DNA of 62,003 bases from a virus (taxonomy: Duplodnaviria; Caudoviricetes). The notes beneath the pieces were generated by a model. It was not told where the DNA came from. It worked only from the letters and a program-made list of their open reading frames with translations, and made no database searches. This document shows, piece by piece, positions 1 through 62,003 of this stretch. Both the position numbers and the translations under genes were made by a program. The stretch lies in IMG/VR virus record IMGVR_UViG_3300031707_000016, positions 1 through 62,003 of that record; one strand, given 5' to 3'. How positions within the stretch are numbered: the stretch's first letter is position 1; each line of letters opens with the position of its first letter.

Positions 1-242
1 GCCCCGCCCCAAACCCAAATGAAAATCTTTTTTGGAGCAAAGAAATACATTCTTTGGTCATCAAGCAAATAGCAGTTTGTTTCGTCACTCCATTCGTATC
101 CAGCTCCGGTTACAATGGGTTCGTATTTGGCGGGTGCCTTTTCGCAGAGAGCCAGCGTTTCAGCCAGACCAGCAACGGCGGAGGAAGGATTTACTCCATA
201 GGTAGGAGCCAGTTTTTGTAGAACTTTAAGATTTATTTTCAT
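1..242 (-). CDS. hypothetical protein, 3' end truncated by window edge
   Basis: ATG at 242 (MKINLKVLQKLAPTYG...) overlaps the stop of the upstream gene; frame stays open to position 1. Confidence 0.65.
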   Translation of the reverse strand, partial: MKINLKVLQKLAPTYGVNPSSAVAGLAETLALCEKAPAKYEPIVTGAGYEWSDETNCYLLDDQRMYFFAPKKIFIWVWGG

Positions 243-1122
243 GCTTTGCCTCTGATTGCTTTTTGACTTCTTTCAGCAATTCGTAGGAGAGCATCAATAC
301 CATGACGTGATTGTCCTTGACGATTTTGCCGGGGTTGATCTTATCCAATTGATTGACAACTTCACGGATTTTGATTCGCATCACGTCCGAATCTTTAATC
401 TTGGCGACTATTTCTGTAAGAGATTTCTTAATCTCCAAAACTCGTTCCTTAACAAATACATCAAAATTATTCGTGTTGGCAACATTGCAGATGTATTCAC
501 GCAAAACCGACTTTTGTTCGTCATCAAGAACACTGTCGTATTTCTCGTTGAGTTTTTCACACAAAAGTTTGTAAGTAAGAAGACGTATATCCTCAGTCTG
601 AGTCTGATAGTAGTTGATGAGATCGTCTTCAGAATGCATTGCTTTTGGTTTGTCAATTAAGTGCTCAACTATGCAGTTTTTAGCCTGATACACTTCGTTG
701 ACATCAAATTTACATTCCGAGGATACAACATCTTCGAAAACTTTATAGATAGAAGCCAATACTCGGTAGTTCCTCACGGGTGCTTTCAACATTTCTTCAA
801 TTGGATAAGCATCTTTTACTTCTTTGATTAGATCGAACTTGAGTTGGGTAAGTTTCTTGTTGTTAAGTTTCTTGCGAGCTTCAACAATCACATTAAAAAA
901 TCGTTCTGCGTGAGTCTCATCCTTAATCTTTTCGTTGAGTAGGGTACTATACAGCTGACGCTCACTTGCGAGCTCGGTGTTTTCACGGAAATACTTGTAG
1001 AGTAGATCTTTGGCTACGGACTCTTCTTTGCCCGCAATAATATCTGCCGTCACCTGTTTTGTCAGGAGCTCGAACAGAATGCCGGTATTTCTGAACTTTG
1101 AATGGCGCATTCTTTTCTGCAT
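226..1122 (-). CDS. conserved phage hypothetical protein next to portal (head-module gene)
   Basis: ORF beginning MQKRMRHSKFRNTGILFELL; late-promoter-like motif at 1151; directly downstream of portal. Confidence 0.75.
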   Translation of the reverse strand: MQKRMRHSKFRNTGILFELLTKQVTADIIAGKEESVAKDLLYKYFRENTELASERQLYSTLLNEKIKDETHAERFFNVIVEARKKLNNKKLTQLKFDLIKEVKDAYPIEEMLKAPVRNYRVLASIYKVFEDVVSSECKFDVNEVYQAKNCIVEHLIDKPKAMHSEDDLINYYQTQTEDIRLLTYKLLCEKLNEKYDSVLDDEQKSVLREYICNVANTNNFDVFVKERVLEIKKSLTEIVAKIKDSDVMRIKIREVVNQLDKINPGKIVKDNHVMVLMLSYELLKEVKKQSEAKHENKS

Positions 1123-1205
1123 AGTATTAGACTTCACTCTTCAACTTAATTATAAATATGTTCTCAGAATTGGAAACTCTAAGTTAATATTCATGTACGT
1201 GTTTG

Positions 1206-3284
1206 TTATTCTCGTATATTTTGCTCGTCCATTAGCGACGAACTATTTGGTGAGTGACTTTCTTTAATCAATTCTTTGGTCGTTTCTTTTTGGGTCTTTC
1301 CCATAAACCCAGATAAGCTACTAAACAGAGCCGCATCTACCTTCTTGGGTTGTTGTTTCGTCGTCTGCTCTCTCAATCTTAATGGAGAACCACCTTCATA
1401 ATTATGACTGATGGCACTTTTCTTCTTTCCTTCGCTGTTTTTATTTGGATTATCGTGCATCTGATGCCTGCCCAATGGGTCTTCACGTCTTACATCAGAC
1501 TTATGTTCTCCGCTTTGATCACGTTCACTGGTGTCTCGGTCACTTCGGTCACGATTATCTACGACTTTGGTTTCTTTAACCAAGTCCTCTGGAGAACCAT
1601 CCAAGTCTTTATCTCCGGGCCCGCCCTTGTCGCCACCCTCTCCACCATCCCCACCCTCGTCATCGCCAAGGTCTAGGTCGTCCAAATCTCCCAAATCATC
1701 CAATCCACCACCGCCGCCGCTACTGGATCCGCCGCCATCTTCAGAATCTTTACCGCCCTTGCCGCCAATTTTCTTGAACGGTTTCGCCGGGTCATCACCA
1801 TCCTCCTCAATTGAAGTAAAGCGATAACGCTGCTTGGCATCTTCCACAACCTCGTCTTTAACGATTTTGATGTCATCCTCAGACATGTTGAAGATGTTCT
1901 TGTAAATCCAGTTGAACGAGAAGAACTTGTTTTCCACCATATCGGTTGCGACTGCAACCTTGTCAGACCAGATCTCAATCTTTTCCTTCTCGAAGATGGT
2001 AGATGGGTTGGTAAGTTCAAGCTCAAAATCAACCAAGCTTTCGTCACGATACCCTTGGGCATACAAATGCACGATTGCAATTTTGGTCAATTCTGAGCAA
2101 AGAATACGTTGGATACGTTGAATTGTTCGGGCGAAGCGCACGTCTTCTGATGCAAGGGTTGCTTTACCCGAAATACCTTCTTCGTATCCTAGAAATGCTT
2201 TTGGAATCTTCAAAGCTGACATCAGCTTGTTACGAAGATATTCAATATCTTCGGTTCCGGTCCACTCCATGCCGCCAAGAGTGTCAATTTTTGTTCCACT
2301 ATCACCACCACGAACCGGGATGTAATAGTCTTCCACCATGTTCTGTAGGTTGAAACGGAGATTGTATTCACCCGTCTGTTCGTCCATGTATGGAACTTTC
2401 TTCATCTTATCCATCATCTTCTGCATGTAGTTATCAACTTCAGCAGGAGGAATGTTTCCGATATCGGTATAGAAAATGCGCTTCTCAGGAGCACGCATGA
2501 TACGGTGAATCAACATAGCATCTTCCATCAATGAAAGCTGCTTCCACACACGGCGAGCACCCTCGATCATACCCTTACCATACGGCAGGAAATTGCTATC
2601 AGACATGAGACGGAAGTGTGCCATCTCATAATTTTCAAGGATTTCTGCTTGTGCTGTATCGGTAGGACGAAGTTGGAACTTGACGTAGCGTTTGTTGTAA
2701 GGATCGGCGTTTTCAATACGTTCAACATTGTATGCCGAAATTGGCTCTACCATGTAAACACCGTATTCTGGTGTGACATACAACTTCAAATAGAAGTCAC
2801 CGTATTTACACATGTTTCGAGTCCACGACCACATGTTAAATTGAATGTTCAGAATATCTGTAAAGAGGTTCTCAAGAATCTGCTTTACATTGTTGTTGGT
2901 AGAATGAACCGTCAACATCTTACCCATTTCATTGTAGGTAAGACATTCGTCAGCGTAAATGTCCAAGGCAGATGAAATGATTGGATCCATGTCCATCGTA
3001 TCATAGTCACGGAACAAGTCCATGCGTGCTGCTTGGTAAGAAAGTGCGAAGTCACGGGTGTAAGCATTGTAGGCTGTAGAACGGATACGATTGAAACGGT
3101 CACGAAGACTATTTCTGTCTGTAGCATACATGATGCTATCAGTATCTTTGATTTTAAGCTGCTTACCACCGACATTGCGAACGATAACGTCAGTAGAAAA
3201 GAGTCTCTTCAGTCTCGCATATAGAGACTGTTTCTTAACGTCTAGTACTTCGTCGTCAAATGGTTTTAGTATTGGATTGGGCAT
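1206..3284 (-). CDS. portal protein, T4 gp20-like
   Basis: Motifs LMEDAMLIHRIMRAPEKRIFYTDIGN, EDYYIPVRGG, TKIDTLGG, DIEYLRNKLMSALKIPKAFL typical of gp20-family portals; adjacent to terminase. Confidence 0.93.
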   Translation of the reverse strand: MPNPILKPFDDEVLDVKKQSLYARLKRLFSTDVIVRNVGGKQLKIKDTDSIMYATDRNSLRDRFNRIRSTAYNAYTRDFALSYQAARMDLFRDYDTMDMDPIISSALDIYADECLTYNEMGKMLTVHSTNNNVKQILENLFTDILNIQFNMWSWTRNMCKYGDFYLKLYVTPEYGVYMVEPISAYNVERIENADPYNKRYVKFQLRPTDTAQAEILENYEMAHFRLMSDSNFLPYGKGMIEGARRVWKQLSLMEDAMLIHRIMRAPEKRIFYTDIGNIPPAEVDNYMQKMMDKMKKVPYMDEQTGEYNLRFNLQNMVEDYYIPVRGGDSGTKIDTLGGMEWTGTEDIEYLRNKLMSALKIPKAFLGYEEGISGKATLASEDVRFARTIQRIQRILCSELTKIAIVHLYAQGYRDESLVDFELELTNPSTIFEKEKIEIWSDKVAVATDMVENKFFSFNWIYKNIFNMSEDDIKIVKDEVVEDAKQRYRFTSIEEDGDDPAKPFKKIGGKGGKDSEDGGGSSSGGGGGLDDLGDLDDLDLGDDEGGDGGEGGDKGGPGDKDLDGSPEDLVKETKVVDNRDRSDRDTSERDQSGEHKSDVRREDPLGRHQMHDNPNKNSEGKKKSAISHNYEGGSPLRLREQTTKQQPKKVDAALFSSLSGFMGKTQKETTKELIKESHSPNSSSLMDEQNIRE

Positions 3285-3350
3285 ATTTTATCCTTCTGTC
3301 TTTGTGTGTATGTGTATGGAGAACAATTCCCCTGCTATAAATATAGAGAA

Positions 3351-5000
3351 TTACCCCAGAAGCCAGCGAATATCTTCGGTTCCCTGATTACCCCTACCTT
3401 GGCGGCCCGTCTGCATCTCCCACGATTTTTTCCCAGCGATGGCAGCATTTTGCTTGTAAACGGGACTTGTGTCAACAGGACGTGTCATATGCATCTGTCC
3501 AAGTGAAGCCCGGGTTAGGTCCATTCCTTCTTGGCGAAGGCGTAGAGCGGTGTCTCTAACCCATAGTCCGATTCCCAGCGCCATAACCAAGTCATCGTTG
3601 TAAGAATCCATTGCCTGCGCCTTTCCATTCTTCCAAATGAAAGTGTCCAATTCTGCTAGTGTTCTCTTGGAATAAATGTCAACTGCCTGACTTCGGAAAT
3701 ACATCTCTATGTTGTTGATAACCAGTGGACGTGTTTTTATATTCGTGCTGAATCCCGGAACCAATTTCTTTTCTTCCGAGTCATAGCGATTTGTCAGTTG
3801 ACGCTGAACGTCCACATATTTCAAGTCGGTGGAACTATAAAAAGTGTTTTTATACTCACGATCAATGATGGCTTGAAGAGTTGCCCAACCTACGTTTTCA
3901 CGCTCAACAATCAAGAGAGCATTATTATATTCGGTGGCGAGTGCTACGAGGAAATTTCCATAGTCCTTGGTTCCAAGGTTTCCCTTATATTCGGCGCATT
4001 GAATTGGCGTCTCGCCTGTAATATCAATCACATGAGCAGCGGAGAAGTCTGCGCCATCACCACGGGCAACGTCGGCGCATACAAGGTATGAGTGGGAGTA
4101 GTCTGGATAGTGCCAAATCCACAGTCCCCTATCTGCTCCACGGATGTCCACCGGGTCTTTCTGGCGGTTCTTCTTGTAGAACTCTACAATGGCAAGATCC
4201 ACCACGTTGTCACCGGAGGCAAGGAAGTTACAATCAAATTCTTGTGCTGCTTTCTTGGGATTGCCTTGCTTCTCTCCCTCAACCCGTCTCCACTCTTCAT
4301 TACGCTCGGGGTGCAACTGCCACGGGAGGGTAATCGGATGGAATCCGTTTTTACCAACCTTCCCGTCGTTGTTTTCTTCCGCCCCTTGCCACATTTGATG
4401 AAACCAGTTACCAACACCACGAGGAGTTGAGAGGATGATTGCGTTACCACCAGTTGACAACGTAGGAGAAGCGGAAGTCCACAATTCAGATGCCTCATCA
4501 ATAAGGGCAGCTTCGTCAATAATAAGAAGGGATAGTGCTTGACCTACACCTGATTTCTTCGTCGTAGATGCCGCCTTGATTTGAGACCCATTTGAGAACT
4601 TCAAAGATAAGCGGTTATCTTCAATGCATTGCACTTTGAGCCATGTGGGAAGTTCCTGTTGGGCGTCTCTAACCTTGGTAACAACGTCTTTGGCATCATC
4701 TTGTCTCAACGAGATTAGAAGAATGTTCTTATCCTTGTTGAATGTCATCAACCACAGCGAATATGCAGCGACCAGTGTTGATATGCCCATCTGACGAGAC
4801 TTGAGGATGATGTTGAATCGAAAATCGTGAAATGAGGTTAGAGTCTCTTCTTGAAACTTGTAAAGGTCAAACAGCACCATTCCACGAATTGGATGTTTAA
4901 TCTTGACATAGTGCTTCATGAAATATACCGGAGAGGCAGCACACTTGGCGAACTCTTGGCGGATTATTTCTTGATATGAAATCTGCGGTTTATCAGACAT
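3351..5000 (-). CDS. terminase large subunit, T4 gp17-like
   Basis: Walker A KSRQMGIST, Walker B LLIIDEAA, coupling motif STPRG, nuclease ADVARG..DFS and NDDLVMA; ATG at 5000 preferred. Confidence 0.95.
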   Translation of the reverse strand: MSDKPQISYQEIIRQEFAKCAASPVYFMKHYVKIKHPIRGMVLFDLYKFQEETLTSFHDFRFNIILKSRQMGISTLVAAYSLWLMTFNKDKNILLISLRQDDAKDVVTKVRDAQQELPTWLKVQCIEDNRLSLKFSNGSQIKAASTTKKSGVGQALSLLIIDEAALIDEASELWTSASPTLSTGGNAIILSTPRGVGNWFHQMWQGAEENNDGKVGKNGFHPITLPWQLHPERNEEWRRVEGEKQGNPKKAAQEFDCNFLASGDNVVDLAIVEFYKKNRQKDPVDIRGADRGLWIWHYPDYSHSYLVCADVARGDGADFSAAHVIDITGETPIQCAEYKGNLGTKDYGNFLVALATEYNNALLIVERENVGWATLQAIIDREYKNTFYSSTDLKYVDVQRQLTNRYDSEEKKLVPGFSTNIKTRPLVINNIEMYFRSQAVDIYSKRTLAELDTFIWKNGKAQAMDSYNDDLVMALGIGLWVRDTALRLRQEGMDLTRASLGQMHMTRPVDTSPVYKQNAAIAGKKSWEMQTGRQGRGNQGTEDIRWLLG

Positions 5001-5643
5001 ACGTTTCCAATTTGAACTTGCGAGCACTTGCCAAATAATTTTTCTTGGCTACTGCTTTTGACTTTTTAAGGAACGCTACCCGCTTCTTTGCGAGCTTCAA
5101 GTCTCGCTTTGCTCCTATCAAAATCTCTTCAGGATTATTGTGCTTCCATCGTTCAAGGAAACCTTCCGAGTTACAGAGCATCGTGACATCGCCCGAATCT
5201 CGGGAGAAAAACTTGATTACTTCCTCCAATCGGTTTGTGATATCGAGGATTTCGCCAAGCTCGTAAGAAATCAATTTGTAGTTCTCGTAATCTGGATATG
5301 CTCCAACTATTCGGAGTTTGGTCTCGTAATCAATGAGACAGTTGGCACACAACCCTGTGCGATTGAAAAATTTCTGATCCAACTTACTTCCCCATTTTAT
5401 GACTTGCCCACACTTGCATTTTTGGGTAATCAACTCACGGATCATGTCGCCTTGGGTCTTGGTTATTCGGATAGTTCTTCCGCCCCTCATTTCCCATTCC
5501 ACTCCATCGGAGTCTTTCCACTTATCACCATTGCGACGATACTTTTTTTCGTTACCTGTGTAACCAACTTGTACAAAAGGACGAACGCCCGCTACGTAGT
5601 CCTTCAAAATGTCAATATTGCTCTTGTTTACTCCACGTTTCAT
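4993..5643 (-). CDS. hypothetical protein with CxC and CxxC motifs, upstream of terminase
   Basis: 216-aa ORF overlapping the terminase start; KCKCG and LCANC. Confidence 0.7.
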   Translation of the reverse strand: MKRGVNKSNIDILKDYVAGVRPFVQVGYTGNEKKYRRNGDKWKDSDGVEWEMRGGRTIRITKTQGDMIRELITQKCKCGQVIKWGSKLDQKFFNRTGLCANCLIDYETKLRIVGAYPDYENYKLISYELGEILDITNRLEEVIKFFSRDSGDVTMLCNSEGFLERWKHNNPEEILIGAKRDLKLAKKRVAFLKKSKAVAKKNYLASARKFKLETYV

Positions 5644-5696
5644 AACTGTATATCCTTGTTACCATATCTACATATCAATACCAATGGTATAAAATG

Positions 5697-7967
5697 TTAA
5701 GAAAAGACGGTTTTTGTTCCGGCGGGGTTTATCCAAATTCTTTTTCCAAACGGTCCTGTAAGAAGTCCATCCGCCACGGCACTTCCAGTATATTTAACTG
5801 CAATTGACCTAGCAGTTTTGGTTGTGCTGATTGTTCCCTGTGTTGTGGTCAAATTTACGTAGTCATCTTCAACATTACTCAAATCAGAGACGTTTGTGTA
5901 ACACACTGCGCCGTCGCCCAATGCTGGATTGGGAGGAAAATGTGTGGGGAACTTCCAACCCAAGAGTCGGGTTCCAAGAACCGGGCAACTCCCAATGTTT
6001 GGAATATACAAGCTCTGAGAAATAGTCAAACTTCCAGATACGAAGGTAAGTAGGGTTGGGTCTGAAAGTCCATTTCCATTGAACGCATACAGACTCTCTC
6101 CGTTGGGGTCAAACGTCTGAATCGTTGACAGGTTGGAATACACCAAAGTAGAGTTGATATCATACAACTCTGCCTTCAATTGAAAAGGTTCATTGGCGAC
6201 GTTTACTTTGAACGGTATTTTTGTAAACAAAAGATCAGGAGAAAATCCATAATCGCTGTAAACCTTTAATGACAACTCCGAAAGAGTTACGCTACAGTGG
6301 AACGGCACAATTACCATAGTTCCATAATAGTCTGAGTTCGGCGTGAAATATAGGTACTGTTTGTCTGAAAACACTTTTATGGTAGTATTTTCGTTTGTGG
6401 CAACCGTACCCAGCTTCAATCCATACGGACTGATGTAATCTTTTTCTATGTTTATTCGTGGACTTGAGCTAGTGAAGTAAAAATCGATCTTGGCGTCATG
6501 CGTTGTTTTGGTTTTTTCCATGACCACATTCGCAGACAAAACGTACAACGCTCCCGCCTTTAGAGAAATGAAATTTGAGTTGTATGCCGAACCAGATATT
6601 CTATTAAATGATTCGCTATCATATGGATAGTAAATCCTGTCGTTGACCGTGTTGATTGAATCTGCCTTTACAATGACATATTGCGTTCCATCCATCTGCG
6701 AATATTGACTGGTCGAAATCTTCATTGCATCAATATACGGTTTTACAGAATGCGAAACCGCCATGAAGACCGAACTGGTAAACCAATATCTTTGAATATG
6801 TGACTGATTGTAAAAAGACCCCATCAAAGCATACGTCTTGTTATTGGTGATTGGATCTGTCAGCAATTCCAATGCATTGAGAGGTTCGTCTGCTATAAGT
6901 TGGAAATCTCCGGGGTAAACCAAACTCTTTCTATAAAGTTTGTGGCGAGCAACGAATCCAGAAAAGGGTCTTATGTTTCTATAAACTACTTCGGCATATG
7001 ACTGCTTGATGTATGTGGTTGCCCCGGTTGATACGTCAACAAATTTCAGATAGTCGTCCGACGCAGTATTGTATGCAGTCCATGTGTAAGACGAAGTAAA
7101 TGTTCCTTCGTTGACATTCGTAACAAACTGGTCCTTTCCTACAGTGTAGAAAAATGGATCACTAACCTGCATCGTTTTGCTGTCCAGAATGTTTTTTATT
7201 GTGAACGAAGCAGTCTGCCTCGTATCTTTGGTGACATAAGAATATGGAACTTGAAGCGTGGTGCTTGTAACGGTGATGGATTGTCCCTCCATCTGAGTAT
7301 TGAAAGACTTGGTTGGAAACAAGGTTGGTCCCGCCTGAGAGTCGGGAATATTCAAAATGATACGATAGTCAATATCCGCTTTCTTTGGGTTGATCGACTT
7401 TCGGTTGACATCCTTCTTGGGGGTTACTGCAAGCGAGTAGAAGTTTCCGTAAAAATTGACGGTCTTGGTCAATAGGTCGGCGGTGTTGTTTGTTACGATT
7501 GGATACAACAGACCACGAGATTCAATCGTCGGTTTATTATAGAATCTAACCTTGGAGGTATTTTGCAACGTCTTATCAATTGCGATGTTTCCAATCCAAC
7601 GGACAGTTTCCCCCTTGACCGTGGTTCCCAATAAGATAAGTTTTCCGGCACCGTTGTAAGTCTCCTCGTAAACGCCGATGGATATTAAGAAGTTTGCTAC
7701 GTCAGAATAGGATACATTGCTGTCAGGACGCTCTATGTAGAGAGAATTGCCATTGGAGTCGAGACACTCAACTTGAATTTCAGTTCCGGCCTTTAGGAGG
7801 GATGACCCGTTGAATGCCACTGGGTTTTTTCCACCTGTAAAGACAGGGTTGAACTCGGCAATAACGAAGTATTTTGATAGGTAACTGGTATCTTCGATGT
7901 CGGGTTTAAGGACTAAAAGTCCTAGATTGACACCCTTTTTTCCGAAACTGGACAACAATTGAGCCAT
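5697..7967 (-). CDS. putative virion structural protein
   Basis: 756-aa beta-rich ORF; late-promoter-like motif at 7995. Confidence 0.6.
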   Translation of the reverse strand: MAQLLSSFGKKGVNLGLLVLKPDIEDTSYLSKYFVIAEFNPVFTGGKNPVAFNGSSLLKAGTEIQVECLDSNGNSLYIERPDSNVSYSDVANFLISIGVYEETYNGAGKLILLGTTVKGETVRWIGNIAIDKTLQNTSKVRFYNKPTIESRGLLYPIVTNNTADLLTKTVNFYGNFYSLAVTPKKDVNRKSINPKKADIDYRIILNIPDSQAGPTLFPTKSFNTQMEGQSITVTSTTLQVPYSYVTKDTRQTASFTIKNILDSKTMQVSDPFFYTVGKDQFVTNVNEGTFTSSYTWTAYNTASDDYLKFVDVSTGATTYIKQSYAEVVYRNIRPFSGFVARHKLYRKSLVYPGDFQLIADEPLNALELLTDPITNNKTYALMGSFYNQSHIQRYWFTSSVFMAVSHSVKPYIDAMKISTSQYSQMDGTQYVIVKADSINTVNDRIYYPYDSESFNRISGSAYNSNFISLKAGALYVLSANVVMEKTKTTHDAKIDFYFTSSSPRINIEKDYISPYGLKLGTVATNENTTIKVFSDKQYLYFTPNSDYYGTMVIVPFHCSVTLSELSLKVYSDYGFSPDLLFTKIPFKVNVANEPFQLKAELYDINSTLVYSNLSTIQTFDPNGESLYAFNGNGLSDPTLLTFVSGSLTISQSLYIPNIGSCPVLGTRLLGWKFPTHFPPNPALGDGAVCYTNVSDLSNVEDDYVNLTTTQGTISTTKTARSIAVKYTGSAVADGLLTGPFGKRIWINPAGTKTVFS

Positions 7968-8007
7968 AAGTATTCAAGGGCACACTGCCCCTGAATACAT
8001 ATAGACA

Positions 8008-11000
8008 TCACTCAAAAATAACCTTACTGAAGTTGCCTTCCCGCTTGATCTCTATCTGTTTGTCCACAGCATCCTTGAGGGCATCAAGGTGAGAAATCAC
8101 CAATACGAAGTCAAAATTATTCTTCAAAAAGGAGAAGAGCGTGTACATGGACGCCAGATTGTCGGGGTCAAGTGTTCCAAATCCCTCATCAATCGCCAAG
8201 AAGGTCGTTTTGGGGAGATTGGATATGTTTGTGAGAGCGACACGAATGGCAATAGACGCAACAAACCGCTCATATCCCGATGTCAACTCAATTGGCCAAC
8301 GACCATACTCATAAACGACGTAGGGGATGATGTTCTTACCATCCGTCTCAAACTGAATGGTGTAATCCACCACTTGACTTAGGATGGAGTTCACTTCCTT
8401 CTCAATCTCTGGCACAGTATTGCAGATAACTTGATAGGGAATACCATCACGCCCCACCGCCAGCATGTAGTGCTGATAAGAGTCTGATTCATTTTCCAAC
8501 TCCGCAACCTCCTTCATGGTTTTGGTCAAGGTTTCGATGGTGCTGCGGAAAAGTTCCCGCTTTCCAGAAATATCCATCAACAAGCGATTCTGACGTTGAA
8601 ACTCCACGTCTAAGCGAGTGAGAGTATTGCGATATGTTCCGATTTTCGCCTGTACTCTTTCATTCATCATTACTGACGCTTCGTTGCGATGATACAGTTC
8701 AATTTGGTGGGTTGCTTCTTTAAGAACCGTGTCCAACTTTTCTAACTCATTCGTCGTGACAATGATGTTGCGGCTCAAAACTGCCGCTTCATCCTTGACC
8801 TTGCTTCGGTCTGTCAGTGCCTTGGTATAGGTTTCATACACCTGTTCAACCCAAACGAACTTGGCGAGTTCACTCCTAAGATTATCCAGATGCTCCAACA
8901 TTTTGTCCGCTTCCTTTTTATCGTCGGACAACTGTTTCTTTGCTTTACTCGCATCTTTGACGAAATCATTGTTGGTGCAAAATTTGCAATTCGGGTCATA
9001 CTCATGTTTATCCAGACGAGCGACCTTTTCCAACTTACCCTTAATCTCAACCTTCTTAAGATCCATCTTCTGCTTGACTTCGTTAATTTTATCCGAAAGA
9101 GACTTGTAAGTTTTGTGACTCTCAACCAAATTGGACTCTTCAATCTTCTTGATTTGTGCATTTAGGTCTGCAACCGTCTTTTCTTTCTCGGAGAGCAGAG
9201 TCTTAAATCCTTCCAACGCCTGCCGCTTCTGTTTAACCGAATTTTCGGAAGATGTCTTCTTGGTTTCCAAGGCGGGAAGATTGGTCGGAACTTCTGCATC
9301 CAAACGAATCAGGTTGGCAGTCTCCGAGATGATTTGGTTATTAACGTCGGCAATCTGCTTCTTGAGACTATCCACTTCTTTCTGGTTTTCATCGAAGAGA
9401 GAAACGGCATGTGCCAACGCACTGTCGTTCTGCTGAATTTCATGTGGATAGTTCTTGTCTTTGTGGAGTTTTAGAACGGCATTCAGTTCCTTATTTCGTT
9501 CTCCTGCCGACTCCTGTAGGCGGTCAAAGACGTTTAACCCAATGAATTGAACCATGAGGTCTTTTCTCTCGCTGTTACCCATGTCAATGAATGACGATAG
9601 ATTCTTAGCACTTTGGAATGATGCTGCTGTGAGAATGAAATCCTCATATGTTCCAATGTAGTCACGGATAATATCGTTGGTGTCACGTCTTGCCGTGCCG
9701 TGCAATTCTTCCTCCACCCCATTCTCCATCTTCCAGAATTTCACATCTACCTTGACATTGCCGGAACGAGTCGTAGAACCCTTGCGTTCAATGAAGTAGC
9801 GCACGCCGGAAATTTCAAACTCCAATTTGCATTTGAATGAGGTCTTCTGCACGTTCATGACGTGAACCCCCTTAAACCCACGATCAAATTTGTCAAACAG
9901 ACAGAAAATGATTGCTGAAAGAATGCTTGATTTACCGGATTTGTTCGGTCCAAATATTCCATACACTCCCGCCATAGATGTGAAATCCACAACGTTGTTC
10001 TCTCCATACGTGAACATATTGTCAAACTCAAATCGGATGGGTTTCCACTTGAGATTGCGAGCAAATTCGTCACGCTTAATGAGCAAATTCGTGTTTCGAT
10101 TGATTTTCAAAATCTCATCAATTTTGGATTGGTCTGTGATTAGAACCTTCTTCTGTAAGAACTCAGTGATGAGACGATTCTGATAATCAACGTTCGTCAG
10201 GTCGGTCAGAACGATGTCTTTACAGAGTGGAATGATGTCTTTTTTGTCTCGCTCTTGATCCATGCGGACATAGGCAGTTTCCACGACGAGTGCCAATTCC
10301 TTTATTTTGGAAATGACTGCCTTAACTTCGGACGCAATACTGTCGTAACACTTGAGACGAAGACGCACCTTCTTGGGAAGGTCTTTTAAGTCGGTTGTGA
10401 GCTGTCCCTTATTCACGTCAACCGTAAAGTATCCATAATCGTTCCTGAGTTCGTAAAATTCGTAAGTGCGAGTCTTCAAGTCCCACAATGAATATCCGTG
10501 ACCACGCAGACCTTCACCATGATTCTGTTGAATCATGCTGCCGACGTAATGTATGCATGGTTTGTGGTCGTCAGGCGCATAGTCCTGCATATCTTGCTTC
10601 TTATGTATGTCCCCGAGCAACGCAATATCGTTGTAGTCAAATAACGGGTTCATAATAGCAGGGTTGCTGATGGCATATCCCGTCTCCAACGCCGCCTTAT
10701 CTACCGCCCCGTGGAACATGGCGATGACGTGCTCATACTGATTGCGGTAAATGTCAGGAATGGTGTTACCTGCGATGTAGTGTTCGGGGGCGTCAAACAC
10801 GCCCATGTTGTTCCACAGAATGTTTCCAAATCCATACAGACCCGTGGTCTTGAGATAAAACAAGTTGGGATGATTGAGAGAATCAACCAGAGGAGTCAAA
10901 CTATCCAAGCGACTCTTATTTGACAATGTGGCGTCGTGGTTGCCCGCAATGAGAACCAGTGGACGAATGTCAGCAAGTGCCTTGAACAAATCCGTCGCCA

Positions 11001-11214
11001 TTTGAATACACTCAGGACTCAAATCCGACTTGCTATGAAATACGTCGCCTAACAACGCTACCACGGTCTCCGGTGGCGTTTGCTTAACTTCTTCATAGAG
11101 GTTGGCGAATACCTCCTTGTATTCATCATGTCGCTTATTCAGACGGATATGGATGTCTGCGACATGCAGAATATTGGTGTATTTTGGAAATGGTGAGGCA
11201 AGTACAGTTATCAT
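8008..11214 (-). CDS. fused Mre11/SbcD metallophosphoesterase and Rad50/SbcC ATPase (gp47-gp46 fusion)
   Basis: N-terminal ADIH, GDVFH, AGNHD, FHG and LGDIH motifs; Walker A GPNKSGKS; coiled coil with zinc-hook CKFC; signature TSGYE; Walker B IDEGFGTLD; ISH. Confidence 0.93.
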   Translation of the reverse strand: MITVLASPFPKYTNILHVADIHIRLNKRHDEYKEVFANLYEEVKQTPPETVVALLGDVFHSKSDLSPECIQMATDLFKALADIRPLVLIAGNHDATLSNKSRLDSLTPLVDSLNHPNLFYLKTTGLYGFGNILWNNMGVFDAPEHYIAGNTIPDIYRNQYEHVIAMFHGAVDKAALETGYAISNPAIMNPLFDYNDIALLGDIHKKQDMQDYAPDDHKPCIHYVGSMIQQNHGEGLRGHGYSLWDLKTRTYEFYELRNDYGYFTVDVNKGQLTTDLKDLPKKVRLRLKCYDSIASEVKAVISKIKELALVVETAYVRMDQERDKKDIIPLCKDIVLTDLTNVDYQNRLITEFLQKKVLITDQSKIDEILKINRNTNLLIKRDEFARNLKWKPIRFEFDNMFTYGENNVVDFTSMAGVYGIFGPNKSGKSSILSAIIFCLFDKFDRGFKGVHVMNVQKTSFKCKLEFEISGVRYFIERKGSTTRSGNVKVDVKFWKMENGVEEELHGTARRDTNDIIRDYIGTYEDFILTAASFQSAKNLSSFIDMGNSERKDLMVQFIGLNVFDRLQESAGERNKELNAVLKLHKDKNYPHEIQQNDSALAHAVSLFDENQKEVDSLKKQIADVNNQIISETANLIRLDAEVPTNLPALETKKTSSENSVKQKRQALEGFKTLLSEKEKTVADLNAQIKKIEESNLVESHKTYKSLSDKINEVKQKMDLKKVEIKGKLEKVARLDKHEYDPNCKFCTNNDFVKDASKAKKQLSDDKKEADKMLEHLDNLRSELAKFVWVEQVYETYTKALTDRSKVKDEAAVLSRNIIVTTNELEKLDTVLKEATHQIELYHRNEASVMMNERVQAKIGTYRNTLTRLDVEFQRQNRLLMDISGKRELFRSTIETLTKTMKEVAELENESDSYQHYMLAVGRDGIPYQVICNTVPEIEKEVNSILSQVVDYTIQFETDGKNIIPYVVYEYGRWPIELTSGYERFVASIAIRVALTNISNLPKTTFLAIDEGFGTLDPDNLASMYTLFSFLKNNFDFVLVISHLDALKDAVDKQIEIKREGNFSKVIFE

Positions 11215-12146
11215 AATCCTAGTTCGTAATTCAGTAAATCGGTAAAGTCAAATTCCCTAGACGTGTTAATCAGATCCGAGACTCGCTCAAACCCAAGCGA
11301 TGACGGATCTTTGCCGTTCAACTTAACAACGTGAACCTCAATGTTTGGAACGTCTTTTATCAGGAGTGAATAGTTCTTCACAGCATCTCTCAAAGCATCA
11401 CTATCCAACACGATGTTAACTCGCTTCGTGCCGTTGATAATCATCTTTTCTCGTAGTTTCTTTGATGGGTATTTTCCAAAAAGAGGAACGGCATTATTGC
11501 GGATGGCAATGGCATCGAATACACCTTCACAGAGATTGAGTGGTTCGTTGTAGTTGATAAAGATTTCAAACCCAACAAGGTCCATTGACACTTCGGGTTT
11601 TTTGTGGGGAATTGTTCCTTCACTCTCGTAATAGCGTCTGCCCATGAAAAAATTCAGATTACCTTTTGCATCGTATGATGGAACGATAATGTGATATGCA
11701 TATGGACCAGTCTCGCAATAACCGATGTTATATCTAAGTATGTCTTCACGGATGATTCCACGACGTTTCAGATACATCATGGCGTTCTTATATTCCGGCG
11801 AGGTTTTGGGTTGGGAGAGGGGGTGGAATTCCCCGGGAAGGGCAACCTCGGCTGATGCCACATACTTGCTCTGCATCGTAAACCGAACGTCTCCCGTCAG
11901 TTTAAGAAGACGATCCCGATAAGTCTTCGGTGCTTTGACTTTGGTCAGAAATGACCCAAGGAAAGACCCCTTGATATTGCATGTCCAACAGTGCCACTGT
12001 CCAGTCTCTAGGTTAATCTCCAACTTGCGCTTGTAGTGATGACAACAGGGGCAGAAATAAACCGCTTGCATACCGCCCTTACGCATACGGGCAGTCTGAT
12101 TCAGCAATTCATTGAGTAACCCAACAATCTGAGATTGCACCAACAT
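11211..12146 (-). CDS. DNA primase (Zn-finger plus TOPRIM)
   Basis: CPCC...HCWTC zinc-binding domain; CEGVFDAIA, LDSDA and KDP TOPRIM motifs. Confidence 0.85.
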   Translation of the reverse strand: MLVQSQIVGLLNELLNQTARMRKGGMQAVYFCPCCHHYKRKLEINLETGQWHCWTCNIKGSFLGSFLTKVKAPKTYRDRLLKLTGDVRFTMQSKYVASAEVALPGEFHPLSQPKTSPEYKNAMMYLKRRGIIREDILRYNIGYCETGPYAYHIIVPSYDAKGNLNFFMGRRYYESEGTIPHKKPEVSMDLVGFEIFINYNEPLNLCEGVFDAIAIRNNAVPLFGKYPSKKLREKMIINGTKRVNIVLDSDALRDAVKNYSLLIKDVPNIEVHVVKLNGKDPSSLGFERVSDLINTSREFDFTDLLNYELGL

Positions 12147-12152
12147 GCCTCA

Positions 12153-12181
12153 AGAATACTCGACTTCTTGAGGAAACTCAA
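12153..12181 (-). promoter_or_regulatory. sigma70-type promoter for primase and nuclease genes
   Basis: Minus strand TTGAGT-N17-TATTCT just upstream of the primase ATG. Confidence 0.5.
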
Positions 12182-12187
12182 CTTATT

Positions 12188-12841
12188 TTAATGTGACGCC
12201 GACAACTCGTAAAATGTCACTTTTGCCTGTTTTGAACCCACATTGTCAATGCAATAGCATCCTGCCTTGAAATAAAAAGTGCAGGGGTTCCATTCAGGCA
12301 CTAACTGAACGGTTTTACTTTTGCCGTTCACGGTGATTGTTGCCGTAAGATCTACAACCTTTATTTCATACTTGATTTGTTTGCTCAATGAGTACTTTCC
12401 AAAATCAAGTTTTATATCTGTACTGTCCGATGGAGACTTCTTGAATTCAGCAACTAACTTGCCCGCATTATAAACCATCTTAAATAGGGGAAGCGAGGTT
12501 CCGTCTTTCCCGTGAATCTGTCCAATGATTACTTTTTTAGAAGGAGGGACTTTGTTTATGGCACACGTTGCCGAAAGAATGTTTGTGCCGGTCAGTTTCC
12601 AGTTTACTCTGTCTGACTTCCCATCTATAAGCTCTCGCAGTTCTGTCCTTGGATAAGATGACCCAAGCGTGTGTCCTCCGTTTGTAGGTGTGGAAAATAT
12701 GAGTTCGCCGTCACTTCCCTTTGTAAACCATTCGGGATGTGTCCACCCACCCACCAAGTTAGCGGGGGAGATTTCTGTGGGAGGCGTAGAATCTGGAAGA
12801 GTTAGCTTCCAATGGGAAAGGTCGATATTGTATTTTGTCAT
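12188..12841 (-). CDS. polysaccharide lyase family 7 (alginate lyase-like)
   Basis: WKLTLP, YPRTELRE, IIGQIHG and FYFKAGCY match the three conserved PL7 regions. Confidence 0.88.
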   Translation of the reverse strand: MTKYNIDLSHWKLTLPDSTPPTEISPANLVGGWTHPEWFTKGSDGELIFSTPTNGGHTLGSSYPRTELRELIDGKSDRVNWKLTGTNILSATCAINKVPPSKKVIIGQIHGKDGTSLPLFKMVYNAGKLVAEFKKSPSDSTDIKLDFGKYSLSKQIKYEIKVVDLTATITVNGKSKTVQLVPEWNPCTFYFKAGCYCIDNVGSKQAKVTFYELSASH

Positions 12842-13158
12842 AGGGATGATTGTTTTGTTTCCGATGCCCGTTCTGTATATTCTTCCAATTGCTCCTCCAA
12901 GCGACTCTTTGCCATGTGCAAGGCAATTTCATACCACTCCCCCTTAATATCATGGGCAAACCGCTTCATGGTCTCTTTGATGTTTTTCTCCGCTTGGCGG
13001 AAGTCGGGATGATGGACGGAATAGACGATGCGGTAGCGGCGGAAAGGGTCTCCGGTTTGATAAACATGAAGACGTTGAGTCAAGTCAAAAGTTGTTCCAA
13101 CTTTAACCCAGTTGGGGAATGCGTCATTTGTAATGAGGTACAAGTAACCCGATTTCAT
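12838..13158 (-). CDS. GIY-YIG superfamily protein, T5orf172-like
   Basis: GYLYLI...WVKVGTT...RL..YQTGDP...AE...GEWY pattern. Confidence 0.8.
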   Translation of the reverse strand: MKSGYLYLITNDAFPNWVKVGTTFDLTQRLHVYQTGDPFRRYRIVYSVHHPDFRQAEKNIKETMKRFAHDIKGEWYEIALHMAKSRLEEQLEEYTERASETKQSSL

Positions 13159-13163
13159 AAAAC

Positions 13164-13652
13164 TTATTCTGTCTTAGGACGACTCAACGAGTCTTTAATG
13201 TCTTGGGTATATGCCTTTTTTTGAACTGCTTGAACCGCTATTGATTCGGCGGTTACTTCTTTCTGTGGAATGAGGAGTTCTGAAATGCGATTCGTCGGCG
13301 GCACTGCCAGTGGAGTTAAAAGTGGAGGAGTAGTAAGTGCCAATTGATTTGAACGACTTTCTCTCCAACGAGCTTGTGCAGCACTCATTGATTGTGCAAC
13401 CGCCGTGTTGACTATGTTGGATTGATTGTAGATAACGATGGATAACTGATTTGAAAGACTTTCTAATTGAACTTCATACCCCGCCAATTTGCCGGACAGA
13501 GAATCGATCAAATGGGTCATGTCTCGGCGAGTGCCCTGAACCTTGTCGTCAACCGATGTCGCACCTTTCCATACAATGGTGGAAGCTCCTAAAAATACCG
13601 CAACTACCAATGCGCTAATTGCATTGGTGACTATTTTGTTCCATTCAATCAC
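13164..13652 (-). CDS. membrane-anchored coiled-coil protein
   Basis: GTG start overlapping the upstream TGA; N-terminal hydrophobic helix AISALVVAVFLGASTIVW followed by a coiled coil. Confidence 0.6.
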   Translation of the reverse strand: MIEWNKIVTNAISALVVAVFLGASTIVWKGATSVDDKVQGTRRDMTHLIDSLSGKLAGYEVQLESLSNQLSIVIYNQSNIVNTAVAQSMSAAQARWRESRSNQLALTTPPLLTPLAVPPTNRISELLIPQKEVTAESIAVQAVQKKAYTQDIKDSLSRPKTE

Positions 13653-13855
13653 TTGTAGATCTCCATGTATTTTGGGTCCGTGTGCATACAATCGTCGCAC
13701 ACATATTCTTCGGTGTCTCGGGCAAATTCTTTCCAACTTCCCTCGGCAACCAGATAATAACCACCAGTGACAATTGCTCCCGTCGTTTTACACTTGTCAA
13801 TGATTCCCTCCACAGATTTCCCGCAGCGGTCACACGTTATCGTGATGTTCTTCAT
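13649..13855 (-). CDS. small zinc-ribbon protein
   Basis: CDRC...CDDC; late-promoter-like motif at 13861. Confidence 0.7.
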   Translation of the reverse strand: MKNITITCDRCGKSVEGIIDKCKTTGAIVTGGYYLVAEGSWKEFARDTEEYVCDDCMHTDPKYMEIYK

Positions 13856-13868
13856 ACACCAATAAATA

Positions 13869-14369
13869 TCACGCCATTGCTATAACAACTGCATCATATG
13901 TGTCTTCGTTATGAGCATCCCACGTTCCCCGCTTGTTCATTTTATCAAAAGAATGGACATATGGAAACCGAGCATCAATTTGCTGCCGAACATATTCCTT
14001 GCCAGTCATACCTTTGACTCTGGCCTTTCCAAAAACAGCCTTGCGGGCAGTGGTAGCATTTATCAAACGGACCCCTATTTTGAAGTGTTCTGAAACTATG
14101 TATTCAAAGACAGCATTGAAACGGGCAAGTTTGATGATGACTTGTTGACTGGTTCTCCCCATCATAAATCCGGAGAGAGCAGACTCCAAGTTGATTTGAA
14201 GTACCTTTGAAATCAGTGGATGGGCGTCCATGAGAGATATAATTCGTAACGCCTTTTCTTTGTTTGTCGGACACTCGGAAATATCTACAAATCCAGCATC
14301 CAGTATAACCGTTCCATCATAGAACGCCCACCCACAAATCGTTGTTGATGCATCAAATCCTAGCACCAT
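13869..14369 (-). CDS. RuvC-like Holliday junction resolvase
   Basis: MVLGFDASTTICGWA, internal LES, C-terminal EDTYDAVVIA acidic catalytic residues. Confidence 0.8.
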   Translation of the reverse strand: MVLGFDASTTICGWAFYDGTVILDAGFVDISECPTNKEKALRIISLMDAHPLISKVLQINLESALSGFMMGRTSQQVIIKLARFNAVFEYIVSEHFKIGVRLINATTARKAVFGKARVKGMTGKEYVRQQIDARFPYVHSFDKMNKRGTWDAHNEDTYDAVVIAMA

Positions 14370-14373
14370 AATC

Positions 14374-14943
14374 TTAGAAGTCAATTTTTCCAAGTGACCC
14401 GGTGCCAGCATATGATGCGGACACTGAGCACGTTGCCCACGACGCAGAGACCGCATATGGCGAAGACCGATATGAGGTCACATAGCAAGTATTGGATCCG
14501 AGGAACGAATCCCTCCATTGCCACTTGTTTCGGATGTAGGCATCAAATTCATTGGTATCCAACTCAACCTCAGATTCAACGCACAACTCCAAACGACGAA
14601 TTGTTCCCGTGTAATCATCTCCGTGGTCTTCGGGATATTTCCCTTGCCAATAATTGAACCGCTTGGTCTTGTCTTTGGCCTTGACCAAATCCAAATCGTT
14701 CTTCGTATAGACTTTTAGCAGTTTGGTCGCCTCTTTGCGTGCTTTTCTAAGCTGTTTGAGCTTTTCACGATGACTTTTGTTGATTTGTTCCAACTGTTCC
14801 TTCTCATTCTTTTTCAAATGAGTTTCTGCATCCAACCAGTATCCGGCGATGGCCTCAGTTAGAACCAAATCGTGTTTGGTCTTGTTCTCTTGAACAATTT
14901 TCAGAACTTCTTCTCTCGAAACTTTGACTTGCTGTAGTGACAT
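14374..14943 (-). CDS. hypothetical protein
   Basis: 189-aa ORF with RBS AAGGA; Ser-rich C-terminal tail. Confidence 0.7.
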   Translation of the reverse strand: MSLQQVKVSREEVLKIVQENKTKHDLVLTEAIAGYWLDAETHLKKNEKEQLEQINKSHREKLKQLRKARKEATKLLKVYTKNDLDLVKAKDKTKRFNYWQGKYPEDHGDDYTGTIRRLELCVESEVELDTNEFDAYIRNKWQWRDSFLGSNTCYVTSYRSSPYAVSASWATCSVSASYAGTGSLGKIDF

Positions 14944-14971
14944 AAACTTTTCCTTTCGTAACAGTACAGTG

Positions 14972-15018
14972 AAAAAAGCTTCACTGACTCCTAATACATA
15001 GGGCAGTGAAGCTTTTTT
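14972..15018. terminator. bidirectional intrinsic terminator-like hairpin
   Basis: AAAAAAGCTTCACTG ... CAGTGAAGCTTTTTT 15-bp inverted repeat with A/T tracts on both sides. Confidence 0.75.
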
Positions 15019-15041
15019 TCGAAAGAATCTTTTTTGGTTAT

Positions 15042-15344
15042 TTACGGCTTGTATTTCTGATTGTTGAAACCACGAATATACAATGACAATTCCGCTGATT
15101 TTGGAGACGGAGAAGTATTTGCTTGGAGCGCATCCTTCAGTTCAGTAATACCTTGGATTGCCTTGGTCTTGAAGTCGTCAATGGTGTAGAACACTTCATT
15201 GCCGTCAACTGGCATTCTGGCGTTTGGCGGTGCTCCGGGAGCACCAAGACGCTGCTTAACCTCAAAGGCTCCACCCGCATGTTGCGTGGCATAGCGTTGG
15301 TCAAGGGTCTTGGTCAATGATGGTCTATCTACTGGTGTTGGCAT
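15042..15344 (-). CDS. hypothetical protein
   Basis: 100-aa ORF; late-promoter-like motif at 15361. Confidence 0.7.
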   Translation of the reverse strand: MPTPVDRPSLTKTLDQRYATQHAGGAFEVKQRLGAPGAPPNARMPVDGNEVFYTIDDFKTKAIQGITELKDALQANTSPSPKSAELSLYIRGFNNQKYKP

Positions 15345-15372
15345 ATGTTATGTCCTTTGTTATAAATATCGT

Positions 15373-17775
15373 TTAGTAATCCATTTTGACAACAAAATTG
15401 ATTGGAAGCTCGGGAATAATCTTGATGGGTGTTCCTAGTTTGGCGACACCAACCAAGTCCAAACCACTGTAAAGTCCAATGGTTGTTGCCATTGGAGCCA
15501 AAAACGACCCCGTTTTATCCAATGCAACCGAATGCTCGTAATCAAAAAATTCTGGAACGATTTGTGCAGTGGCAGTCTTTTGAGTCACGAAGTTTAGATA
15601 ATCAATGACATCACTGAAGAGTTTTTTCTTACAGGAAGGAGTGATGTAAGTTGCGTAATTCTCCTGAGTCAAACGATTGGCGAAATACTTCCACACAATG
15701 TTCATGTCTCGAATGTCAATTCGGTTATCCTCGTTCAAATCCAACACGTCTTGAACCCATGTATCAACCAACTCCCATCTCACTATGCTTTCGCTGGCGA
15801 GGAATGAAGTGTATTCGTTGTTGTAGGTATTAGCATCTTGGTGGTAATTTAGGAAGCTGATTTCATCATCAGACGTTACGATGGATGAACTCCAATCGGT
15901 CGAGACCGGCTGTCCCAAAAACGAGGTATTCTTGTACTGCATGTAACGAAGAATGATGTCGGCATCTTGGAAATCAAACTCTCCATTTCCGTTGATGTCA
16001 AGGGATGCGGTTGGCTTGTACACTGCCGTAGGGTTGGTGCTGACGTTGAATTCGCCCGGGCTTACTGTGCAAACAACCTGCTTCTCAAAAATGGTATGTT
16101 GACCCTTGAATTGCAGGTCGTATTCGTAAGTGCTCGTATTCACCGCATTGAAGAACAACCCGTCAAACACAGACCCAGAGGTCATGATGACAATCTTTCC
16201 GTTTCTATAGAAAACGTTTCCGACGTGAAACTCATCACGCAGATTCTTGAGATTGTAGATGTATGCCTTGCCCATTATATCATCTAAGGAAATGTTATTG
16301 CTTTGTGTAGTGGAAATATCCATCTGACGGATGTCGTTAGACAGAATCATCGGTGCGCCGACAACCATAGACCTGTCAGCAATAGATACATCGTTTCCAA
16401 AGTCACGATATGGACTTAGATACTTCTTCTTTTTTTGATAGACGTTGGTGATTTCCCAATCGAGAGAGGAAGTGTTTTTTTGAAGAAGCATTGCCTGACC
16501 ATTGAGAGTGTTCTCCAAATTGTTTGTGCATTGATGGAGTTGGTCTATCGTCGCAGCAACATAACACGAGGTCAAAGTTTCGTTGTCTGTTTTTGGAATT
16601 CCGACAACCGCATTGCTTTGAAATATGTCCACCGAATACCCGAGGCGGTTATTCTTCATGGTCAAGTCCGTGCCGTAAGTCTTCAAAACCAAATCAAACT
16701 TTGTATAGGGAAGATTCTTACACTTTTCAAATACGTAAACCGAACCCTGTTCGTAAACCGATGACCCGCTGAATTCATACACCAGTCGGTCTAGGGGTGC
16801 TCCAACCACAACCGCTTCATCAAATGTGGATACTGCGTATCCAAATCCATTGGTGATGTTCATGGTTGGGTTATAGGGTGCATACCCTCCAAACGTCAGT
16901 GGAAGAATATCAGTCGTTGGGAAAAACTCAAATGTCTGGGTCCAACTTCCACTTACAAATTCAAAATAATATGCTTGACCATTGGCTTGATTTCCACATC
17001 CAACAACCATGCTTTGACTTACAGACCCGCTCTGTTTATTGAGCTTCAAGTCCCATCCAAATTGGGCATCCGCCACCGAACCAGATGGCTCAATTCTCTG
17101 GAAGAAACTCCAACTGTAATTGCTTCCGGTGGAGATGTTGCGATACATGTAAACCGTTCCTTTGGAAGAACTTACATGAGGAGACCCGATTGCAATCCAC
17201 GAACTGTTTATGCTTACTCCCCATCCAAATGAAGAAGTGACGGCTATATCTGGATTGTTGAAACTGAATACAAAACTACTCTGACTTAGAGGAATAAACT
17301 CGGTTCTTCCGAAATCGTGAACGTCAACCGACGCACCTGAAGCGGTGATGATACTCGCACTTGTGATAACAATTTGTGTAGCATATGGAGAACCAACAAT
17401 CAACAGTTTTCCATACATGTCAATGGATTTGCCGAATGCGTTATCCACCGAGGCGGTGTATCGGTCTTTATCAATAATAAGATCTGCCAGTGGCCCCACT
17501 ACGCTTCCTGTTTCGGTGTTTATTTGGTAAACCGTGCTGTTAGTGAGTTCGGTTTCCAAAATCACATTGACCTCAAATCCGACGTTGTAAATGGTATTTA
17601 CATAATCGTGGGAGTCAGTGCTCTTATTATAACGAAAAAAGTCCACTGAACCAGTGTGATACACACTGGCAGTAGCAGCGTTGAAACGCAAAAAATCTGG
17701 ATTCGACACCACTACGTAATCACCGTAAGTGGCGACTGCATACCCATAATTTTCATTTTTTACTTGAACAAACAT
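15373..17775 (-). CDS. virion protein with FG-GAP-like beta-propeller repeats, dockerin/EF-hand-like Ca-binding motifs and a conserved tail-module C-terminus
   Basis: Repeated FG.SV....VVGAP...G.VY units; LDINGNGEFDFQDA and LDLNEDNRIDIRDM; C-terminal TTIGLY..LVGVAKL. Confidence 0.7.
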   Translation of the reverse strand: MFVQVKNENYGYAVATYGDYVVVSNPDFLRFNAATASVYHTGSVDFFRYNKSTDSHDYVNTIYNVGFEVNVILETELTNSTVYQINTETGSVVGPLADLIIDKDRYTASVDNAFGKSIDMYGKLLIVGSPYATQIVITSASIITASGASVDVHDFGRTEFIPLSQSSFVFSFNNPDIAVTSSFGWGVSINSSWIAIGSPHVSSSKGTVYMYRNISTGSNYSWSFFQRIEPSGSVADAQFGWDLKLNKQSGSVSQSMVVGCGNQANGQAYYFEFVSGSWTQTFEFFPTTDILPLTFGGYAPYNPTMNITNGFGYAVSTFDEAVVVGAPLDRLVYEFSGSSVYEQGSVYVFEKCKNLPYTKFDLVLKTYGTDLTMKNNRLGYSVDIFQSNAVVGIPKTDNETLTSCYVAATIDQLHQCTNNLENTLNGQAMLLQKNTSSLDWEITNVYQKKKKYLSPYRDFGNDVSIADRSMVVGAPMILSNDIRQMDISTTQSNNISLDDIMGKAYIYNLKNLRDEFHVGNVFYRNGKIVIMTSGSVFDGLFFNAVNTSTYEYDLQFKGQHTIFEKQVVCTVSPGEFNVSTNPTAVYKPTASLDINGNGEFDFQDADIILRYMQYKNTSFLGQPVSTDWSSSIVTSDDEISFLNYHQDANTYNNEYTSFLASESIVRWELVDTWVQDVLDLNEDNRIDIRDMNIVWKYFANRLTQENYATYITPSCKKKLFSDVIDYLNFVTQKTATAQIVPEFFDYEHSVALDKTGSFLAPMATTIGLYSGLDLVGVAKLGTPIKIIPELPINFVVKMDY

Positions 17776-17840
17776 ATGTTACCCTAGTATAATTAGTCCG
17801 ATGGACCGTCTTTTATCAACTTCATTCGTGCTGTGCGCTC

Positions 17841-20800
17841 TTAAACATGATACCTCTTAACCGATCCTGTGTATGCGTTGACATCTCCGTCAAATCGTTG
17901 TGGCCAATAAAGGTCGCCACTGTAAGGTTCAACCGCAATCGAACGTCCTGCCGATGCTCCCAATGGAATCTCCGAAATGGGATAAATATCGCAAACTACA
18001 GTATGCGCTATGGGGTCAAGTACCAGTACCGCTCCCGCAGGATTACTCCAATAATTGAGAAGTTCCAACGTATGATTCTTTCGGTTGTACTTGATGTCAT
18101 CCACCGCAAAAACACTTCCCGTAAATTCAGACAAGTCGTATGTATAAATAACGTTAAGATGGGAGTCCGTTTCCAAAATCAAGGGTTGATAATCTGGTGC
18201 TGCACCAAATGCTCCAATGAAAACGGTATTGGTCAACTGACAATATGCCATAGACCCGGCCCATCCACCATATGGCGTTATTCCATCGTCTGCCATTGAC
18301 AGAAAATATCCATTTCCAGCATAAAATCCATCCTGAACGGCAGTTAGCAAATCTCCACTTCCACTTTCCGTGCTTCCGCTTATTGCATTGTTAACAAATG
18401 ACCAATTGGTATTGCCATCGGTAAACGACACTATCGCTCCACCATAATAACCATTGTCAATGCTGGTGCTAAAAGATGCCGTGGCAGAAACATTCATGGC
18501 AATAAATCCACCATCATAGATGTTTTGCGTATTCAAAATGCTGCCATCCGATCCGGTCAATTGTTCCAACCACAGAGTCGTGCCGTCATGCTCAAAAACC
18601 CATACGTTTTTTCCATCGGTGGACCAATCCATTCCTCCATAAGTAAGTGGAATTGTGGATAACAAACTTCCAGTTCTATCAAACATCAACATTGCAGATG
18701 CAGTCATTGGTTCATCCAAAAACGTTTGATGGTTTAGACCATCACTCATCATGAAATATTTTCCTCCACAAAATACTGCATTTTTTCCTGGCCAAGTATG
18801 AATGTATGATTCGGTGTAGTCATTGTATCTCACAGTTCCATCAAAGTTGAAGAACCAGTTGTGACGATTGTGTTGAAACGTTCCGTCCAATAGATACTCA
18901 TTATCAGAAACCACCATCGTTCTAAAATTCAAATCATCCGTTGATGTGATGTAACTTGGGTAAGCACGTCCCATCCAGTCGGTAGGACCGGGGTTGGAAG
19001 AGGTAATCAAAAAACTTCCTGAATATGTCATGCAGGACGCCGTGAAGGGGAAATTGGACGCCGTGAAGGGGGCAAGTACCGGAGCGGTTGCCGTAGATGT
19101 TCCAATAGAGTAAAGACGCCCCGTATTGAAATCAAATTCTTGCATTGCAGAATACACCCGTGAGCTTGACGGGACGAATGTGATGCTGTATTGATACCAA
19201 CCAGCTCCATTCGGAGGGTCCGAGTCTTCATTGGTAAATTGAAGGAAATTCTTCTCGGCATAAGTGTTCTTGTCTATTACAACAATACCCGCACTGTTCG
19301 GATTGTTCTGGTCATCCACCGCAGCGATATAGCTGTCAGTACAGGTGTCATCTGCGCCCTCTTCAAAAAGACCAAATCCCGGCACTCCCGTCTGAGTATG
19401 CACAATTGTATCTGACACGGGGTCATATATCTTCAGTGTATCAGTAGTACCACGAATCATCATCGTGCCATTTGATGGAATGTAAGTCACCACTATTTTT
19501 GCGCTCTGCGCCGTATTGCTCATAGCAAAGCTGGAGGCATCAACCTTAACCATTGGATTCATACCTTGTGTAGCAAGATAGTATGAGTTATTGACGGCAG
19601 AGTAGCAAGACATCCAAAACCCGGAAAAATTCTGATATGCCGATGAACTGAGAGTAGCGAGAACAGTTCTCGTAGCACAATCCCAAATGGTTATGTTAGC
19701 TACAGCAGTGTAGTTATATCTCGCAAACAGAATTCTATCATTGAAACTGTCATACGACAAGTATCCATTAAAATCAATGGTTGGTGGTACGGAGGATTGA
19801 GAAATCGGGTCTCTATAAAAGAAATTGCTCTGCAAAAAACTGCCGGTATTGTCGTATTCATCAATAGATGCAGTGTATTTTCCCGCAGTTTGGTAATAAA
19901 CCCAAGCGTACACCTTGTCTTGTGTTGGACTATATGCAGCTCCTTGCACTCCATTTGAATAAACAATCTTGTTGGTCGTTTGATTGGTGATGTCATAGAA
20001 CACCAAGTTTGGACCCGATTCTCCAATTACGATATAATTGGAAGAGGAAATGTAAACCACGTCTGCCGTTTCACCCGCAGCACTCCACGAAGTTTCCAGT
20101 TTTGGACCGGGCGACACATAAAGTGCATACCTTCCAAGACCGTTGTTTTGAGACGCAACTTCAACGGTATATGACCCACTCTTGGTCAATATGGCTGACA
20201 ATGCGGTATCTCCATCTCCGTTAAAATCTCCATCTGGAGTAAATCCGTTTCGAGAAATTCCCACAACTCCTCCATCTGGATCGACCAATGTAACATAAGT
20301 ATCAAAATCTTGTGAACGAGCCCACAGAGATACAGATTGACTGATTACACTGTTTGTAAAGTTCAGGCGAACGCCATAGTTGTAGGCATAGTATGATGCG
20401 CTACCATATCCGATGTATCCCGCCTGAACCGATGGTCCGAAGTCGGGAGAAACACACGAACTCGGTGGATAAAAAATGAAGACGCTGGCAGTATCGCTGT
20501 ATGGTCCGTAAAGACCAAATGTGCAATGTGCTTTAATGCGATACCAGTAATTGCTTGCATAAGAGACTGAGAAATCATTGTAGCTTGTACTGGTCGGATT
20601 TATAGATGCCGAATATGGCCAACTAGACCCAGAATCAATGGAACGTTCGAGAATAAAATAATCACATCCGCCCTGTGAAGAACCACTGTAAGTCCACGAC
20701 ATTGCGGATTGAGTTTCAAAAAGATACTGAGCACCGGCAAGCACCGGCGTATCAACGCCGGGACTATGTATAAACAACTCAAACAATGCACTTGGGGTGC

Positions 20801-21011
20801 TAGAACCAACCGAATTAAGAGCAGACACTCTGTACCACCTTGTATCGCCCCACGTCACGTTATTATCAACGTAGCTAGTAGTTGCTGCCGAGCAGGATAA
20901 GCTGGAAGTCCACGTAGAACCCGAATTTGAGGATTTTTCTAATAAAAATCCATTGTAATCCGCTAAGGCGTAGTCCCAATTTATTAGCGATTGTGTATTG
21001 AATGCACTCAT
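17841..21011 (-). CDS. large virion accessory or adhesin-like protein (two FN3 domains, PPC-like domain, beta-propellers)
   Basis: W...LE.S...YxD...YRV.A FN3 patterns twice; DFDTYVTL...GSYTVEV...GRYAL PPC-like pattern. Confidence 0.65.
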   Translation of the reverse strand: MSAFNTQSLINWDYALADYNGFLLEKSSNSGSTWTSSLSCSAATTSYVDNNVTWGDTRWYRVSALNSVGSSTPSALFELFIHSPGVDTPVLAGAQYLFETQSAMSWTYSGSSQGGCDYFILERSIDSGSSWPYSASINPTSTSYNDFSVSYASNYWYRIKAHCTFGLYGPYSDTASVFIFYPPSSCVSPDFGPSVQAGYIGYGSASYYAYNYGVRLNFTNSVISQSVSLWARSQDFDTYVTLVDPDGGVVGISRNGFTPDGDFNGDGDTALSAILTKSGSYTVEVASQNNGLGRYALYVSPGPKLETSWSAAGETADVVYISSSNYIVIGESGPNLVFYDITNQTTNKIVYSNGVQGAAYSPTQDKVYAWVYYQTAGKYTASIDEYDNTGSFLQSNFFYRDPISQSSVPPTIDFNGYLSYDSFNDRILFARYNYTAVANITIWDCATRTVLATLSSSAYQNFSGFWMSCYSAVNNSYYLATQGMNPMVKVDASSFAMSNTAQSAKIVVTYIPSNGTMMIRGTTDTLKIYDPVSDTIVHTQTGVPGFGLFEEGADDTCTDSYIAAVDDQNNPNSAGIVVIDKNTYAEKNFLQFTNEDSDPPNGAGWYQYSITFVPSSSRVYSAMQEFDFNTGRLYSIGTSTATAPVLAPFTASNFPFTASCMTYSGSFLITSSNPGPTDWMGRAYPSYITSTDDLNFRTMVVSDNEYLLDGTFQHNRHNWFFNFDGTVRYNDYTESYIHTWPGKNAVFCGGKYFMMSDGLNHQTFLDEPMTASAMLMFDRTGSLLSTIPLTYGGMDWSTDGKNVWVFEHDGTTLWLEQLTGSDGSILNTQNIYDGGFIAMNVSATASFSTSIDNGYYGGAIVSFTDGNTNWSFVNNAISGSTESGSGDLLTAVQDGFYAGNGYFLSMADDGITPYGGWAGSMAYCQLTNTVFIGAFGAAPDYQPLILETDSHLNVIYTYDLSEFTGSVFAVDDIKYNRKNHTLELLNYWSNPAGAVLVLDPIAHTVVCDIYPISEIPLGASAGRSIAVEPYSGDLYWPQRFDGDVNAYTGSVKRYHV

Positions 21012-21044
21012 TATTCTTGTAGATACATATCTTTTTTTAGAGTG

Positions 21045-22559
21045 TTATCTTGGTACAAGTGGATCTCCCGAAGTAAGGAATTCCAATCTTGTGTAATAAA
21101 ATGTCCTGAGTATTCCGTCTTCCGCCCAGAATGGCCACAGATACCAATTGATGCCATCAACAGAATACCACAGTTCCCCGTGGTCGGTATTCAATACCCA
21201 GTATCCATTTCCATATACGATAGATGCAATGGAGTCTCCGGCTACCACTGGTCCAGTGACCGCAGCATTCCACGTAATTGAATCTGACGAGTAAAGTATG
21301 TCCCCAGCATCTCCAACCGTAATATACAATCCTGCGGCATAAACAATGTCGGTTAGATTATTACTGGTTCCTGTGGTCTGTGCCGTCCATGTAATACCAT
21401 CCGGAGAAGTTTCGAGGGAATCCGCAAGGTTTCCATTTACCACTAAGAATTGGGTTCCGTCCCAGATAATCTGTTTTGCTCCAACACCGCTTGGAAGCGT
21501 GGATTCAACTGCCCATGCTACTCCATTGGTAGAACTCTTGACAATTCCGGTATCCGTTATTGCATAGAATTTGGTTCCATTATAAACTATGCTGTTCATA
21601 TTCCAATTTGGAAATACATCGGTATTTGACTGGGCGGTCCACGCCATACCATCTGGCGAAGTTATGCATACGCCCGCCTGTCCCACCGCAACATATAGCG
21701 AACTACTATTATAAGCGATTCCTCTTAGATGTCTTCCACTGGCGTTGGATGTTTCCGAATTCCAGTTGATTCCGTCTGTGGAAGTTCTAACCGTTCCGCT
21801 GAATCCAACTACTATAGCATACTCACCAACAACGGAGATGTCCAATCCAAAAGAATTTATGTTTTCAATGGAAAGTGTAGTTCCCTGACTTCCCGTAATT
21901 GTAGGAATACCCGCCGGGCCGGATGTAATTGGAACCACTACCTCATTTTCAATATGACGAATCTCCTGAATCTTGGAAAACAGATTTGACCCAGCCAATA
22001 GGTTCTGATTCCCGTCATCATGAATTTCAACGTGGTCATCCAAAGTATTATCAAAGAGTTCAATAGACCCCTCGACCAACCGATCCCCCATCATACGCCT
22101 CGGAATGGAAAACAACAAGAATCGGTCGGCGAGGTATCTATCTGTTTTACTTAGCGGAAAATCTATATTCTCCATTCCGAAAATCTGCAACGGATTTCGG
22201 TAGAGATTATAGAATGCTCGTCCCATCTGGTCATACACAAGTCGCTTGTATGTCCCATCGTCGTTTTGCGCCTCATCAGCGGGAGTGAATAATCCACTCC
22301 CGCTAACACCTTCTTCAAAGATGGCCAAATCAGAGTCTTGTTGCTCAAGTGCTATATTACAGTCAGTGTTTAGAATAGGAACACATGTAGGAGAATACGC
22401 AATGTAATCAACAGCGACTAATGTATCTGGAATGAGAAGGCTCTGAGACAGCGGTTCTAGCAAAACGGCATCTTCATTATCTACATTGGACAATTCCCAT
22501 GCCTTCACCGCCGCAAAGGGCGAAGTCAAGAGATTATGTTTGCCAATCTGTTTTATCAT
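21045..22559 (-). CDS. virion protein with shared N-terminal anchor domain and Asp-box (S.DG..W) beta-propeller
   Basis: Repeats STDGINW, SPDGMAW, STNGVAW, SPDGITW, SVDGINW; N-terminus paralogous to 23935..25134. Confidence 0.7.
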   Translation of the reverse strand: MIKQIGKHNLLTSPFAAVKAWELSNVDNEDAVLLEPLSQSLLIPDTLVAVDYIAYSPTCVPILNTDCNIALEQQDSDLAIFEEGVSGSGLFTPADEAQNDDGTYKRLVYDQMGRAFYNLYRNPLQIFGMENIDFPLSKTDRYLADRFLLFSIPRRMMGDRLVEGSIELFDNTLDDHVEIHDDGNQNLLAGSNLFSKIQEIRHIENEVVVPITSGPAGIPTITGSQGTTLSIENINSFGLDISVVGEYAIVVGFSGTVRTSTDGINWNSETSNASGRHLRGIAYNSSSLYVAVGQAGVCITSPDGMAWTAQSNTDVFPNWNMNSIVYNGTKFYAITDTGIVKSSTNGVAWAVESTLPSGVGAKQIIWDGTQFLVVNGNLADSLETSPDGITWTAQTTGTSNNLTDIVYAAGLYITVGDAGDILYSSDSITWNAAVTGPVVAGDSIASIVYGNGYWVLNTDHGELWYSVDGINWYLWPFWAEDGILRTFYYTRLEFLTSGDPLVPR

Positions 22560-22581
22560 GGCTCAATGTAGATTGACCACC

Positions 22582-23895
22582 TTACTCTCCGTTACTGAGT
22601 GATCTTGCCCAACTCCAACGCCACGAGAGCGTAAGTGTTTGAACGTTCGTCTTGGACTGACTGTAGTTGAACAACAACACATACGACTGCTGTGTGGTGA
22701 GATGTGCATTGGTTGTTAGGTATCCAAATCCCATACTTCTGAGATTGGTACTGTTTGCCTGAGTCAATCCAAATGTTACCGTCTTGTCAGCATAGTATGT
22801 GCCTGTGCCTGCATATGCTGCTCTGGTCATTCCAATTGACGTGAATCCAGTCCAAGTTCCGGTTCTATCCGTAGCACTACCAAACGAAGATAGCGAAGCA
22901 CTTTTTTCCGAAATCCAAGCAGCGCAATTTGTTCCACTAGACATTGGGTCCAAGGGGAATCCCTGCCCACTGTTGGAAGCACCACCCGTAGAAGTGACCA
23001 GTTCGATCTGACTGTTCGTCGAAGTTCCCTGTAATGATTCCGTTGCGTTTAGATTTGGTGTTGGTGCAACTGGCCAGTTTGTAATAATTGGAACCGTTGA
23101 ACCAGAGCGGAAGATAGATGCCGTGGGCTGAACCCTAACATCCAAGGCATAAGCGACACGCAAACGCTGTCCGGCATCAACTGATACGGGAACGCCCAAA
23201 AGAATACGACTAAACGTGGTGCTCGGAAGTACCCCATGTATATGTTGAGATGCAACGCCAATTTCGGTGTAACTTACAAGTGACGGTTCTAGGCGGAAAT
23301 CGTAAGTGCGATACATATGATATGTATTGCCCGAAAACGAATTTCCACAAAATCCACTCAACCAGTAAGACCCAGATGGTGATGGTTTTGATGAACCATT
23401 GTCACCGCCCGCAGTTTCAACTGCATTGTGCAATCCTGTCTGAGAAGTTTTCCAAATGGTAAATCCTTCGGCAGGACTAACGGTTTGAGAAATATCAACC
23501 GTACAAGTTGTGTTGGACACTGTTTGAACGGTCACTGCGCTGGATGTGTCGTATGCTATGACATCGCCGACGCTCAATAGTTGGGCATGACCGCCCAGCG
23601 ATTGTGTGAAGCTGGTGATAGTTGTTCCCGGTGTTAGTGTCACCGTCGTTCCCGCTTGTGAAGATGGCGAATCTCCGCTGAGAACGCTGTTCACTCTGGT
23701 ACCTGTCCCGCCCACGGCATAATAAAAACATGCCGTATATGGTGTGGAAGCAATAAGGTCCATGCCGTTATTAAGAATCAAGTTCTTTTTCCATTCGGGT
23801 TGTTCCCAAATGACTGTTTTTCCATCTCCCGACACTACCGAGACTTTGTATCGTCCCTCAAGTGTCTGATGAAGAGGACTGTTTTTGTTATTCAT
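22582..23895 (-). CDS. putative tail or baseplate structural protein
   Basis: 437 aa; KNLILNNGMD..VGGTG and TEIG..FSRIL patterns seen in tail proteins. Confidence 0.55.
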   Translation of the reverse strand: MNNKNSPLHQTLEGRYKVSVVSGDGKTVIWEQPEWKKNLILNNGMDLIASTPYTACFYYAVGGTGTRVNSVLSGDSPSSQAGTTVTLTPGTTITSFTQSLGGHAQLLSVGDVIAYDTSSAVTVQTVSNTTCTVDISQTVSPAEGFTIWKTSQTGLHNAVETAGGDNGSSKPSPSGSYWLSGFCGNSFSGNTYHMYRTYDFRLEPSLVSYTEIGVASQHIHGVLPSTTFSRILLGVPVSVDAGQRLRVAYALDVRVQPTASIFRSGSTVPIITNWPVAPTPNLNATESLQGTSTNSQIELVTSTGGASNSGQGFPLDPMSSGTNCAAWISEKSASLSSFGSATDRTGTWTGFTSIGMTRAAYAGTGTYYADKTVTFGLTQANSTNLRSMGFGYLTTNAHLTTQQSYVLLFNYSQSKTNVQTLTLSWRWSWARSLSNGE

Positions 23896-23934
23896 ATATT
23901 TTCTCCTAATGTTGACTGTTTTTTACGTCAAGAT

Positions 23935-25134
23935 TTATGTTGCAATAAATCCTGATCCAAATCCTACTGACAAATCTTGTATCGCTTCGCTTCCGCTTGT
24001 TGGAAGAACTATGTTATTCAATCCCGACCCCGTGTCGGGGAATGTTACGCTCATTTCTGCTTGGTTAAGGTCGCTTCCGCTTGTTGGAAGAACTATGTTA
24101 TTCAATCCCGACCCTGTGTCGGGGAATGTTACGCTCATTTCTGCTTGGTTAAGGTCGCTTCCGCTCACTTCATACACCAAACTTTGCATTGACCCCGTAG
24201 GTCCGAATGTAACCCAGTTTTCTCCAAACGACTCTGTAATGCTTGTCTCAACCGCTCCTATATGAGTACTTCCCGATGGTCCGAACGAGACTGTAGAAGC
24301 CCTAATCTCATCAGTCATGAAATAATCGGTTATACTTCCAAACAAGAAGGACACCCTCAACTCTCTGCTGGATTCGCTTCCGGTTGGCGGCGGCAATTCC
24401 AATCTACCACTCAAAAATCCTACATTAACGGATGATGTGGCATGTGCGGATGCCGTGAATACCGTTCCGTTATACGTAGGGCAATCACAGCTAGCCGTTC
24501 CCGGCATAATTATATTTGTAAATGCCTCGGGACTATTAAATCCACGAACTTCTTGAATTTTTGAGAATAAATTTGGTCCCGCCAATAGGTTTTGATACCC
24601 ATCATCATGAATTTCTACATTATCATCCAATGATGTGTCATAAAAATGAATGCTACTCTCGACCAATTTATCCCCAAAAAAGTGGCGGGGGATGCTGAAT
24701 AGGCGGAAAACATCTGATAATTCACGATCGGTCTTGCCAAGGGGGAAGTCAATATATTCCACTCCGAATATCTGAGTAGGATTGCGGCGAAGGTTATAAA
24801 AAGCTGCCTTGGTCTGAACATGGACCATGCGCTTGTAAGTGCCATCGGAATTTTTTGGTTCACTGTCGGGATAGAAGATTCCCGACCCTGTTGCACCTTC
24901 TTGATATGAGATAACATCTGAGTCCTGTTGCTCAAGTGCAATATCACAATCACGGTTGATGATAGGAACTCCGTTATTGTAATCAACGTAGTCTAGGGCT
25001 ACCGCAAATTCCGGCAACGAATCCGGAGGTTCAATCAACACTACATCATCATTTTGAACGCTAAATAACTCCCATTGCTTAACAGCAACGAAGGGAGTCG
25101 TTAAGAGGTTTTGATGATTTATGTGCTTGATCAT
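23935..25134 (-). CDS. virion protein, paralog of 21045..22559 with an internal 28-aa duplication
   Basis: MIKHINHQNLLTTPFVAVKQWEL versus MIKQIGKHNLLTSPFAAVKAWEL; similarity extends about 200 aa. Confidence 0.7.
   Translation of the reverse strand: MIKHINHQNLLTTPFVAVKQWELFSVQNDDVVLIEPPDSLPEFAVALDYVDYNNGVPIINRDCDIALEQQDSDVISYQEGATGSGIFYPDSEPKNSDGTYKRMVHVQTKAAFYNLRRNPTQIFGVEYIDFPLGKTDRELSDVFRLFSIPRHFFGDKLVESSIHFYDTSLDDNVEIHDDGYQNLLAGPNLFSKIQEVRGFNSPEAFTNIIMPGTASCDCPTYNGTVFTASAHATSSVNVGFLSGRLELPPPTGSESSRELRVSFLFGSITDYFMTDEIRASTVSFGPSGSTHIGAVETSITESFGENWVTFGPTGSMQSLVYEVSGSDLNQAEMSVTFPDTGSGLNNIVLPTSGSDLNQAEMSVTFPDTGSGLNNIVLPTSGSEAIQDLSVGFGSGFIAT
23987..24165. repeat. 84-bp in-frame tandem duplication (2 copies plus 11 bp)
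   Basis: Unit starts at 23987, 24071 and 24155; one C/T difference (24031 versus 24115). Confidence 0.95.
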
Positions 25135-25150
25135 TCATTCAGCGTTGAAC

Positions 25151-26293
25151 TTAGAAATCAAGGCGAACTTTGATAAGCAATTCTTGGTCGAACGACTTTA
25201 CTGCCGGTCTGCTCAGTTTTGCTACGGCGACGAGTTCGTTACTATCGTTGTACAATCCAACTGTCGTAATGTATGTCTTTGGGTCATTGATAAAGTCGGA
25301 GTTGTAAATCGTTCCTTTAGCATGAGTTCCATCAGTACCATCATAAACGTAGGTTGGATTGTTACTGTAGTTGAAATCACGGTTCATTACTCTGACAAAG
25401 TAGTGGCGTGCGGGAACGTATTCGCTCTTACGAACCTTCATGGATTCGGTTACGCACAGTTCAATTGATTTTGCCAGAGTCTTGTGATTGTATGTGAATT
25501 CGGTTGTCGCTGTGCCGGGAGTGTACCACCAACCTCCGTTTGTAGCAGGACCACCTTCGCTATATCCAATGCCGGGTCCGCTTCCCGAAAGACCGAGTTT
25601 CGCAGCGATTAAACCAGCATTCAAAATTACGATACCATCAGACGGATAAATCAATCCCAAACCTTCATAGGTCGGAGTAGCAGGAGGCGCAGCTTGCGTT
25701 CCAACAATGAGTTGATATACTGCCTGTGTTTGAGTGGTGTAAGACGAGTTGTCAATGACAGTAAACTTGGTTCCCAATGAACCGCTCAAAGTCAACTCAA
25801 ATTGTCCTTCATCAATTCTGTCCTTCATCTTGTAAGCGGAAAAATTGAGAACCCAAATGTCGGTTGCTGTAACCGTTGTGCTTCCACTCTGAATTGTGAA
25901 CTGTCCATCCAAATCTGCCGAACCAAGCAACAAATTCTTGTATTGCGTATAAACCGCTTTGGCCGGGGATGCTTGAATACTGGACGATTCCGTATTGAAA
26001 GAACCGCTGCCAATGTCGCCCGCAATACTTCCATATGAAATGGAAAAGTATGGGTCGTTGTTTGCAAACGCCGCTGCGCCGGGATACATGTTCAGATAAT
26101 ACATCGTCTTCTTGACATCATATACGGATGTGCCATACGATGGATTACCATTGGAACCAGTTAGCGACCAGAAGTCATCAACCAAAAAGCTTTGGGAGAA
26201 GTTTGTCACTCCGCTTGGCCAGAATCCACTTGCAATACGAGTGGTGCGTCCAGCTACAATGTCTTGATTTGGGTTGAATGTGTTAAATATCAT
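25151..26293 (-). CDS. conserved tail-module structural protein
   Basis: C-terminal FNYSNNPTY...YITTVGLYNDSNELVAVAKLSRP...IKVRLDF, shared with 15373..17775. Confidence 0.7.
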   Translation of the reverse strand: MIFNTFNPNQDIVAGRTTRIASGFWPSGVTNFSQSFLVDDFWSLTGSNGNPSYGTSVYDVKKTMYYLNMYPGAAAFANNDPYFSISYGSIAGDIGSGSFNTESSSIQASPAKAVYTQYKNLLLGSADLDGQFTIQSGSTTVTATDIWVLNFSAYKMKDRIDEGQFELTLSGSLGTKFTVIDNSSYTTQTQAVYQLIVGTQAAPPATPTYEGLGLIYPSDGIVILNAGLIAAKLGLSGSGPGIGYSEGGPATNGGWWYTPGTATTEFTYNHKTLAKSIELCVTESMKVRKSEYVPARHYFVRVMNRDFNYSNNPTYVYDGTDGTHAKGTIYNSDFINDPKTYITTVGLYNDSNELVAVAKLSRPAVKSFDQELLIKVRLDF

Positions 26294-26301
26294 AGGTCAT
26301 C

Positions 26302-26946
26302 TTAGGCATTGGATGGAGGAACGGTAACAGTTACCTCGATAGAGATACTTCCACCAGATTCATTTCCGACAATGGTTAAATTGGTTGTGGTTGTCTTTCC
26401 AAGACTGCTGTTTGGAACAAAGCGGAAAGTGTTTCCGACAACAACCTGAGCACTTGTGGTGTTGATGTCCCCGGCGAACGTGGGGATAGTATTGGACACC
26501 GCATTGATTGAGTTCGTTTGCTGAACAATGAGAGTTCCGACATTCTTGTTTCCCAAAATCGCTGTGTAACCGGCCTGAAGGTTGTAAGCGGGGTTTGTGG
26601 AAGGACTGATAATGATGTCGCCAGTGTAGTCACGAGTAACGAGAATCTTGTCTTGAGCAATCGTGATGACTGGAATGGCGGTAACACCTTGGTTCAACGT
26701 GACGAGTTTATACTTCATCGTCTGCGTTTCATCAGTCAATGGTTCAAAGACAGGGGTGTTACGTAGAGCGATGTCGTAGAATGCGCTTCCGTTGGGGTGG
26801 TTTGGCTGGTAAAGCGTGTAATCAATCTCGTCGTCTGCCAAAGCAAATGACGTGATGTTCAGATTGCCAGTCTTGGCAAGCAGTTCACGACCTTTTTTGG
26901 TCAAAACCGCATCTACAGTTATGGTTTGATTGTCAATATATGCCAT
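26302..26946 (-). CDS. conserved tail-module structural protein
   Basis: MAYIDNQTITVDAVLTKKGRELLA...ITSFALADDEIDY, a tail or baseplate N-terminal pattern. Confidence 0.7.
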   Translation of the reverse strand: MAYIDNQTITVDAVLTKKGRELLAKTGNLNITSFALADDEIDYTLYQPNHPNGSAFYDIALRNTPVFEPLTDETQTMKYKLVTLNQGVTAIPVITIAQDKILVTRDYTGDIIISPSTNPAYNLQAGYTAILGNKNVGTLIVQQTNSINAVSNTIPTFAGDINTTSAQVVVGNTFRFVPNSSLGKTTTTNLTIVGNESGGSISIEVTVTVPPSNA

Positions 26947-26947
26947 A

Positions 26948-27529
26948 TTATGCTCCGATTTTTTCTCTGTGAGAAATTATTTTTCCAACGGAAATTGCTG
27001 CTTTGTGTTCTTCCGAATAAACACGTCCGACATTGAACAGTTGTGCTTTCTTGATATTCTCACGAGAGCTTTTTCGCCCAATAAATTTTTCTATGGTTTC
27101 TGGTGAATGCTTTCTACCTTTTCTCTGAATAGACATCTGTTTCTTTTGTTCTTCTGTCCACCGAGGTTTCCCTTTTTGAGCAAGTGATATTTTTTGTTTT
27201 ACCCACTCCGGTCTATTACTCCCCGGCAAAACAATACATTTTGCGTCCTTCCTAATGTTATAACATTCAGGACACCCTACCCATACATCCAACTCTTTTT
27301 GCTCTTCCACCAATAAATCTTCTTTGGAACACTCTCGCAAAACCTCCACCAAAAATGAGTCTTTGCCATATTTGTTCCAAGCATTTTGTAGATGAGGATT
27401 GTCATGAACTCCTCGAACTAACTTTGCTTTATGACCTTCTTTCCAACGACGAACAATGTCATCCGAACTACCAAGATAGAACTTTCCATTTTTGGTGTTT
27501 CTTATTCTATAGATGCCGATTGTGGCCAT
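26948..27529 (-). mobile_element. free-standing GIY-YIG homing endonuclease with NUMOD3-like repeats
   Basis: GIYRIRN...FYLGSS..RW..H; KGRKHSPET, KISLAQKGK and YSEEHKAAIS repeats. Confidence 0.88.
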
Positions 27530-27581
27530 ATGTCTTTATAAAAAGGTTCTCATCTAATAAGTATCAGCGAGCAACCCTTTT

Positions 27582-28283
27582 TTATTTGTTTATTACGTTA
27601 TCGCTCTGGATCAGGTTAAGATTTCCGACTTGTGTTGACTGAACTGGTGCCGAACCATCTTCCAATCCATTTTCCCCGATGGTTGTCGTGATAGTTTGCT
27701 GACATCTAAAGTACGAACCAGAGGTAACTACGCCCGCCTCCATACCATAGGTTGTCATGTTAAACAACGAGAACAATGAACGCTTATGCGTAAAATGATT
27801 GAGTGGGTAACTCCCCACTATTTCAAAGTATTCACCTTGATCTGTATAAATAGGCGGCGGATTGAAGGATGGAAATAGTGGGGAATAACCATACCTTGGT
27901 CTTGCCGGAAAGATTCCAGATGCAATTGGGTTGTACTGCAATTGGTAATTGTTGACGATTGCATTGGGACTGTTGCGGAAGGTGTTTTCTCTATGAAACC
28001 ACTGGTTTGAACCCGTTTCCGACGTATAATCCGCAGGAGTCGTATCAATAAATGACGACGTGTAAACCATGCTGCTGTACCAATCTTTTCGGACAACTAC
28101 ATAGTCATACAGATATACCGACGACGTGGAATACAGATTTTCCAACGGGTTGTCTGTCCTATTGTAAGACCCGCTTTTTGCATAAATAGTGAACTTCCGC
28201 CAACGCTTGAGCAGGTAATCTGAACGTGAACCCGTTGCGTGTTGATCCACCGTCATGTCAAATGATATTTCGCCGTAGTTCAT
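27582..28283 (-). CDS. putative structural protein
   Basis: 233-aa ORF abutting the 1567-aa gene. Confidence 0.6.
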   Translation of the reverse strand: MNYGEISFDMTVDQHATGSRSDYLLKRWRKFTIYAKSGSYNRTDNPLENLYSTSSVYLYDYVVVRKDWYSSMVYTSSFIDTTPADYTSETGSNQWFHRENTFRNSPNAIVNNYQLQYNPIASGIFPARPRYGYSPLFPSFNPPPIYTDQGEYFEIVGSYPLNHFTHKRSLFSLFNMTTYGMEAGVVTSGSYFRCQQTITTTIGENGLEDGSAPVQSTQVGNLNLIQSDNVINK

Positions 28284-28286
28284 AAA

Positions 28287-31200
28287 TTATAGTGTGACTC
28301 CCGGGCAACTTGCAGTCCAGTTCCATCCCGTTCCCGTCAATGGCGACCACGTTTGAACAATTGCCGTGGAAGAACTACCCGTCTTGAGGAACGTTGCCGT
28401 ACCATGACCGGGGGTTATAATGGTTTCGGATGGCAATCCTCTCGACAGAAGTGCGGTATTCAATGCTGCCTGATACGATGATGCGCCACGGTATCCAGTG
28501 TTAATCACGGTGTTACCCTCATAAATAACGATGTATTTGTCAGGAACATTGTAAGAATTGAATTTCAACTGAATAGAACCCGTTGCAGATCCAAGAGTGA
28601 TGGTGTATTGAGTTGGGAATCCACCGGGAGCGACTCCGCTGCGTGAGCTTCCAGAACTAAAACATGAAACCGCAGGTATTGCATTGACGGTGATATACCC
28701 CACTTGAGTATCTACATCAAACAATTCACCACGGAAGGCAGTAAGCGTAACCGTGTAAACGCCGGGTATGTTATAAACATAGGTAGGAGCAACTTCTACG
28801 CTACCAGTTCCATTTCCAAAGTCCCACGAATATCCATCGGCATCCACACTTAGGTTGGAGAAGTTTACAGTCAATGGGTAATTTCCAGACGTAACATCCG
28901 CAATGAAGTTTGCTATTGGAACCACTGTGACCGGAGCAAGGATGATGTTTGGATCGGCGACGATTCCACCAGCAAAGTGCCCAAGTTGATATGGGTCCAT
29001 CATATCCCCGATATACGTTCCACCCATCAAATAGTTGACGGGGTACATTCTGTTTGGCAAATTGAGATATGACAAATTCACATCAATAATTCTATTTTCG
29101 GGCATAGAATTGGTGTTGAAATTTGATACGGAGTTCGTATTAAAGTTGAAGTCCGCATAGAGAAGCGACTCTGTAAGGCGACACAACTTGGTGTTTGGGT
29201 CACGGAAATAATGTGATGCAGTCGCTTCACCATACCACACCGAACCACTGTTCATTTCGCTTCCGATTGGTTTAATTGGATACTTCGGACGCTCCAAAAT
29301 GGAGGGTTCTATCAACACTCCAACAAGTGCATTCGCACGGGCGGGCACAACGTTCCTGATTGCTTCAAATATGGAACGGTTGAAGTATAGCTTGTAGAGT
29401 GTGATTAACTCATTGAACAAAGTTCTGCTTCCGCTGCCTTCATTAAGTGATGAGGCGTATTCTTTGCGGAAAAGATTGAGCGATTGATAACTCTGTGAAT
29501 ACTGATTGAATGGCGCACCGATTGCATCCATGAAATCGAAATTTCCAAAGTATCTTACCGTATCTTTGTTACGGAAATCCTGTGGGTCAACGAAGAATCC
29601 TACTTGGTTGGAATCTGGTGCCGTGTTGTTGCGAGGAACATACGTAGAACGCTCCTTGTTGTCAAATCGGGCAGCAATAGATTGGGATGTATGCCTTACC
29701 TTTTCATTTCTGAATTTGTTTGGACCATATTTGGACACTCCCCAAGTGCTTGGATAATCAATTACCTTGAATTGCCACGGGTATGTAGATTGTGACACGT
29801 ATCGGCAGGAGGCGGTATCATAAACCAACTTTTGCGAACCACTCCACGCCGCATAATTGGCCATCAAATCCATGTTGTTGATTTGTGTTGGCGTTGGCGT
29901 CAGACAATCAAATTGCTTGTTTATCGAGTTTGTTGCATAGTATGGGTTTGCATTTCTCCACTGTCCTACCCATACGTTATATGGTCCAGACAACCCTATG
30001 AAGTTGTTTGGTACGGCATCACCCGGGGCAATTTGACGCATGTCAAATGGATAGTCCGTATGCATACGGAACAATAGAGATTGGTGAGCGGGACGTGACC
30101 CGCTAAAACTGTAGGCGTTTATGCTGTTGGCGTAATCTTCAAAGTTACTATCGGTAATGGCATCATACCATACCTGAAGTTTGTCCATTGCTCCGGTAAA
30201 TCCTTGTCCGTTTCGGTCAGCAAACCAACCACCGAGCATAAGGTAAGACCCAGATGAATCAACCGAGAATCTATGATTGATTGCATAATCATACGAGACT
30301 TTACTTGAAGTAAGTCTTAGTGTCTGGTTTCCAAACTCATTCTTCTGAACATACAAATCAAATATACTTGGAATAGCATCTGTGTTTGTATTGTATTCAA
30401 ATCCCGTAGGAACCAGATTACGACGAAGCATCAAGCTATAGATGCTTCCGTCAAAGAGCGGGAATGTTGAGCTGGTAATTTTGAACTGAGGATTGTTATC
30501 ATATCCAATTCGGAAGTACACTCGTCCGAGATTTGGTCCTGGTTCACGAATAAATCCAACGGTCCAATCTCCCGAACCAGATGGGGAATTTGCAGTGACG
30601 CCTCCCCCAACCACTCCCAACATGTTTTGTTCTCTTCCATAAACATAACTGTCCGCATCGCCGATGCAGAACTTCAGGAGAAACGTGTTACAATTGGTAG
30701 TGAGATTGTTTCTGAAATGGTCGTACTTGGAAGACGTGTCCCACTGATACATGAAGGAACGCTCATACGTGGTGTATGACGCCTTTTCATCTGTATAGTT
30801 GACTCCACCGTATTCACGAATAGTCAACAGCGAAGACGGAACGCCATAACAAGCAAGAATGACACGGACAGACTCTTCGGTTCCCTTAGTCTTGAAAATG
30901 CGTGGCAAGTTGATGAGAATACGATTTCTCACTTCCTTGAGACGGTCTTCCGCAGACATACCATTCAACCCCTCCTGTTGTTCAGAAGTCAAGTAGTTGT
31001 TCAGCATGTTCGCCTGTTCCAACGAATCATCCAGCGTCCAACCAAAAGTCTCAAGCATGTATTCTACAATGCGACGAGTAAATGCTTCTGTTGCCCCCGA
31101 ACCGACGTGCCTTTCCGAAGGCATGTTAGCGATGTAGATGTAGATTTCATCAAAGAAGTGACCAATCATCGAAAGGAAAATGATGTAGTCATCGTTTAAG

Positions 31201-32990
31201 GAATCGGAAAGAATGTGGTAAGGACAGTTGTTAATCAAACTGTCACGGTTATTCTTATCATATGCACTTGCGGAAACATCCATCTCAGCAACAAAGCTTG
31301 AGCTTATGAAATTTCCATTGACATATGCGTAGTCTCCGCTTCGGTACAGATACGATTCAAATCCATCAAAAGAGTTTACGATGCCGTTTATCTCTCCCTG
31401 AGTAGATGTCCACTCTTGGGTATAATATGGATAACTGCTTCCACTTGCCAACATGAACGTAGTATTTCGCTGGTCCAACGTTCTTATGGATGAACTCAAT
31501 GCCGAAGCATTTATGATCTTGTTCTTGAAGATTTTCAGACGAAGCTCTGCCGACGAAAACACTACGAAATTTTGGAAATCCGTATAATCCACGTTCAGCT
31601 CTGTCAAATTTCTGCTAACAGTCAGTTCACGATCAGTCTCATTATCGTGTTGCAAATCCGTCGCAGTATATGACTGATTCGTATTCGTCAAACTGACGTG
31701 TGGAATTGGAACGGAAAAGTTTGGAGGTCCAATCTTGTGAATAACGTTGCCCTGTGGATTCTTAACAATCGCATTGACCACGTATGGCGAAAGTGATATG
31801 TTGGAAACCCAACATGAGGATTGAATTGCAAGGTCGGGCGGCAATTCAGATTGCAACTTTACTAACAAGGTCAGGGGTTCATTTGGAGACTGTCTCTCGT
31901 CCATGACTCCGTGCTGAAGAATCGGCAAAAGTCGGTTATCGCCCAGATTGATGGCGTTCTTTAGGTCGGCAAAGTATTTTTCACGATACGTCGTGCGGAG
32001 GATGTCTGAAATGGGTTGGTAGAAATACTTCGTGAAGTAATCATACACAAACGCTTTCGCTTGCACGTATTGTGGAAGCGGATGTTGTCCAATCGGAGCG
32101 AATTTTCTTTCGATGGACGCCGAAACATATCCATCAAACTGAGCATCCATGTCCGGGAAATCAACGATGTTATCTGAGTTAGACAACAGATAATTGTTGA
32201 AATACGTCTGAATTCCTTGAATACGTACCACGCTTCCGCTGATGCTTGACGGGCCGGATGGAGTAGAAACGGGAGTGGTTGTGTAGATGGTAATGTCTTC
32301 ATACAAATTTCGTAGGAAGTTTACCATTGCCCCATCCGTGTTCAAGAAGAAGATTGACTTGATCGTGTTAATCTGATTCTCATACAACGGACTTACTTTG
32401 TTGTAAATTTGTCCGTATGGACATCCCTTAATTGCCTGCAAGTAAAGAGGAGATACGTCTCTGACTAACACCTTCTTTTTGCAAAATGCTTCGTAGGAAG
32501 CACTTACAGTCGTCAGAGGAATCAGTTTCAACTCACGTCTGGACGGGGAAATATCCTTGATGATGAGCGGGGTGTCTGAACGTCCAGCCATTTCTCGGGT
32601 AAAATTGTATGCAAGAAAGTAACTTCCATCAAGAATTCCCATTGAGGATGACAACTCTGCCGTAGGGTTCACCAATATCTTGGCATTCTTGTATAGAATG
32701 AGATTTGATTGCAACTCCGAGTAAGAATATGTAATTGGGAAATCGAGCGCATTCAGATACGAGAGTGTTACTTCACTGTAACTCTTGGAATCTTCCAGAA
32801 CATCCCATGCGATGAAATTGTTTTCACGGTCCCAAACCGCCAGCTCAACCACGTCATTTTCGGAAAATCCATACCACAAATCTGATGCAAACCCATTAAC
32901 AAACAGGGAATACTCCGTTCGGTTCAGATACGAACCTGTATTCAGACTTGCGGTGTTGTTAGACACCATTTGATATGACGTAAACTCCAT
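28287..32990 (-). CDS. large baseplate or tail structural protein with C-terminal PKD domain
   Basis: KTKGTEES...YG motif of tail/baseplate proteins; PKD signature PIANF...YSWDFGNG...PGVYTVTL. Confidence 0.7.
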   Translation of the reverse strand: MEFTSYQMVSNNTASLNTGSYLNRTEYSLFVNGFASDLWYGFSENDVVELAVWDRENNFIAWDVLEDSKSYSEVTLSYLNALDFPITYSYSELQSNLILYKNAKILVNPTAELSSSMGILDGSYFLAYNFTREMAGRSDTPLIIKDISPSRRELKLIPLTTVSASYEAFCKKKVLVRDVSPLYLQAIKGCPYGQIYNKVSPLYENQINTIKSIFFLNTDGAMVNFLRNLYEDITIYTTTPVSTPSGPSSISGSVVRIQGIQTYFNNYLLSNSDNIVDFPDMDAQFDGYVSASIERKFAPIGQHPLPQYVQAKAFVYDYFTKYFYQPISDILRTTYREKYFADLKNAINLGDNRLLPILQHGVMDERQSPNEPLTLLVKLQSELPPDLAIQSSCWVSNISLSPYVVNAIVKNPQGNVIHKIGPPNFSVPIPHVSLTNTNQSYTATDLQHDNETDRELTVSRNLTELNVDYTDFQNFVVFSSAELRLKIFKNKIINASALSSSIRTLDQRNTTFMLASGSSYPYYTQEWTSTQGEINGIVNSFDGFESYLYRSGDYAYVNGNFISSSFVAEMDVSASAYDKNNRDSLINNCPYHILSDSLNDDYIIFLSMIGHFFDEIYIYIANMPSERHVGSGATEAFTRRIVEYMLETFGWTLDDSLEQANMLNNYLTSEQQEGLNGMSAEDRLKEVRNRILINLPRIFKTKGTEESVRVILACYGVPSSLLTIREYGGVNYTDEKASYTTYERSFMYQWDTSSKYDHFRNNLTTNCNTFLLKFCIGDADSYVYGREQNMLGVVGGGVTANSPSGSGDWTVGFIREPGPNLGRVYFRIGYDNNPQFKITSSTFPLFDGSIYSLMLRRNLVPTGFEYNTNTDAIPSIFDLYVQKNEFGNQTLRLTSSKVSYDYAINHRFSVDSSGSYLMLGGWFADRNGQGFTGAMDKLQVWYDAITDSNFEDYANSINAYSFSGSRPAHQSLLFRMHTDYPFDMRQIAPGDAVPNNFIGLSGPYNVWVGQWRNANPYYATNSINKQFDCLTPTPTQINNMDLMANYAAWSGSQKLVYDTASCRYVSQSTYPWQFKVIDYPSTWGVSKYGPNKFRNEKVRHTSQSIAARFDNKERSTYVPRNNTAPDSNQVGFFVDPQDFRNKDTVRYFGNFDFMDAIGAPFNQYSQSYQSLNLFRKEYASSLNEGSGSRTLFNELITLYKLYFNRSIFEAIRNVVPARANALVGVLIEPSILERPKYPIKPIGSEMNSGSVWYGEATASHYFRDPNTKLCRLTESLLYADFNFNTNSVSNFNTNSMPENRIIDVNLSYLNLPNRMYPVNYLMGGTYIGDMMDPYQLGHFAGGIVADPNIILAPVTVVPIANFIADVTSGNYPLTVNFSNLSVDADGYSWDFGNGTGSVEVAPTYVYNIPGVYTVTLTAFRGELFDVDTQVGYITVNAIPAVSCFSSGSSRSGVAPGGFPTQYTITLGSATGSIQLKFNSYNVPDKYIVIYEGNTVINTGYRGASSYQAALNTALLSRGLPSETIITPGHGTATFLKTGSSSTAIVQTWSPLTGTGWNWTASCPGVTL

Positions 32991-32991
32991 A

Positions 32992-33450
32992 TTATGTTGT
33001 TGGTTTTCTTATTGGCGTGTAAGGGAATGTATCGGAAAAATCAGTCTCCACTCTTCCCTGTCCGACTGCTTTTCGGAGTTCGATAATAACTTGCTTCGTC
33101 GCCATAATATCTGCTACCGAACCACTGGACTCATTCTGCAAGATGACCGAATCGAGCTGTGTTTTCAGTGTGACGTTCTCTTCCTGAACAACATCCAACT
33201 GTTGTTGAAGGGTGTCCACCCTCTGCTCCGTCTCGGAGACTGGGCCCGGTATAAACTCCTCAAATTCCGTATTATAAATATTCTTGACCTTGACGGGGTT
33301 GTAGATAACATTTTGAAGTGGAAATGCCAAATACACTTGATTGAAGTTGGCAGAGGAGCTGTCGAACGTCATGTTCCCAACACTATCAAACTTGTAAGTG
33401 TAGGTTCCATATCGCTGAAAGTTTTGAATGTCTTGCGAAAAATCGCTCAT
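32992..33450 (-). CDS. hypothetical protein with coiled coil
   Basis: 152-aa ORF tightly packed in the structural operon. Confidence 0.65.
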   Translation of the reverse strand: MSDFSQDIQNFQRYGTYTYKFDSVGNMTFDSSSANFNQVYLAFPLQNVIYNPVKVKNIYNTEFEEFIPGPVSETEQRVDTLQQQLDVVQEENVTLKTQLDSVILQNESSGSVADIMATKQVIIELRKAVGQGRVETDFSDTFPYTPIRKPTT

Positions 33451-33451
33451 A

Positions 33452-36121
33452 TTACCTCGTCAACTTGAATGTCTTGCCGCAGTCAAACGTGTAAATTGAC
33501 TGACCATCATCTACACGAATGAGCACCCGATAGTATCGGTCCTGTGGAAGACTCGTCGTGTCAATCACGAAGTAGTTTCCGCCCGGATACTGACAACCTA
33601 TCTGTGTATAACTATCAAAATTCATGACTATTTCGTCGGTCTCATTATCCTTTAATGCGTAGTATGACGATGTTGGCAAGTACTCAGGGATGAGATACTG
33701 TGCTTGCTGTGTTGTTTTTCCAAAAGTTTTGAGTGGGAATTGCTTGCGACTAAATACTCCTACCTTAACAATATCTCCCGCCTTATAGGTAGGAAGAAGG
33801 TTCTGAACTACCACCGTGAATGGTCTTGCAGCATCCAATGCGGTCATTACACTTGAGGACATTTCTACGCTGGAGGTATAGGTGTAAGATGAAGTAAACA
33901 TACTTCCGCTCAATTGGAGACTCAAAATCCCTCCCAACAGATTTCCATCTACGAACTGTCCGTTAAAGCTTGCACTGTTTGCGCCAGCACTTGCCGTGGT
34001 AGGAGACCCATTGGAGCCAGAAATGGTGTAAATTCCAAGTGCCTTTCCGTTGACATACAATCCACTGACGTATGCATAGGCATATGGGGCGATGGTAGAT
34101 GGCAGTGGAATGTTTACCGTAGCACCCAACAACGCCGCCACGGTCCACGATCCGGATAGGATGGCGTTTTCAAATTTGTGGTCAACATATAGTGCAGCAA
34201 AGGAACTTCCGCTAAATACTCCACTTGTAAAAATTGCCTTTGCCAGTGAAGCACTAAATGATTTTCCGCAAGCACCAGCTACAAGTGATTGAGAAATGGT
34301 TACAAATCCGTTGACCATTCCAAACACAGGGATGCCGCTGATATTTCCGGTCAATCCTTGTCCATTCGTGAATCCACTAAACGCATAGAATAGTGGGTCA
34401 AGATAGTATCCCGAACCAGTGCCGTTGAGATAAACCAAGGAGCTTGTCAGTTGACCGACATAGACCCCGAGGAATCCAACGCTACCGCTTACGCTGCCGG
34501 AAATGCTACCGCTTACACTGCCAGAAATGCTTACGTTGTTGCTTTCTTGGACTATTCCATCAACCGAACCCGAGAAATAGGATGCCGTGAAAAGTCCGCT
34601 TCCAGAGATTGTTCCAACGGTAGATACGGAACCGCTGAACGAACCAGTGAAACTTCCCGTGAACTGATAGATTGGAGAACTTCCATAATCGGGAGCAGGA
34701 GGGTTAACCTGAATATCTGTATTCGGCAAATATCCTCCATGAAATGGATCCAAATCCCACGCAGACTGCCAACTATCATAGTGATATCCATTGTTGGCAT
34801 ACCAAAGTGAGTTTTCATTTGGGTCGCCGGGAGCAGCATAATCAAAGTTTTGATTGCTGGCGGTTATGTAGTTTGCGGTAGTAGTGATTATAGCACTTCC
34901 TGAGAAACTGCCACTGACTCCACCGGCAATGTTAAAGGAAGAACCACTCTGAACAGATGAGGAGATGCCCGCTGCGATAGTTGAAATGACTACGCTACCA
35001 GTTGATTGGCTACCCGTGACAAATCCACCTGCGAGAACAATATCATCCCACGCAACATCCAAGAAGGGGGAGAAAATCGTGTTAGTATCACGACTGTAAA
35101 ACTTTAGAGTGAATCCCGAACCAGTTGCCTGAAGTTCATCGGAAGAAACTAGGACCAATCCCTCATTTGGAATGCTTCCACTCAACCACGCCAAAACCAT
35201 TGGCGTCACATCCATATCAATATCCGCTGATTGATAACTGAAACTCTGTGAGCACCAGCTAGAAGTGTACCACGTTCCCCCACCATAGGCAAACGAGGCA
35301 GTAATCAATAGCGGGTTATGAATAAAATCAATTGCTGGACGTGGAATTGGGTCAACCGATTGCGAAAACCACTCAGTTCCGTAGTTGTTATCACGATACT
35401 GCCAACTTACGCCGGTGTCTGAACCTTCGTCGGACATGTATCCGTCTCCCATATTCCAACTCTGACTGATTGGCAGAGCATAGATGATGTATGTGATTGG
35501 AAGATTGTATTCATTACAAACCTTCAATTTGATTGCAAACTTGGGGCTGGCAATTTCACCGGCAGCGATAGATGCTGAAATAGCAACCAAATCAAACTTC
35601 AGGAATGCTCGGTCAACGTATTGTGTAGCGGTAGTTGTCCAGTTCTGCTGAGTGCGGGTGTCCGTTCCAGAACCAGTTCCAGTCAAACATACATCTGAAC
35701 CAGTCAACTGTCCGACAAATTTCCCAAATTCAAGTGGAGAAATAATTGACCCAGTGACGTATCCTATGATTGCACTTCCAGATGCAGGATCTCCAAAGCT
35801 TCCGCTGCCAACCGATCCCGTTCCATTTACGCTTCCAGAAAAATATGAAGCACTGAATCTCAATCCACTTCCGGAAATACTACCACTTGCAAATGCAACT
35901 GTGCCATGCAACGACCCCGAGAAAGTGCCCGTAAAATACGAAACTCCCTGACCATTGAAAATGACATCTGTATAGATGTAATCCTTGGTTGGGTTAGATG
36001 TTTCAACAGGAGTGTTCTTTGTCCCGACCTGAAGAATTTCATCAATGCCAAAGTTTTTGTCTTCCAACTGCGAGCGGTTGGTTACATACGTGTCTTTAGA
36101 TGGATAAATGAAATGATGCAT
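33452..36121 (-). CDS. virion protein with DNRLRE-like domain and SGS/TGS-rich inserts
   Basis: KDTY..NFG.DEIL..RAFLKFD..DVT..V.AW..NEGL..FYSRDT..P.L pattern; Gly-Ser repeats. Confidence 0.6.
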   Translation of the reverse strand: MHHFIYPSKDTYVTNRSQLEDKNFGIDEILQVGTKNTPVETSNPTKDYIYTDVIFNGQGVSYFTGTFSGSLHGTVAFASGSISGSGLRFSASYFSGSVNGTGSVGSGSFGDPASGSAIIGYVTGSIISPLEFGKFVGQLTGSDVCLTGTGSGTDTRTQQNWTTTATQYVDRAFLKFDLVAISASIAAGEIASPKFAIKLKVCNEYNLPITYIIYALPISQSWNMGDGYMSDEGSDTGVSWQYRDNNYGTEWFSQSVDPIPRPAIDFIHNPLLITASFAYGGGTWYTSSWCSQSFSYQSADIDMDVTPMVLAWLSGSIPNEGLVLVSSDELQATGSGFTLKFYSRDTNTIFSPFLDVAWDDIVLAGGFVTGSQSTGSVVISTIAAGISSSVQSGSSFNIAGGVSGSFSGSAIITTTANYITASNQNFDYAAPGDPNENSLWYANNGYHYDSWQSAWDLDPFHGGYLPNTDIQVNPPAPDYGSSPIYQFTGSFTGSFSGSVSTVGTISGSGLFTASYFSGSVDGIVQESNNVSISGSVSGSISGSVSGSVGFLGVYVGQLTSSLVYLNGTGSGYYLDPLFYAFSGFTNGQGLTGNISGIPVFGMVNGFVTISQSLVAGACGKSFSASLAKAIFTSGVFSGSSFAALYVDHKFENAILSGSWTVAALLGATVNIPLPSTIAPYAYAYVSGLYVNGKALGIYTISGSNGSPTTASAGANSASFNGQFVDGNLLGGILSLQLSGSMFTSSYTYTSSVEMSSSVMTALDAARPFTVVVQNLLPTYKAGDIVKVGVFSRKQFPLKTFGKTTQQAQYLIPEYLPTSSYYALKDNETDEIVMNFDSYTQIGCQYPGGNYFVIDTTSLPQDRYYRVLIRVDDGQSIYTFDCGKTFKLTR

Positions 36122-36122
36122 A

Positions 36123-38102
36123 TTAGAGTACTGATCCTTTTATGTCAGAGTCGGGATATTTGACTTCAAAAATTGATGGATCAACCGATGGATAAATGAT
36201 TCCGTTCTTTGTTGCCGCAGCAACGTCATACTCTACTGGTGAATATGCACCATCTAAAGCAGTCTTGTTGTAAATCGTGACCTCGATCACTGACTGAACT
36301 CCATCTACTTTGGCAATTTGAAGATTCAGTTGACTTAGATTGATAGGTTGAGAAAAATTCCAGTTGTCAATGTTAAAGAAATCCTGCACCGTTTGAATGC
36401 AAGACAGTAACGTATCCTTTTTGTTGAATCCTTTATACACCGTGATTACGAAATTGACTCCGATATTGATGACGTATCCATCAATGATGTTAACGCCATC
36501 CGTTATCATTCTGGATTGTTTCAGATGGGTAATCAAATTTGACACCAATGCCTCGTTTGGACTTACCAACTTCTTGTTTGCATCAAAAGACAGAAGATAT
36601 ACGTTAATAGCAAATGGATTGGTTGCGTCATAGGCAATCTTTCGGAAATAGCTGCTGTTGCTGATGTTTCTGACCGAGGCAACGTTATTCTGGTCAACCA
36701 CACCGACCAGAATCTTGTTTACACCTACTTCCAAGTTCGTATCTGAAATGACTTGTGCTTTGGCGATAGACCCGAATTTTGATGGCAAACTATACACCCG
36801 AACCAGATAATCGTTCTGCGTCACTGTTCTGCTCTGTGCAGCAAAATTCGCCATAGAATTCATCTTGATTTCTTCGTCGGTTTCTGAATCCTTACCACCA
36901 ACACATGGAGATGGATTGGTAACGGTCAAAGAATTCTTAACCGTATTGAGCAAATCAACTTGCTCTGGCAACAACCCCTCAGAAGAATTATCAAAGTCTG
37001 CTTGAACTACAGTTCTGATTTCGTCAGACTGACAGTTGCTCTGCAAACCTCCACCAACCAAATAGCGAACCGTTAACGTCGTATTGAATGGAGCAATTCC
37101 GTAGTTTTCATTCTTCAGGAAGTTGCTAGGGTCAAGGGGAACATTGACGTTTGTTGAATTTGTCAACCCTACGTTAATCAGATTGGAATCGAATGTGACA
37201 ATTTCATCATCCACACCGTTGACGCCCGCACCGAATTGAATTTTGGTGATGTTATTCTCATCAACCATAGTAACATAGCGACGAGAAGTCTTCAGGAACT
37301 TCAAGATGTATGGAACTGAATCACGATAGTAACGCAATGACCCCTCGTACTCGGCATCATTTGGAATTGCAATAGGAACCATTTCCTGTGCAATGTAGTC
37401 AACTTCATACCACTTATTGTTGTCGGAGTCAACCATGTCAACTATACCAAGAACGTTATCCTCTTCGAGTTGAATTTCAAAAAATGCTGATGGGGAAGAT
37501 ACCACCACCTGTTTGGTGTAGATTTGTCCCGACGCAATATTTCCTTGCTTCTCAAGCAGGAAAAACTGAGGAGTTCCATCTGGATTGCGAGAATAGACGG
37601 TCTCAATTCTCGGAGACACTGACGAACTGACAGTAAAATCAACTCCCTGAATCAGATTGTAGTACGAACCCCCGTTGTTTGAAAATTGACTATTCTCCTT
37701 GACCAACAACATGTAGTTTGTGTCTGGATAATAGTTTCCATTTCCATCATCTGCCGATGGACAAAGTTGCATGATATTGATTACTCCTGCTGCGGCACGA
37801 CTTGGTTTTACTTTGTATCCGAGGTACGCAGCAAGACTGATGATGTTACGACGCTCCGTAGCACTTAGCATCAACCCTTCTTTGAAAGCGTAATCGGTGT
37901 AGTAACTCAACACGTCACCAACATATGCCGCTTGTTCCATGAACATCATGCCGGGAGATGCGGCAGAAAAATCCTTGTAGGTATTTGGGTAATAGGTCTT
38001 GGCAAAATTGATCAGGGATTCACGCAACTGTGAAAAATCACGGTTAAGATAGCGAATCTCTTTGCTATTTGGCGCAAACGATTTCTGAATTGTGGTTGCC
38101 AT
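36123..38102 (-). CDS. baseplate wedge protein, T4 gp6 / baseplate J-like
   Basis: YLNRDFSQLR..DF...GMMFME.AAYVGDVLSYY; GGKDSET; Q.RTVT.NDY. Confidence 0.85.
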   Translation of the reverse strand: MATTIQKSFAPNSKEIRYLNRDFSQLRESLINFAKTYYPNTYKDFSAASPGMMFMEQAAYVGDVLSYYTDYAFKEGLMLSATERRNIISLAAYLGYKVKPSRAAAGVINIMQLCPSADDGNGNYYPDTNYMLLVKENSQFSNNGGSYYNLIQGVDFTVSSSVSPRIETVYSRNPDGTPQFFLLEKQGNIASGQIYTKQVVVSSPSAFFEIQLEEDNVLGIVDMVDSDNNKWYEVDYIAQEMVPIAIPNDAEYEGSLRYYRDSVPYILKFLKTSRRYVTMVDENNITKIQFGAGVNGVDDEIVTFDSNLINVGLTNSTNVNVPLDPSNFLKNENYGIAPFNTTLTVRYLVGGGLQSNCQSDEIRTVVQADFDNSSEGLLPEQVDLLNTVKNSLTVTNPSPCVGGKDSETDEEIKMNSMANFAAQSRTVTQNDYLVRVYSLPSKFGSIAKAQVISDTNLEVGVNKILVGVVDQNNVASVRNISNSSYFRKIAYDATNPFAINVYLLSFDANKKLVSPNEALVSNLITHLKQSRMITDGVNIIDGYVINIGVNFVITVYKGFNKKDTLLSCIQTVQDFFNIDNWNFSQPINLSQLNLQIAKVDGVQSVIEVTIYNKTALDGAYSPVEYDVAAATKNGIIYPSVDPSIFEVKYPDSDIKGSVL

Positions 38103-38104
38103 AG

Positions 38105-38527
38105 TTATACTTTGTTGGTATCGAGAATAATTTCGACGACATCCTCTTGATTGATTGCATCAACCGTGAACTTTACAGCGATGTACAGTTTATAAATATC
38201 TCGGAGGTCGGAAGTTTGGTCATCTCCGAAGTATTTAACATCAACGGATGTGACCGACACTCCCGGAATCCACTGTGCGACATCCTCTCTAATCGCTTTA
38301 CCTACCTTGTCAGGAATAAAATCGTCGTTTGGTTCAAAGACAATGTTCCACAGACGGCATCCAAACGTAGGATTCATGCGTCTTTCTCCCGGTGCGGTTC
38401 GGATGAGGTTGATGATATTCATCCGGTACGCCGTAAAAGTATCCGTGGACTGGTCAAAATACCCACTCGTAGGTCCACTACGAATAGGCAAATTCAATCC
38501 GATCGGAGTATTTTTAACTATTGCCAT
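38105..38527 (-). CDS. baseplate wedge protein, gp25-like
   Basis: NLIRTAPGERRMNPTFGC.L...FEP motif. Confidence 0.88.
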   Translation of the reverse strand: MAIVKNTPIGLNLPIRSGPTSGYFDQSTDTFTAYRMNIINLIRTAPGERRMNPTFGCRLWNIVFEPNDDFIPDKVGKAIREDVAQWIPGVSVTSVDVKYFGDDQTSDLRDIYKLYIAVKFTVDAINQEDVVEIILDTNKV

Positions 38528-38528
38528 C

Positions 38529-39194
38529 TTATGCTATACCCTTCTTTTTCTTATCAATCAACTTCATCATGGATGAGTAATTGCGAGTCAACGCCCCTTT
38601 AACTGCGGCTGGCACTCCATCTGGTATCGGAGTTGAAGGAATCATTCCTTCTTGAAACACTTGTGGTCTTGACCTTGGTGCTGCGTTCACGGGCGGTGCC
38701 ATTGACGGCATATTTCTTGCAAATGTGGGTTCCTCTTCCATTGGCATTGACGATGCTGCATCTGGGTTGAATCCCGGTACCATTGTCAACCCCGGGGAAT
38801 ATCCACCCGCATAAGCGGCTGCACCGACCAAGCGTTCCCTATCTCGCAGGTCTGATGTCGTCTCGTTCAAAATTTGGTTAAGAATCGGGTCTTTGGCAAA
38901 CTGCCGAACTGGTCTCGGTTGATTTGATGCCGGTGGAGTCTTCATAACAGGGGTTCCGGCGAACAATTCCCTTAAAGACGCCTTGAAATCTGTTGGTGAT
39001 TCCCCAACCCGTGGTTCTTGTGGTTCCACTTGCTCCTGAATGGGTTCTGGCTCGTTTCTTTGCTCGGATACGACCTGTCTGCCCATCATGTTCTGAAACG
39101 TCTCTGCAATGATTGCAGGAAGTTGTTTACGCACTTCTTTTGCTACGATGTGCTCAATTATCTGTGTGAGTTGTGTGAGTTCTGACTTTTTCAT
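38529..39194 (-). CDS. hypothetical protein
   Basis: 221-aa ORF; late-promoter-like motif at 39198. Confidence 0.7.
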   Translation of the reverse strand: MKKSELTQLTQIIEHIVAKEVRKQLPAIIAETFQNMMGRQVVSEQRNEPEPIQEQVEPQEPRVGESPTDFKASLRELFAGTPVMKTPPASNQPRPVRQFAKDPILNQILNETTSDLRDRERLVGAAAYAGGYSPGLTMVPGFNPDAASSMPMEEEPTFARNMPSMAPPVNAAPRSRPQVFQEGMIPSTPIPDGVPAAVKGALTRNYSSMMKLIDKKKKGIA

Positions 39195-39208
39195 AGATAT
39201 AAATATCC

Positions 39209-40804
39209 TTATGCGGGCCGATAGCTCTTACCTTTCCACTCTCCCGGTACTCCAGAACCATTACCAATTCCTATTTTTATAGGTTCCGTTCCCTCGGGTA
39301 TGGACCCACCGTTCTGTCCCGGTGCTAATCCTCCACCAGTCATGAAGACTCTTCGGCTCATTAGTGTGTGTAGTTTATCTCGTAATGCAATCAATTGTTG
39401 AACTTGAACTGGCAACTGAGTCTGTGACGGAGACTCTTTTCCCGCATCCACATGCGAGTGTTTATACCAGTGAGTATGTGCCAATAACCAATTGCAAAGT
39501 TCATAAAGCCAGTTGACCGTCGTTTGACCTAGCAATGCTGGCTCGTTTGTCATGTCATACTCTCCCAAATAGATAGCAGGAGAATTGATGACTGTCTTGG
39601 TATTTGTGGTCAAAACTATCTGTTGGTGGGCATCCACCGTATATTCATTGTCGGTCACGATGGCAAATCTCTTTTTTGAAAATTGCATCATTTCAGCATA
39701 TCGGGCAGACAATACCATTCTGTCCGTGTTGATAACAATTTGGTCTCCATTTAGAATTGGATACTTAAATGCCGACTTTCCAGCAAATTTGGACACTTCT
39801 TCACCCACGCCGAACATCTTTTTATAACAAGTCGTCACCCATCCACTTACGGTTTGACCACTGGTTATTTGCATGGTTGACCCATCGTGATTGATGTTCT
39901 CTTCCAAAAATCCACCGGCGTTCTTTTCGTATTTGGTTCCTTGAATGGTCGCTGGATTAGGACTATGCTGCAACGAAAGCGTCTGCCCCTCCTTCAAAAG
40001 TGTTCTCTGACGATTGCGAATCAAAATCATCGGGTTCCCACCGTCTCTATAATCACGGTTCTTCGGGTCTCCTACGTCATTGCCTCTCAGAGAATCATAT
40101 GCAGTCATATGAATCGTCTGCCCATGACGACTTTCAATCAACAAGTCTCCCTCAAATCGTTTTACAGTGCGTATCTTGTTGTTTGCAACGAAATATTTTC
40201 CCGCATACCCATGATATCCGGTGTTGTCTTTTAGAATTTCTGTGGTGGGAGCTTTGAGAACGGATTCTTTCTTTCCAGTAAATGGAGTGTTGGTGTATAA
40301 CTCGGTGTTTGTTTGTCCAGATACCGATTCGTTGGAGGAAAAATCAAGATTGTTGTTTGGCCAATTGTGACAGTTGACCTTGCGACTGTAGTAAAGCTTT
40401 CCTCCGAACGTAGTGAGAATTACAGTTTCGTTGATAAGAGGATATTCTGAAAGGTTGGTTTCGAGCGGATATGCCCACAGAAGTTGATCCTTGCTCGTCA
40501 CCTTTTCTGAAATCATGGGACGCACCAACGCCCGTCCAATCCACGTATAGTCTATGTCCTTCTTCGGGTCTGCCTTTTTATCCAACAAGTCGCCCGGCCA
40601 TCGGTCAGCATCAACATACCGATGCAAAATGTCTCCCTTTGTGAGGATGGGGTGTTTATCATCCAGTACGATGTCCAACACAACCCCAATTTCCATCTCA
40701 TAGAATTCTATTGGAGCGGAACCTTTTCCGGAAGTATTGGTTGTTGCCAGACCAAAACTGTCTAACTCTCGGGAATTTTTTGTAGTAGATTTCCAGTAAG
40801 ACAT
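39209..40804 (-). CDS. baseplate central spike, gp5-like
   Basis: YPLINETV, EGDLLIESRHGQTI, GDQIVINTDR; HTH/HSH metal-binding tip motif; next to gp25 and gp6 homologs. Confidence 0.65.
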   Translation of the reverse strand: MSYWKSTTKNSRELDSFGLATTNTSGKGSAPIEFYEMEIGVVLDIVLDDKHPILTKGDILHRYVDADRWPGDLLDKKADPKKDIDYTWIGRALVRPMISEKVTSKDQLLWAYPLETNLSEYPLINETVILTTFGGKLYYSRKVNCHNWPNNNLDFSSNESVSGQTNTELYTNTPFTGKKESVLKAPTTEILKDNTGYHGYAGKYFVANNKIRTVKRFEGDLLIESRHGQTIHMTAYDSLRGNDVGDPKNRDYRDGGNPMILIRNRQRTLLKEGQTLSLQHSPNPATIQGTKYEKNAGGFLEENINHDGSTMQITSGQTVSGWVTTCYKKMFGVGEEVSKFAGKSAFKYPILNGDQIVINTDRMVLSARYAEMMQFSKKRFAIVTDNEYTVDAHQQIVLTTNTKTVINSPAIYLGEYDMTNEPALLGQTTVNWLYELCNWLLAHTHWYKHSHVDAGKESPSQTQLPVQVQQLIALRDKLHTLMSRRVFMTGGGLAPGQNGGSIPEGTEPIKIGIGNGSGVPGEWKGKSYRPA

Positions 40805-40807
40805 AGG

Positions 40808-41206
40808 TTAAACAACGGATGATGATGGTGGAAGGACGGTGGGAGCAGAGACTTCTTTGATTATCTCGGAAAGTTTTGCCTTGGAGACGCTTTCGATGAG
40901 TTGTTCCTTCTCTTCATCGGTTAATCCGGTAGAGTCTCCACCAGATGCTTCCAATTGTGCAGACTGAAGTCGTTGAAGTACTGCGGCGAGTTTGATGAGT
41001 TGCTCATCATTCTTGATACCTACATCCATCAACTCTTTGATGCGAGGAAGAAAGACTTGAGCATCATTTATGTTCTTGATATGCCCACGCACGTCTGAAA
41101 AGAGAGTGTCCAACTGGTCCTTCTTGCTTTGTGAACGATCTACGACCTCTTTGCACAAATCACGAAAGGTTTTTCCATCATATACATCGAAATCAAAGGT
41201 TGCCAT
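40808..41206 (-). CDS. conserved hypothetical protein
   Basis: ATG at 41206 (MATFDFDVYDGK) follows a late-promoter-like motif at 41212. Confidence 0.7.
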   Translation of the reverse strand: MATFDFDVYDGKTFRDLCKEVVDRSQSKKDQLDTLFSDVRGHIKNINDAQVFLPRIKELMDVGIKNDEQLIKLAAVLQRLQSAQLEASGGDSTGLTDEEKEQLIESVSKAKLSEIIKEVSAPTVLPPSSSVV

Positions 41207-41266
41207 ACATACATAAATAGACCGGGACGCCCACTTTGAGCGTCCTACTATCAATTATTTTAACGG

Positions 41267-42175
41267 TTACGCCGTAGCGTAACGTTCAGTATTCACGTAA
41301 CCATCGTCTTGATATGAACGCTGGATGTTGTCGTGATACTGTTTCATTCGGTTTATGACCTTGGTAATCTGCTGCGTCTTACACATGGCCATTTCACGAA
41401 TGTAAAGATACAGTGCCTTCTTGTTGTATGCATCAATCCTATCTGAATTTCGGAATAACTCAACCACCGCATTGGCAATGTTAAGGTCTCTTTGTTTGGT
41501 GAAGATTTTGTTGACGTTCTTTTCCCAAAATTCAACTATCAATCGGATGAAATCTGACATCTCTTGTTGAGCATAATACTTGTCATGTGCCTGAAGTTGC
41601 ACCGTATGCTCATCACGTTCCTCGCTGATTTCCACATTTTGGTTGAATTTCTTGTAGTTGGTGTTGTTCAACAAAATAAGATAGTGTTTTGCAATGATGG
41701 AAAAATAGGCAAACGCCCGTGCCTTTTTGGTGGGGTCGAGTTTGCTTGTTCGGTTGGGGTCAAACTTGTGCATGTTGGCGACAAGATGTGTGAGGCATTC
41801 CTTCTGAACATCTTGAGGACCAGTTTCAAAATAGGAGAACTTGAATGTGTTAAAAACATTCTCCACCAGCTTTTGAAGTGCGTGATGGATTCGCTCACGG
41901 AAAATCTGCTCACGGACATCTAAGTTTTCTTCCTTGTTGTACGCAATGATGGCGTCCTCAGTGTCCTGAGTAAAATACATTCGGGTGGTTCCGTTCTTGC
42001 TGCGTCTCTTGCGTGGGATTTTAATCTTTCCGACTACCTCAGACGGAACTGTTTCAATAATTTGTCTTATTGGAACTTTTGGCTGAATAACCTTTTGGAC
42101 CTTAGCCGGTTTCTTTTCGGTGTTGCGGGGAGACTTCTGTCGAACGTTTTTTGTAACCTTTTTCTTTTTTGGCAT
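41267..42175 (-). CDS. phage sigma factor for late transcription, T4 gp55-like
   Basis: Region-2-like KFDPNR...AFAYFSIIAKHYL and N-terminal YFT resemble gp55-family FDP..AFAYFTQI. Confidence 0.7.
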   Translation of the reverse strand: MPKKKKVTKNVRQKSPRNTEKKPAKVQKVIQPKVPIRQIIETVPSEVVGKIKIPRKRRSKNGTTRMYFTQDTEDAIIAYNKEENLDVREQIFRERIHHALQKLVENVFNTFKFSYFETGPQDVQKECLTHLVANMHKFDPNRTSKLDPTKKARAFAYFSIIAKHYLILLNNTNYKKFNQNVEISEERDEHTVQLQAHDKYYAQQEMSDFIRLIVEFWEKNVNKIFTKQRDLNIANAVVELFRNSDRIDAYNKKALYLYIREMAMCKTQQITKVINRMKQYHDNIQRSYQDDGYVNTERYATA

Positions 42176-42179
42176 AGAG

Positions 42180-42476
42180 TTATTGAATCCTATCGTCTAA
42201 TTTCTCGACGAGGGCCAATAGCTCTTTGAAGACCTGTCCAACTTCATCATCCGACTCAAATACTCCCTTGCCAGTAGATTCAAATGACGATTTGAACGTA
42301 GAGTTCTCATCAATCTTTCTCATCTCTCCAAGTGTGTCTGTCACGTTTTGCTTGAATTCTACTACCCACGTTTCGTAGGTTCTGACCTTCTCTAGGAGCC
42401 TCTGAATAAGTATAAAAGTTGCTATGTTAAGTCCTAAAGAGATAATTAGTCCTACAATCAAAAAAAATGTAATCAT
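42180..42476 (-). CDS. single-pass membrane protein
   Basis: N-terminal hydrophobic helix; FESDDEVG motif. Confidence 0.7.
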   Translation of the reverse strand: MITFFLIVGLIISLGLNIATFILIQRLLEKVRTYETWVVEFKQNVTDTLGEMRKIDENSTFKSSFESTGKGVFESDDEVGQVFKELLALVEKLDDRIQ

Positions 42477-42480
42477 GTGT

Positions 42481-42618
42481 TTATTCGTCGTCTGGAGGCT
42501 CGCCAGTGTCTATAAATTCTTTCAGTGTCTCTCGTGCCTCTTCAACAACGTCCCAATCTTTGGTTGTTATTCCATCGCTGATAAGTTCAATAATGTATTT
42601 GATGTCGGATTGATCCAT
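42481..42618 (-). CDS. small acidic protein, 45 aa (absent from ORF track)
   Basis: Manual translation MDQSDIKYIIELISDGITTKDWDVVEEARETLKEFIDTGEPPDDE; promoter motifs at 42653 and 42704-42732. Confidence 0.6.
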   Translation of the reverse strand: MDQSDIKYIIELISDGITTKDWDVVEEARETLKEFIDTGEPPDDE

Positions 42619-42752
42619 AGAATCGTAGCCTTATTTTAAGGTTAACTGACCCATACATATATTTCATTCAGCTAAAGCGAAACTTTTTTCACTTCATAAT
42701 TGAATATTACACCACTCCACTCGATTAGTCAACTTATTTTATCTATTCTTAT

Positions 42753-43688
42753 TTAGTGAAGCCACGTAGGTCTTGGTGATGGTTTTGCCTCTGGTGCGCC
42801 GGTGGATTGAGGGAGTGGATTATCCGCCACAGGTGGTGCGGGCAATTCATCAGTTAGAGTCGGGCGTATAGAAGTCAAAACTTCCTCGTCTTTTTTATAG
42901 GAGACTACGTTGTAGGCAAGGATGAGTGCAATTGCCATTGGATCAAAGACAAAGATGATAGTGAAGATGAACCACTTGGCAACATTGTCAAGAGTGGTCC
43001 CGAACTGGTCTGCCACAAATTGAAAAGTTCGTATGTCCTTTGTCCCCGCAGAAGCAAATTTCATCTCGTTCACTTGTTGGTCAACCTTTTGGATTTCATC
43101 GGCAGTGTTCTGAATCTTCTCCTGCTCCACCTTAATGGACTCATCTGCGGACTTCACCATGTCAACGGTCTGTTCCTGAATCTGTTTCAGTTGGATAGGA
43201 TTTCTCGTAAGGTATGCATTGGTCAATGTCTCACTCAAACGACCTTCTTGAATTTTTCTCATGTCGTTGAGAGTTTGAACACGGATTTTAGATTGAGCGA
43301 TTTTGTCGTTCAGATAGGTCTTCTTACCTTCAATCAAAACAATCTTCTCCTGACTCGCTTTGAATTCTATGGCGGATTTCTGGTAAGCAGCACTCAAGTA
43401 TCCAAAAATACCAAGTGAAGTTACCAACATGAGGACAAGCGTAGCTATACTGAGATAGGTTTTTAAGAACCCTTGAGTCTTATGCCAATAGCGGTATAAA
43501 AACGTCACGGCAACCAGCTTTCCAATTTCCAAGGAAGATGCCATAATTGCGGTTAGAACGAACGCACCCGCAAAGAGTGTCGCAATACCATAAACGGAGA
43601 AAAATGCTGCCACGAGAGCAATAACGATGGCTGTGATGCCAAGGAGTTTATCGAATCGGATGATACGGTCGAGAATACGGTCTTTCAT
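42753..43688 (-). CDS. membrane protein with three N-terminal TM helices, a coiled coil and a C-terminal TM helix
   Basis: AAFFSVYG..LF, LEIGKLV, TSLGIFGYLS, FVFDPMAI. Confidence 0.75.
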   Translation of the reverse strand: MKDRILDRIIRFDKLLGITAIVIALVAAFFSVYGIATLFAGAFVLTAIMASSLEIGKLVAVTFLYRYWHKTQGFLKTYLSIATLVLMLVTSLGIFGYLSAAYQKSAIEFKASQEKIVLIEGKKTYLNDKIAQSKIRVQTLNDMRKIQEGRLSETLTNAYLTRNPIQLKQIQEQTVDMVKSADESIKVEQEKIQNTADEIQKVDQQVNEMKFASAGTKDIRTFQFVADQFGTTLDNVAKWFIFTIIFVFDPMAIALILAYNVVSYKKDEEVLTSIRPTLTDELPAPPVADNPLPQSTGAPEAKPSPRPTWLH

Positions 43689-43709
43689 TCTTTATAAATA
43701 TTCCTACGC

Positions 43710-43738
43710 AAAGCAAAAGACCCCGGAAATCGGGGTCT
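43710..43738 (-). terminator. intrinsic terminator
   Basis: Minus strand AGACCCCG-ATTTC-CGGGGTCT followed by TTTGCTTT. Confidence 0.8.
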
Positions 43739-43759
43739 GATGCGTATTCACGTATTCAA

Positions 43760-45964
43760 TTATTCGGGCCAGTTGACGTAGTTAATGACCCCCAGAAGTT
43801 CTGTACTGTTTCTTCTGGAATAAATGATTCCACGTTCTGCACCCGTCACCGGGTCATAATCAACGGTCATTCTCTCGCTGTTTTCAGATTCCCATTTTGC
43901 GCTGTCCTGTGAAGGAAGTGCTAGAGTTTTGACATATGTTATGTAAAGGTTGTTCCAATGCGTCATAAACGTTCCGGTGTTTTGTTGGAGAATGTGAAGA
44001 TATCCCGTAGAAGTATCTATGATATAATAACGTTTCAGGATGTAGTTGTAATCCCACAACATCATAGAAGAACCATTTCCAGAATAAGCCGGATAATCAT
44101 TGTAAAACAACGACATACTAGGAGCATTTTGAATGGCTCTCAAATCAATTGTGTTTGGTGCCCACGTATAAGTCCATCCTCCACCAGTAGTCCAGTGGTG
44201 TCTGCGCCATCTTACAGTTGGGTAAAGTCCGTCAGTCGTAGCACCATATCCAGCATACAATGTCCAAACTGTAGGTTTCGAACCACTTGATGCTGCAAAA
44301 CTTACAGAAATAGGAAGATCGTTGTAATGTCCGGCGGTACCGGGAATCAATCTCATGTTTAGAGTTGAAATTGGGAAATCATACAGACCATCATCAGTCC
44401 AAAGATACGCACGTTCCACTGAACCCGTAACTGCCGGAACATTTGCGGTGTTGAACAATCTACCATTGAAATTCCAACTGTTGTTTGATGCAGTACAAAC
44501 AAAAGTCACCACGTTCGTAAGCATATCAAGTTTGGATACGTCACGCCTACTCGTGTGTCGATTGGAATTTATGACATAGAGGTCCGTTCCATTAGATGCA
44601 ACAACTGCATTTCCCGGGTTTGCAATAATCCACGAACGACCAATTCCAGAAACTCCTGAAATACTTGCGGGTGTCCATTTATTGGTTGCAAGATCATACC
44701 TAAGAAACTGTCCATCGGTTGGTGCAGTTACATCAATGGATGTTCCACGCAAACCAACAACGGTTGTCGCCGCCGTGTTTCCAGTTACGTCACCCGCAAG
44801 TGTACTTCCACTGGCAGCAAAATTAACGGCATTGGAATACTTGATGATATAAGTAAAGGCAATGTTTCGTGGGCGACTATCTCCTGAAGAACCATTGACC
44901 GGATTTGACGTGGCCATTGGAAATGCACTCAAGCTGCCGGGAACAGTATGAAAATCCGGTCCTCCCGAACCATCTCCCGGAATTTGTCTTCCAGTATAAG
45001 ACAATCCATCGCTCCAACTGCGATAGATGAAAAATCCATCATTATTTCCCGAACTATCAAAATTTCCAACACCGTGATAGTGAAGTCCTTGTCCGGCGAC
45101 TTGAGCACTTGCCGTTGTTCTCCCCGAATCTATTCCACGACCATGATCCCATCCACGAATAAACTCACCACGTAGGTCGGGCATTTTGAAATAGAATCCG
45201 GAACTGTTTCTGTTTCCGAATTGGTCACACACATACCCATGAATAGAATCAAGGTCGGTATTTCCTATTTTAGCAAACAAGTCTTGATATGATGCGGTTA
45301 GCAATGCTGCACCATCACATTCTAACCAGTTGTTTGGAACTATTTGACCACCATATGCCATGATGGTTCCAATACCAACAGTATCTACTACATTTGTTGA
45401 GACTGGAGATACATCAGTGGAAGACGATTGGATTAGAATTCCTCCTTCATATGTACATTTTTTCCACAGTTGACTTCCTGAATCAAATTGGGTAAATGTT
45501 CCACTCTGTCCTTCAGACCCATTACAAGAGTATTTAAGACTTGCATTGATAATGCTTGTCGTGATTGCGGAGGCAGTTAAAGAAGTTATGTGACTTCTAG
45601 ATCCGGTTGTAAAACTTGCGGTTAATGATTGAGTGGCAAACAATGATTGAGTGGCAAACAATGATTGAGTAGTGAACGCAGAGCTTGATGCAAAAAAGGA
45701 ATTGATCGCAATACTGGCAGTTAAAGAAGTTAGCGAGTTGGTGGCGAATAACGATTGAGTGGCGAATAACGATTGAGTGGAATAATACGACTGAGATGCA
45801 TACTGCGCTCCAATACTATATTGACTCTGAGTAATTGCCAGTGCGATCTGTGCCAATGTAGCACGGTAGGTCGTCATTGATCCACTGTCCACCAACGGCA
45901 GAAAATCATCCGACGTTGGAGAACTTGGAATTGGATTTAGTTCACTGATTTTAATTACGCTCAT
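43760..45964 (-). CDS. tail fibre protein with phage tail-collar domain
   Basis: IGTIMAYGG..P.NWLECDG...Y.DLF..IG...F.MPDLRGEFIRGWD; SRPRNIAFTYIIKY; TQSLFA repeats. Confidence 0.85.
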   Translation of the reverse strand: MSVIKISELNPIPSSPTSDDFLPLVDSGSMTTYRATLAQIALAITQSQYSIGAQYASQSYYSTQSLFATQSLFATNSLTSLTASIAINSFFASSSAFTTQSLFATQSLFATQSLTASFTTGSRSHITSLTASAITTSIINASLKYSCNGSEGQSGTFTQFDSGSQLWKKCTYEGGILIQSSSTDVSPVSTNVVDTVGIGTIMAYGGQIVPNNWLECDGAALLTASYQDLFAKIGNTDLDSIHGYVCDQFGNRNSSGFYFKMPDLRGEFIRGWDHGRGIDSGRTTASAQVAGQGLHYHGVGNFDSSGNNDGFFIYRSWSDGLSYTGRQIPGDGSGGPDFHTVPGSLSAFPMATSNPVNGSSGDSRPRNIAFTYIIKYSNAVNFAASGSTLAGDVTGNTAATTVVGLRGTSIDVTAPTDGQFLRYDLATNKWTPASISGVSGIGRSWIIANPGNAVVASNGTDLYVINSNRHTSRRDVSKLDMLTNVVTFVCTASNNSWNFNGRLFNTANVPAVTGSVERAYLWTDDGLYDFPISTLNMRLIPGTAGHYNDLPISVSFAASSGSKPTVWTLYAGYGATTDGLYPTVRWRRHHWTTGGGWTYTWAPNTIDLRAIQNAPSMSLFYNDYPAYSGNGSSMMLWDYNYILKRYYIIDTSTGYLHILQQNTGTFMTHWNNLYITYVKTLALPSQDSAKWESENSERMTVDYDPVTGAERGIIYSRRNSTELLGVINYVNWPE
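45623..45779. repeat. two clusters of 18-bp in-frame repeats encoding TQSLFA
   Basis: aatgattgagtggcaaac units at about 45623-45670 and aacgattgagtggcgaat units at about 45740-45779. Confidence 0.8.
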
Positions 45965-45974
45965 ATGTTATTCC

Positions 45975-48392
45975 TTACACGTACTGAACTGTCCACGCCC
46001 TTGATTGTAATGTTGCTATTCTCGTAAGAGTAACGGGCAGCAATGCGGCATTTCCACGGATATCCAACGAGCCGGAAAGTAATCCATTTGTAACCAAATC
46101 AGCACAACTACTATCTTGAACTACCGCTGATAAGTTGTTATAGGATGCATCCAAATATTTTACAAGTGGAGGAATGGTTGGGAGATTAACCAATGATGGA
46201 TTGTCTCGAACCCAAAACCATACCAAAGATGATGGAAGAGTAGTCAACCATCCGGACAAATTTGTGTTGCTGGAGAATGACATGCTTACAACGCTCGAAG
46301 GGAATGATGCAGGCGGCCCAACGATACTGTTAGCATCGCAATAGAGTTCTTTTAGTCCGACTGGCAATGTTGCCGGTAGGGTAGTGATTGCATTTTGAGA
46401 ACAATTTATGTATCCATTTGACATGGAATCTGGCAACAATGGGAGACGAGACAATGAAGAATTTGCAACATACAATCTTTTGATAGATGTATTATCCAAA
46501 CGTTTCAATGAAGACAAGCTGCTAGTCTGGAATGACATGGTTAGCAAAGAGGATGGCATACCACTTACACTTGTAAGTCCAGTTGCATTCGACCCTGAAA
46601 TATAGAACATGCTCGTCATTGTCCATACGTTGTGTGCCCCGCCGTTTACACCCGACAAATCTACTTGCAATATTTGATCCGAACCTGTAATTGCCATGTT
46701 AGTTGCAGTATCCACAAACGGCCCGCCGCCAAGAGAGAAAAACGTAATAAAATCGGGGTTATCTGTGTAGAACGCAAGCGGTTCTCCTACAGATACAGAA
46801 AGCGTTCCGATGTTTACATCTACTCCAAATCTCGATAACCTATTCGGAGAAAAACTAATCTTATTGGAAGATGCCGTGACATAGAGCATGTAATCGTCAG
46901 CAAGGAGAACCGACGATGCCATCATACCAAAATTCATAGTGAACGACCCCGAAATCTGATTCGTAATAGTTCCCGTCATAATTCCATTCATAGAACCAGT
47001 GACAGAACCCGAAATAGAACCTGTGGTTACGCCGTTAATTGACCCCGTGGATTGACCGTTAAACGAACCTGTGAGAGTTCCGTTAACCGAACCAGTCACC
47101 GTTCCTGTCAGAGATGCAGTAACAGAACCATCAATTGACCCCGTGCCGAAATTAGAACCGGAAATTGACCCCGTGATTGAACCAGTGATGCTTCCGTTGA
47201 TTGACCCGGTTGTCTGTCCATTAACTGAACCCGTTACTGTTCCGCTTGTAGAACCTGTGATACTGCCGATTACTGAACCAGTCACCGTTCCGATTACTGA
47301 ACCGATAAATGATCCGGAAATTGTTCCAACAAATGTTGAAGTATTACCGACGAAGTAATATATTGGAGTCATATCCAATACTTGGTCAACGCCTGTAGTT
47401 CTGTTCAAAAGGTGAAGAGTAACACTTTCGCTCAATGCTACAGATGCAGTAAATGGAATCGTCAAAGTTCCTTTTACGTCAAAAGAGGCGGTCATTAAAC
47501 CACTTGAATTAAGCGTAACAACGTCCACCTGACTACTGGTGATGGATTGTGTTATTGCCGTAAATACTCCGTATTGGGTAGTACTTGCATCTCCAATGAG
47601 GAATGATGCTGTCAGTGCGGTAACTGCCGTGGTTGCATTTTGAGCATAACTTGCAGAAATTGATGAAGATGCCCACGAAGCACTTGATTGGAAATTTGTG
47701 GTAATACCTACCAAGGCAATATCTGCTACATCAGCATGAGATGCAGATGTTGAAGAGTCGGCGAAATCGGATGTTTGTGAACGAATGGCAAGAGATGCCG
47801 TTCCATTGCCACGGAATACGTTATACTGAAGATAACTAGAAGTCTGTGCTTGTGATGAAGTAGCGGCAAAACTGGAAGAAATAGACCCGGAACCTCCACC
47901 ACCATTCAATGCAAAACTTGCTGTAAGAGCAAGAAGAGAAAATGACGACGTTCCATTTGGAACTCCTGCATAAATCAGAAATGATGCGCTATTGGCAAGA
48001 CCGGCAAAATTTGCGAAAGAAGCGGATGCGACTGTTTGTGACAGGACATAGGATGCGGTTTGAGTAAATGAACTACTCAGAGAATAGGAAGCAGACGTTG
48101 CTGCTGCCGAATAGGAACTGCTAATTGATCGCAGGGCAGTGCTTGCGGAAATAGCAAACGACGAGGATACCGTTGGTGGAGAAAATGACGCACTAACCGT
48201 GTTAATTGCCCAACTTGCAGTTCCATTCAAAGAACCTGTCAGGTTTCCGCCCGACAGAATGTAGGAACTCAAGTCTGCCAATGTCAGCTTCTTTGATTCG
48301 TGCGCTGTAACGTCGGCCAATAGCAACAAATCCGCTGCGGTTAGATCGACAACGGTGATTGGAGCCAGTTCTGATACTCTCTTATTTGCCAT
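45975..48392 (-). CDS. tail-fibre-like protein with SAS/TGS repeats and C-terminal leucine-rich repeats
   Basis: TGS(I/V) tetrad repeats; LSRLPLLPDSM, ITTLPATLPVGLKELYCDANSI, LVNLPTIPPLVKYLDASYNNL. Confidence 0.75.
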   Translation of the reverse strand: MANKRVSELAPITVVDLTAADLLLLADVTAHESKKLTLADLSSYILSGGNLTGSLNGTASWAINTVSASFSPPTVSSSFAISASTALRSISSSYSAAATSASYSLSSSFTQTASYVLSQTVASASFANFAGLANSASFLIYAGVPNGTSSFSLLALTASFALNGGGGSGSISSSFAATSSQAQTSSYLQYNVFRGNGTASLAIRSQTSDFADSSTSASHADVADIALVGITTNFQSSASWASSSISASYAQNATTAVTALTASFLIGDASTTQYGVFTAITQSITSSQVDVVTLNSSGLMTASFDVKGTLTIPFTASVALSESVTLHLLNRTTGVDQVLDMTPIYYFVGNTSTFVGTISGSFIGSVIGTVTGSVIGSITGSTSGTVTGSVNGQTTGSINGSITGSITGSISGSNFGTGSIDGSVTASLTGTVTGSVNGTLTGSFNGQSTGSINGVTTGSISGSVTGSMNGIMTGTITNQISGSFTMNFGMMASSVLLADDYMLYVTASSNKISFSPNRLSRFGVDVNIGTLSVSVGEPLAFYTDNPDFITFFSLGGGPFVDTATNMAITGSDQILQVDLSGVNGGAHNVWTMTSMFYISGSNATGLTSVSGMPSSLLTMSFQTSSLSSLKRLDNTSIKRLYVANSSLSRLPLLPDSMSNGYINCSQNAITTLPATLPVGLKELYCDANSIVGPPASFPSSVVSMSFSSNTNLSGWLTTLPSSLVWFWVRDNPSLVNLPTIPPLVKYLDASYNNLSAVVQDSSCADLVTNGLLSGSLDIRGNAALLPVTLTRIATLQSRAWTVQYV

Positions 48393-48411
48393 AATACACT
48401 ATACATAGCAA

Positions 48412-49182
48412 TCACAGAGCTTTTTTTACATGCTTAATAATGAATCGGACAAGACCACTGCGAACAATGTCGTCCTCAGTGAATCTAAATACGTGGATTC
48501 CATTCTGCCGACTTTCATCGTCGTCAAAATGAGAAATCATTTTTATAAACCCACTTTTGCCATTGATGTCACTTTGCTCTGGATCACCCAATATAAATAC
48601 TTTTGAAAACTCTCCAGTGCGTGTAATAAGTGTGAAAAGTTCTTTGAAGGACAAATTTTGGGACTCATCCGCTATAATAACCTTCGCATTCCAGTTCAAA
48701 CCACGTAGGAATCCCACTGGAACACTTGACACTCGCTCCTCTTTGAGAAGAACATCAACGTCTGTTTTTGGAAGCATTTCCGCCATTTTGTCAAGAAGTG
48801 GTTGAATGTATGGTGCCATCTTTTCATTTGCTTCGCCGGGAAGAAACCCTAGTTTGGCATCAGAACTTTCAACCGCACTGCGGATGTAAATAAGGTCACT
48901 TACTCGTCTATCATTTATCATCATGAGTGCGTGATAGATAGCAAGAAATGTTTTGCTTGTTCCAGCCGGACCAGATACAAACACCATTTTCGTATCTTTG
49001 TCGGCAGCAAGTTTTAGAAATTGGTTCTGCTTCTCAGTTAGGTCGTCTCTTTTGTATATTTTTAGAAGACCTTTGAATTTGGAACGTTGTGGAATAGTCG
49101 GACTACGATCTTGTTTAACTGTTTCATTTTGCGTCTGATTCATCAGAGCTTGAGCTTGAGCGATCCGGGTTTTCTTTTTCAT
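48412..49182 (-). CDS. phoH: PhoH-family ATPase
   Basis: GPAGTSKTFLA, LGFLPG...EKM.PY, FLRG, DESQN, TR.GE.SK, GDPEQSD, DIVRSGLV. Confidence 0.92.
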   Translation of the reverse strand: MKKKTRIAQAQALMNQTQNETVKQDRSPTIPQRSKFKGLLKIYKRDDLTEKQNQFLKLAADKDTKMVFVSGPAGTSKTFLAIYHALMMINDRRVSDLIYIRSAVESSDAKLGFLPGEANEKMAPYIQPLLDKMAEMLPKTDVDVLLKEERVSSVPVGFLRGLNWNAKVIIADESQNLSFKELFTLITRTGEFSKVFILGDPEQSDINGKSGFIKMISHFDDDESRQNGIHVFRFTEDDIVRSGLVRFIIKHVKKAL

Positions 49183-49507
49183 CAGGTTTGTTCTGTAGGA
49201 TGTTACGTAACTGTTCCACCCTCGGGCAAAGTTCAAAGATTTGATTATCTTTGTAGTATTTGCTTATGTGGTCGAGGTTAGGAACAAATTCCTTCTCCGC
49301 AATGGTTACTACGAAGGGAGAATTGCTGAACTGAAATACTTCCACGATGGGGAGTTTGTTTTCCACGGCGAACTTGATCGAAGAGACAACGTGTTCCATC
49401 ATGTCAACTCGAAATTTATTGACAAATGTCCGCATCTCGTCATTTGGAGATGGCAAGATGTATAACTCGTTCTCTTTCATGCTGGCCCTTTTATTCTTTC
49501 TGACCAT
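49124..49507 (-). CDS. hypothetical protein
   Basis: 127-aa ORF; late-promoter-like motif at 49512. Confidence 0.65.
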   Translation of the reverse strand: MVRKNKRASMKENELYILPSPNDEMRTFVNKFRVDMMEHVVSSIKFAVENKLPIVEVFQFSNSPFVVTIAEKEFVPNLDHISKYYKDNQIFELCPRVEQLRNILQNKPDEKENPDRSSSSSDESDAK

Positions 49508-49560
49508 GACTAATAAATATCAGTAAGCATTCCCATAAGGGCAAATATCGGGTCAATGAA

Positions 49561-49589
49561 AACAAAAAAAGCGCACCCGAAGGTGCGCT
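49561..49589 (-). terminator. intrinsic terminator
   Basis: Minus strand AGCGCACC-TTCG-GGTGCGCT followed by TTTTTTGTT. Confidence 0.85.
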
Positions 49590-49646
49590 CAAACGCATGT
49601 ACGTTTATGTGTGCAGTTCTAACGAACTGCCCCCGTCTCCTTGACG

Positions 49647-49913
49647 TTACCAAACCCGATGCTTCTTGGAATCGTATTGCACGATGCCTACGGGTTCTCC
49701 GTAGGAATGGTTTGTTGCGACACGTTTCCAAAAGTCCCGCTCCACGATTGCAGCAGGGTCTTTTGAATCGGAATACTCACGGTCTGACACACGGAATCCT
49801 TCACGCACAACAACGAACGTGACAGGTCGGTCCTTCTTCTCAGTAACTCCCGTTACCACTCGCTGAGTTGCGGGTGCGGCCACACTATTTTCCGGCTGGT
49901 TTGTTTTTACCAT
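49647..49913 (-). CDS. hypothetical protein
   Basis: 88-aa ORF in an overlapping run of three genes. Confidence 0.65.
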   Translation of the reverse strand: MVKTNQPENSVAAPATQRVVTGVTEKKDRPVTFVVVREGFRVSDREYSDSKDPAAIVERDFWKRVATNHSYGEPVGIVQYDSKKHRVW

Positions 49914-50184
49914 GTTTAGTCAGTTTTTTTGTTATGAATTCGACAATCCGATGGGCATCTTCTTGAGTTACGATGGTATGATCTGCCCACGGTCTGCCGG
50001 TTTTCATTACGTGTTCACACCACCGAATTCTTTCCTTCTTGGACATCTTTTCTCCCCCGGGATGATTTACCCACAGGGCGATATTGAATTGTCCATTCTC
50101 TCCATCAAAATCATCGAAGTTGATTTCTAGGACGGAGCATCCGCCACAGTCACACTTAACAAAGATTGACTCTGGTTTGCTCAT
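49885..50184 (-). CDS. hypothetical protein with CxCxxC motif
   Basis: 99-aa ORF; ATGA overlap with the upstream gene. Confidence 0.65.
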   Translation of the reverse strand: MSKPESIFVKCDCGGCSVLEINFDDFDGENGQFNIALWVNHPGGEKMSKKERIRWCEHVMKTGRPWADHTIVTQEDAHRIVEFITKKLTKHGKNKPAGK

Positions 50185-50450
50185 GAATTTTTAGACGCTG
50201 CCTTCACCGAAAAACGCAAGGCCACGAGAATTGCAACAACAAGATGCACCCAGAACCAAGCACATGGACCCATTGATTGGTAAATCCACACCATGATGAG
50301 AATGCGAGGAACGAAGATGGATGCGAAGAGGTCGGCGATGAAGGGAGTTGTATTGACTGGAAGGTTGCCAGTGACCCACCAAAAAAAGAGGACGATGCGG
50401 GGAACAAAAAGTGAGAGGAGAAGAAACCAAATACCAATTTCGTGTTGCAT
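50181..50450 (-). CDS. small multi-pass membrane protein
   Basis: Hydrophobic, repeated FVPRI motif; sigma70 promoter upstream. Confidence 0.65.
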   Translation of the reverse strand: MQHEIGIWFLLLSLFVPRIVLFFWWVTGNLPVNTTPFIADLFASIFVPRILIMVWIYQSMGPCAWFWVHLVVAILVALRFSVKAASKNS

Positions 50451-50492
50451 AATTTTTACTTTGTCGTGACCATTGTTCTATTCAATGGACAA

Positions 50493-50521
50493 ACATTAAC
50501 ACAGTACGAGGGAGTTGTCAA
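50493..50521 (-). promoter_or_regulatory. sigma70-type promoter
   Basis: Minus strand TTGACA-N17-TAATGT. Confidence 0.6.
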
Positions 50522-50557
50522 GCCCACTTTGATTCTTTTGGAGAATATTTATAATGT

Positions 50558-50722
50558 ATGCAAAGACAATTTGAACCACTGCACTGCCTGTTGCATTTTA
50601 GATGTTTGGTGAGGATGTTTAGGGAGAGAATGTTTGAGGGGAAACATAGGGGGAAGGTACGTCTGCACATATCCTTTTATTTCAAAGGAATGATACGAAG
50701 TATTGGGATCACTCCGAAGTGA
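50558..50722 (+). other. only plus-strand unit: late-promoter motif followed by a G-rich tract and a 54-codon ORF
   Basis: ATATTTATA at 50545-50553 in plus orientation; ORF MQRQFEPLH...GITPK; three ATGTTT repeats and G runs. Confidence 0.35.
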
Positions 50723-51076
50723 TTACTTTGGAGTCTGATTGAAATTACTGACTACGCTTGGAGAATTTGTTGGAATCTGAATGACGGATGATAGGTCTGT
50801 ACCCGTTCCAAGGGCATTAACTGCGAACGCACGGAACTGATAGACGTATCCCGGCTGAAGGGACTTAACAACCGTAGAATTGGTTGTGGAAGGAACGAAG
50901 GCGATGAACGTCCAATTGGTAACGGCTGGAAGTTTCTTATACTCAATACGATATCCACTAACCAGTTCTTGTGGTGGGTTCGGAGTCCAGCTAAACACGG
51001 CATCATACGACACAGTTTGTGCAATGGCGATTGCCAATGTCACAACCAGGAAAAATGGAGCGAGAATTTTCTTCAT
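50723..51076 (-). CDS. secreted fibronectin type III domain protein
   Basis: Signal peptide MKKILAPFFLVVTLAIAIA; SW.P...GYRIEY...LQPG..YQFR.FAVN..G. Confidence 0.82.
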   Translation of the reverse strand: MKKILAPFFLVVTLAIAIAQTVSYDAVFSWTPNPPQELVSGYRIEYKKLPAVTNWTFIAFVPSTTNSTVVKSLQPGYVYQFRAFAVNALGTGTDLSSVIQIPTNSPSVVSNFNQTPK

Positions 51077-51077
51077 A

Positions 51078-51440
51078 TCAATAAATAGTCTTTGTGACCT
51101 TCGTTATGACAAAATCTTTTACTGCGCTGGGCAGTCGGTTCGTATAAGGAAGAGAGTTGGTTTGGAGTTCATTGCCAAATTCTGTCTCCGTGTCATATAT
51201 GCCAATTGCGGTGGCGGTAAGGTATATGGTTCCTTCATTCGGTACAGAAATGGTTGCGTTAGTCACATATCCAAGGGTGGTTTGATTGGTATAGTTTCTA
51301 CTTGAAGGACCGTAGTAAATTTTATACCCAACTACTTCGTTGGTCGTCCCAACGTGGTTCCATCCAAGTTTCAAATCCGCAGCCAAAACGACTGCTGCTA
51401 TCATGGTAAGGCATGAACCTATTACGAATACTTTTTTCAT
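51078..51440 (-). CDS. secreted fibronectin type III domain protein
   Basis: Signal peptide; LGWN...VVGYKIYYG.SSRNY...Y..ATA. Confidence 0.78.
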   Translation of the reverse strand: MKKVFVIGSCLTMIAAVVLAADLKLGWNHVGTTNEVVGYKIYYGPSSRNYTNQTTLGYVTNATISVPNEGTIYLTATAIGIYDTETEFGNELQTNSLPYTNRLPSAVKDFVITKVTKTIY

Positions 51441-51445
51441 TAAAG

Positions 51446-51534
51446 TGGCGGATAGCTGAGTATTCGAAACCCATCCCGGTTAAGGGACAATCTGTTTTCG
51501 AGGCAGTTCCAGTACCCTGACTGGTTAACTATCC
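51446..51534 (-). tRNA. tRNA-Ser(CGA), 8/4 cloverleaf
   Basis: Acceptor GGATAGTT/AGCTATCC, anticodon loop CTCGAAA, long variable arm, T arm GGGT-TTCGAAT-ACTC, GCCA end. Confidence 0.88.
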
Positions 51535-51705
51535 AATTCTGCGGAAAAACGATTCTTGTTCACTCCTACGACGAGCAAGTTCATATGCTTCAAGTTGTGG
51601 AGTGACAGCGGCAATATACCGCTCACGAAACTCTTGATATTCCTTTTCCGTTTTGAACAACGGTTCCCATTTTACCCCCGGACATAACTCAAGTGCTTCA
51701 AACAT
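51529..51705 (-). CDS. small hypothetical protein between tRNAs
   Basis: MFEALELCPGVKWEP..., 58 aa. Confidence 0.55.
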   Translation of the reverse strand: MFEALELCPGVKWEPLFKTEKEYQEFRERYIAAVTPQLEAYELARRRSEQESFFRRIG

Positions 51706-51709
51706 AAAT

Positions 51710-51797
51710 TGGCGGAAGACTGAGATCCCGCCTCTCACTCCCGTAAAGGAGCCAACCGATTTCCAATCGGTGCCAAGTCTCACTCGGTTAATCTTCC
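51710..51797 (-). tRNA. tRNA-Ser(GGA), 8/4 cloverleaf with non-canonical D and T loops
   Basis: GGAAGATT/AGTCTTCC; ACCGA-TTGGAAA-TCGGT; variable arm; GAGA-GGCGGGA-TCTC; GCCA. Confidence 0.85.
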
Positions 51798-51800
51798 AAA

Positions 51801-51948
51801 TGACGAATCGTTGGATTCACGTCCAACTCATACTCCTCTTTAGGCTGGAGATAACCTATTATGGTCTTCGGGTGAACTTAACACCTTACTTATTGTCCAT
51901 AATTCCGATGCTAGTGTGAAACACGACATCGCTTAAATTGATTCGTCA
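51801..51948 (-). ncRNA. orphan multibranch structured RNA
   Basis: 9-bp terminal stem TGACGAATC/GATTCGTCA; internal stems CGATG/CATCG, ATTATGG/CCATAAT, GTTGGA/TCCAAC. Confidence 0.6.
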
Positions 51949-51955
51949 AAGAACT
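51946..51955 (-). promoter_or_regulatory. boxA-like antitermination element
   Basis: AGTTCTTTGA; identical copy at 54636-54645. Confidence 0.5.
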
Positions 51956-51960
51956 AAAAT

Positions 51961-52034
51961 TGGCTGGGGATGTTAGAATCGAACTAACACGTTGACTTTC
52001 AGAGAGTCCTATGCTACCACTACATCAATCCCCA
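51961..52034 (-). tRNA. tRNA-Gln(CTG)
   Basis: TGGGGAT/ATCCCCA acceptor, loop CTCTGAA, TTCGATT, GCCA. Confidence 0.92.
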
Positions 52035-52042
52035 ATACAAAT

Positions 52043-52116
52043 TGGTGGAGCCAAGGGGAATCGAACCCCTATCCCATCACTGCCAGCGATATGTCCTACC
52101 GTTGAACGATGGCCCC
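52043..52116 (-). tRNA. tRNA-Ala(GGC)
   Basis: G3:U70 pair, loop CTGGCAG, ACCA. Confidence 0.93.
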
Positions 52117-52208
52117 ATGTCAGCGGAACGTGCCCGCCGATTTGATTCACAACACTCTAAGGTGTTGGAGTTCCGGCTTCTTTATACACCCGCCTCCCGG
52201 TGTTAATT

Positions 52209-52282
52209 TGGTGGAGCTGAGGGGAATCGAACCCCTATCTACGCAGTGCAAGTGCATCGTCCTACCGTTGAACGACAGCCCC
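52209..52282 (-). tRNA. tRNA-Ala(TGC)
   Basis: G3:U70 pair, loop CTTGCAC, ACCA. Confidence 0.93.
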
Positions 52283-52291
52283 GAAAACAAC

Positions 52292-52380
52292 TAGATGCCG
52301 CCTTTATAGTCAGCGTGACTCCCCTTGCGGGAATTTAGGTTTGCTTATTAGGCAAATATTTGTGTTGCAGTGTGCATCTA
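52292..52380 (-). ncRNA. orphan structured RNA
   Basis: Terminal TAGATGC/GCATCTA; hairpins TTTGC/GCAAA, TTCCC-GCAA-GGGGA, GTCA/TGAC. Confidence 0.5.
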
Positions 52381-52387
52381 AAAAAAG

Positions 52388-52460
52388 TGGTTGCGGTCGC
52401 CAGAATTGAACTGGTCCCTGACCTTATGAGAGTCATGTGCAGCCATCACACTTCCCCGCA
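52388..52460 (-). tRNA. tRNA with CAT anticodon (Met-type) and atypical acceptor stem
   Basis: TGACT-CTCATAA-GGTCA; T loop TTCAATT; acceptor TGCGGGG/GACCGCA with 2 mismatches; ACCA. Confidence 0.75.
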
Positions 52461-52527
52461 ATCCGAAATTGTAAAAAGAACATACTATCTACTACATCCA
52501 TAAATATAGCAGTTGTTCTCAAAAACG

Positions 52528-52986
52528 TCAAGAAGAAACGACGTATTTCTTGTATTCGTCTTGAGAAAACTTCTCAATACCCCGAAGCGCACTTGAACTG
52601 ATGTGCCGAAACTTTGGGTCGCAATAGAATGCCAAAATTTTGATGCGGGGATACATTCCCCGCAGAAACGCCACGATGTTTTGCTCGTAATCCAAGTCCG
52701 CACCGTTACGCAATCCACGAACCAGCGTCACATTGTATTGTTCTTCTTGCTGCTTAATCATATCAATCAGCAAGGTGTCGTATGAAGTTGTTTTGACTCC
52801 GAGGGAATCCTCCAAAAACTTCACCGGCAAAGGATACCGAGAGGCGATTTGATTTGCCTTCTCTGGATTTACTCCCTTGGCGACCAACACATGGTCAAAC
52901 ACCTGTAATGCTTGATTCACGATGTCCAAATGACCTACATGAAAGGGGTCAAATGAACCGGCATACAATCCTAATGTATTTATCAT
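52528..52986 (-). CDS. coaD: phosphopantetheine adenylyltransferase
   Basis: YAGSFDPFHVGHLDIV, NPEK, LVRGLRNGADLDYE, ISSSALR. Confidence 0.88.
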   Translation of the reverse strand: MINTLGLYAGSFDPFHVGHLDIVNQALQVFDHVLVAKGVNPEKANQIASRYPLPVKFLEDSLGVKTTSYDTLLIDMIKQQEEQYNVTLVRGLRNGADLDYEQNIVAFLRGMYPRIKILAFYCDPKFRHISSSALRGIEKFSQDEYKKYVVSS

Positions 52987-52995
52987 CTTGAGAGG

Positions 52996-53024
52996 AGTCT
53001 AACAGAGAGGACTTGAAATGTCAA
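52996..53024 (-). promoter_or_regulatory. sigma70-type promoter for coaD
   Basis: Minus strand TTGACA-N17-TAGACT. Confidence 0.55.
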
Positions 53025-53033
53025 GGGGAAATC

Positions 53034-53438
53034 TTACCACCACAGATGACGGAACCACTTGGAAAACAAGTCCATACCTTCTTGGTATCGTTTCCAGTTT
53101 TCGGTCTGTACTTCCTCTGAGAGTCCATCATACTTATCCTCCTCATGGTTTAGTGACCAGTCAAAGGCGAAAATCATTTTGTCCAACATTGCTTCCCACT
53201 TATGTTCATCAATGTCTTCCCAACCACCGGGAAATCCGTTGTGGAGTTCACGGAAGCGAATGAGGCGAGGCAAGATGAACTGGCAGATAACCGAATCCAG
53301 TGACCACGTTTCTGCATCGGAGAACCCATTCTCCTTCAGCTGCTTAACGTGGCGAGCATATCTCTTGTCTGTCTTTTCAACATAAAGAGGCTTTTTGAGA
53401 GACCAATCACTCGTCAGTTTTCTACTCAACTTTTTCAT
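53034..53438 (-). CDS. phage hypothetical protein
   Basis: ETWSLD...PRL..F...G.P...W...LDKMIFAF...EG.DLF.KWF..LW pattern common in large phages. Confidence 0.75.
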   Translation of the reverse strand: MKKLSRKLTSDWSLKKPLYVEKTDKRYARHVKQLKENGFSDAETWSLDSVICQFILPRLIRFRELHNGFPGGWEDIDEHKWEAMLDKMIFAFDWSLNHEEDKYDGLSEEVQTENWKRYQEGMDLFSKWFRHLWW

Positions 53439-53884
53439 AGTTTATCCCATACGATGCGAAGAGACTCGTCGGCAGTCAACCCCTTGGTGTCAACGCAGAT
53501 GAAGTTCTCGGTGGGTTCTTCAAAATCATTCCGCTTAAATTCTTCACGGACATGAGCACCGGAATTTACCACGAGAATTTCACGGACGTTTTTGTTGCGG
53601 TTCTTAAATTCTTCCCTCACGGCACGGTCAGAGTTTACGGTGGAAACAATAACGGAGACGCCCTGATTATCAACATGTTCCACAAATGTCTGCAACTTGC
53701 GGGTATTACTGTCCCGATATTCTTTGGTGAAATGTTCTTGGTGATACGTGCCTCCGAAAATACGGCGCAAATCATCGCCATCAAGATGAATGGATGGCAT
53801 TCCGGTTGCATCAAACTGCGACTTGAGTTTCTTTGCCAATGTGGTCTTACCACAACCTGCTTGTCCGATGAACCAGTATATCAT
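53435..53884 (-). CDS. adenylylsulfate (APS) kinase-like P-loop kinase
   Basis: IYWFIGQAGCGKTT, HLDGDDLR, FEEP. Confidence 0.75.
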   Translation of the reverse strand: MIYWFIGQAGCGKTTLAKKLKSQFDATGMPSIHLDGDDLRRIFGGTYHQEHFTKEYRDSNTRKLQTFVEHVDNQGVSVIVSTVNSDRAVREEFKNRNKNVREILVVNSGAHVREEFKRNDFEEPTENFICVDTKGLTADESLRIVWDKL

Positions 53885-53897
53885 AACATTTTTAGAG

Positions 53898-53971
53898 TGG
53901 TGGAGCCGAGGGGAATCGAACCCCTATCTAGTCAGTGCGAGTGACCTATCCTACCGTTGAACGACGGCCCC
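53898..53971 (-). tRNA. tRNA-Ala(CGC)
   Basis: G3:U70 pair, loop CTCGCAC, ACCA. Confidence 0.93.
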
Positions 53972-53988
53972 GTGGAAACCGAAATTTG

Positions 53989-54099
53989 TATAGCGACTCG
54001 GGAGCCACACCGCTACCACAGATAGCTTTTCTGCGATTTCCCATTAGAGGAACGAATCCCCAATTATTGGGCAAAGAGCACGCCAGCTGGTGCGCTATA
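53989..54099 (-). ncRNA. orphan multibranch structured RNA
   Basis: Terminal TATAGCG/CGCTATA; GCACC/GGTGT; CCCAA/TTGGG; CGCAGA/TCTGTG. Confidence 0.5.
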
Positions 54100-54133
54100 A
54101 CGAAGCGTCCGGCGTTTATTTCATTTACGTAAC

Positions 54134-54202
54134 GTAGCGTTCGACGCTACAATGTGCGAACGACGTTTTCACAGAGAACCATTCAATGGTTCAATCTGTG
54201 AA
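54134..54202. other. two strong hairpins in a non-coding stretch
   Basis: gtagcgt-tcg-acgctac; ttcacaga-gaaccat-tca-atggttc-aa-tctgtgaa. Confidence 0.55.
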
Positions 54203-54210
54203 CGAAAGGG

Positions 54211-54296
54211 TGAGGTAGGTAGTGCGTTTCTGAGTTAACAGGGGGGTCTGCACCAAGACTGCCCTTACGGAATCCTCCTATCGGGCACCTACCTCA
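54211..54296 (-). ncRNA. orphan structured RNA directly 3' of the RNase P RNA
   Basis: Perfect 10-bp terminal stem TGAGGTAGGT/ACCTACCTCA; internal GCCC/GGGC and GTCT/AGAC. Confidence 0.55.
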
Positions 54297-54302
54297 TTAT
54301 GT

Positions 54303-54633
54303 ATTTGTCGCAGCCGTAGCCGAGGTTCTGTTCTATTCTTACATTTATCTCACATTGTTGATGGCGTGGTGAAACCAAGAACCGAACGGCCATATATCAC
54401 CTTTAGGCACTAAATGGTCCATCAACTCCGTGCCCACGATTAACCGTGGGTGCCCCAACCCGAGCGTTACAACGATAAGCACTAATCTTTGCTCTGTTTG
54501 GGTTACTCCTAATTTGTGGTATTAACGTGGATTTTGATGTCCACTCCCAATCATCTGCTTTGGAGGCTCGAACTTCCTCTACATGCTCTTTCAATCTGTA
54601 ATAGCACGCAGCGTAAGATCGCTTACGACAAAA
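54303..54633 (-). ncRNA. rnpB: RNase P RNA-like gene with reduced specificity domain
   Basis: CR-I GAGGAAGTTCGAGCCTCC, CR-IV AGATAAAT, CR-V AACAGAACCTCGGCTAC; P1 TTTGTCG/CGACAAA, P2 CTTAC/GTAAG, P4 CGAG/CTCG. Confidence 0.85.
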
Positions 54634-54635
54634 TC

Positions 54636-54645
54636 TCAAAGAACT
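54636..54645 (-). promoter_or_regulatory. boxA-like antitermination element
   Basis: AGTTCTTTGA immediately 5' of the rnpB-like gene. Confidence 0.5.
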
Positions 54646-54654
54646 GACAATACC

Positions 54655-55032
54655 TTACACTGTCGGCGGCGAATTGTCAACAACTTTTGTTGGAGGAACA
54701 ATTTCCTTGGTAGGCATCTGCCCAGCCGCTAGTTGTGCCATCTGAAACTCGTAGTTCAACTGCGTTTCGTTGTCCTTGGACTCGGCAAAGCGTTGAACTG
54801 GTTTCATCAAACTGAATGCCACGAGAATATAGACCCATTCCTTTGGTGGGATAACCAATGTCCCGGTTGAAATGGTGAGGTATGTTGCCAACGCCATAAA
54901 CGTGGCAATGACGATAAATCCTACGATGCGTGAATATGAAAATGACGGAGGCTCCGTGGCATCTAGGAACATTGACCATAACGCTGGTGCCTTTGGTTTG
55001 GCGGGCGTAAGACTTTTGATTTCTTTGCTCAT
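54655..55032 (-). CDS. small membrane protein, holin-like topology possible
   Basis: MSKEIKS start after late motif at 55037; two hydrophobic segments. Confidence 0.6.
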   Translation of the reverse strand: MSKEIKSLTPAKPKAPALWSMFLDATEPPSFSYSRIVGFIVIATFMALATYLTISTGTLVIPPKEWVYILVAFSLMKPVQRFAESKDNETQLNYEFQMAQLAAGQMPTKEIVPPTKVVDNSPPTV

Positions 55033-55066
55033 ATGGTATAAATATACCAAGTATGGGCAAATGACA

Positions 55067-55411
55067 CTAATCTCCCCGCTTAAAGCGGTCAATATCGTCT
55101 AAGATCTTCTCACGGTCATCCCGATATTGTTTGACGATGAATGTAAACCCCACTTTATCAACATCCTCCACCATTTCGTCACAAAAACGAATGATGTCTT
55201 CGTCCGAGGGTTTCCAATCAAATTCCTCACAGACTGCGGCAATGTTCTTGCCTTTCTGACTCATGTTGAATGCAGAGGACACCATACCCAATTCCTCAAG
55301 TTTGTCGAGGTAGTTGATGATAACCATCACAGAAATCATCTGCGGGTTTTCCAACCATCCTTTCGCCTTGAGACGTTCAACAATAGCGGTAAACTTTTCT
55401 TCGTTCGTCAT
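55067..55411 (-). CDS. hypothetical protein
   Basis: MTNEEKF start downstream of a TTGACT...TACACT promoter. Confidence 0.65.
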   Translation of the reverse strand: MTNEEKFTAIVERLKAKGWLENPQMISVMVIINYLDKLEELGMVSSAFNMSQKGKNIAAVCEEFDWKPSDEDIIRFCDEMVEDVDKVGFTFIVKQYRDDREKILDDIDRFKRGD

Positions 55412-55449
55412 TGTGCCACAGTGTATCACGCTCAAGGCGGAAGTCAAGG

Positions 55450-55788
55450 TTAAAAATACAACCAATCGGCGTCACGTTTGAAAATAGGAACTTCAATATC
55501 GTAATCGCCGTTGCGAATTTTCTGCATTGCGACACGTTCCTGTGCCTTGCGCTCGGCATTGAGATGGCGGCGAAAAGTGGCAGAGGCATGGTGCCAGTGT
55601 TTGTGGGAACCACTATCAATGAAACGAGCACGCTTGGTGATAGTTTCAAAGTTGTGGGCGATTCGTTCTTCGGTAGTCCAGTACCAAGAACCATCGGTGT
55701 TTTCGTAAGGGTTATCCAAACGACGGATGCGATTCCAGCATTTCTGACGGAATGCACGATTGCGAATATACTTGTTTTCAGTTCTCAT
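55450..55788 (-). CDS. basic hypothetical protein
   Basis: 112-aa Arg-rich ORF; long hairpin at 55792-55831 just upstream. Confidence 0.6.
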   Translation of the reverse strand: MRTENKYIRNRAFRQKCWNRIRRLDNPYENTDGSWYWTTEERIAHNFETITKRARFIDSGSHKHWHHASATFRRHLNAERKAQERVAMQKIRNGDYDIEVPIFKRDADWLYF

Positions 55789-55876
55789 TTTCTCTATGTG
55801 AACTTACGCTTTATGCGTAAGTCACGTAGAGTGCAAAATGAGTTGGTTGGTGAGGATAATGTTCATGGTAAATGGG

Positions 55877-55951
55877 TCGGAATGGTGGGATTTGAACCCA
55901 CGACCCCCTGCGCCCAAGGCAGGTGCGCTAGCCAAGCTGCGCTACATTCCG
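55877..55951 (-). tRNA. tRNA-Pro(TGG)
   Basis: CGGAATG/CATTCCG, loop CTTGGGC, TTCAAAT; followed by CCCA rather than an exact CCA. Confidence 0.93.
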
Positions 55952-55964
55952 TTGTTGATAAATA

Positions 55965-56252
55965 TCAAAGTCTGACGCCTTGTGCCAAAGCATTTTTCAC
56001 TTCTTCTTCGGATGGTGCCGCTTCGGGTTTCGGGGATGTTTCACGGGCAATCGTTTCTTGGGCGATTTTTTTGAAATCTTCGGGGAGCAACTCACCAAGA
56101 GATTTAAGAACCTCTGAAGCGAATTTAGCATCGGTTTTGATGCGCTCTTTGACCATTTCTTTGGCGAGCTCGTTTCTTTTTTGAGCAACTTTTTGGGCGA
56201 TCCATACTCTTTTTTCATCAAGTTTTCGTCCTGCGGATTTTGATTTGCTCAT
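55965..56252 (-). CDS. hypothetical protein
   Basis: 95-aa Lys/Glu-rich ORF between tRNAs. Confidence 0.65.
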   Translation of the reverse strand: MSKSKSAGRKLDEKRVWIAQKVAQKRNELAKEMVKERIKTDAKFASEVLKSLGELLPEDFKKIAQETIARETSPKPEAAPSEEEVKNALAQGVRL

Positions 56253-56265
56253 AACTTATTTCAAA

Positions 56266-56339
56266 TGGTGGTCAGTAGTGGAATCGAACCACTCTCTATA
56301 CCGTGTCGAGGTATTATTCTGCCGATAAACTAACTGACC
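56266..56339 (-). tRNA. tRNA-Val(GAC) with C33
   Basis: GGTCAGT/ACTGACC; ATACC-TCGACAC-GGTAT; TTCGATT; ACCA. Confidence 0.88.
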
Positions 56340-56341
56340 GT

Positions 56342-56415
56342 TCTGCTGCCACTCGTATCGCAACGAGAATGTACTTAACTTCGATCGGCACTTGCCCGGG
56401 CTGCCTAACAGCAAA
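56342..56415 (-). ncRNA. tRNA-like orphan RNA without an anticodon arm
   Basis: TTTGCTGTTA/TGGCAGCAGA stem; GGCA/TGCC arm; T-arm-like CTCGT-TGCGAT-ACGAG. Confidence 0.4.
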
Positions 56416-56752
56416 CTTGCATGAAAGATGGGATGAATCCTACATCTTTCAAAATTCGTTTCTTCGCCTGCTCCATTGTGCCTTTGAATACCCAATCAGG
56501 ATAACCCTGACAATAAGTAAACAATTCCTTCGGCATCAGAAGAAATCCTACATCCTCCGACCACAGTTTCATCTGTAGGTTCACCGACATTTTTCCTTCT
56601 TGAACACGTTTGACTATCTCGTATTCCTTGGTCGGCACTTTGTATCCATTTTCTAAACAGAGAAAACTAAACTCACCATCTTCTCCATTTACATCGTAAG
56701 GTGGCAAGTCGTGACTTCCACACTCAAATATCTTTGGGAAATTGATATACAA
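56405..56752 (-). CDS. hypothetical protein, start uncertain
   Basis: 115-aa ORF with TTG start. Confidence 0.5.
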   Translation of the reverse strand: MYINFPKIFECGSHDLPPYDVNGEDGEFSFLCLENGYKVPTKEYEIVKRVQEGKMSVNLQMKLWSEDVGFLLMPKELFTYCQGYPDWVFKGTMEQAKKRILKDVGFIPSFMQVCC

Positions 56753-56820
56753 TTCCCAGTTCTGAACAAATTCTACTCGCTTGACTGACCGGCGTTTGGC
56801 ATTGACATAGCATCCTCCTG

Positions 56821-57000
56821 TTACTTGTTTCTACAAAAAATTATGTTGAACATAACCACGAAGATAAGTATCAAAGGCCACAACAAAACGTTGAATGACC
56901 AGAACGTGGTTCTCTCCCGCCAATTGCCAAGCGGACCAATGTCTATCCACAACAAAAGTCCCCACACGAATCCCAAAATCAGATAGAGTGTGATTAACAT
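56821..57000 (-). CDS. small two-TM membrane protein, 59 aa (absent from ORF track)
   Basis: MLITLYLILGFVWGLLLW...LLWPLILIFVVMFNIIFCRNK; TTGACA promoter near 57029-57034. Confidence 0.6.
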   Translation of the reverse strand: MLITLYLILGFVWGLLLWIDIGPLGNWRERTTFWSFNVLLWPLILIFVVMFNIIFCRNK

Positions 57001-57043
57001 GACATACTTTATACTATCGTCTCTTGGTTGTCAAGAAACAAAT

Positions 57044-57117
57044 TGGTAGGCGATATTGGAGTTGAACCAATGCCTGTTCCGTGTGAGAGAACTATTCTAC
57101 CGTTATAATAATCGCCC
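57044..57117 (-). tRNA. tRNA-Val(CAC)
   Basis: GTTCT-CTCACAC-GGAAC; TTCAACT; ACCA. Confidence 0.88.
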
Positions 57118-57118
57118 A

Positions 57119-57310
57119 TTATCTTCCACCGTTGTTCCACCAAGACTTGGCGGCACGCATGGAAGGAAATTCACCCGTGCAGTGGTCAGGTGCGTAATAC
57201 AACCACCATCTACGTTTGCTTCGGAACAATCTAACTTCTTTGTTGAAAGGTTTGATTTCTCCCTCGACGATTTCCACTCGGCAACCATTCCATATTCTTG
57301 CTTTGGACAT
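57119..57310 (-). CDS. small hypothetical protein
   Basis: MSKARIWNG..., 63 aa. Confidence 0.55.
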   Translation of the reverse strand: MSKARIWNGCRVEIVEGEIKPFNKEVRLFRSKRRWWLYYAPDHCTGEFPSMRAAKSWWNNGGR

Positions 57311-57311
57311 A

Positions 57312-57647
57312 TCAGGAGTGGTTGTAGTGAAATTTGAAGTGGAACTCAATCCCCGCCGCATTCAAGTGATGAAGAATTGCTCCACCATCCTTAAACAAAT
57401 GGTTAATCATCTCCTCTGCCTTCTTGCTATCAGATTCATAGGCAACAACGCCAGCACCGAAATAGTTGCGGGCAGATTGTTTGTCGGGACCAGTTCCATA
57501 GAAACGGTCGAGATGTTTTTCAATTGCTTCTGGTTTGGTATCGGCATAGCAGAAGTTGATTTCGTAAGTGAAACCTTCGCCCGTGGCGAAGTATTCCATG
57601 TAGGTGAGATACCCACGGTATTCCGTCGTAACTTTTTTCTTTGCCAT
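57312..57647 (-). CDS. hypothetical protein
   Basis: MAKKKVTTEYRG..., 111 aa, starts just after tRNA-Ser(GCT). Confidence 0.65.
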   Translation of the reverse strand: MAKKKVTTEYRGYLTYMEYFATGEGFTYEINFCYADTKPEAIEKHLDRFYGTGPDKQSARNYFGAGVVAYESDSKKAEEMINHLFKDGGAILHHLNAAGIEFHFKFHYNHS

Positions 57648-57651
57648 AAAT

Positions 57652-57739
57652 TGGCGGAAGGCAGAGATCCCGCCTCTCACCCCCTTTCAGGGGCCATCGG
57701 TTTAGCAAACCGTGACAAGCCTCGCCTGCTTTACCTTCC
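57652..57739 (-). tRNA. tRNA-Ser(GCT), 8/4 cloverleaf with non-canonical D and T loops
   Basis: GGAAGGTA/TGCCTTCC; CGGT-TTGCTAA-ACCG; variable arm; GAGA-GGCGGGA-TCTC; GCCA. Confidence 0.85.
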
Positions 57740-57829
57740 GTAGGTCAAGTATTTTCCTTGGAAAACCTTTGTAAAAAGTCACATTGGAATTTCGCCACAT
57801 TTTCCTGCCTGTGGATTTAACCACTCAGC

Positions 57830-58111
57830 TCATGGTCGGTTGTCAATGATTACCCTAGATTCTTCCCACTCCTGAAATTTCTCAGGACTTTGGGCACAAA
57901 AAACATCCAAACATCCATGACACTCCATGTCATCGGGAGGAACATCACCTTTGTATTTGGGATGCCACTCACACTTTGTTATGTTTTCCTTCCGCCATTT
58001 TACAGTGGCGGCAAATTGACGCTCTACTTGCTCAAGGGTTGGAGGAGGCAACTTTTTCAGTGCTTCCATTTGGTCTTTCAACCATTGCGGTGCAGATATA
58101 ACGTCTTTCAC
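57830..58111 (-). CDS. hypothetical protein with CxxH and CxxC motifs
   Basis: 93-aa ORF, GTG start. Confidence 0.6.
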   Translation of the reverse strand: MKDVISAPQWLKDQMEALKKLPPPTLEQVERQFAATVKWRKENITKCEWHPKYKGDVPPDDMECHGCLDVFCAQSPEKFQEWEESRVIIDNRP

Positions 58112-58116
58112 AAAAT

Positions 58117-58190
58117 TGGTACGGAGTAGAGGTTCTGCCCCTCTGATCTCTCGGTGTAAGCGAGATTTGATACTATTTCAACAACTCCGC
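58117..58190 (-). tRNA. tRNA-Val(TAC) with non-canonical D and T loops
   Basis: TCTCG-CTTACAC-CGAGA; D loop AATAGTA; T arm AGAGG-GGCAGAA-CCTCT; ACCA. Confidence 0.85.
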
Positions 58191-58195
58191 ATAAA

Positions 58196-58286
58196 TGGCG
58201 GAAGGCTGAGGTCACGCTCCCCACACCCGTCTTAGGGGTGCATACGCATTTCAAGTGCGTTCCGAGTCTCACCCGGTTAACCTTCC
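58196..58286 (-). tRNA. tRNA-Ser(TGA), 8/4 cloverleaf with non-canonical D and T loops
   Basis: GGAAGGTT/AGCCTTCC; ACGCA-CTTGAAA-TGCGT; variable arm; GGGG-AGCGTGA-CCTC; GCCA. Confidence 0.85.
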
Positions 58287-58335
58287 ATCTGTCAATAAAT
58301 ATGACAGAAAATCTCAAAAATGTCAACTACTAAAT

Positions 58336-58409
58336 TGGTTGGTCTTGAAGGATTCGAACCTTCACAAAAAGCTTCAAAGGCTTCTGTGCTACCATTACAC
58401 CAAAGACCA
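58336..58409 (-). tRNA. tRNA-Gln(TTG)
   Basis: TGGTCTT/AAGACCA; loop CTTTGAA; TTCGAAT; ACCA. Confidence 0.92.
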
Positions 58410-58414
58410 ATGAA

Positions 58415-58726
58415 TTGTCAATAGTATGCTATTACGCCAAAGGGACGGGTTCTGCCATTGCAGTAATCAGCTGAATTCTGCTGACCAATCATGGTTCCAG
58501 ACAACTTGCCAATGTCAATTCACTGGTTCTTACAGTCACGATGTAATGTTTGCCTCCGAGCAACTCAGTTGAATACGTCAACCTTTCACGCCGCTATCAA
58601 ACTTTCACGGCGATATGATGTCACATGGAGACATGTTCCCACTTATTATAGGCACCAGACTTTTCAGTTGAAAAGTCTGATGAACTTTTCAGTTTGGCTG
58701 CCTCTAAGCCCACCTTCTACTGACAA
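58415..58726 (-). ncRNA. structured RNA mimicking 23S rRNA H43/H44 (L11-binding GTPase-associated centre) with a ~250-nt insert
   Basis: 5' AGAAGGTGGGCTTAGAGGCAGCCA, 3' GCGTAATAGC, closed by the 10-bp stem TTGTCAGTAG/CTATTGACAA. Confidence 0.75.
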
Positions 58727-58731
58727 ATTGT

Positions 58732-58807
58732 TGGTGGCCCTACTCGGACTCGAACCGAGAACTAATCTTTAGGAAAGACCTATGATGTCCAATTTCACCA
58801 TAGAGCC
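58732..58807 (-). tRNA. tRNA-Arg(CCT)
   Basis: Loop TTCCTAA; A20; TTCGAGT; ACCA. Confidence 0.92.
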
Positions 58808-58815
58808 ACTGTTGA

Positions 58816-59376
58816 TTAACGTCCCGCACGATACCCACGGCTGATTTCAGCGTCGGTAACGACTTCCTTCTTAGTCTCCACCACGGAGAACTTGCCAAGC
58901 GCACGGTCAGCGATTTTCTGATACGCATTGACCATCGTATCATAGAGGAAGTTGAAAAAGTCACCCGTGAGTCCCCACGCCAATGACCAAGGCCACCAAG
59001 CAATCCATCCCGTAAGACGTGCCTTGTGACCAGAGACGGAAATCTCGCTCTTCAATTCGGAGCGTTGTGAAGGCGTCAGTGTATTGCCATATTTTTCAGC
59101 ATATCGTGCCGCAGACTTTTGTACAAGACGATACCATTTGAAAACTGACCAAACGACGCCGACTAGGGCGTATCCACCGACAATGAGGGCGAGTGTTTGC
59201 CATCCCACTGCTATCAGCGGTTTCCAAAACACAATTCCTAGCACAATTGCTGTTATGCTTGGAGTGGCGTAATGGTCATTTTCAATAGAAGCGATGAAGA
59301 TGACGCTGGCGATGAGTGTGAGAGCCCAGAACCAAAAGGTTCCGAATGCGAATGTTGCGAGTATAGTTTCAATCAT
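58816..59376 (-). CDS. multi-pass membrane protein
   Basis: MIETILATF start after a TTGACA...TAAGAT promoter; several TM helices; WIAWWPWS. Confidence 0.7.
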   Translation of the reverse strand: MIETILATFAFGTFWFWALTLIASVIFIASIENDHYATPSITAIVLGIVFWKPLIAVGWQTLALIVGGYALVGVVWSVFKWYRLVQKSAARYAEKYGNTLTPSQRSELKSEISVSGHKARLTGWIAWWPWSLAWGLTGDFFNFLYDTMVNAYQKIADRALGKFSVVETKKEVVTDAEISRGYRAGR

Positions 59377-59422
59377 AGGTGTGCATCTTATCACATCTCC
59401 ATGATTTGTCAAGCTAAGAAAT

Positions 59423-59498
59423 TGGTGCCGCAACCGAGACTCGAACTCGGAACTTCGCTTTAGAAGAGCACTATGATGTCCAATTTCACCATTGCGGC
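59423..59498 (-). tRNA. tRNA-Arg(TCT)
   Basis: Loop CTTCTAA; same D arm as Arg(CCT); ACCA. Confidence 0.92.
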
Positions 59499-59514
59499 AT
59501 AGACTTTGCTTTTG

Positions 59515-59673
59515 TCAACGGGGTACAAAGTCCATACATCCCCGTATTACTTTGTTTCCAATAACAGGTACAGTTCCAACAATTCCAAAACAATCACTAT
59601 TGCGGTCGGCATAGCCTCCTACTAGGATTATCACTTCCTTGTTGCTGTTAGTAGCAGGTAATATACTGCTCAT
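59515..59673 (-). CDS. small hypothetical protein
   Basis: MSSILPATNSNKEV..., 52 aa between tRNAs. Confidence 0.4.
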   Translation of the reverse strand: MSSILPATNSNKEVIILVGGYADRNSDCFGIVGTVPVIGNKVIRGCMDFVPR

Positions 59674-59676
59674 ATT

Positions 59677-59750
59677 TGGTATCCCATAGGAGAATCGAAC
59701 TCCTGCTATCACCTTGAAAGGGTGTCGTCCTACCACTAGACGAATGGGAC
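59677..59750 (-). tRNA. tRNA-Glu(TTC)
   Basis: GTCCCAT/ATGGGAT; loop CTTTCAA; ACCA. Confidence 0.93.
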
Positions 59751-59757
59751 ATAAAAT

Positions 59758-59967
59758 TTATAGTGTCGCTGATGGCTTCCATTCGGAACGTGTAAAATAG
59801 ATACTACTATCTACAAATGGATTCCCATTGACAATCGGGCAATACTCTCCATTTATTCCTTGCCATTCCAAGACTTCAAACACGGTTCCTCTTGGAATAC
59901 GTGCATAATTATCGAGTTCATTGAACTGATAATCTTCTAACAATTCAATTTTTTTAGGATCGTTCAT
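59758..59967 (-). CDS. small hypothetical protein
   Basis: MNDPKKIELL..., ATGA overlap with the iscU stop. Confidence 0.6.
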   Translation of the reverse strand: MNDPKKIELLEDYQFNELDNYARIPRGTVFEVLEWQGINGEYCPIVNGNPFVDSSIYFTRSEWKPSATL

Positions 59968-60356
59968 TTTGACAATTGTCTCTTCTTGTAATCTTCCAAA
60001 GCAGCTTTCAGTGCTTCCTCGGCAAGAACCGAGCAATGGATTTTTACTGGCGGCAGACCGCCCAAAGCATCAACAACTTCTTGATTGGAAAATGTTTCCA
60101 TTTCCTCAATGGTGCGCCCCTTAATCAATTCCGTTGCCATTGAACTGGCGGCAATCGCCGACCCACATCCAAAAGTTTTGAACCGAGCATCTTGAATTCT
60201 CCCATCTTTTACCTTGATGGTTACTTTCATGATGTCACCACAAGCAGCTGCACCCACTTCTCCAATACCATCGGCATCCTTGATGTCACCCATGTTACGT
60301 GGATGCAAGAAATGGTCCATTACGGTATCATTATACAATGTGTAAGTTTCGCTCAT
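59964..60356 (-). CDS. iscU: Fe-S cluster scaffold, IscU/NifU N-terminal family
   Basis: DHFLHPRNMG, GAAACGD, FKTFGCGSAIAASS, LPPVKIHCSVLAEEA (three Cys and the LPPVK chaperone motif). Confidence 0.92.
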   Translation of the reverse strand: MSETYTLYNDTVMDHFLHPRNMGDIKDADGIGEVGAAACGDIMKVTIKVKDGRIQDARFKTFGCGSAIAASSMATELIKGRTIEEMETFSNQEVVDALGGLPPVKIHCSVLAEEALKAALEDYKKRQLSK

Positions 60357-60363
60357 ACTAAAT

Positions 60364-60449
60364 TGGTGCTGGTGGAGGGACTTGAACCCACAATGCCTTT
60401 CGGCTCTACATTCTGAGTGTAGCGTGTTTGCCAATTACACCACACCAGC
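60364..60449 (-). tRNA. tRNA-Leu(CAG)
   Basis: CTACA-CTCAGAA-TGTAG; variable arm GCC-GAAA-GGC; ACCA. Confidence 0.93.
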
Positions 60450-60452
60450 ATA

Positions 60453-60561
60453 GACAAGTTCAGCGTCACCCTTGGTTTCCTGCCACAGCAATTATTAGTC
60501 GCTGTTTGGGATTGCCCACACCTAGCCAAGAGATACGGCAATTCTCTGCGCCTTACTTGTC
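60453..60561 (-). ncRNA. orphan multibranch structured RNA
   Basis: GACAAGT/ACTTGTC; CTCTTGG/CCAAGGG; TGGG-CAAT-CCCA; ACAGCGA/TTGCTGT. Confidence 0.55.
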
Positions 60562-60564
60562 AAA

Positions 60565-60732
60565 TTATTTCTGCAAAACTCGCAGCACGAGTTTCGCCTT
60601 CTTCAACTTCTGCTCGGTCTTCTCAACCTCTTCGGGAGAAGAATTTTTGCGGAAGTTTGCACTTCGCAAACGAGTCTCAAGAAACTTGATGTAATCTTGC
60701 TCGTGTTGCAATCGCTTTGCGTCTTTGCTCAT
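60565..60732 (-). CDS. small basic helical protein, 55 aa (absent from ORF track)
   Basis: MSKDAKRLQHEQDYIKFLETRLRSANF...LRVLQK. Confidence 0.6.
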   Translation of the reverse strand: MSKDAKRLQHEQDYIKFLETRLRSANFRKNSSPEEVEKTEQKLKKAKLVLRVLQK

Positions 60733-60736
60733 AAAG

Positions 60737-60821
60737 TGGTAGCACCGAACGGATTCGAACCGATAAAGGATGACAAGTTCTAAGCTTGTTGCTTGTGCCA
60801 GCTTCGCTTATCCACGGTGCC
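60737..60821 (-). tRNA. atypical tRNA-Leu(TAG)
   Basis: ACAAG-CTTAGAA-CTTGT; TTCGAAT; ACCA; no variable-arm hairpin; insertion after the acceptor stem. Confidence 0.75.
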
Positions 60822-60828
60822 ACAAATT

Positions 60829-60912
60829 TGGTGCGGGTGGAGGGACTCGAACCCCCACGGATTTCTCCGGCAGATTTTGAGTCTGCTGCGGCTACCATTA
60901 CGCCACACCCGC
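60829..60912 (-). tRNA. tRNA-Leu(CAA)
   Basis: GCAGA-CTCAAAA-TCTGC; variable arm; ACCA. Confidence 0.93.
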
Positions 60913-60915
60913 ATA

Positions 60916-61061
60916 GACAGTAAGCGGTTTCCTACTTGTATTTCGTACTCCCTCGTCTATTGCTCCCATTTGTGGATGGTGTCATTTTCGTTCCACAGTG
61001 GTTACATACAACCGAACAAGCAAGACACGCCCCTTCGGTTTATTGACTTATCCATACTGTC
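60916..61061 (-). ncRNA. orphan structured RNA
   Basis: GACAGTA/TACTGTC terminal stem; AACCGAA/TTCGGTT; TGTGGA/TCCACA. Confidence 0.5.
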
Positions 61062-61070
61062 AAATTGTTA

Positions 61071-61235
61071 TGGGCTGAGTGCGTTTTCACGCAAGCCTTC
61101 ATGAAGGCGTCAACCTACCTAAGTCTTAAGCCTCGTAGGAGCGTCAAATCCATGTGTCCCTGAACGCTGTCTCACTATCGTAAAATGCTTCGATGGCACA
61201 TATTGTCGTGAGACTTTTTCCGACTTCTCAGCCCA
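61071..61235 (-). ncRNA. orphan multibranch structured RNA starting at a consensus promoter
   Basis: TGGGCTGAG/CTCAGCCCA; GTCTCAC/GTGAGAC; AGCGT/ACGCT; CCTAC/GTAGG; TGCGT-GAAA-ACGCA. Confidence 0.62.
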
Positions 61236-61242
61236 CGGGTGG

Positions 61243-61270
61243 ATTATACCACACATCAGGTGGATGTCAA
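61243..61270 (-). promoter_or_regulatory. consensus sigma70 promoter
   Basis: TTGACA-N16-TATAAT with TGn extension; late motif adjacent at 61273. Confidence 0.75.
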
Positions 61271-61298
61271 CCTATAAATACTGTGCCAAATTTGAAAG

Positions 61299-61374
<76 letters not shown>

Positions 61375-61576
61375 AAAATACCGCACTACTCTGGATGGGG
61401 AGAGCGTGTGCGGGAGTATTTTCTCCTTACCGGAGGTAATATATTACCCATCTGTTATCTCTCTATGGAGTGGAGCCTTGAGAGCGTGTCAAACTTTATC
61501 CACCATATCAACATGATTCACATGCTTTGTTGTCAGCCCCACAGTGTATAGACAACCTTCACCCGTGGGGAATTCA

Positions 61577-61801
61577 TTACTTGGCATCGGGAAGCGATGA
61601 CTCCAAGTCAAACTCAAACTGACCTGACGCCTTTGGAGCGAATGGTCTCAACATTTTTGAAAGTTCGTTCGGGAAGTCGAAGTAAAAACAGAGGGAATCT
61701 GTGCCAACATAAACGTTGGGACCGAGTTGCCGTTTAACCGCCTTGTCAAACGCCCGCATGTTCTCAAAGTCTTTTTCTTCAAATGTCAAGTGCAGTTTCA
61801 T
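61577..61801 (-). CDS. hypothetical protein
   Basis: 74-aa ORF downstream of a sigma70-type promoter. Confidence 0.6.
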   Translation of the reverse strand: MKLHLTFEEKDFENMRAFDKAVKRQLGPNVYVGTDSLCFYFDFPNELSKMLRPFAPKASGQFEFDLESSLPDAK

Positions 61802-61923
61802 AAATCAAGTCGCTTTTCTAACCTCCATGAGCCAGATATTCCACCGAGCGGCGAGTCCAAGGGGATTGTACTCTTGTGCCTCTGGTTCAGCGTCCTTTAG
61901 GAGGCTTTGTAATCATTGACTGT

Positions 61924-61951
61924 ATCATACACCATCTTGACGGAATGTCAA
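61924..61951 (-). promoter_or_regulatory. sigma70-type promoter
   Basis: Minus strand TTGACA-N16-TATGAT. Confidence 0.6.
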
Positions 61952-62003
61952 GCGGTAAAAAAAAGAAGGGGAAGGATTTCACGGGCGTTCCGGTTCCAAC
62001 ATG

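Follow-up and report, generated by a model that had tools for sequence, protein, structure and literature searches.

Comparison with viral relatives indicates that a large phage very probably has four functional genes for serine tRNA, each on the (8/4) tRNA-Ser scaffold. The window, by which we mean the whole 62,003-nt stretch of DNA that was analysed, is a 62-kb fragment of this phage; completeness is rated at 8% and 14% for its two sister contigs. Our alignment shows the predicted 8/4 secondary structure to be kept by compensatory change in well over a hundred viral relatives, and conservation is the basis on which we infer that the four tRNAs would be functional. The genes are a well-supported further example of a published class, one that is common in phage tRNA arrays.

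Location and anatomy of the serine tRNA genes

An earlier note, made from the letters of the window, had placed four Ser elements here. All four are present, on the minus strand, and the start coordinates given in that note are their 3' CCA ends (Table 1). The anatomy it described, with an 8-bp acceptor stem, an AA linker, an extended D stem, a 4-bp T stem, a long variable arm and G73, is also seen in every one of the four. Position 8 is paired, which gives the acceptor stem its 8 bp, with a T.G wobble at pair 7; the eighth pair is T-A in Ser(CGA), Ser(GGA) and Ser(TGA) and A-T in Ser(GCT). Besides the AA linker, each gene has a D arm of 15-16 nt in which 5-6 pairs are formed, a variable arm of 5-6 bp directly adjoining the T stem, and a T stem of 4 bp with a 7-nt loop, after which come G73 and an encoded CCA.

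Table 1. Positions of the tRNA features in the window
Feature	Position	Strand	Description
tRNA-Ser(CGA)	51446-51534	minus	89 nt with CCA, 8/4 cloverleaf, 88.4 bits
tRNA-Ser(GGA)	51710-51797	minus	88 nt with CCA, 8/4 cloverleaf, 100.7 bits
tRNA-Ser(GCT)	57652-57739	minus	88 nt with CCA, 8/4 cloverleaf, 96.0 bits
tRNA-Val(TAC)	58117-58190	minus	ordinary 7/5 cloverleaf with rewired elbow
tRNA-Ser(TGA)	58196-58286	minus	91 nt with CCA, 8/4 cloverleaf, 96.1 bits
Weak tRNA candidate CAT	52388-52460	minus
Weak tRNA candidate TAG	60737-60821	minus
tRNA array with interspersed small ORFs	51446-61374	minus throughout	14 canonical tRNAs, four Ser tRNAs, Val(TAC) and two weak candidates

Folded with RNAfold without constraints, Ser(GGA), Ser(GCT) and Ser(TGA) return the exact 8/4 cloverleaf as both the MFE and the centroid structure (z = -2.28, -2.35 and -2.30, respectively). 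For Ser(CGA), unaided RNAfold yields no 8/4 cloverleaf (z = -1.04). The anticodon stem of this gene has two mismatches, A27.A43 and C31.A39, so that three of its five pairs are standard. Its orthologue at L005:1671-1760 has an identical anticodon arm, both mismatches included, and C31.A39 also occurs in 6 of the 34 CGA members and 6 of the 31 TGA members of the 8/4 class.

The array to which the genes belong contains 19 firm tRNAs (14 canonical tRNAs, the four Ser tRNAs and Val(TAC)) and probably runs off the end of the contig. It has other full isoacceptor sets, for Ala (GGC, TGC, CGC), Val (GAC, CAC, TAC) and Gln (TTG, CTG), together with both AGR Arg tRNAs. The gene order Ser-TGA, Val-TAC, Ser-GCT, Val-CAC, Pro-TGG, Ala-CGC is common to the window and the related viral locus L002. 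Identical DNA, with zero differing letters, was found in contigs from two further sediment runs; the RNA runs searched for this stretch contained it in no case.

Comparative support for the 8/4 fold

We built a model from the four Ser genes of the window and searched other viral contigs with it. Full-length homologues outside the model-building set were found in those contigs with E-values of about 1e-14 to 1e-20. The search, together with the covariation described below, shows that the four Ser elements are more than chance resemblances. Alignment A3, fitted to the 8/4 model, contains 149 distinct viral homologues, which sample a single lineage because both the pattern and the model used to gather them were derived from the window's own Ser genes. 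In this alignment 95.3% of the cells assigned to pairs are paired, compared with 67.0% after shuffling and 42-46% in slid controls; none of 500 shuffles reached the observed value. In the T stem, all four pairs covary and 99.5% of cells are paired; the helix of the variable arm is 94.8% paired among the 149 homologues.

The eighth acceptor pair had been said to covary on the strength of the window's four genes, and the larger sample bears this out: UA occurs 48 times, GC 42, AU 40 and CG 11, with 8 homologues unpaired or otherwise constituted. In sister-contig orthologues the pair has been swapped through double changes. Ser(GCT) has A-T here and T-A in contig G002 (orthologue L002:889-976), and Ser(CGA) has T-A here and A-T in G002. 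Counts made at fixed offsets from the gene ends, which are independent of alignment A3, put a Watson-Crick eighth pair in 138 of the 149 homologues. The same kind of count was made on a sample of 80 tRNA-like matches drawn by pattern only and so independent of the model; the eighth pair is Watson-Crick in 64, and 15 belong to the plain 7/5 type of tRNA-Ser. These 15 canonical genes, from the same viral scan, are clearly separable from the 8/4 class.

Other parts of the molecule are also held constant or paired across the class. D-stem pairs 1-4 are formed in 115-121 of 123 members. Pair 5, which shows four Watson-Crick types, is formed in 91 of 122, and pair 6 in 61 of 121. Acceptor pairs 1-3 are nearly invariant among the 149 homologues (GC in 144, GC in 149 and AU in 143), and G73 is present in 141. 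One of the four anticodons GCT (39), CGA (34), TGA (31) or GGA (27) is found in 131 of the 138 class members, and complete four-anticodon 8/4 Ser sets are present in at least five other viral loci.

A rewired elbow

Three of the four genes also depart from the usual contact between the D and T loops. Ser(GGA) and Ser(GCT) both have the T loop GGCGGGA and the D loop GAG, and Ser(TGA) has AGCGTGA and GAG; in each an A18/G55 elbow replaces G18/U55, with G54:G58 or, in Ser(TGA), A54:U58. Ser(CGA) has a canonical elbow, with the T loop TTCGAAT and a D loop containing GG. The three rewired T loops have neither U54 nor U55 and so cannot receive the usual modifications, T54 and pseudouridine-55. Across the class, positions 18/55 are G/U in 79 members, A/G in 24, A/U in 4 and other combinations in 5, an association with a Fisher p of 4e-20 uncorrected for relatedness. 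G19-C56 is present in 108 of 112 class members, and since this pair is kept the L shape is probably retained in the three rewired Ser tRNAs.

The A18/G55 elbow is shared by tRNA-Val(TAC), which follows Ser(TGA) at a distance of 5 nt on the downstream side and has the D loop AATAGTA and the T loop GGCAGAA. This gene was not called by ARAGORN defaults or by Rfam. Its orthologue at L002:317-390 has the canonical loops AATGGTA and TTCAATT.

Detection by tRNA finders

It had been anticipated that standard finders would give the Ser genes low scores or miss them, and the genes were indeed missed. With default settings, the 14 tRNAs that ARAGORN calls in the window include none of these genes, and neither the Rfam tRNA model (RF00005) nor the tRNA-Sec model (RF01852) matches any of the four sites at the gathering score or at E<=10. 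With relaxed settings (-ps80), ARAGORN calls three of the four, drawing Ser(CGA) as 8/4 and Ser(TGA) as 7/5; Ser(GCT) is never called. The related viral loci behave in the same way, with 0 of 2 Ser genes found by ARAGORN in L001 and 0 of 2 in L002.

Relation to known tRNAs and tRNA arrays

[quoted passage not shown] 2017 (PMC5389517). That text also reports recognition by SerRS through the variable arm and G73, and activity of 8/4 and 9/3 tRNAs in translation in E. coli, and it gives a pyrimidine at position 20 as the criterion for also naming an 8/4 tRNA-Ser an allo-tRNA. As far as the class is described there, the window genes resemble it in the 8-bp acceptor and 4-bp T stems (a 12-bp branch), G73, Ser anticodons, a tRNA-Sec-like long D stem with a small loop, and a long variable arm, as well as in their occurrence in tRNA clusters of uncultivated phages, where standard finders miss or mis-score them. 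There are also differences from the same portion of the paper. All four Ser anticodons are on one array here, although sets of this kind may already appear in the paper; the T loop is non-canonical in three of the window's four genes, its G55 being matched by A18; the D loop is 3-6 nt here and a tetraloop there; and the window has no (8/4) tRNA-His, whereas the paper has Ser and His together in alphaproteobacterial phages.

Canonical class II tRNA-Ser (7/5) has the same anticodons, long variable arm, G73 and GGA-type acceptor start as the window genes, and the synthetase and codons are presumably shared. It differs in that U8 is unpaired, the D stem has 3-4 bp and closes a large GG loop, and the T stem has 5 bp.

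Dense accessory tRNA sets are also a feature of the bacterial L-arrays, as presented in the main text of Santamaria-Gomez et al. 2021 (PMC8421152); the array in the window differs in being on a phage and in having ORFs interspersed. The main text of that paper contains no occurrence of 'allo-tRNA' or 'Mukai' and does not mention the 8/4 form, and it gives tRNA-Ser as the isoacceptor family rarest in arrays (0.36). In our own analysis, dense arrays of 17-20 tRNA genes per 3 kb were present in three of the five bacterial genomes examined. ARAGORN reports 17-20 tRNAs in these three arrays and no Ser, and the 8/4 model finds Ser genes there, so that 8/4 Ser genes lie within dense tRNA arrays of bacterial genomes.

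Codon demand and a proposed role

In the window's 26 large ORFs serine outnumbers every other residue (9.61% of 14,437 aa), with the highest share in a single ORF, 18.5%, in the tail region. The six Ser codons are used evenly in these ORFs, at 13-20% each. By standard wobble rules the four anticodons cover all six, as had been proposed, and the suggestion that the tRNAs supply Ser-rich virion proteins fits these data. The Ala, Val and Gln sets are also full, which makes completeness a property of the array and not of serine.

We propose that the Ser tRNAs would be transcribed within the minus-strand tRNA/ORF array and that host RNase P, together with enzymes of 3' processing, would release them; CCA addition would be unnecessary, since CCA is encoded. 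Charging would be by host SerRS by way of the long variable arm, G73 and the conserved pairs G1-C72, G2-C71 and A3-U70, which we take from the E. coli literature to be SerRS acceptor identity pairs. EF-Tu could carry the charged tRNAs, as the acceptor and T stems still total 12 bp. In phage mRNAs, GGA would then decode UCY, UGA would decode UCA and UCG, CGA would decode UCG, and GCU would decode AGY.

Alternative explanations

The earlier note had suggested that the scaffold escapes tRNA-targeting defences. On this view the 8/4 scaffold and the A18/G55 elbow are kept because they make a poor substrate for tRNA-targeting nucleases or modification-dependent toxins of the host or of rivals, and phage translation continues while host tRNA-Ser is destroyed; such a role would add to ordinary decoding and not replace it. 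We consider it unlikely, though it deserves some weight, and for these four tRNAs it is speculation. Resistance to anticodon nucleases, PARIS, retron effectors and Schlafen nucleases, or buffering against them, is described for phage tRNAs in the available portions of several reports (PMC10264068, PMC11464382, PMC11555353, PMC13056530), and the 8/4 Ser type is found among accessory tRNAs, both in phage arrays and in dense bacterial ones. Moreover, position 8 is paired, and three of the four lack U54 and U55; an enzyme relying on such features would be blind to these tRNAs. However, in the literature found, no defence system discriminates by the acceptor/T-stem split or targets bacterial tRNA-Ser, and neither that literature nor the present analysis links defence escape to the 8/4 shape. 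The anticodon loops of the four are ordinary, Ser(CGA) has a canonical elbow, and the single bacterial Schlafen studied also cuts phage tRNAs, as far as the available text describes it.

A broader form of the idea, which we think quite improbable, is that the 8/4 Ser scaffold, here with the A18/G55 elbow, is a horizontally travelling accessory tRNA lineage of phage and bacterial arrays, kept for its invisibility to enzymes that read the canonical core (unpaired U8, T54/pseudouridine-55, 7/5 geometry). If this were true, published censuses of phage and array tRNAs would systematically undercount serine.

We think it very unlikely that the main role of the elements, instead of decoding, is to act as punctuation in RNA processing or as decoys, with a tRNA-like structure that sets the ends of mRNAs. 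The layout of the array lends this some force: ORFs begin 4-6 nt past the CCA of Ser(GGA), Ser(GCT), Ser(CGA) and Val(TAC), ATTT follows 10 of the 19 firm tRNAs, and cleavage at the tRNAs would give almost leaderless mRNAs. Yet punctuation does not require the conserved anticodon, G73, CCA and SerRS identity pairs, nor the retention of the four Ser anticodons in near-equal numbers and in recurring complete sets, and the published 8/4 and 9/3 tRNAs are active in translation in E. coli. The two roles can coexist, and decoding by an 8/4 tRNA-Ser is the reading that we prefer.

Against that fold stands the possibility, which we regard as highly improbable, that the genes are 7/5 cloverleaves with a 3-nt linker (U8, A9 and an extra A) and a coincidental eighth pair. 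Three of the window's four genes, like 50 of the 138 class members, can be drawn as 7/5, since the final variable-arm base, which is almost always U, is able there to pair with the nucleotide that follows the T stem; relaxed ARAGORN gives this drawing for Ser(TGA). But this U is nearly invariant and does not covary. In the remainder of the 138 its partner makes a mismatch (77) or a wobble (11). Of 148 homologues, 60 form the fifth T-stem pair that a 7/5 fold calls for and 88 do not, whereas 141 of 149 form the eighth pair of the 8/4 fold, which occurs in all four Watson-Crick types. Ser(GCT) of the window, when forced into a 7/5 fold, has a T.T mismatch and an A in place of U at position 8, as the earlier note had pointed out, and the drawing also fails for Ser(CGA) of G002. 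The 15 true 7/5 tRNA-Ser of the pattern sample are different: their position 8 is unpaired and their fifth T pair covaries.

Finally, although the 8-bp acceptor stem, long D stem and long variable arm are common to tRNA-Sec and to the allo-tRNAs described in the available portion of the literature, and bacterial tRNA-Sec (8/5) also has a paired position 8, G73 and charging by SerRS, we find it scarcely credible that the elements are selenocysteine-type or recoding (missense or nonsense suppressor) tRNAs, as many allo-tRNAs are: their anticodons are the four standard sense Ser ones and not UCA, CUA or missense, their acceptor/T branch is 12 bp as against 13 bp in tRNA-Sec, RF01852 does not match them at E<=10, and the large ORFs of the window are open under table 11.

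Four serine tRNA genes missed by default annotation

The window, an entire virus record of 62,003 bp, encodes a portal protein, a large terminase, an SbcCD-like nuclease, and baseplate and tail-fibre proteins, all on the minus strand, and between about 51.4 kb and the contig end lies a minus-strand tRNA array with small ORFs between the tRNA genes. With default settings, ARAGORN reported 14 tRNAs and one 'tmRNA' in the window, none of them a tRNA-Ser, and Rfam at its gathering score returned the identical 14. The earlier note had described four tRNA-Ser genes here and expected ARAGORN to have difficulty with them; its defaults indeed miss all four, as they do all four Ser genes in two sister loci. 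At the four Ser places, an Rfam search of 49000-62003 gave no tRNA or tRNA-Sec match even at E<=10.

Read from the minus strand, the four genes have the form that the earlier note had given them, with an 8-bp acceptor stem, an AA linker, a D stem of about 5 bp and a 4-bp T stem. Each acceptor stem starts with GGA and runs through eight unbroken pairs, with T.G at pair 7 and an eighth pair that is A-T in Ser(GCT) and T-A in the other three. After the AA linker come a D arm of 15-16 nt with 5-6 pairs, an anticodon arm with a 7-nt loop and U33, a variable arm of 5-6 bp that adjoins the T stem, a T stem of 4 bp with a 7-nt loop, and G73 and CCA at the gene end. All features are listed in the table.

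Coordinates and properties of the tRNA genes, candidates and arrays discussed
Feature	Position	Strand	Remarks
Ser(CGA)	51446-51534	-	span includes encoded CCA; read from minus strand
Ser(GGA)	51710-51797	-	span includes encoded CCA; read from minus strand
Ser(GCT)	57652-57739	-	span includes encoded CCA; read from minus strand
Ser(TGA)	58196-58286	-	span includes encoded CCA; read from minus strand
tRNA-Val(TAC)	58117-58190	-	7/5; missed by ARAGORN defaults and Rfam; D loop AATAGTA, T loop GGCAGAA
Weak CAT tRNA candidate	52388-52460	-	two acceptor-stem mismatches; called by relaxed ARAGORN only
Weak tRNA-like candidate	60737-60821	-	85 nt; TAG (Leu) anticodon arm; T loop TTCGAAT; over-long D region; Rfam tRNA 22.4 bits vs 29-bit cut-off
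Dense bacterial array L250	MAG contig labelled Actinomycetota		2-3 Ser genes in it or next to it by the 8/4 model; none by ARAGORN
Dense bacterial array L251	MAG contig labelled Polyangiaceae		2-3 Ser genes in it or next to it by the 8/4 model; none by ARAGORN
Dense bacterial array L249	MAG contig labelled Trebonia		2-3 Ser genes in it or next to it by the 8/4 model; none by ARAGORN

In unconstrained RNAfold predictions, both the minimum free energy and centroid structures are the exact 8/4 cloverleaf (8-bp acceptor stem, 4-bp T stem) for GGA, GCT and TGA (z = -2.28, -2.35 and -2.30). Ser(CGA) forms no cloverleaf unaided (z = -1.04) because of A27.A43 and C31.A39 mismatches in its anticodon stem. 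Relaxed ARAGORN (-ps80) called CGA, GGA and TGA, and never GCT; it drew CGA as 8/4, TGA as 7/5 (the canonical 7-bp acceptor and 5-bp T stem) and GGA out of register. Given these mixed results, thermodynamics by itself is suggestive of the 8/4 fold, not decisive.

A cloverleaf scan and an acceptor-stem scan of 49000-62003 revealed no more firm irregular tRNAs and no 8/4 tRNA-His or tRNA-Tyr; the cloverleaf scanner failed Ser(CGA) owing to the two mismatches in its anticodon stem. ARAGORN's 'tmRNA' call at 52043-52418 (minus strand) is most likely an artefact: it spans two tRNA-Ala genes, and its Rfam tmRNA score is 33-38 bits against a 47-bit cut-off.

By their sequence, the window genes are the (8/4) tRNA-Ser that Mukai et al. 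2017 (PMC5389517) described from phages: they show each defining feature of that class that we checked in sequence. Their 12-bp acceptor/T branch and sense anticodons set them apart from tRNA-Sec, and they differ from canonical tRNA-Ser in not being 7/5.

Covariation distinguishes the 8/4 from the 7/5 fold

Two pattern scans of viral contigs yielded the sister contigs L001/G001 (48 kb, rated 14% complete) and L002/G002 (32 kb, rated 8% complete); from these figures the phage would measure several hundred kb. The window and L002 have the gene order Ser-TGA, Val-TAC, Ser-GCT, Val-CAC, Pro, Ala-CGC in common, and G002 has the same four Ser isoacceptors as the window, again as a complete 8/4 set. 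The eighth pair has undergone a double change in two of these orthologues: in Ser(GCT) it is A-T in the window and T-A in G002, and in Ser(CGA) it is T-A in the window and A-T in G002. Ser(CGA) and its G002 orthologue have the same anticodon arm throughout.

A broader viral scan used an acceptor-anchored pattern in which position 8 and its partner were left free, and gave 129 matches (126 distinct) in at least 120 loci. So many loci with one acceptor pattern show that the 8/4 tRNA-Ser class, as recognized by that pattern, is common in viral metagenomes. A tRNA filter (seven acceptor pairs and the anticodon arm) kept 80 matches. Fifteen of these are tRNA-Ser of the ordinary 7/5 kind, in which position 8 has no partner and the fifth T pair is Watson-Crick; one has a wobble at position 8; and in 64 the eighth pair is Watson-Crick. 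Among those 64, the 7/5 partner gives a mismatch in 33 cases, a wobble in 6 and a Watson-Crick pair in 25.

We built a covariance model, R1, on the four window Ser genes with their 8/4 structure. It was run over the window and 88 of 127 loci, after removal of five duplicate stretches of G001/G002 and of 34 loci at which the matching sequence was not tRNA-like, and gave 175 hits at E<=1e-4, the best 150 of which (149 distinct) form alignment A3. Because the window's own genes were the source of both pattern and model, one lineage is sampled. A3, which was fitted to R1, had 95.3% of its cells paired under 8/4, against 67.0% after column shuffling and 42-46% with slid partners; none of 500 shuffles reached the observed pairing. 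The eighth pair in A3 is UA in 48, GC in 42, AU in 40, CG in 11 and other in 8. Located instead by fixed offsets from both ends, a count independent of the alignment, it is Watson-Crick in 138 of 149 (TA 48, AT 40, GC 40, CG 10).

The fifth T-stem pair that a 7/5 fold would need is paired in 60 of 148 homologues and unpaired in 88, and its 5' partner, a near-invariant U, is in 131 of 149 instead part of a G.U pair that closes the variable arm. We therefore reject the 7/5 fold for this class. All four Watson-Crick types at the eighth pair place the 8/4 fold of the class, as judged from covariation, beyond reasonable doubt; together with the orthologue swaps they uphold the earlier proposal, made from the window alone, that this pair covaries.

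The long variable arm and G73, also singled out in the earlier note, are in all four window genes, and G73 is kept in 141 of 149 homologues. The AA linker is found in 129 of 138 class members. Acceptor pairs 1-3 in A3 are G-C (144/149), G-C (149/149) and A-U (143/149); these conserved G1-C72, G2-C71 and A3-U70 pairs are presumably identity elements for E. coli SerRS. D-stem pairs 1-4 are formed in 115-121 of 123 members, the fifth pair, which shows four Watson-Crick types, in 91 of 122, and the sixth in 61 of 121. Position 27-43 is unpaired in 90 of 149 homologues, which makes A27.A43 of GCT and CGA a trait of the class rather than decay; C31.A39 is seen again in 6 of 34 CGA and 6 of 31 TGA members.

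Among 138 members the anticodons are GCT (39), CGA (34), TGA (31), GGA (27) and others or unread (7). That the four Ser anticodons are about equally frequent argues for selection on decoding. Single loci with a complete four-anticodon 8/4 set are the window, L106, L113, L095, L024 and L032, or 6 of 73 loci, a lower bound since the loci are short.

A rewired elbow

Ser(CGA) has a canonical T loop, TTCGAAT, and a GG D loop. In the other three Ser genes the T loops lack U54/U55 (GGCGGGA in GGA and GCT, AGCGTGA in TGA) and the D loops have GAG in place of the GG motif. Of 114 class members that passed filters, 112 could be counted for positions 18 and 55: G/U in 79, A/G in 24, A/U in 4, and C or U with U in 5. 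G18 with G55 was never seen among the 112, and G55 was matched with A18 in 24 of 24 cases (Fisher p = 4e-20, with no correction for relatedness). G19-C56 is retained in 108 of 112, and positions 54:58 are U:A in 51, A:U in 26, A:A in 17, G:G in 15 and other in 3.

The same change is found outside the Ser genes. Val(TAC) of the window has A18/G55 and G54:G58, and both its loops are changed relative to the orthologue at L002:317-390, which has a canonical D loop (AATGGTA) and T loop (TTCAATT). The matched change at 18 and 55 suggests that the L-shaped corner is preserved, and argues that these odd-looking genes are working tRNAs, not pseudogenes. A literature search on the A18/G55 swap found no paper on the subject by title and abstract. 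Three of the Ser tRNAs thus combine two departures from the textbook tRNA core, a paired position 8 and the A18/G55 elbow, and this combination makes them good natural test substrates for the needs of SerRS, EF-Tu, modification enzymes and tRNA-targeting nucleases.

Probable decoding role and serine demand

Ordinary decoding by an unusual scaffold is the reading best supported by the sequence data. The genes would be transcribed as part of the array, the transcripts processed by host enzymes and charged by host SerRS, and the products would read UCY, UCA/UCG, UCG and AGY. According to PMC5389517, the long variable arm and the discriminator are what SerRS recognises, the enzyme takes 8/5, 9/4, 8/4 and even 9/3 tRNAs, and 8/4 and 9/3 tRNAs function in E. 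coli translation.

The earlier note had suggested a supply of tRNA for Ser-rich virion proteins. Serine demand in the phage ORFs is real: Ser is the commonest residue, at 9.61% of 14,437 aa in 26 minus-strand ORFs of at least 200 aa, several tail-region ORFs have 12-18.5% Ser, and each of the six Ser codons takes 13-20%. An 805-aa tail-region ORF (45975-48392, minus strand) has 18.5% Ser, and several neighbouring structural ORFs 12-14%. The array also carries every usual Ala, Val and Gln isoacceptor, as well as the two AGR Arg tRNAs, so that completeness characterises the array as a whole and is not specific to serine.

ORFs start at 51440, 51705, 57646 and 58111 (minus strand), 4-6 nt past the CCA of Ser(CGA), Ser(GGA), Ser(GCT) and Val(TAC), and ATTT lies directly 3' of 10 of the 19 firm window tRNAs. 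With this layout, excision of the tRNA would leave near-leaderless mRNAs (tRNA punctuation). Identical DNA is present in two further sediment runs, where contigs break at tRNA genes (four DNA runs compared); among the sequencing runs listed, no RNA run contained the stretch. Distant-mode blastn of 51300-58500 against INPHARED matched 67 records and gave no cultured relative, the best 30 of the 67 being ~1% matches at tRNA-Pro.

Bacterial arrays and tRNA-targeting defence

The 8/4 scaffold might also, as an addition to decoding, evade tRNA-targeting defences, as the earlier note proposed; we consider this unlikely. [quoted passage not shown] The grouping of 8/4 Ser genes in bacterial genomes hints weakly that the scaffold is part of mobile accessory sets. 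In the five bacterial genomes examined, these genes occur in groups of two or three: in three genomes within dense arrays (17-20 tRNA genes in 3 kb), where ARAGORN calls no Ser; in one in a looser cluster; and in one as a tandem trio, of which ARAGORN called one.

Decoding by an unusual scaffold remains our preferred reading, and its practical consequence lies in annotation. Under standard annotation this phage appears to lack any serine tRNA despite its full set. ARAGORN misses such genes in the window, the sister loci and the three bacterial arrays, and studies of phage codon usage and tRNA complement that use default finders are therefore biased for serine. A census of arrays gives tRNA-Ser as the isoacceptor family rarest in arrays (0.36, PMC8421152), a low figure that may be partly due to finder misses. 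What the window adds to the known class is a clean four-anticodon set, the joint occurrence of this scaffold and the A18/G55 elbow, a large body of covariation data, and a concrete case of default finders reporting such phages as without serine tRNAs.

A scan of bacterial-genome contigs with the acceptor pattern gave at least 120 loci, nearly all of them chance matches. Filtering of the matches listed left five genuine 8/4 Ser genes, each with a GCT anticodon, besides two tRNA-Sec-like genes, a sample too small and too biased to indicate host range. The latter two genes (L199 and L210, with TCA anticodons) have the acceptor GGAAG...CTTCCGCCA in common with phage 8/4 Ser genes.

Follow-up and report, generated by a model that had tools for sequence, protein, structure and literature searches.

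A conserved family of phage-encoded RNase P-like RNAs with an almost deleted specificity domain

The minus strand of the window, the whole 62-kb stretch of viral DNA analyzed here, carries a real, conserved structured RNA gene at positions 54304 to 54632. On comparative sequence evidence, this RNA is a member of a conserved viral family of RNase P RNA in which the specificity domain (S-domain) is almost deleted and for which catalysis is predicted. We read the locus as a phage version of bacterial class A-type RNase P RNA, its catalytic domain whole and its S-domain shrunk, and give this reading a probability of roughly 80%. The catalytic domain appears to be kept, with P1 to P5, the P4 and P6 pseudoknots, P15 to P17 with a putative CCA-binding GG-U, P18, and the CR-I, CR-IV, and CR-V blocks. 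A phage-borne RNase P RNA homologue had been proposed earlier from the letters of the window (the sequence-only reading), and that proposal is borne out by covariation among relatives, by a landmark order shared with E. coli rnpB, and by matches of the Rfam model RF00010 to two relatives.

The window is a viral record with an estimated completeness of 18%; its proteins include a T4-like portal, baseplate-wedge proteins, and tail fibers, and every long open reading frame (ORF) lies on the minus strand. The same strand holds an array of 14 tRNA genes between 51.9 and 61.4 kb. The RNA gene falls in a stretch of about 680 nt with no convincing ORF, bounded by an ORF ending at 54655 and a tRNA-Ala gene at 53971, and the ends first suggested for it (54303 and 54633) agree with those derived from P1 (Table 1). 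Two ORFs, 54403-54639 and 54345-54482, were considered as a protein-coding alternative; this was ruled out because the stretch shows paired covariation and carries indels of arbitrary length.

tRNA genes on the same strand lie no more than 1.5 kb from the RNA in 19 of 20 family loci, and in several they abut it. In loci L029 and L033 about 3 nt separate the end of a tRNA-Gln from the P1 that follows; a tRNA-Ala begins 1 to 2 nt past the 3' strand of P1 in L032, L037, and L048; and a tRNA-Ser begins 2 nt past the RNase P-like RNA in the deposited phage genome LR756508.1. Neither a sigma-70-type promoter nor an intrinsic terminator was found flanking the RNA gene on its own strand. A long hairpin with a covarying outer stem is conserved 3' of the RNA in the window and in several relatives, at a site that in other relatives is occupied by a tRNA; as read from the alignment, ACCA directly follows the stem of this hairpin in L017 and L013.

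Homologues were sought in viral contigs with a degenerate pattern for the CR-IV/P2'/CR-V block, the most conserved block of the family, which picked out 26 contigs. A CR-I motif lies 156 to 325 nt upstream in 34 of 35 pattern occurrences, the exception (L028) being cut off at the edge of its locus. After L028 (truncated) and L043 (no 5' anchor) had been dropped, 33 copies reduced to 20 distinct sequences, the window's included, with pairwise identities of 56 to 98%. The window copy and that of L048, for example, are 71% identical over 270 aligned columns. Related contigs reached by way of two flanking proteins contain a homologous stretch of approximately 66 to 81% identity. Two further, divergent members were added: L015, from a profile search (E = 4.8e-32), and LR756508.1, a deposited, unannotated 484-kb phage genome that we take to come from the huge-phage survey. 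In LR756508.1 the RNA can be aligned to the family, with P4 re-coded and P18 missing; its portal protein is 47% identical to that of the window. The profile search gave one copy per locus, and tandem genes were not seen among the known relatives. Family RNAs measure 242 to 410 nt, with compact members of about 240 to 250 nt in L012, L014, L026, and L048 and one of 226 nt in LR756508.1.

The motif block, with its P2 strand left open, had no match in 185,579 representative bacterial and archaeal genomes (one per species), and blastn against deposited phages returned nothing with either 551 nt of the window or the L053 RNA, the latter at E ≤ 1. The cultured Microcystis phage Mel-JY01 and Flavobacterium phage immuto_3-5A gave neither an RF00010 match at E ≤ 10 nor an occurrence of the CR-V pattern. 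G001 and G002 likewise gave no RF00010 match, though G001 holds the family member L015. Scans of the viral contigs with an exact 18-mer from CR-I and an exact 17-mer from CR-V pointed to 10 loci; these were set aside as chance hits, because the two motifs never occurred together and every locus fell in unrelated sequence that appears to code for protein.

An RNase P-type scheme (P1 to P7 and P15 to P17, with the P4 and P6 pseudoknots) was written on the alignment of 20 sequences, using well-anchored columns only. Standard pairs fill 94.6% of the 1,176 cells, compared with 79.0 ± 0.7% in shuffled alignments, none of 500 of which reached the observed value; sliding the 3' partners by 1 to 3 columns lowered pairing to 27 to 46%. 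Changes on both sides occur in 33 of 59 pairs (shuffle mean, 22.2), and the covariation score is 0.456, against 0.163. Pairing is complete in P2, P3, P5, P6, P7, and P15, and values for the remaining helices are given in Table 1. The scheme also accommodates L015 and LR756508.1, which had no part in its derivation: P4 (8/8), P5 (4/4), and P6 (4/4) are fully paired in both, with new pair types, and P2 is entirely re-coded in L015. The formation of P1, P2, and P3, each of which covaries, had been foreseen in the sequence-only reading.

Table 1. The RNA gene and its predicted structural elements in the window. Percentages are paired cells in the 20-sequence alignment.
Feature	Position	Strand	Remarks
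RNase P-like RNA gene	54304-54632	minus	P1 ends derived from covarying helix map
P1 5' strand	54621-54632	minus	pairs with 54304-54314, one bulged A; 11 pairs, 87.6% paired, both-side changes at 5 pairs
P2 5' strand	54613-54618	minus	pairs with 54337-54342; 100% paired, both-side changes at 3/6 pairs
P3 hairpin	54581-54609	minus	100% paired, both-side changes at 3/4 pairs; 12-65 nt in family
CR-I-like block AGAGGAAGUUCGAGC	54566-54580	minus	includes P4 5' strand, with bulged U at 54572; P4 98.1% paired, both-side changes at 4/8 pairs
P5 5' strand	54562-54565	minus	pairs with 54506-54509; 100% paired, both-side changes at 3/4 pairs
P6 pseudoknot 5' strand, AGCA	54556-54559	minus	pairs with UGCU in P17 loop, 54478-54481; 100% paired, both-side changes at 1 pair
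P7 and residual specificity domain	54511-54555	minus	P7 of 3 bp, 54553-54555 with 54511-54513
Variable hairpin of residual specificity domain	54527-54544	minus	
P15-P16-P17 arm	54454-54502	minus	48-50 nt in all 20 sequences
P15 5' strand	54497-54502	minus	
P16/P17	54462-54494	minus	P16 81.8%, P17 92.5% paired
Conserved GG-U	54458-54460	minus	
P15 3' strand	54454-54458	minus	P15 100% paired, both-side changes at 2 pairs
Extra hairpin between P15 and P18	54433-54450	minus	6 bp; most relatives 7 bp with 5-nt loop
P18, CAC/GUG base	54351-54432	minus	5-6 bp in relatives
P18 branched insert, ~70 nt	54357-54426	minus	closed by GTTGATGG/CCATCAAC
CR-IV-like GAGAUAAAU, P2 3' strand, J2/4, CR-V-like AACAGAACCUCGGCUAC	54316-54351	minus	most conserved block of family
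P2 3' strand	54337-54342	minus	
P4 3' strand	54318-54325	minus	
P1 3' strand	54304-54314	minus	

A P4 helix that joins strands from CR-I and CR-V and carries one bulged nucleotide is a signature of RNase P. The conserved blocks lie in the order claimed for them from the letters of the window, 5' to 3' on the minus strand: CR-I (GAGGAAGTTCGAGCCTCC, 54579-54562), CR-IV (GAGATAAAT, 54351-54343), and CR-V (AACAGAACCTCGGCTAC, 54332-54316). The P4 with a bulged U that had been drawn between the first and last of them holds up as well, its two strands pairing and covarying across the homologues; at the bulge, 21 of 22 sequences have U, the exception being LR756508.1 with C. Within the CR-I-like block, GAGGAA.UUCG is invariant in 20 sequences, as is the GG-U (G184, G185, and T186 of the alignment) that precedes the 3' strand of P15. 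Compensatory changes in P6 are seen in L026, L015 (AACU/AGUU), and LR756508.1, in which all four pairs form and three are changed.

In 19 of 20 sequences, two adjacent hairpins separate CR-IV from the 3' strand of P15; in L050 the first stem is only 2 bp. The stem sequences of this first, extra hairpin differ between relatives, as judged from folds of the individual sequences. The second hairpin occupies the position of P18 and ends in a GNRA loop in 13 of 20. Here the large branched insert noticed in the window copy is present, but it is missing from 18 of the 19 other sequences; the insert that L031 carries at this site is unrelated.

The S-domain is drastically reduced, as the sequence-only reading had recognized: in L048, 140 S-domain positions of RF00010 are covered by 33 nt. 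The helix on which that reading had based its measurement is a different matter. It took TTGGG (54550-54546) and CCCAA (54502-54498) for P7, but the second pair of this helix forms in only 6 of 20 sequences, whereas in 20 of 20 the partner of CCCAA is a TTGGG farther downstream (54458-54454), with compensatory changes and at the position of P15. The proposed P7 is therefore mistaken, and with it falls the count of 43 nt inside P7. The P7 adopted here has 3 bp, each formed in 20 of 20 sequences and the middle one in four pair types; the P7 register of the class A model pairs in 16 to 20 of 20 and was not retained. Inside P7 lie 39 nt in the window (52 nt inside P5) and 34 to 161 nt across the family.

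What remains of the S-domain is a near-invariant frame of 21 nt and one hairpin of 13 to 140 nt; P8 to P14, CR-II, and CR-III could not be identified. The hairpin is the main difference between the otherwise near-identical RNAs of L048 and L032. Its long forms were considered as relict S-domains and rejected: they are extended or branched hairpins of unrelated sequence, and their carriers L032 and L037 are missed by RF00010. A window segment, ACAGAGCAAAG, that resembles the CR-II region of E. coli lies in the covarying strands of P15 and P16 and is not conserved, so the resemblance is a coincidence. The 21-nt remnant may serve as a contact to the tRNA elbow or as a receptor for the P18 loop.

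The curated covariance models recognize the family poorly. The window copy gave no RNase P match to any Rfam model at the gathering threshold, and RF00010 (bacterial RNase P class A), RF00011 (class B), and RF02357 gave none at E ≤ 10; a 20-kb scan at E ≤ 10 was also negative. These negatives rest on scans of long stretches, as short-range scans missed even the match in L048. A covariance-model hit, proposed earlier as a check on the locus itself, was thus obtained for relatives and not for the window copy. L048 matches RF00010 over model positions 1 to 367 with 45.9 bits (E = 1.7e-11 when 21 kb was searched, 6e-12 for 7.4 kb), and positions 76010-76235 of LR756508.1 (226 nt) match over the same full length with 49 bits (E = 7.9e-15). 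Both scores are below half of the 100-bit gathering score of RF00010, and by that curated class A standard the family falls short. Among 11 family loci tested, RF00010 recognized L048 only; it missed the window, L047, L032, L043, L037, L012, L014, L026, L050, and L029.

The model alignment of L048 agrees with our scheme in P1/P2, P3, CR-I, P5, J5/15, P15, P16/P17, GGGU, P18, CR-IV, and CR-V. The Rfam consensus GAGGAAAGUCCGG aligns to the CR-I-like block, the model's CGGGUa to CCGGGU in the P15/P16 loop, and its AGAugAAUG and ACAGAACCCGGCUUA to the CR-IV/CR-V block. The covariation in P4 and P6 looks additional to the model score, because the CS line of the model marks no such pairs. The case for homology rests on the comparative structure together with the two significant RF00010 matches. 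As to class, the hairpin between P15 and P18 would correspond in position to P15.1 of class B RNAs; P6, P16, and P17 are class A features, as against class B, and the class B model found no match at E ≤ 10. RF02357 did not yield even a preliminary candidate.

E. coli rnpB (from NC_000913.3) served as the reference for a comparison of landmarks, which in that RNA lie at 61 (CR-I), 243 (GGAG-CAA-GGCC), 291 (GGGUAGGCU), 328 (CR-IV), and 347 (CR-V). The two RNAs share a common order: P1, P2, P3, CR-I with the bulged 5' strand of P4, P5, and the 5' strand of P6; then the 3' strand of P5, a 3-nt joiner, P15, and P16/P17 with the partner of P6; and finally GG-U, the 3' strand of P15, P18, CR-IV, the 3' strand of P2, ACAGAA, the 3' strand of P4, and P1. 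CR-I reads GAGGAAGUUCG in the phage RNA and GAGGAAAGUCCGG in E. coli. In place of P8 to P14, CR-II, and CR-III of class A RNA, the phage RNAs carry 34 to 161 nt, and they have the extra hairpin between P15 and P18; their lengths of 242 to 410 nt bracket the 377 nt of E. coli. Class A RNA is cellular, whereas this family is carried by phages.

The tRNAs of the window bear on what such an RNA might act upon. The sequence-only reading had suggested adaptation to remodeled tRNAs, but ARAGORN finds the window tRNAs to be canonical, with a GTTCRANTC-type T-loop and a D-loop GG in 14 of 14. A 3' CCA is genomically encoded in 13 of 14, in keeping with the invariant GG-U and at odds with the remodeled-tRNA idea. 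The absence of rnpA from the window, stated earlier, is upheld: the Pfam family Ribonuclease_P (PF00825) has no match there at E ≤ 1, nor does RnpA turn up in four related contigs of 86 to 251 kb, the records being 18 to 74% complete. As no phage RnpA was found, the protein partner, if any, is presumably host RnpA, or else an unrecognized protein. Bacterial RNase P RNA without its S-domain retains substantial activity, according to one study (PMC5839562).

These observations suggest how the RNA could be made and used. It may be cotranscribed with the surrounding tRNA genes of the same strand and excised by ordinary tRNA processing, which would fit the abutting tRNAs and the lack of a flanking promoter or terminator. 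Where a tRNA abuts the 3' side, the RNase P cut at the 5' end of that tRNA would also make the 3' end of the ribozyme. Once released, the RNA would fold so that P1 pairs its two ends and would most likely recruit host RnpA, and it is predicted to trim the 5' leaders off the many pre-tRNAs of the phage. It would grip these mainly through the acceptor stem and through pairing of the encoded 3' CCA with GG-U, not through T-loop or elbow contact; substrate recognition independent of the elbow is possible.

Parts of 54304-54633 are covered by contigs from metatranscriptomes, three runs in as many studies. Depth is about 4 to 12, DNA may be present in the libraries, and the runs were picked because they contain this stretch. 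A contig of run X21 covers 54363-54513 with 2 differences and spans the window-specific insert in P18. Another from X21 runs from 54330 to 54308 and then directly from 54633 to 54508, one side of the joint being only 23 nt; one from X24 joins 54304 to 54633 through three extra letters. In both cases the 3' end of the RNA is joined to its own 5' end. A contig of X15, whose type as an RNA library is only a guess, crosses the 5' end, extending over 54531-54744. The contigs provide no cover on 53800-54269 in any RNA run or on 54646-55200 in X20, X21, and X24, to which we attach no weight. A circular or end-joined form of the RNA is one reading of the joints, at which they hint; template switching by reverse transcriptase is another. 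For the RNase P RNA of bacteria, circular isoforms are reported in a 2025 preprint (10.1101/2025.06.30.662392).

Other accounts of the locus were weighed against an active tRNA-processing RNA. A structured phage RNA that resembles RNase P by chance or convergence might be suspected from the failure of every curated RNase P model on the window copy and of RF00010 on 10 of 11 family loci. We consider this highly improbable, for such an RNA would not be expected to have three motif blocks correctly ordered and joined by the correct long-range pairing, P5, P6, P15 to P17, and P18 at their expected places, and relatives with two independent, significant, full-length RF00010 matches. The RNA could instead be a mimic without catalysis, one that retains the surfaces by which RNase P RNA binds protein and substrate and that soaks up host RnpA or pre-tRNAs, so as to re-route or shut down tRNA maturation in the infected host; the loss of the S-domain, the weak scores with curated models, and the failure to find a phage RnpA, which would make any protein partner host derived, all fit. 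Yet what is invariant across 20 sequences is the catalytic core (CR-I, CR-IV, CR-V, the geometry of the P4 bulge, and GG-U), and a block on 5' maturation would harm a phage whose own tRNA genes number at least 14 in the window alone, which makes a mimic very unlikely.

An active RNase P might also have substrates other than tRNA as its main targets, such as polycistronic transcripts or tRNA-like elements, the 3' hairpin being one example, and would then have no need to recognize the elbow. The loss of the elbow-binding domain would be explained, and the conserved, covarying hairpin 3' of the RNA, with ACCA after its stem in L017 and L013, could be such an element. Against this stand the near-universal embedding in tRNA arrays and the CCA on 13 of 14 tRNAs; we judge it unlikely as the main role, and the two roles can coexist. 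A more far-reaching version of the reading favored here, that of a bacterial class A-type RNase P RNA in phage form, would have the family as a self-contained phage ribozyme and the smallest bacterial-type RNase P RNA (226 to 250 nt), released by itself, partly circular, and independent of the elbow by way of CCA/GG-U pairing. That version is tentative and, to our minds, doubtful. If true, it would mean that the bacterial lineage can do without the S-domain in vivo and that the phage has a means of processing that does not depend on, or that resists, control of rnpB by the host.

The phage RNA can be set beside several known systems. In type T RNase P RNAs of archaea, the S-domain is for the most part absent (PMC3579882). 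Like the phage RNA, they combine a conventional catalytic domain with an S-domain that is mostly gone, and the earlier Rfam model of their group missed them on that account. They differ in having a catalytic domain of archaeal type A, a P2 of 3 bp, no L18, and several archaeal proteins, whereas the phage RNA has the bacterial features of a P15 loop with GG-U, a P18 with GNRA, and P6, and its window copy is not matched by RF02357 at E ≤ 10; the two reductions of the S-domain look independent. Engineered E. coli constructs also consist of the catalytic domain alone (PMC5839562), but these are laboratory deletions of lower efficiency, and the phage family is natural and keeps a remnant of the S-domain together with P18.

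The RNase P RNAs of CPR bacteria and Mycoplasma fermentans are similar in being diverged, in scoring below Rfam thresholds, and in requiring manual refolding, and some reduced bacterial RNAs lack P12, P13, P14, or P18 (PMC8172020). By the same account those RNAs are cellular, essential, and single copy, and they keep part of the S-domain, whereas the phage RNA loses nearly all of it; GG-U is absent in 23 of 35 CPR genomes, about two-thirds, whereas most phage RNAs keep it. The theta (HDV-like) ribozymes share with the present family their phage origin and their location beside phage tRNA genes (PMC10879173). They are described as small and self-cleaving in cis, whereas an RNA of the RNase P type acts in trans, with multiple turnover, on the 5' ends of tRNAs.

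Our search of the literature on RNase P and phages, in which few subscription journals and no supplements were covered, found no virus-encoded RNase P RNA, and an earlier report is possible. The main text of the huge-phage survey (PMC7162821) contains none of the terms "RNase P," "ribonuclease P," and "ribozyme." Because the curated models miss such RNAs, recognizing one of 11 loci, their spread among viruses and in metagenomes is probably underestimated.

RNase P RNA is generally seen as a ribozyme for cellular housekeeping. If the prediction of catalysis is right, an enzyme that processes the 5' ends of tRNAs would join the set of functions related to translation that large phages carry. The family would also offer a natural, evolution-tested, minimal bacterial-type RNase P with which to study how much of the S-domain is needed, and its compact members are short enough for direct synthesis and assay.

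The gene for the RNase P-type RNA is flanked on both sides by conserved features (table). The motif GTTCTTTGA(A/G), which lies immediately upstream of the P1 helix joining the ends of the RNA, is found at the same position in many members of the family, namely the window and the related viral loci L017, L027, L014, L011, L016, L044, and L015. Members in which the RNA is directly preceded by a tRNA lack this motif, which could act as an unknown kind of promoter element or mark a site of processing. On its 3' side the RNA is immediately followed by a structured element that takes the place occupied in other family members by an abutting tRNA-Ala. Comparison of relatives showed that its long outer stem varies in sequence and keeps its pairing, while the inner hairpin is conserved, (G/U)CCCGAWAGG....CCKUAAGGG; the minimum free energy z-score for the element in the window was -2.25. 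ACCA follows the stem in L017 and L013. The element could serve as a processing signal or as a minihelix substrate; alternatively, it could be a small RNA in its own right.

Contigs assembled from RNA runs of two metatranscriptome studies (X21 and X24) joined the 3' end of the RNA (window 54304/54308) to its 5' end (54633), with three extra letters at the X24 junction. Such joins could reflect a circular or end-joined molecule or could be a library artefact.

A divergent homologue was identified in LR756508.1, a deposited, unannotated 484-kb genome of an uncultured phage, as a full-length match to the Rfam bacterial class A model, RF00010. This RNA is without P18 and has C as the P4 bulge, and a tRNA-Ser begins 2 nt downstream of it. 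L031, a related locus, provides a second family member whose P18 carries an insert, one that shares no sequence relationship with the 70-nt insert of the window; P18 appears to tolerate expansion. Detection of one RNase P match depended on the length of sequence submitted: with the Rfam scan in E-value mode, this 45.9-bit match was missed when only 301 bases were submitted and recovered with the whole 7.4-kb locus. Scans of short subranges are unreliable negatives for this large model.

Features in and around the tRNA array and in related loci
Feature	Location	Strand	Details
ARAGORN "tmRNA" call	window 52043-52418	minus	spans two tRNA-Ala genes
Cytidylyltransferase-like protein gene	window 52528-52986	minus	
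P-loop kinase gene	window 53435-53884	minus	APS-kinase/zeta-toxin type
Structured element	window 54212-54300	minus	~90 nt
Conserved motif	window 54634-54643	minus	
NifU-like N-terminal domain protein gene	window 59964-60434	minus	
Weak tRNA-model match	window 60740-60808	minus	22.4 bits, E 1.2; between two tRNA-Leu genes
tmRNA	L029 2039-2422	minus	124.7 bits, E 2.6e-48
Family member with P18 insert	L031 10151-10591	minus	insert ~100 nt
RF00010 match	L059 1501-1726 (LR756508.1 76010-76235)	plus	226 nt; 49 bits, E 7.9e-15

The tRNA array of the window is interspersed with small protein genes on the minus strand, and in 15 related contigs the corresponding neighbourhood is marked by homologues of its P-loop kinase. 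The weak tRNA-model match, at which ARAGORN called no tRNA, may represent a tRNA-like element that is degenerate or unusual.

ARAGORN also called a tmRNA in the window. The three tRNA-Ala genes of the window scored only 33 to 38 bits against the Rfam tmRNA model, below its gathering score of 47, and the call probably arose artefactually from tRNA-Ala-like ends rather than from a tmRNA. A genuine tmRNA is found on the related phage contig L029, approximately 1 kb from the RNase P-like RNA of that contig, which indicates that these phages bundle several translation-related RNAs.

Follow-up and report, generated by a model that had tools for sequence, protein, structure and literature searches.

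Viruses are defined partly by the absence of ribosomes. In the 62,003-nt stretch of DNA analysed here (hereafter the window), the gap between a tRNA-Arg and a tRNA-Gln gene, 322 nt long and read on the minus strand, holds two stretches that resemble the two halves of a ribosomal domain. An earlier note, made from the letters of the window, had taken them for a phage-encoded copy of the GTPase-associated centre (GAC) of 23S rRNA. The locus raises the question of what this RNA is and what role it could play for the phage that carries it. The source is a large uncultured T4-like phage; its record in IMG/VR is 18% complete. All genes of the window are read from the minus strand, and their products include a T4-type portal, a T4-type terminase, an SbcCD-like nuclease and PhoH.

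Position of the RNA and its match to 23S rRNA

The RNA is 314 nt long, an extent given by its match to the family model described below (Table 1), and the mature molecule is likely to comprise approximately 58410-58731, i.e. the whole stretch between both tRNAs. As had been proposed, the element fills the gap between tRNA-Arg and tRNA-Gln, leaving a 5-nt spacer on either side, and the proposed terminal helix of 10 bp is borne out by the pairing of its two P1 strands. The whole element folds with an MFE of -100.2 kcal/mol (z=-3.1), the terminal helix being closed. The closest minus-strand sequence resembling a promoter is at 59412-59385. A plus-strand ORF at 58491-58772 (93 aa) was rejected as a gene, as it overlaps the conserved RNA and runs opposite to all genes of the window.

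The two minus-strand stretches singled out as rRNA-like are present at 58685-58718 and 58423-58437. The reference used for comparison was the Escherichia coli 23S rRNA gene rrlH from NC_000913.3 (L136:2260-5163), and the published 60-nt uL11-binding construct agrees with this reference sequence (PMC1802607). The first stretch is identical to E. coli 23S 1054-1087 at 25 of 34 positions, the figure that had been obtained by manual alignment, and the second is identical to 1091-1105 at 13 of 15; within them, GCGUAAUAGC is an exact match to E. coli 23S, as had been stated. The equivalents of A1067 (58705) and A1095 (58433) are both kept in the window, again in agreement with the earlier reading. 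The motif in its two parts was found a single time in the window, and none of 100 shuffles contained it.

No other rRNA accompanies the element, as had been claimed. Searched with Rfam, the window yields tRNAs alone, and comparison of the arm with an rrn operon gave nothing significant. At the gathering score, Rfam 15 gave no family besides tRNA in the window; over 58100-58850 at E<=10 there was nothing credible besides tRNA and no LSU match, and 18 other loci of the family likewise gave no family besides tRNA. The flanks of the element in the window hold tRNAs instead of rRNA, with no continuation into the neighbouring 23S helices. When the arms were compared with E. coli rrnH and a partial 23S, in search of a sarcin-ricin-like partner or further pieces of rRNA, nothing rose above noise. 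INPHARED searched with the window's own stretch returned tRNA matches only.

Table 1. Features of the GAC-like RNA and its neighbours in the window (23S positions in E. coli numbering)
Feature	Positions	Strand	Basis or remark
tRNA-Arg(CCU), CCA encoded, upstream neighbour	58732-58807	-	5 nt from P1
Whole GAC-like RNA	58414-58727	-	R1 match over all 168 model positions
P1 (H42-like) 5' strand UUGUCAGUAG	58717-58726	-	pairs with 58415-58424
H43-like 5' strand, 1067 loop and upper-stem 3' strand (1056-1077)	58695-58716	-	model and 23S alignment
Insertion 1, 41 nt, at 1077/1078	58654-58694	-	R1 alignment
GCCUAUAAUAAGU, equivalents of 1078-1090	58641-58653	-	R1 alignment
Insertion 2, 199-nt branched arm at 1090/1091, closed by GGG/CCC	58442-58640	-	R1 alignment
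UUUG linker, H44-like hairpin and 1101-1104, UUUGGCGUAAUAGCAUAC	58424-58441	-	R1 and 23S alignment
P1 3' strand CUAUUGACAA	58415-58424	-	pairs with 58717-58726
tRNA-Gln(UUG), downstream neighbour	58336-58409	-	5 nt from P1

Anatomy of the window copy

P1, which has 10 bp in the window, closes the domain directly at G1055-C1104. In the H43-like part, the sole difference of GGCUUAGAGGCAGCC from E. coli is A1070G. The earlier note had placed a single insert of about 250 nt at 1088-1090; there are instead two insertions, one of 41 nt at 1077/1078 and one of 199 nt at 1090/1091. The first consists of a 12-nt leader and a hairpin spanning 58653-58682, which is present as had been described, but with 13 bp instead of 14 (-18.1 kcal/mol, z=-5.2), and the direct repeat AACUGAAAAGU is found twice within this insertion. 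After it, GCCUAUAAUAAGU holds the lower H43 3' strand, the 1082-1086 triloop pair, A1087 and A1088. The lower-stem pairs A1057-U1081, G1058-C1080 and G1059-C1079 are formed in the window, and its 1082-1086 pair is A-U. The order that follows is AAGU, the GGG...CCC arm and then UUUGGCGUAAUAGCAUAC. A1087 (58644) pairs with U1102 (58426) at a place where the family has G-C in 78 of 83 members, and this A-U pair is a compensatory double change within the window itself.

The stretch AAACUGAAAAG, directly after GCAGCC, had been read as 1077-1087 but is not homologous to it; according to the family model, the true equivalent of 1078-1090 is GCCUAUAAUAAGU. Although the two alignments have equal raw identity to E. 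coli (6/11 each), the model alignment is preferred because all three lower-stem pairs form, because the arm stem then falls after the GAGU-type 1087-1090, as in every other member, and because a match to the family consensus that would otherwise be unaccounted for is explained. It is preferred also because the 1077/1078 insertion site is used by 10 other members of 84, and because the closest relatives of the window copy, L116 and L135, which are without the hairpin, read CCAUCCUUUAAAGAGU there. Insertions at 1077/1078 measure 19-47 nt in the 11 of 84 family members, window included, that have them.

Arm length ranges from 0 to 318 nt across the family, with little shared sequence, and the arm of the window shows a detectable relationship with the arms of L116 and L135 alone (z=13 for L116). 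The related arms have in common GUGAAAGUU, GAGUUGC..GGAGG and GUAAGAACC, the last followed by a hairpin with a compensatory change (CCAGUG/CAUUGG in the window vs CCUGUG/CAUAGG in L116). The arm of the window is therefore a conserved lineage-specific branched domain and not a spacer. Across the family, covariation is seen in all four pairs that close the arm. That the insert is excised as a self-splicing intron is unsupported, as there is no group I/II match and the arms vary in length and sequence as described; no intron or ribozyme family of Rfam matched in the window or in the 18 other loci. The window copy is thus distinguished by two lineage-specific expansions, the hairpin segment at 1077/1078 and the 199-nt arm.

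A covarying RNA family

A scan of IMG/VR with a 15-nt H43 motif returned at least 120 stretches. Among the matches listed, the extended H43 motif occurs at 99 places, and 92 of these listed places also have UUUGGCGUAAYAGCACAC (<=4 mismatches) within 900 nt. Removal of redundancy on the basis of shared 9-mers leaves 77 of the 92 listed loci, and the only real 23S fragment among the listed loci is L089.

An independent MAFFT alignment (A1) was made of those of the 76 non-window non-redundant members that are <=215 nt long, 42 in number, and the GAC secondary structure was written onto it for scoring of pairing and covariation. Paired cells reached 86.9% vs 63.8% in shuffles, and the covariation score was 0.578 vs 0.150, a value reached by 0 of 500 shuffles, with slid controls at 0.11-0.19. 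The covariance model built from A1 (R1; 168 positions), from which the window was left out, matched the window at 58414-58727 (-) over model positions 1-168 of 168 with 73.9 bits (E=1.2e-16). The next matches in the window scored 8.3 and 5.9 bits; the former, at 47469-47592 (E=1.1), lies inside the ORF 45975-48392 and was set aside as noise. The window score falls within the range of the other long-arm members, all of which match when tested (63-108 bits). R1 also matches compact copies without an arm (L110, 51.3 bits; L023, 36.1 bits), and it gives 41.1 bits for the real 23S fragment L089, which is truncated at its 5' end.

A second alignment, made to the model, comprises 84 members, 83 of them distinct, with the window included; this alignment is fitted to the model and leans towards the structure. 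For the 83 distinct members, paired cells amount to 89.3% vs 64.0% in shuffles and covariation to 0.622 vs 0.155 (0 of 500 shuffles; slid controls 0.08-0.17), and A1 gives the same covariation picture. All 11 pairs of P1 covary across the family. The 1087-1102 pair covaries (GC 78, AU 2, CG 1, GU 1), the window being one of the two A-U cases, as does the 1082-1086 pair (UA 43, CG 20, AU 7). The GCAUAC variant of the window, which contains U1102, was found elsewhere in 9 stretches, of which only L128 (18.1 bits) resembles a member, weakly, and it too has A at 1087.

The proposal of an rRNA mimic is thus strongly supported: the structure of 23S H42-H44 is present, the junction and base-triple nucleotides are kept, and every variable helix covaries. 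We conclude with great confidence that the element belongs to a large family of non-coding phage RNAs which reproduce, in self-closed form, the 23S H42(top)-H43-H44 domain, the GAC. No description of this family was found in published full texts, subscription journals and supplements being largely out of reach. The family is absent from Rfam 15 and unannotated in the cultured phage records inspected, and an earlier description outside the searched texts is possible.

Distribution and genomic context

The 18-nt 3' core of the family, which differs from real 23S in reading GCACAC vs GCUCAC, occurs in at least 119 IMG/VR stretches. In 185,579 prokaryote species, each represented by a single genome, the same 18-mer occurs in 44 stretches; R1 confirms 31 loci of those 44, mostly in MAGs and in a few Clostridia isolates. 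BLAST of one member against INPHARED showed that approximately 22 cultured phages carry the family RNA, the remaining short INPHARED records in the BLAST list being rRNA contaminants. The cultured carriers include Pseudomonas phages pf16, Astolliot, UNO-G1W1 and Milchi; Aeromonas phage 4_4572, Serratia phage BF, Cronobacter phage GAP32 and Pectobacterium phage CBB; six pEa_SNUABM phages and Kaldavass of Erwinia; Xanthomonas phages XbC2, XacN1 and XaC1; Yersinia phages fHe-Yen9-03/04; Vibrio phage 2.275.O; and Paenibacillus phage Pd_22F. In all three records inspected, those of pf16, 4_4572 and GAP32, the element lies in an unannotated gap, and R1 scores it at 108.3, 100.6 and 91.7 bits, respectively. 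In pf16 (KU873925.1) it occupies approximately 29412-29608, flanked by tRNA-Asn and tRNA-Pro.

A tRNA is present in the stored stretch of 52 of the 77 listed loci, on the same strand as the element in 52 of 52, and is missing from the stored stretch of the other 25. A same-strand tRNA lies within 20 nt of the element in 29 and within 100 nt in 32 of the 77 listed loci, and tRNAs flank it on both sides in nine. No protein family encoded within 6 kb recurs in more than 5 of the 77 listed loci.

Searched in 50 whole carrier phage records, 21 of which are >=90% complete, uL11 (PF00298) and uL10 (PF00466) were found in none (0/50 each), and bL12 (PF00542) gave short, weak partial matches in 3 of the 50, one of them above the cut-off. 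As controls, PF00298, PF00466 and PF00542 responded in 14, 14 and 10 of 14 genomes, respectively. Any r-protein partner of the element must therefore be host-derived.

Conserved and variable positions

U1060, U1083, A1084, A1085, A1088 and the 1087-1102 pair lie outside all search patterns and equal rRNA. U1060 is near-invariant across the family, as is G1087-C1102, and U1083 (81/84), A1084 and A1085 (84/84 each) and A1088 (83/84) are kept. H43 was sampled free of bias in 29 distinct members recovered by the 3' motif alone. In these members, the 1062-1076 pair (GC 23, AU 1, UA 1) and the 1064-1074 pair (CG 26, AU 2) covary, and G1071, C1072, U1066 and A1077 do not vary. At position 1067, A is found in 20, G in 6, C in 2 and U in 1 of them, and at position 1068, G in 15 and A in 14. 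The H44 loop was sampled through the 5' motif, and among the rows with a letter G1093 (81/81), U1094 (80/81) and A1098 (81/81) are kept, with A1095 retained in 73 and A1096 in 68 of 81.

The published contacts of the uL11 C-terminal domain are 1058-1060, 1062-1065, 1075-1083 and 1088, and the loops of A1067 and A1095 are given as the site of thiostrepton (PMC1802607). The published uL11-contact nucleotides are invariant in the family or vary only as covarying pairs. In the window, the 41-nt insertion interrupts the contact stretch 1075-1083, the contacts being otherwise conserved or covarying. With the contacts conserved in this way and 1067 and 1068 variable, the fold and its uL11 face are held more tightly than the tip used by factors and thiostrepton. 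This points to a partner that recognises the fold, for instance the uL11 C-terminal domain, more than to one that reads the A1067 tip.

Origin of the family

The real 23S of three Clostridia genomes reads ...AAAGAGUGCGUAAUAGCUCAC; the GAGU that precedes H44 in the family is therefore a natural rRNA form, and the arm and the UUUG linker lie between 1090 and 1091. At its variable positions the element differs from 23S in all three genomes that hold both, and a tracking of the host was thus rejected, in that the element does not copy the variable positions of host 23S in these genomes, which are too few to generalise. Taken together, these differences and the shared arm site, UUUG linker and U1101A point to one old family and not to repeated capture, as far as so few cases suggest.

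Proposed function and its rivals

The earlier note had suggested binding of uL11 or uL10, damping of RelA signalling, derepression of L10 autoregulation or absorption of toxins as possible functions. For the function of the element, we tentatively put forward the following scenario. The RNA would be transcribed together with the phage tRNA array and would probably be freed when the neighbouring tRNAs, 5 nt off on each side, are matured by their processing enzymes. Away from the ribosome, its imitation of the GAC fold may then capture a host protein that recognises this fold, most likely the uL11 C-terminal domain. We consider such an off-ribosome mimic, capturing host uL11 through its C-terminal domain, plausible but by no means assured. 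uL11 would thereby perhaps be withdrawn from new or exchanging ribosomes. In relC/rplK mutants, uL11-deficient ribosomes do not activate RelA, and withdrawal of uL11 would blunt RelA-dependent stringent signalling in infection.

In favour of uL11 capture, the features specific to the GAC fold and the uL11 contacts are kept, the A1067/G1068 tip is looser, and the co-location with tRNAs on one strand (52/52 tRNA-bearing listed loci) supports the nature of the element as a stable RNA. Several observations speak against uL11 capture. The insertions at 1077/1078 (window and 10 members) fall inside the 1075-1083 contacts and could obstruct uL11 unless they project away. The tips are mostly kept (A1095 73/81, A1067 20/29), for which binding of the uL11 C-terminal domain alone is insufficient. 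Titration of an abundant r-protein would need tRNA-like expression levels, and the large, fast-evolving arms have no role in the model. Binding of uL10 is doubtful, because P1 is variable in sequence and length and has no conserved kink-turn.

The main rival is an anti-defence decoy, in which the GAC copy would act as pseudo-substrate or competitive inhibitor for toxins and enzymes, of the host or of competitors, that attack the rRNA site (ADP-ribosyltransferases, nucleases, methyltransferases) and would protect ribosomes, as phage tRNAs replace tRNAs cleaved by defences. Phage tRNA genes are linked to evasion of tRNA-targeting defences, and the element is located among phage tRNAs. The virus enrichment of the family (at least 119 IMG/VR matches vs 44 in 185,579 genomes, for the same 18-mer) and the well-kept H44 loop (G1093 81, U1094 80 and A1098 81 of 81) are also consistent with a decoy, and a toxin that hits exactly this site exists: Tre23 ADP-ribosylates 23S H44 at 1095-1098 within the fragment 1043-1123 (PMC8661411). 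However, Tre23 is an interbacterial T6SS effector, an anti-phage system targeting the GAC was not found in the literature searched, and none of the 77 listed loci revealed a conserved anti-defence neighbour gene. Furthermore, the carriers infect very different hosts, so that a near-universal attacker would be required, and A1095 and A1096 vary in 8 and 13 of 81, respectively. We thus regard a decoy as rather unlikely, though it is the chief competitor of uL11 capture.

The element might also act as a sponge for ligands of the loop tips, i.e. EF-G, EF-Tu, IF2, RF3, RelA with deacylated tRNA, or thiopeptides of the thiostrepton class. Changes of A1067 abolish thiostrepton binding, and among the 29 members chosen regardless of H43, A1067 is replaced in 9 and G1068 in 14. 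Translation factors bind the isolated GAC domain weakly, and the arms hold no sarcin-ricin-loop partner or other rRNA piece. Such a sponge is thus improbable, even though the window, like most members, retains A1067 and A1095, at whose loops thiostrepton binds (PMC1802607).

We give equally little credence to a role in cis or a selfish nature, whereby the element would be a folding or processing module of the tRNA array, or a mobile RNA module spreading among tRNA clusters and tRNA introns, with no target in trans. The close adjacency to tRNAs would suit such a module, as would the overlap of the element with an ARAGORN tRNA call in L095 and the HNH-type endonuclease-like ORFs, which are the commonest neighbour, yet at just 5 of the 77 listed loci. 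However, 25 of the 77 listed loci lack a tRNA in their stored stretch, intron and ribozyme families gave no match in the window and 18 loci, and the exact GAC tertiary-contact nucleotides are left unexplained by a processing module.

That the element is a decaying host 23S fragment picked up by the phage, or an assembly contamination, is already contradicted and scarcely credible, since despite its identity to 23S (25/34 and 13/15) it has a covarying helix of its own to close it, with tRNAs 5 nt away on either side, shows compensatory changes family-wide, differs from host 23S in the genomes with both, and has flanks without rRNA.

Comparison with known RNAs and significance

The 23S GAC (top of H42, H43 and H44; E. 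coli 1051-1108, known as the 58-nt uL11/thiostrepton domain) and the element have the same helices in the same order, and they share the 1067 and 1095 loops, U1060, A1088, G1071, C1072, the 1082-1086 triloop pair and the 1087-1102 pair. Unlike the 23S GAC, the element stands alone, with a variable helix of its own as closure, and phages encode it in the midst of tRNAs; it has an arm at 1090/1091 that measures 0-318 nt, the UUUG linker and U1101A, tolerates changes of A1067 and G1068, and sometimes has a hairpin at 1077/1078.

The leaders of r-protein operons, such as the L10 leader, belong to cellular genomes and regulate in cis, from the 5' end of the mRNA for the r-protein itself. Both these leaders and the element are extra-ribosomal RNAs that imitate the rRNA site of an r-protein, but the element has no downstream r-protein gene: tRNA-Gln is downstream in the window, and neither uL11 nor uL10 occurs in the 50 carrier records. 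GOLLD, ROOL and the stable RNAs of the T4 tRNA cluster are, like the element, phage-carried non-coding RNAs, often adjoining tRNAs. The element has no Rfam match in the window and 18 loci, and it copies an rRNA domain, which no RNA of the GOLLD, ROOL or T4 type is known to do. The pseudo-ToxI of phage PhiTE is reportedly a decoy RNA against host defence. Pseudo-ToxI, the spare tRNAs of phages and the element are viral RNAs that imitate host RNA, a diverting role of the element being our proposal, and the element differs from the other two in imitating a ribosomal functional centre.

A widespread viral copy of the GAC would give phages a new means of interfering with translation, with the stringent response or with defences directed at the ribosome. 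In a broader version, large phages of many bacterial phyla would assemble their GAC copy with host uL11, and perhaps stalk proteins, into an off-ribosome particle that rewires translation control, via RelA silencing upon withdrawal of uL11 or via toxin shielding, and the family would then represent a previously unrecognised class of viral RNA imitating a ribosomal functional centre; we consider this possible but on the whole doubtful. Since some of the cultured carriers, for example pf16 of Pseudomonas putida and 4_4572 of Aeromonas, grow on hosts used in the laboratory, the family is directly testable. The family also constitutes a set of natural variants of the classic 58-nt uL11 domain, in which insertions are tolerated at 1077/1078 and 1090/1091.

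Occurrence of the window DNA in sequencing runs

The sequencing runs that contain DNA of the window are sediment DNA assemblies, and the sole RNA run has 0.06 of the sampled words. Over 58300-58850, the contigs of X4-X7 chiefly cover the tRNAs, alongside identical low-depth fragments. A diverged 261-nt contig of X5 overlaps just the first 33 nt of the element.

Variation in the inserted domains

In the A1 alignment, which comprises 42 non-redundant family members of at most 215 nt with the window left out, the arm, that is, the domain inserted at 1090/1091 (E. coli 23S numbering), fell into recurring classes, each with its own conserved motifs. One class was marked by GUGCGAAAUG...AUGAUGUG and another by CACCCCGNAAACNGGUAAGG, and the arm of locus L024 combined both. 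The members listed for the arm classes in this alignment were, in a first list, L014, L024, L038, L041, L045, L082, L093, L122 and others and, in a second list, L012, L018, L024, L037, L087, L096 and L107. It is therefore possible that the arms are add-on domains of a modular kind.

At 1077/1078, where 11 of the 84 model-aligned family members carry an insertion, a UUGAG loop motif was common to four of the 11 hairpin insertions (loci L008, L039, L084 and L115), their stems being different, and the hairpin of the window had an AACU loop without this motif. Within the insertion of the window (58654-58694, minus strand), the direct repeat AACUGAAAAGU was present twice, and GACUUUUC can thus pair with either repeat copy, the alternative pairing comprising 8 bp versus 13 bp in the hairpin. 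This insertion may have originated by duplication.

Unusual copies in other loci

Several other loci carried the element in unusual arrangements or in compact form (see table). The copy in L095 is possibly lodged within a split or intron-bearing tRNA gene. The compact members, among which that of L110 retained the rRNA-type GCUCAC, may be ancestral, or may have arisen through separate captures.

Coordinates of unusual family members and of CCA-ending RNAs
Feature	Location	Strand	Remarks
Element, tandem copies	L085 5122-5364 and 5439-5710	+	One viral contig; tRNA-Pro between copies
Element overlapping ARAGORN tRNA-Arg call	L095 2558-2841	-	
Compact member, arm absent or very short	L110 4349-4419	-	71 nt
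Compact member, arm absent or very short	L023 3707-3778	+	72 nt
Compact member, arm absent or very short	L042 4484-4600	-	117 nt
CCA-ending RNA, class-II-like	Window 58196-58286	-	Just downstream of tRNA-Gln; minimum-energy fold a perfect cloverleaf
Second CCA-ending RNA	Window 58116-58190	-	Just downstream of tRNA-Gln; minimum-energy fold a perfect cloverleaf

Other features around tRNA genes of the window

The tmRNA called by ARAGORN at window 52043-52418 (minus strand) covered two tRNA-Ala genes and had an implausible tag peptide, and Rfam gave no tmRNA there; the call is probably false. Sigma-70-like promoter matches were enriched in the tRNA array (window 57000-62003; 16 versus 6.8 ± 2.3 expected), including perfect or near-perfect sites at 61270-61243 and 61951-61924 on the minus strand, which suggests that the array contains several transcription units. 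A promoter-like site (window 58326-58298, minus strand) also lay upstream of both CCA-ending RNAs, neither of which was called by ARAGORN or with the tRNA model of Rfam. The class-II-like RNA had the anticodon loop CUUGAAA, the T loop CGUGACC and a D stem of 6 bp with a 3-nt loop, and the other had the anticodon loop CUUACAC, the T loop GGCAGAA and a D loop without GG. The two could represent phage tRNAs of a non-canonical type, or else tRNA-like RNAs.
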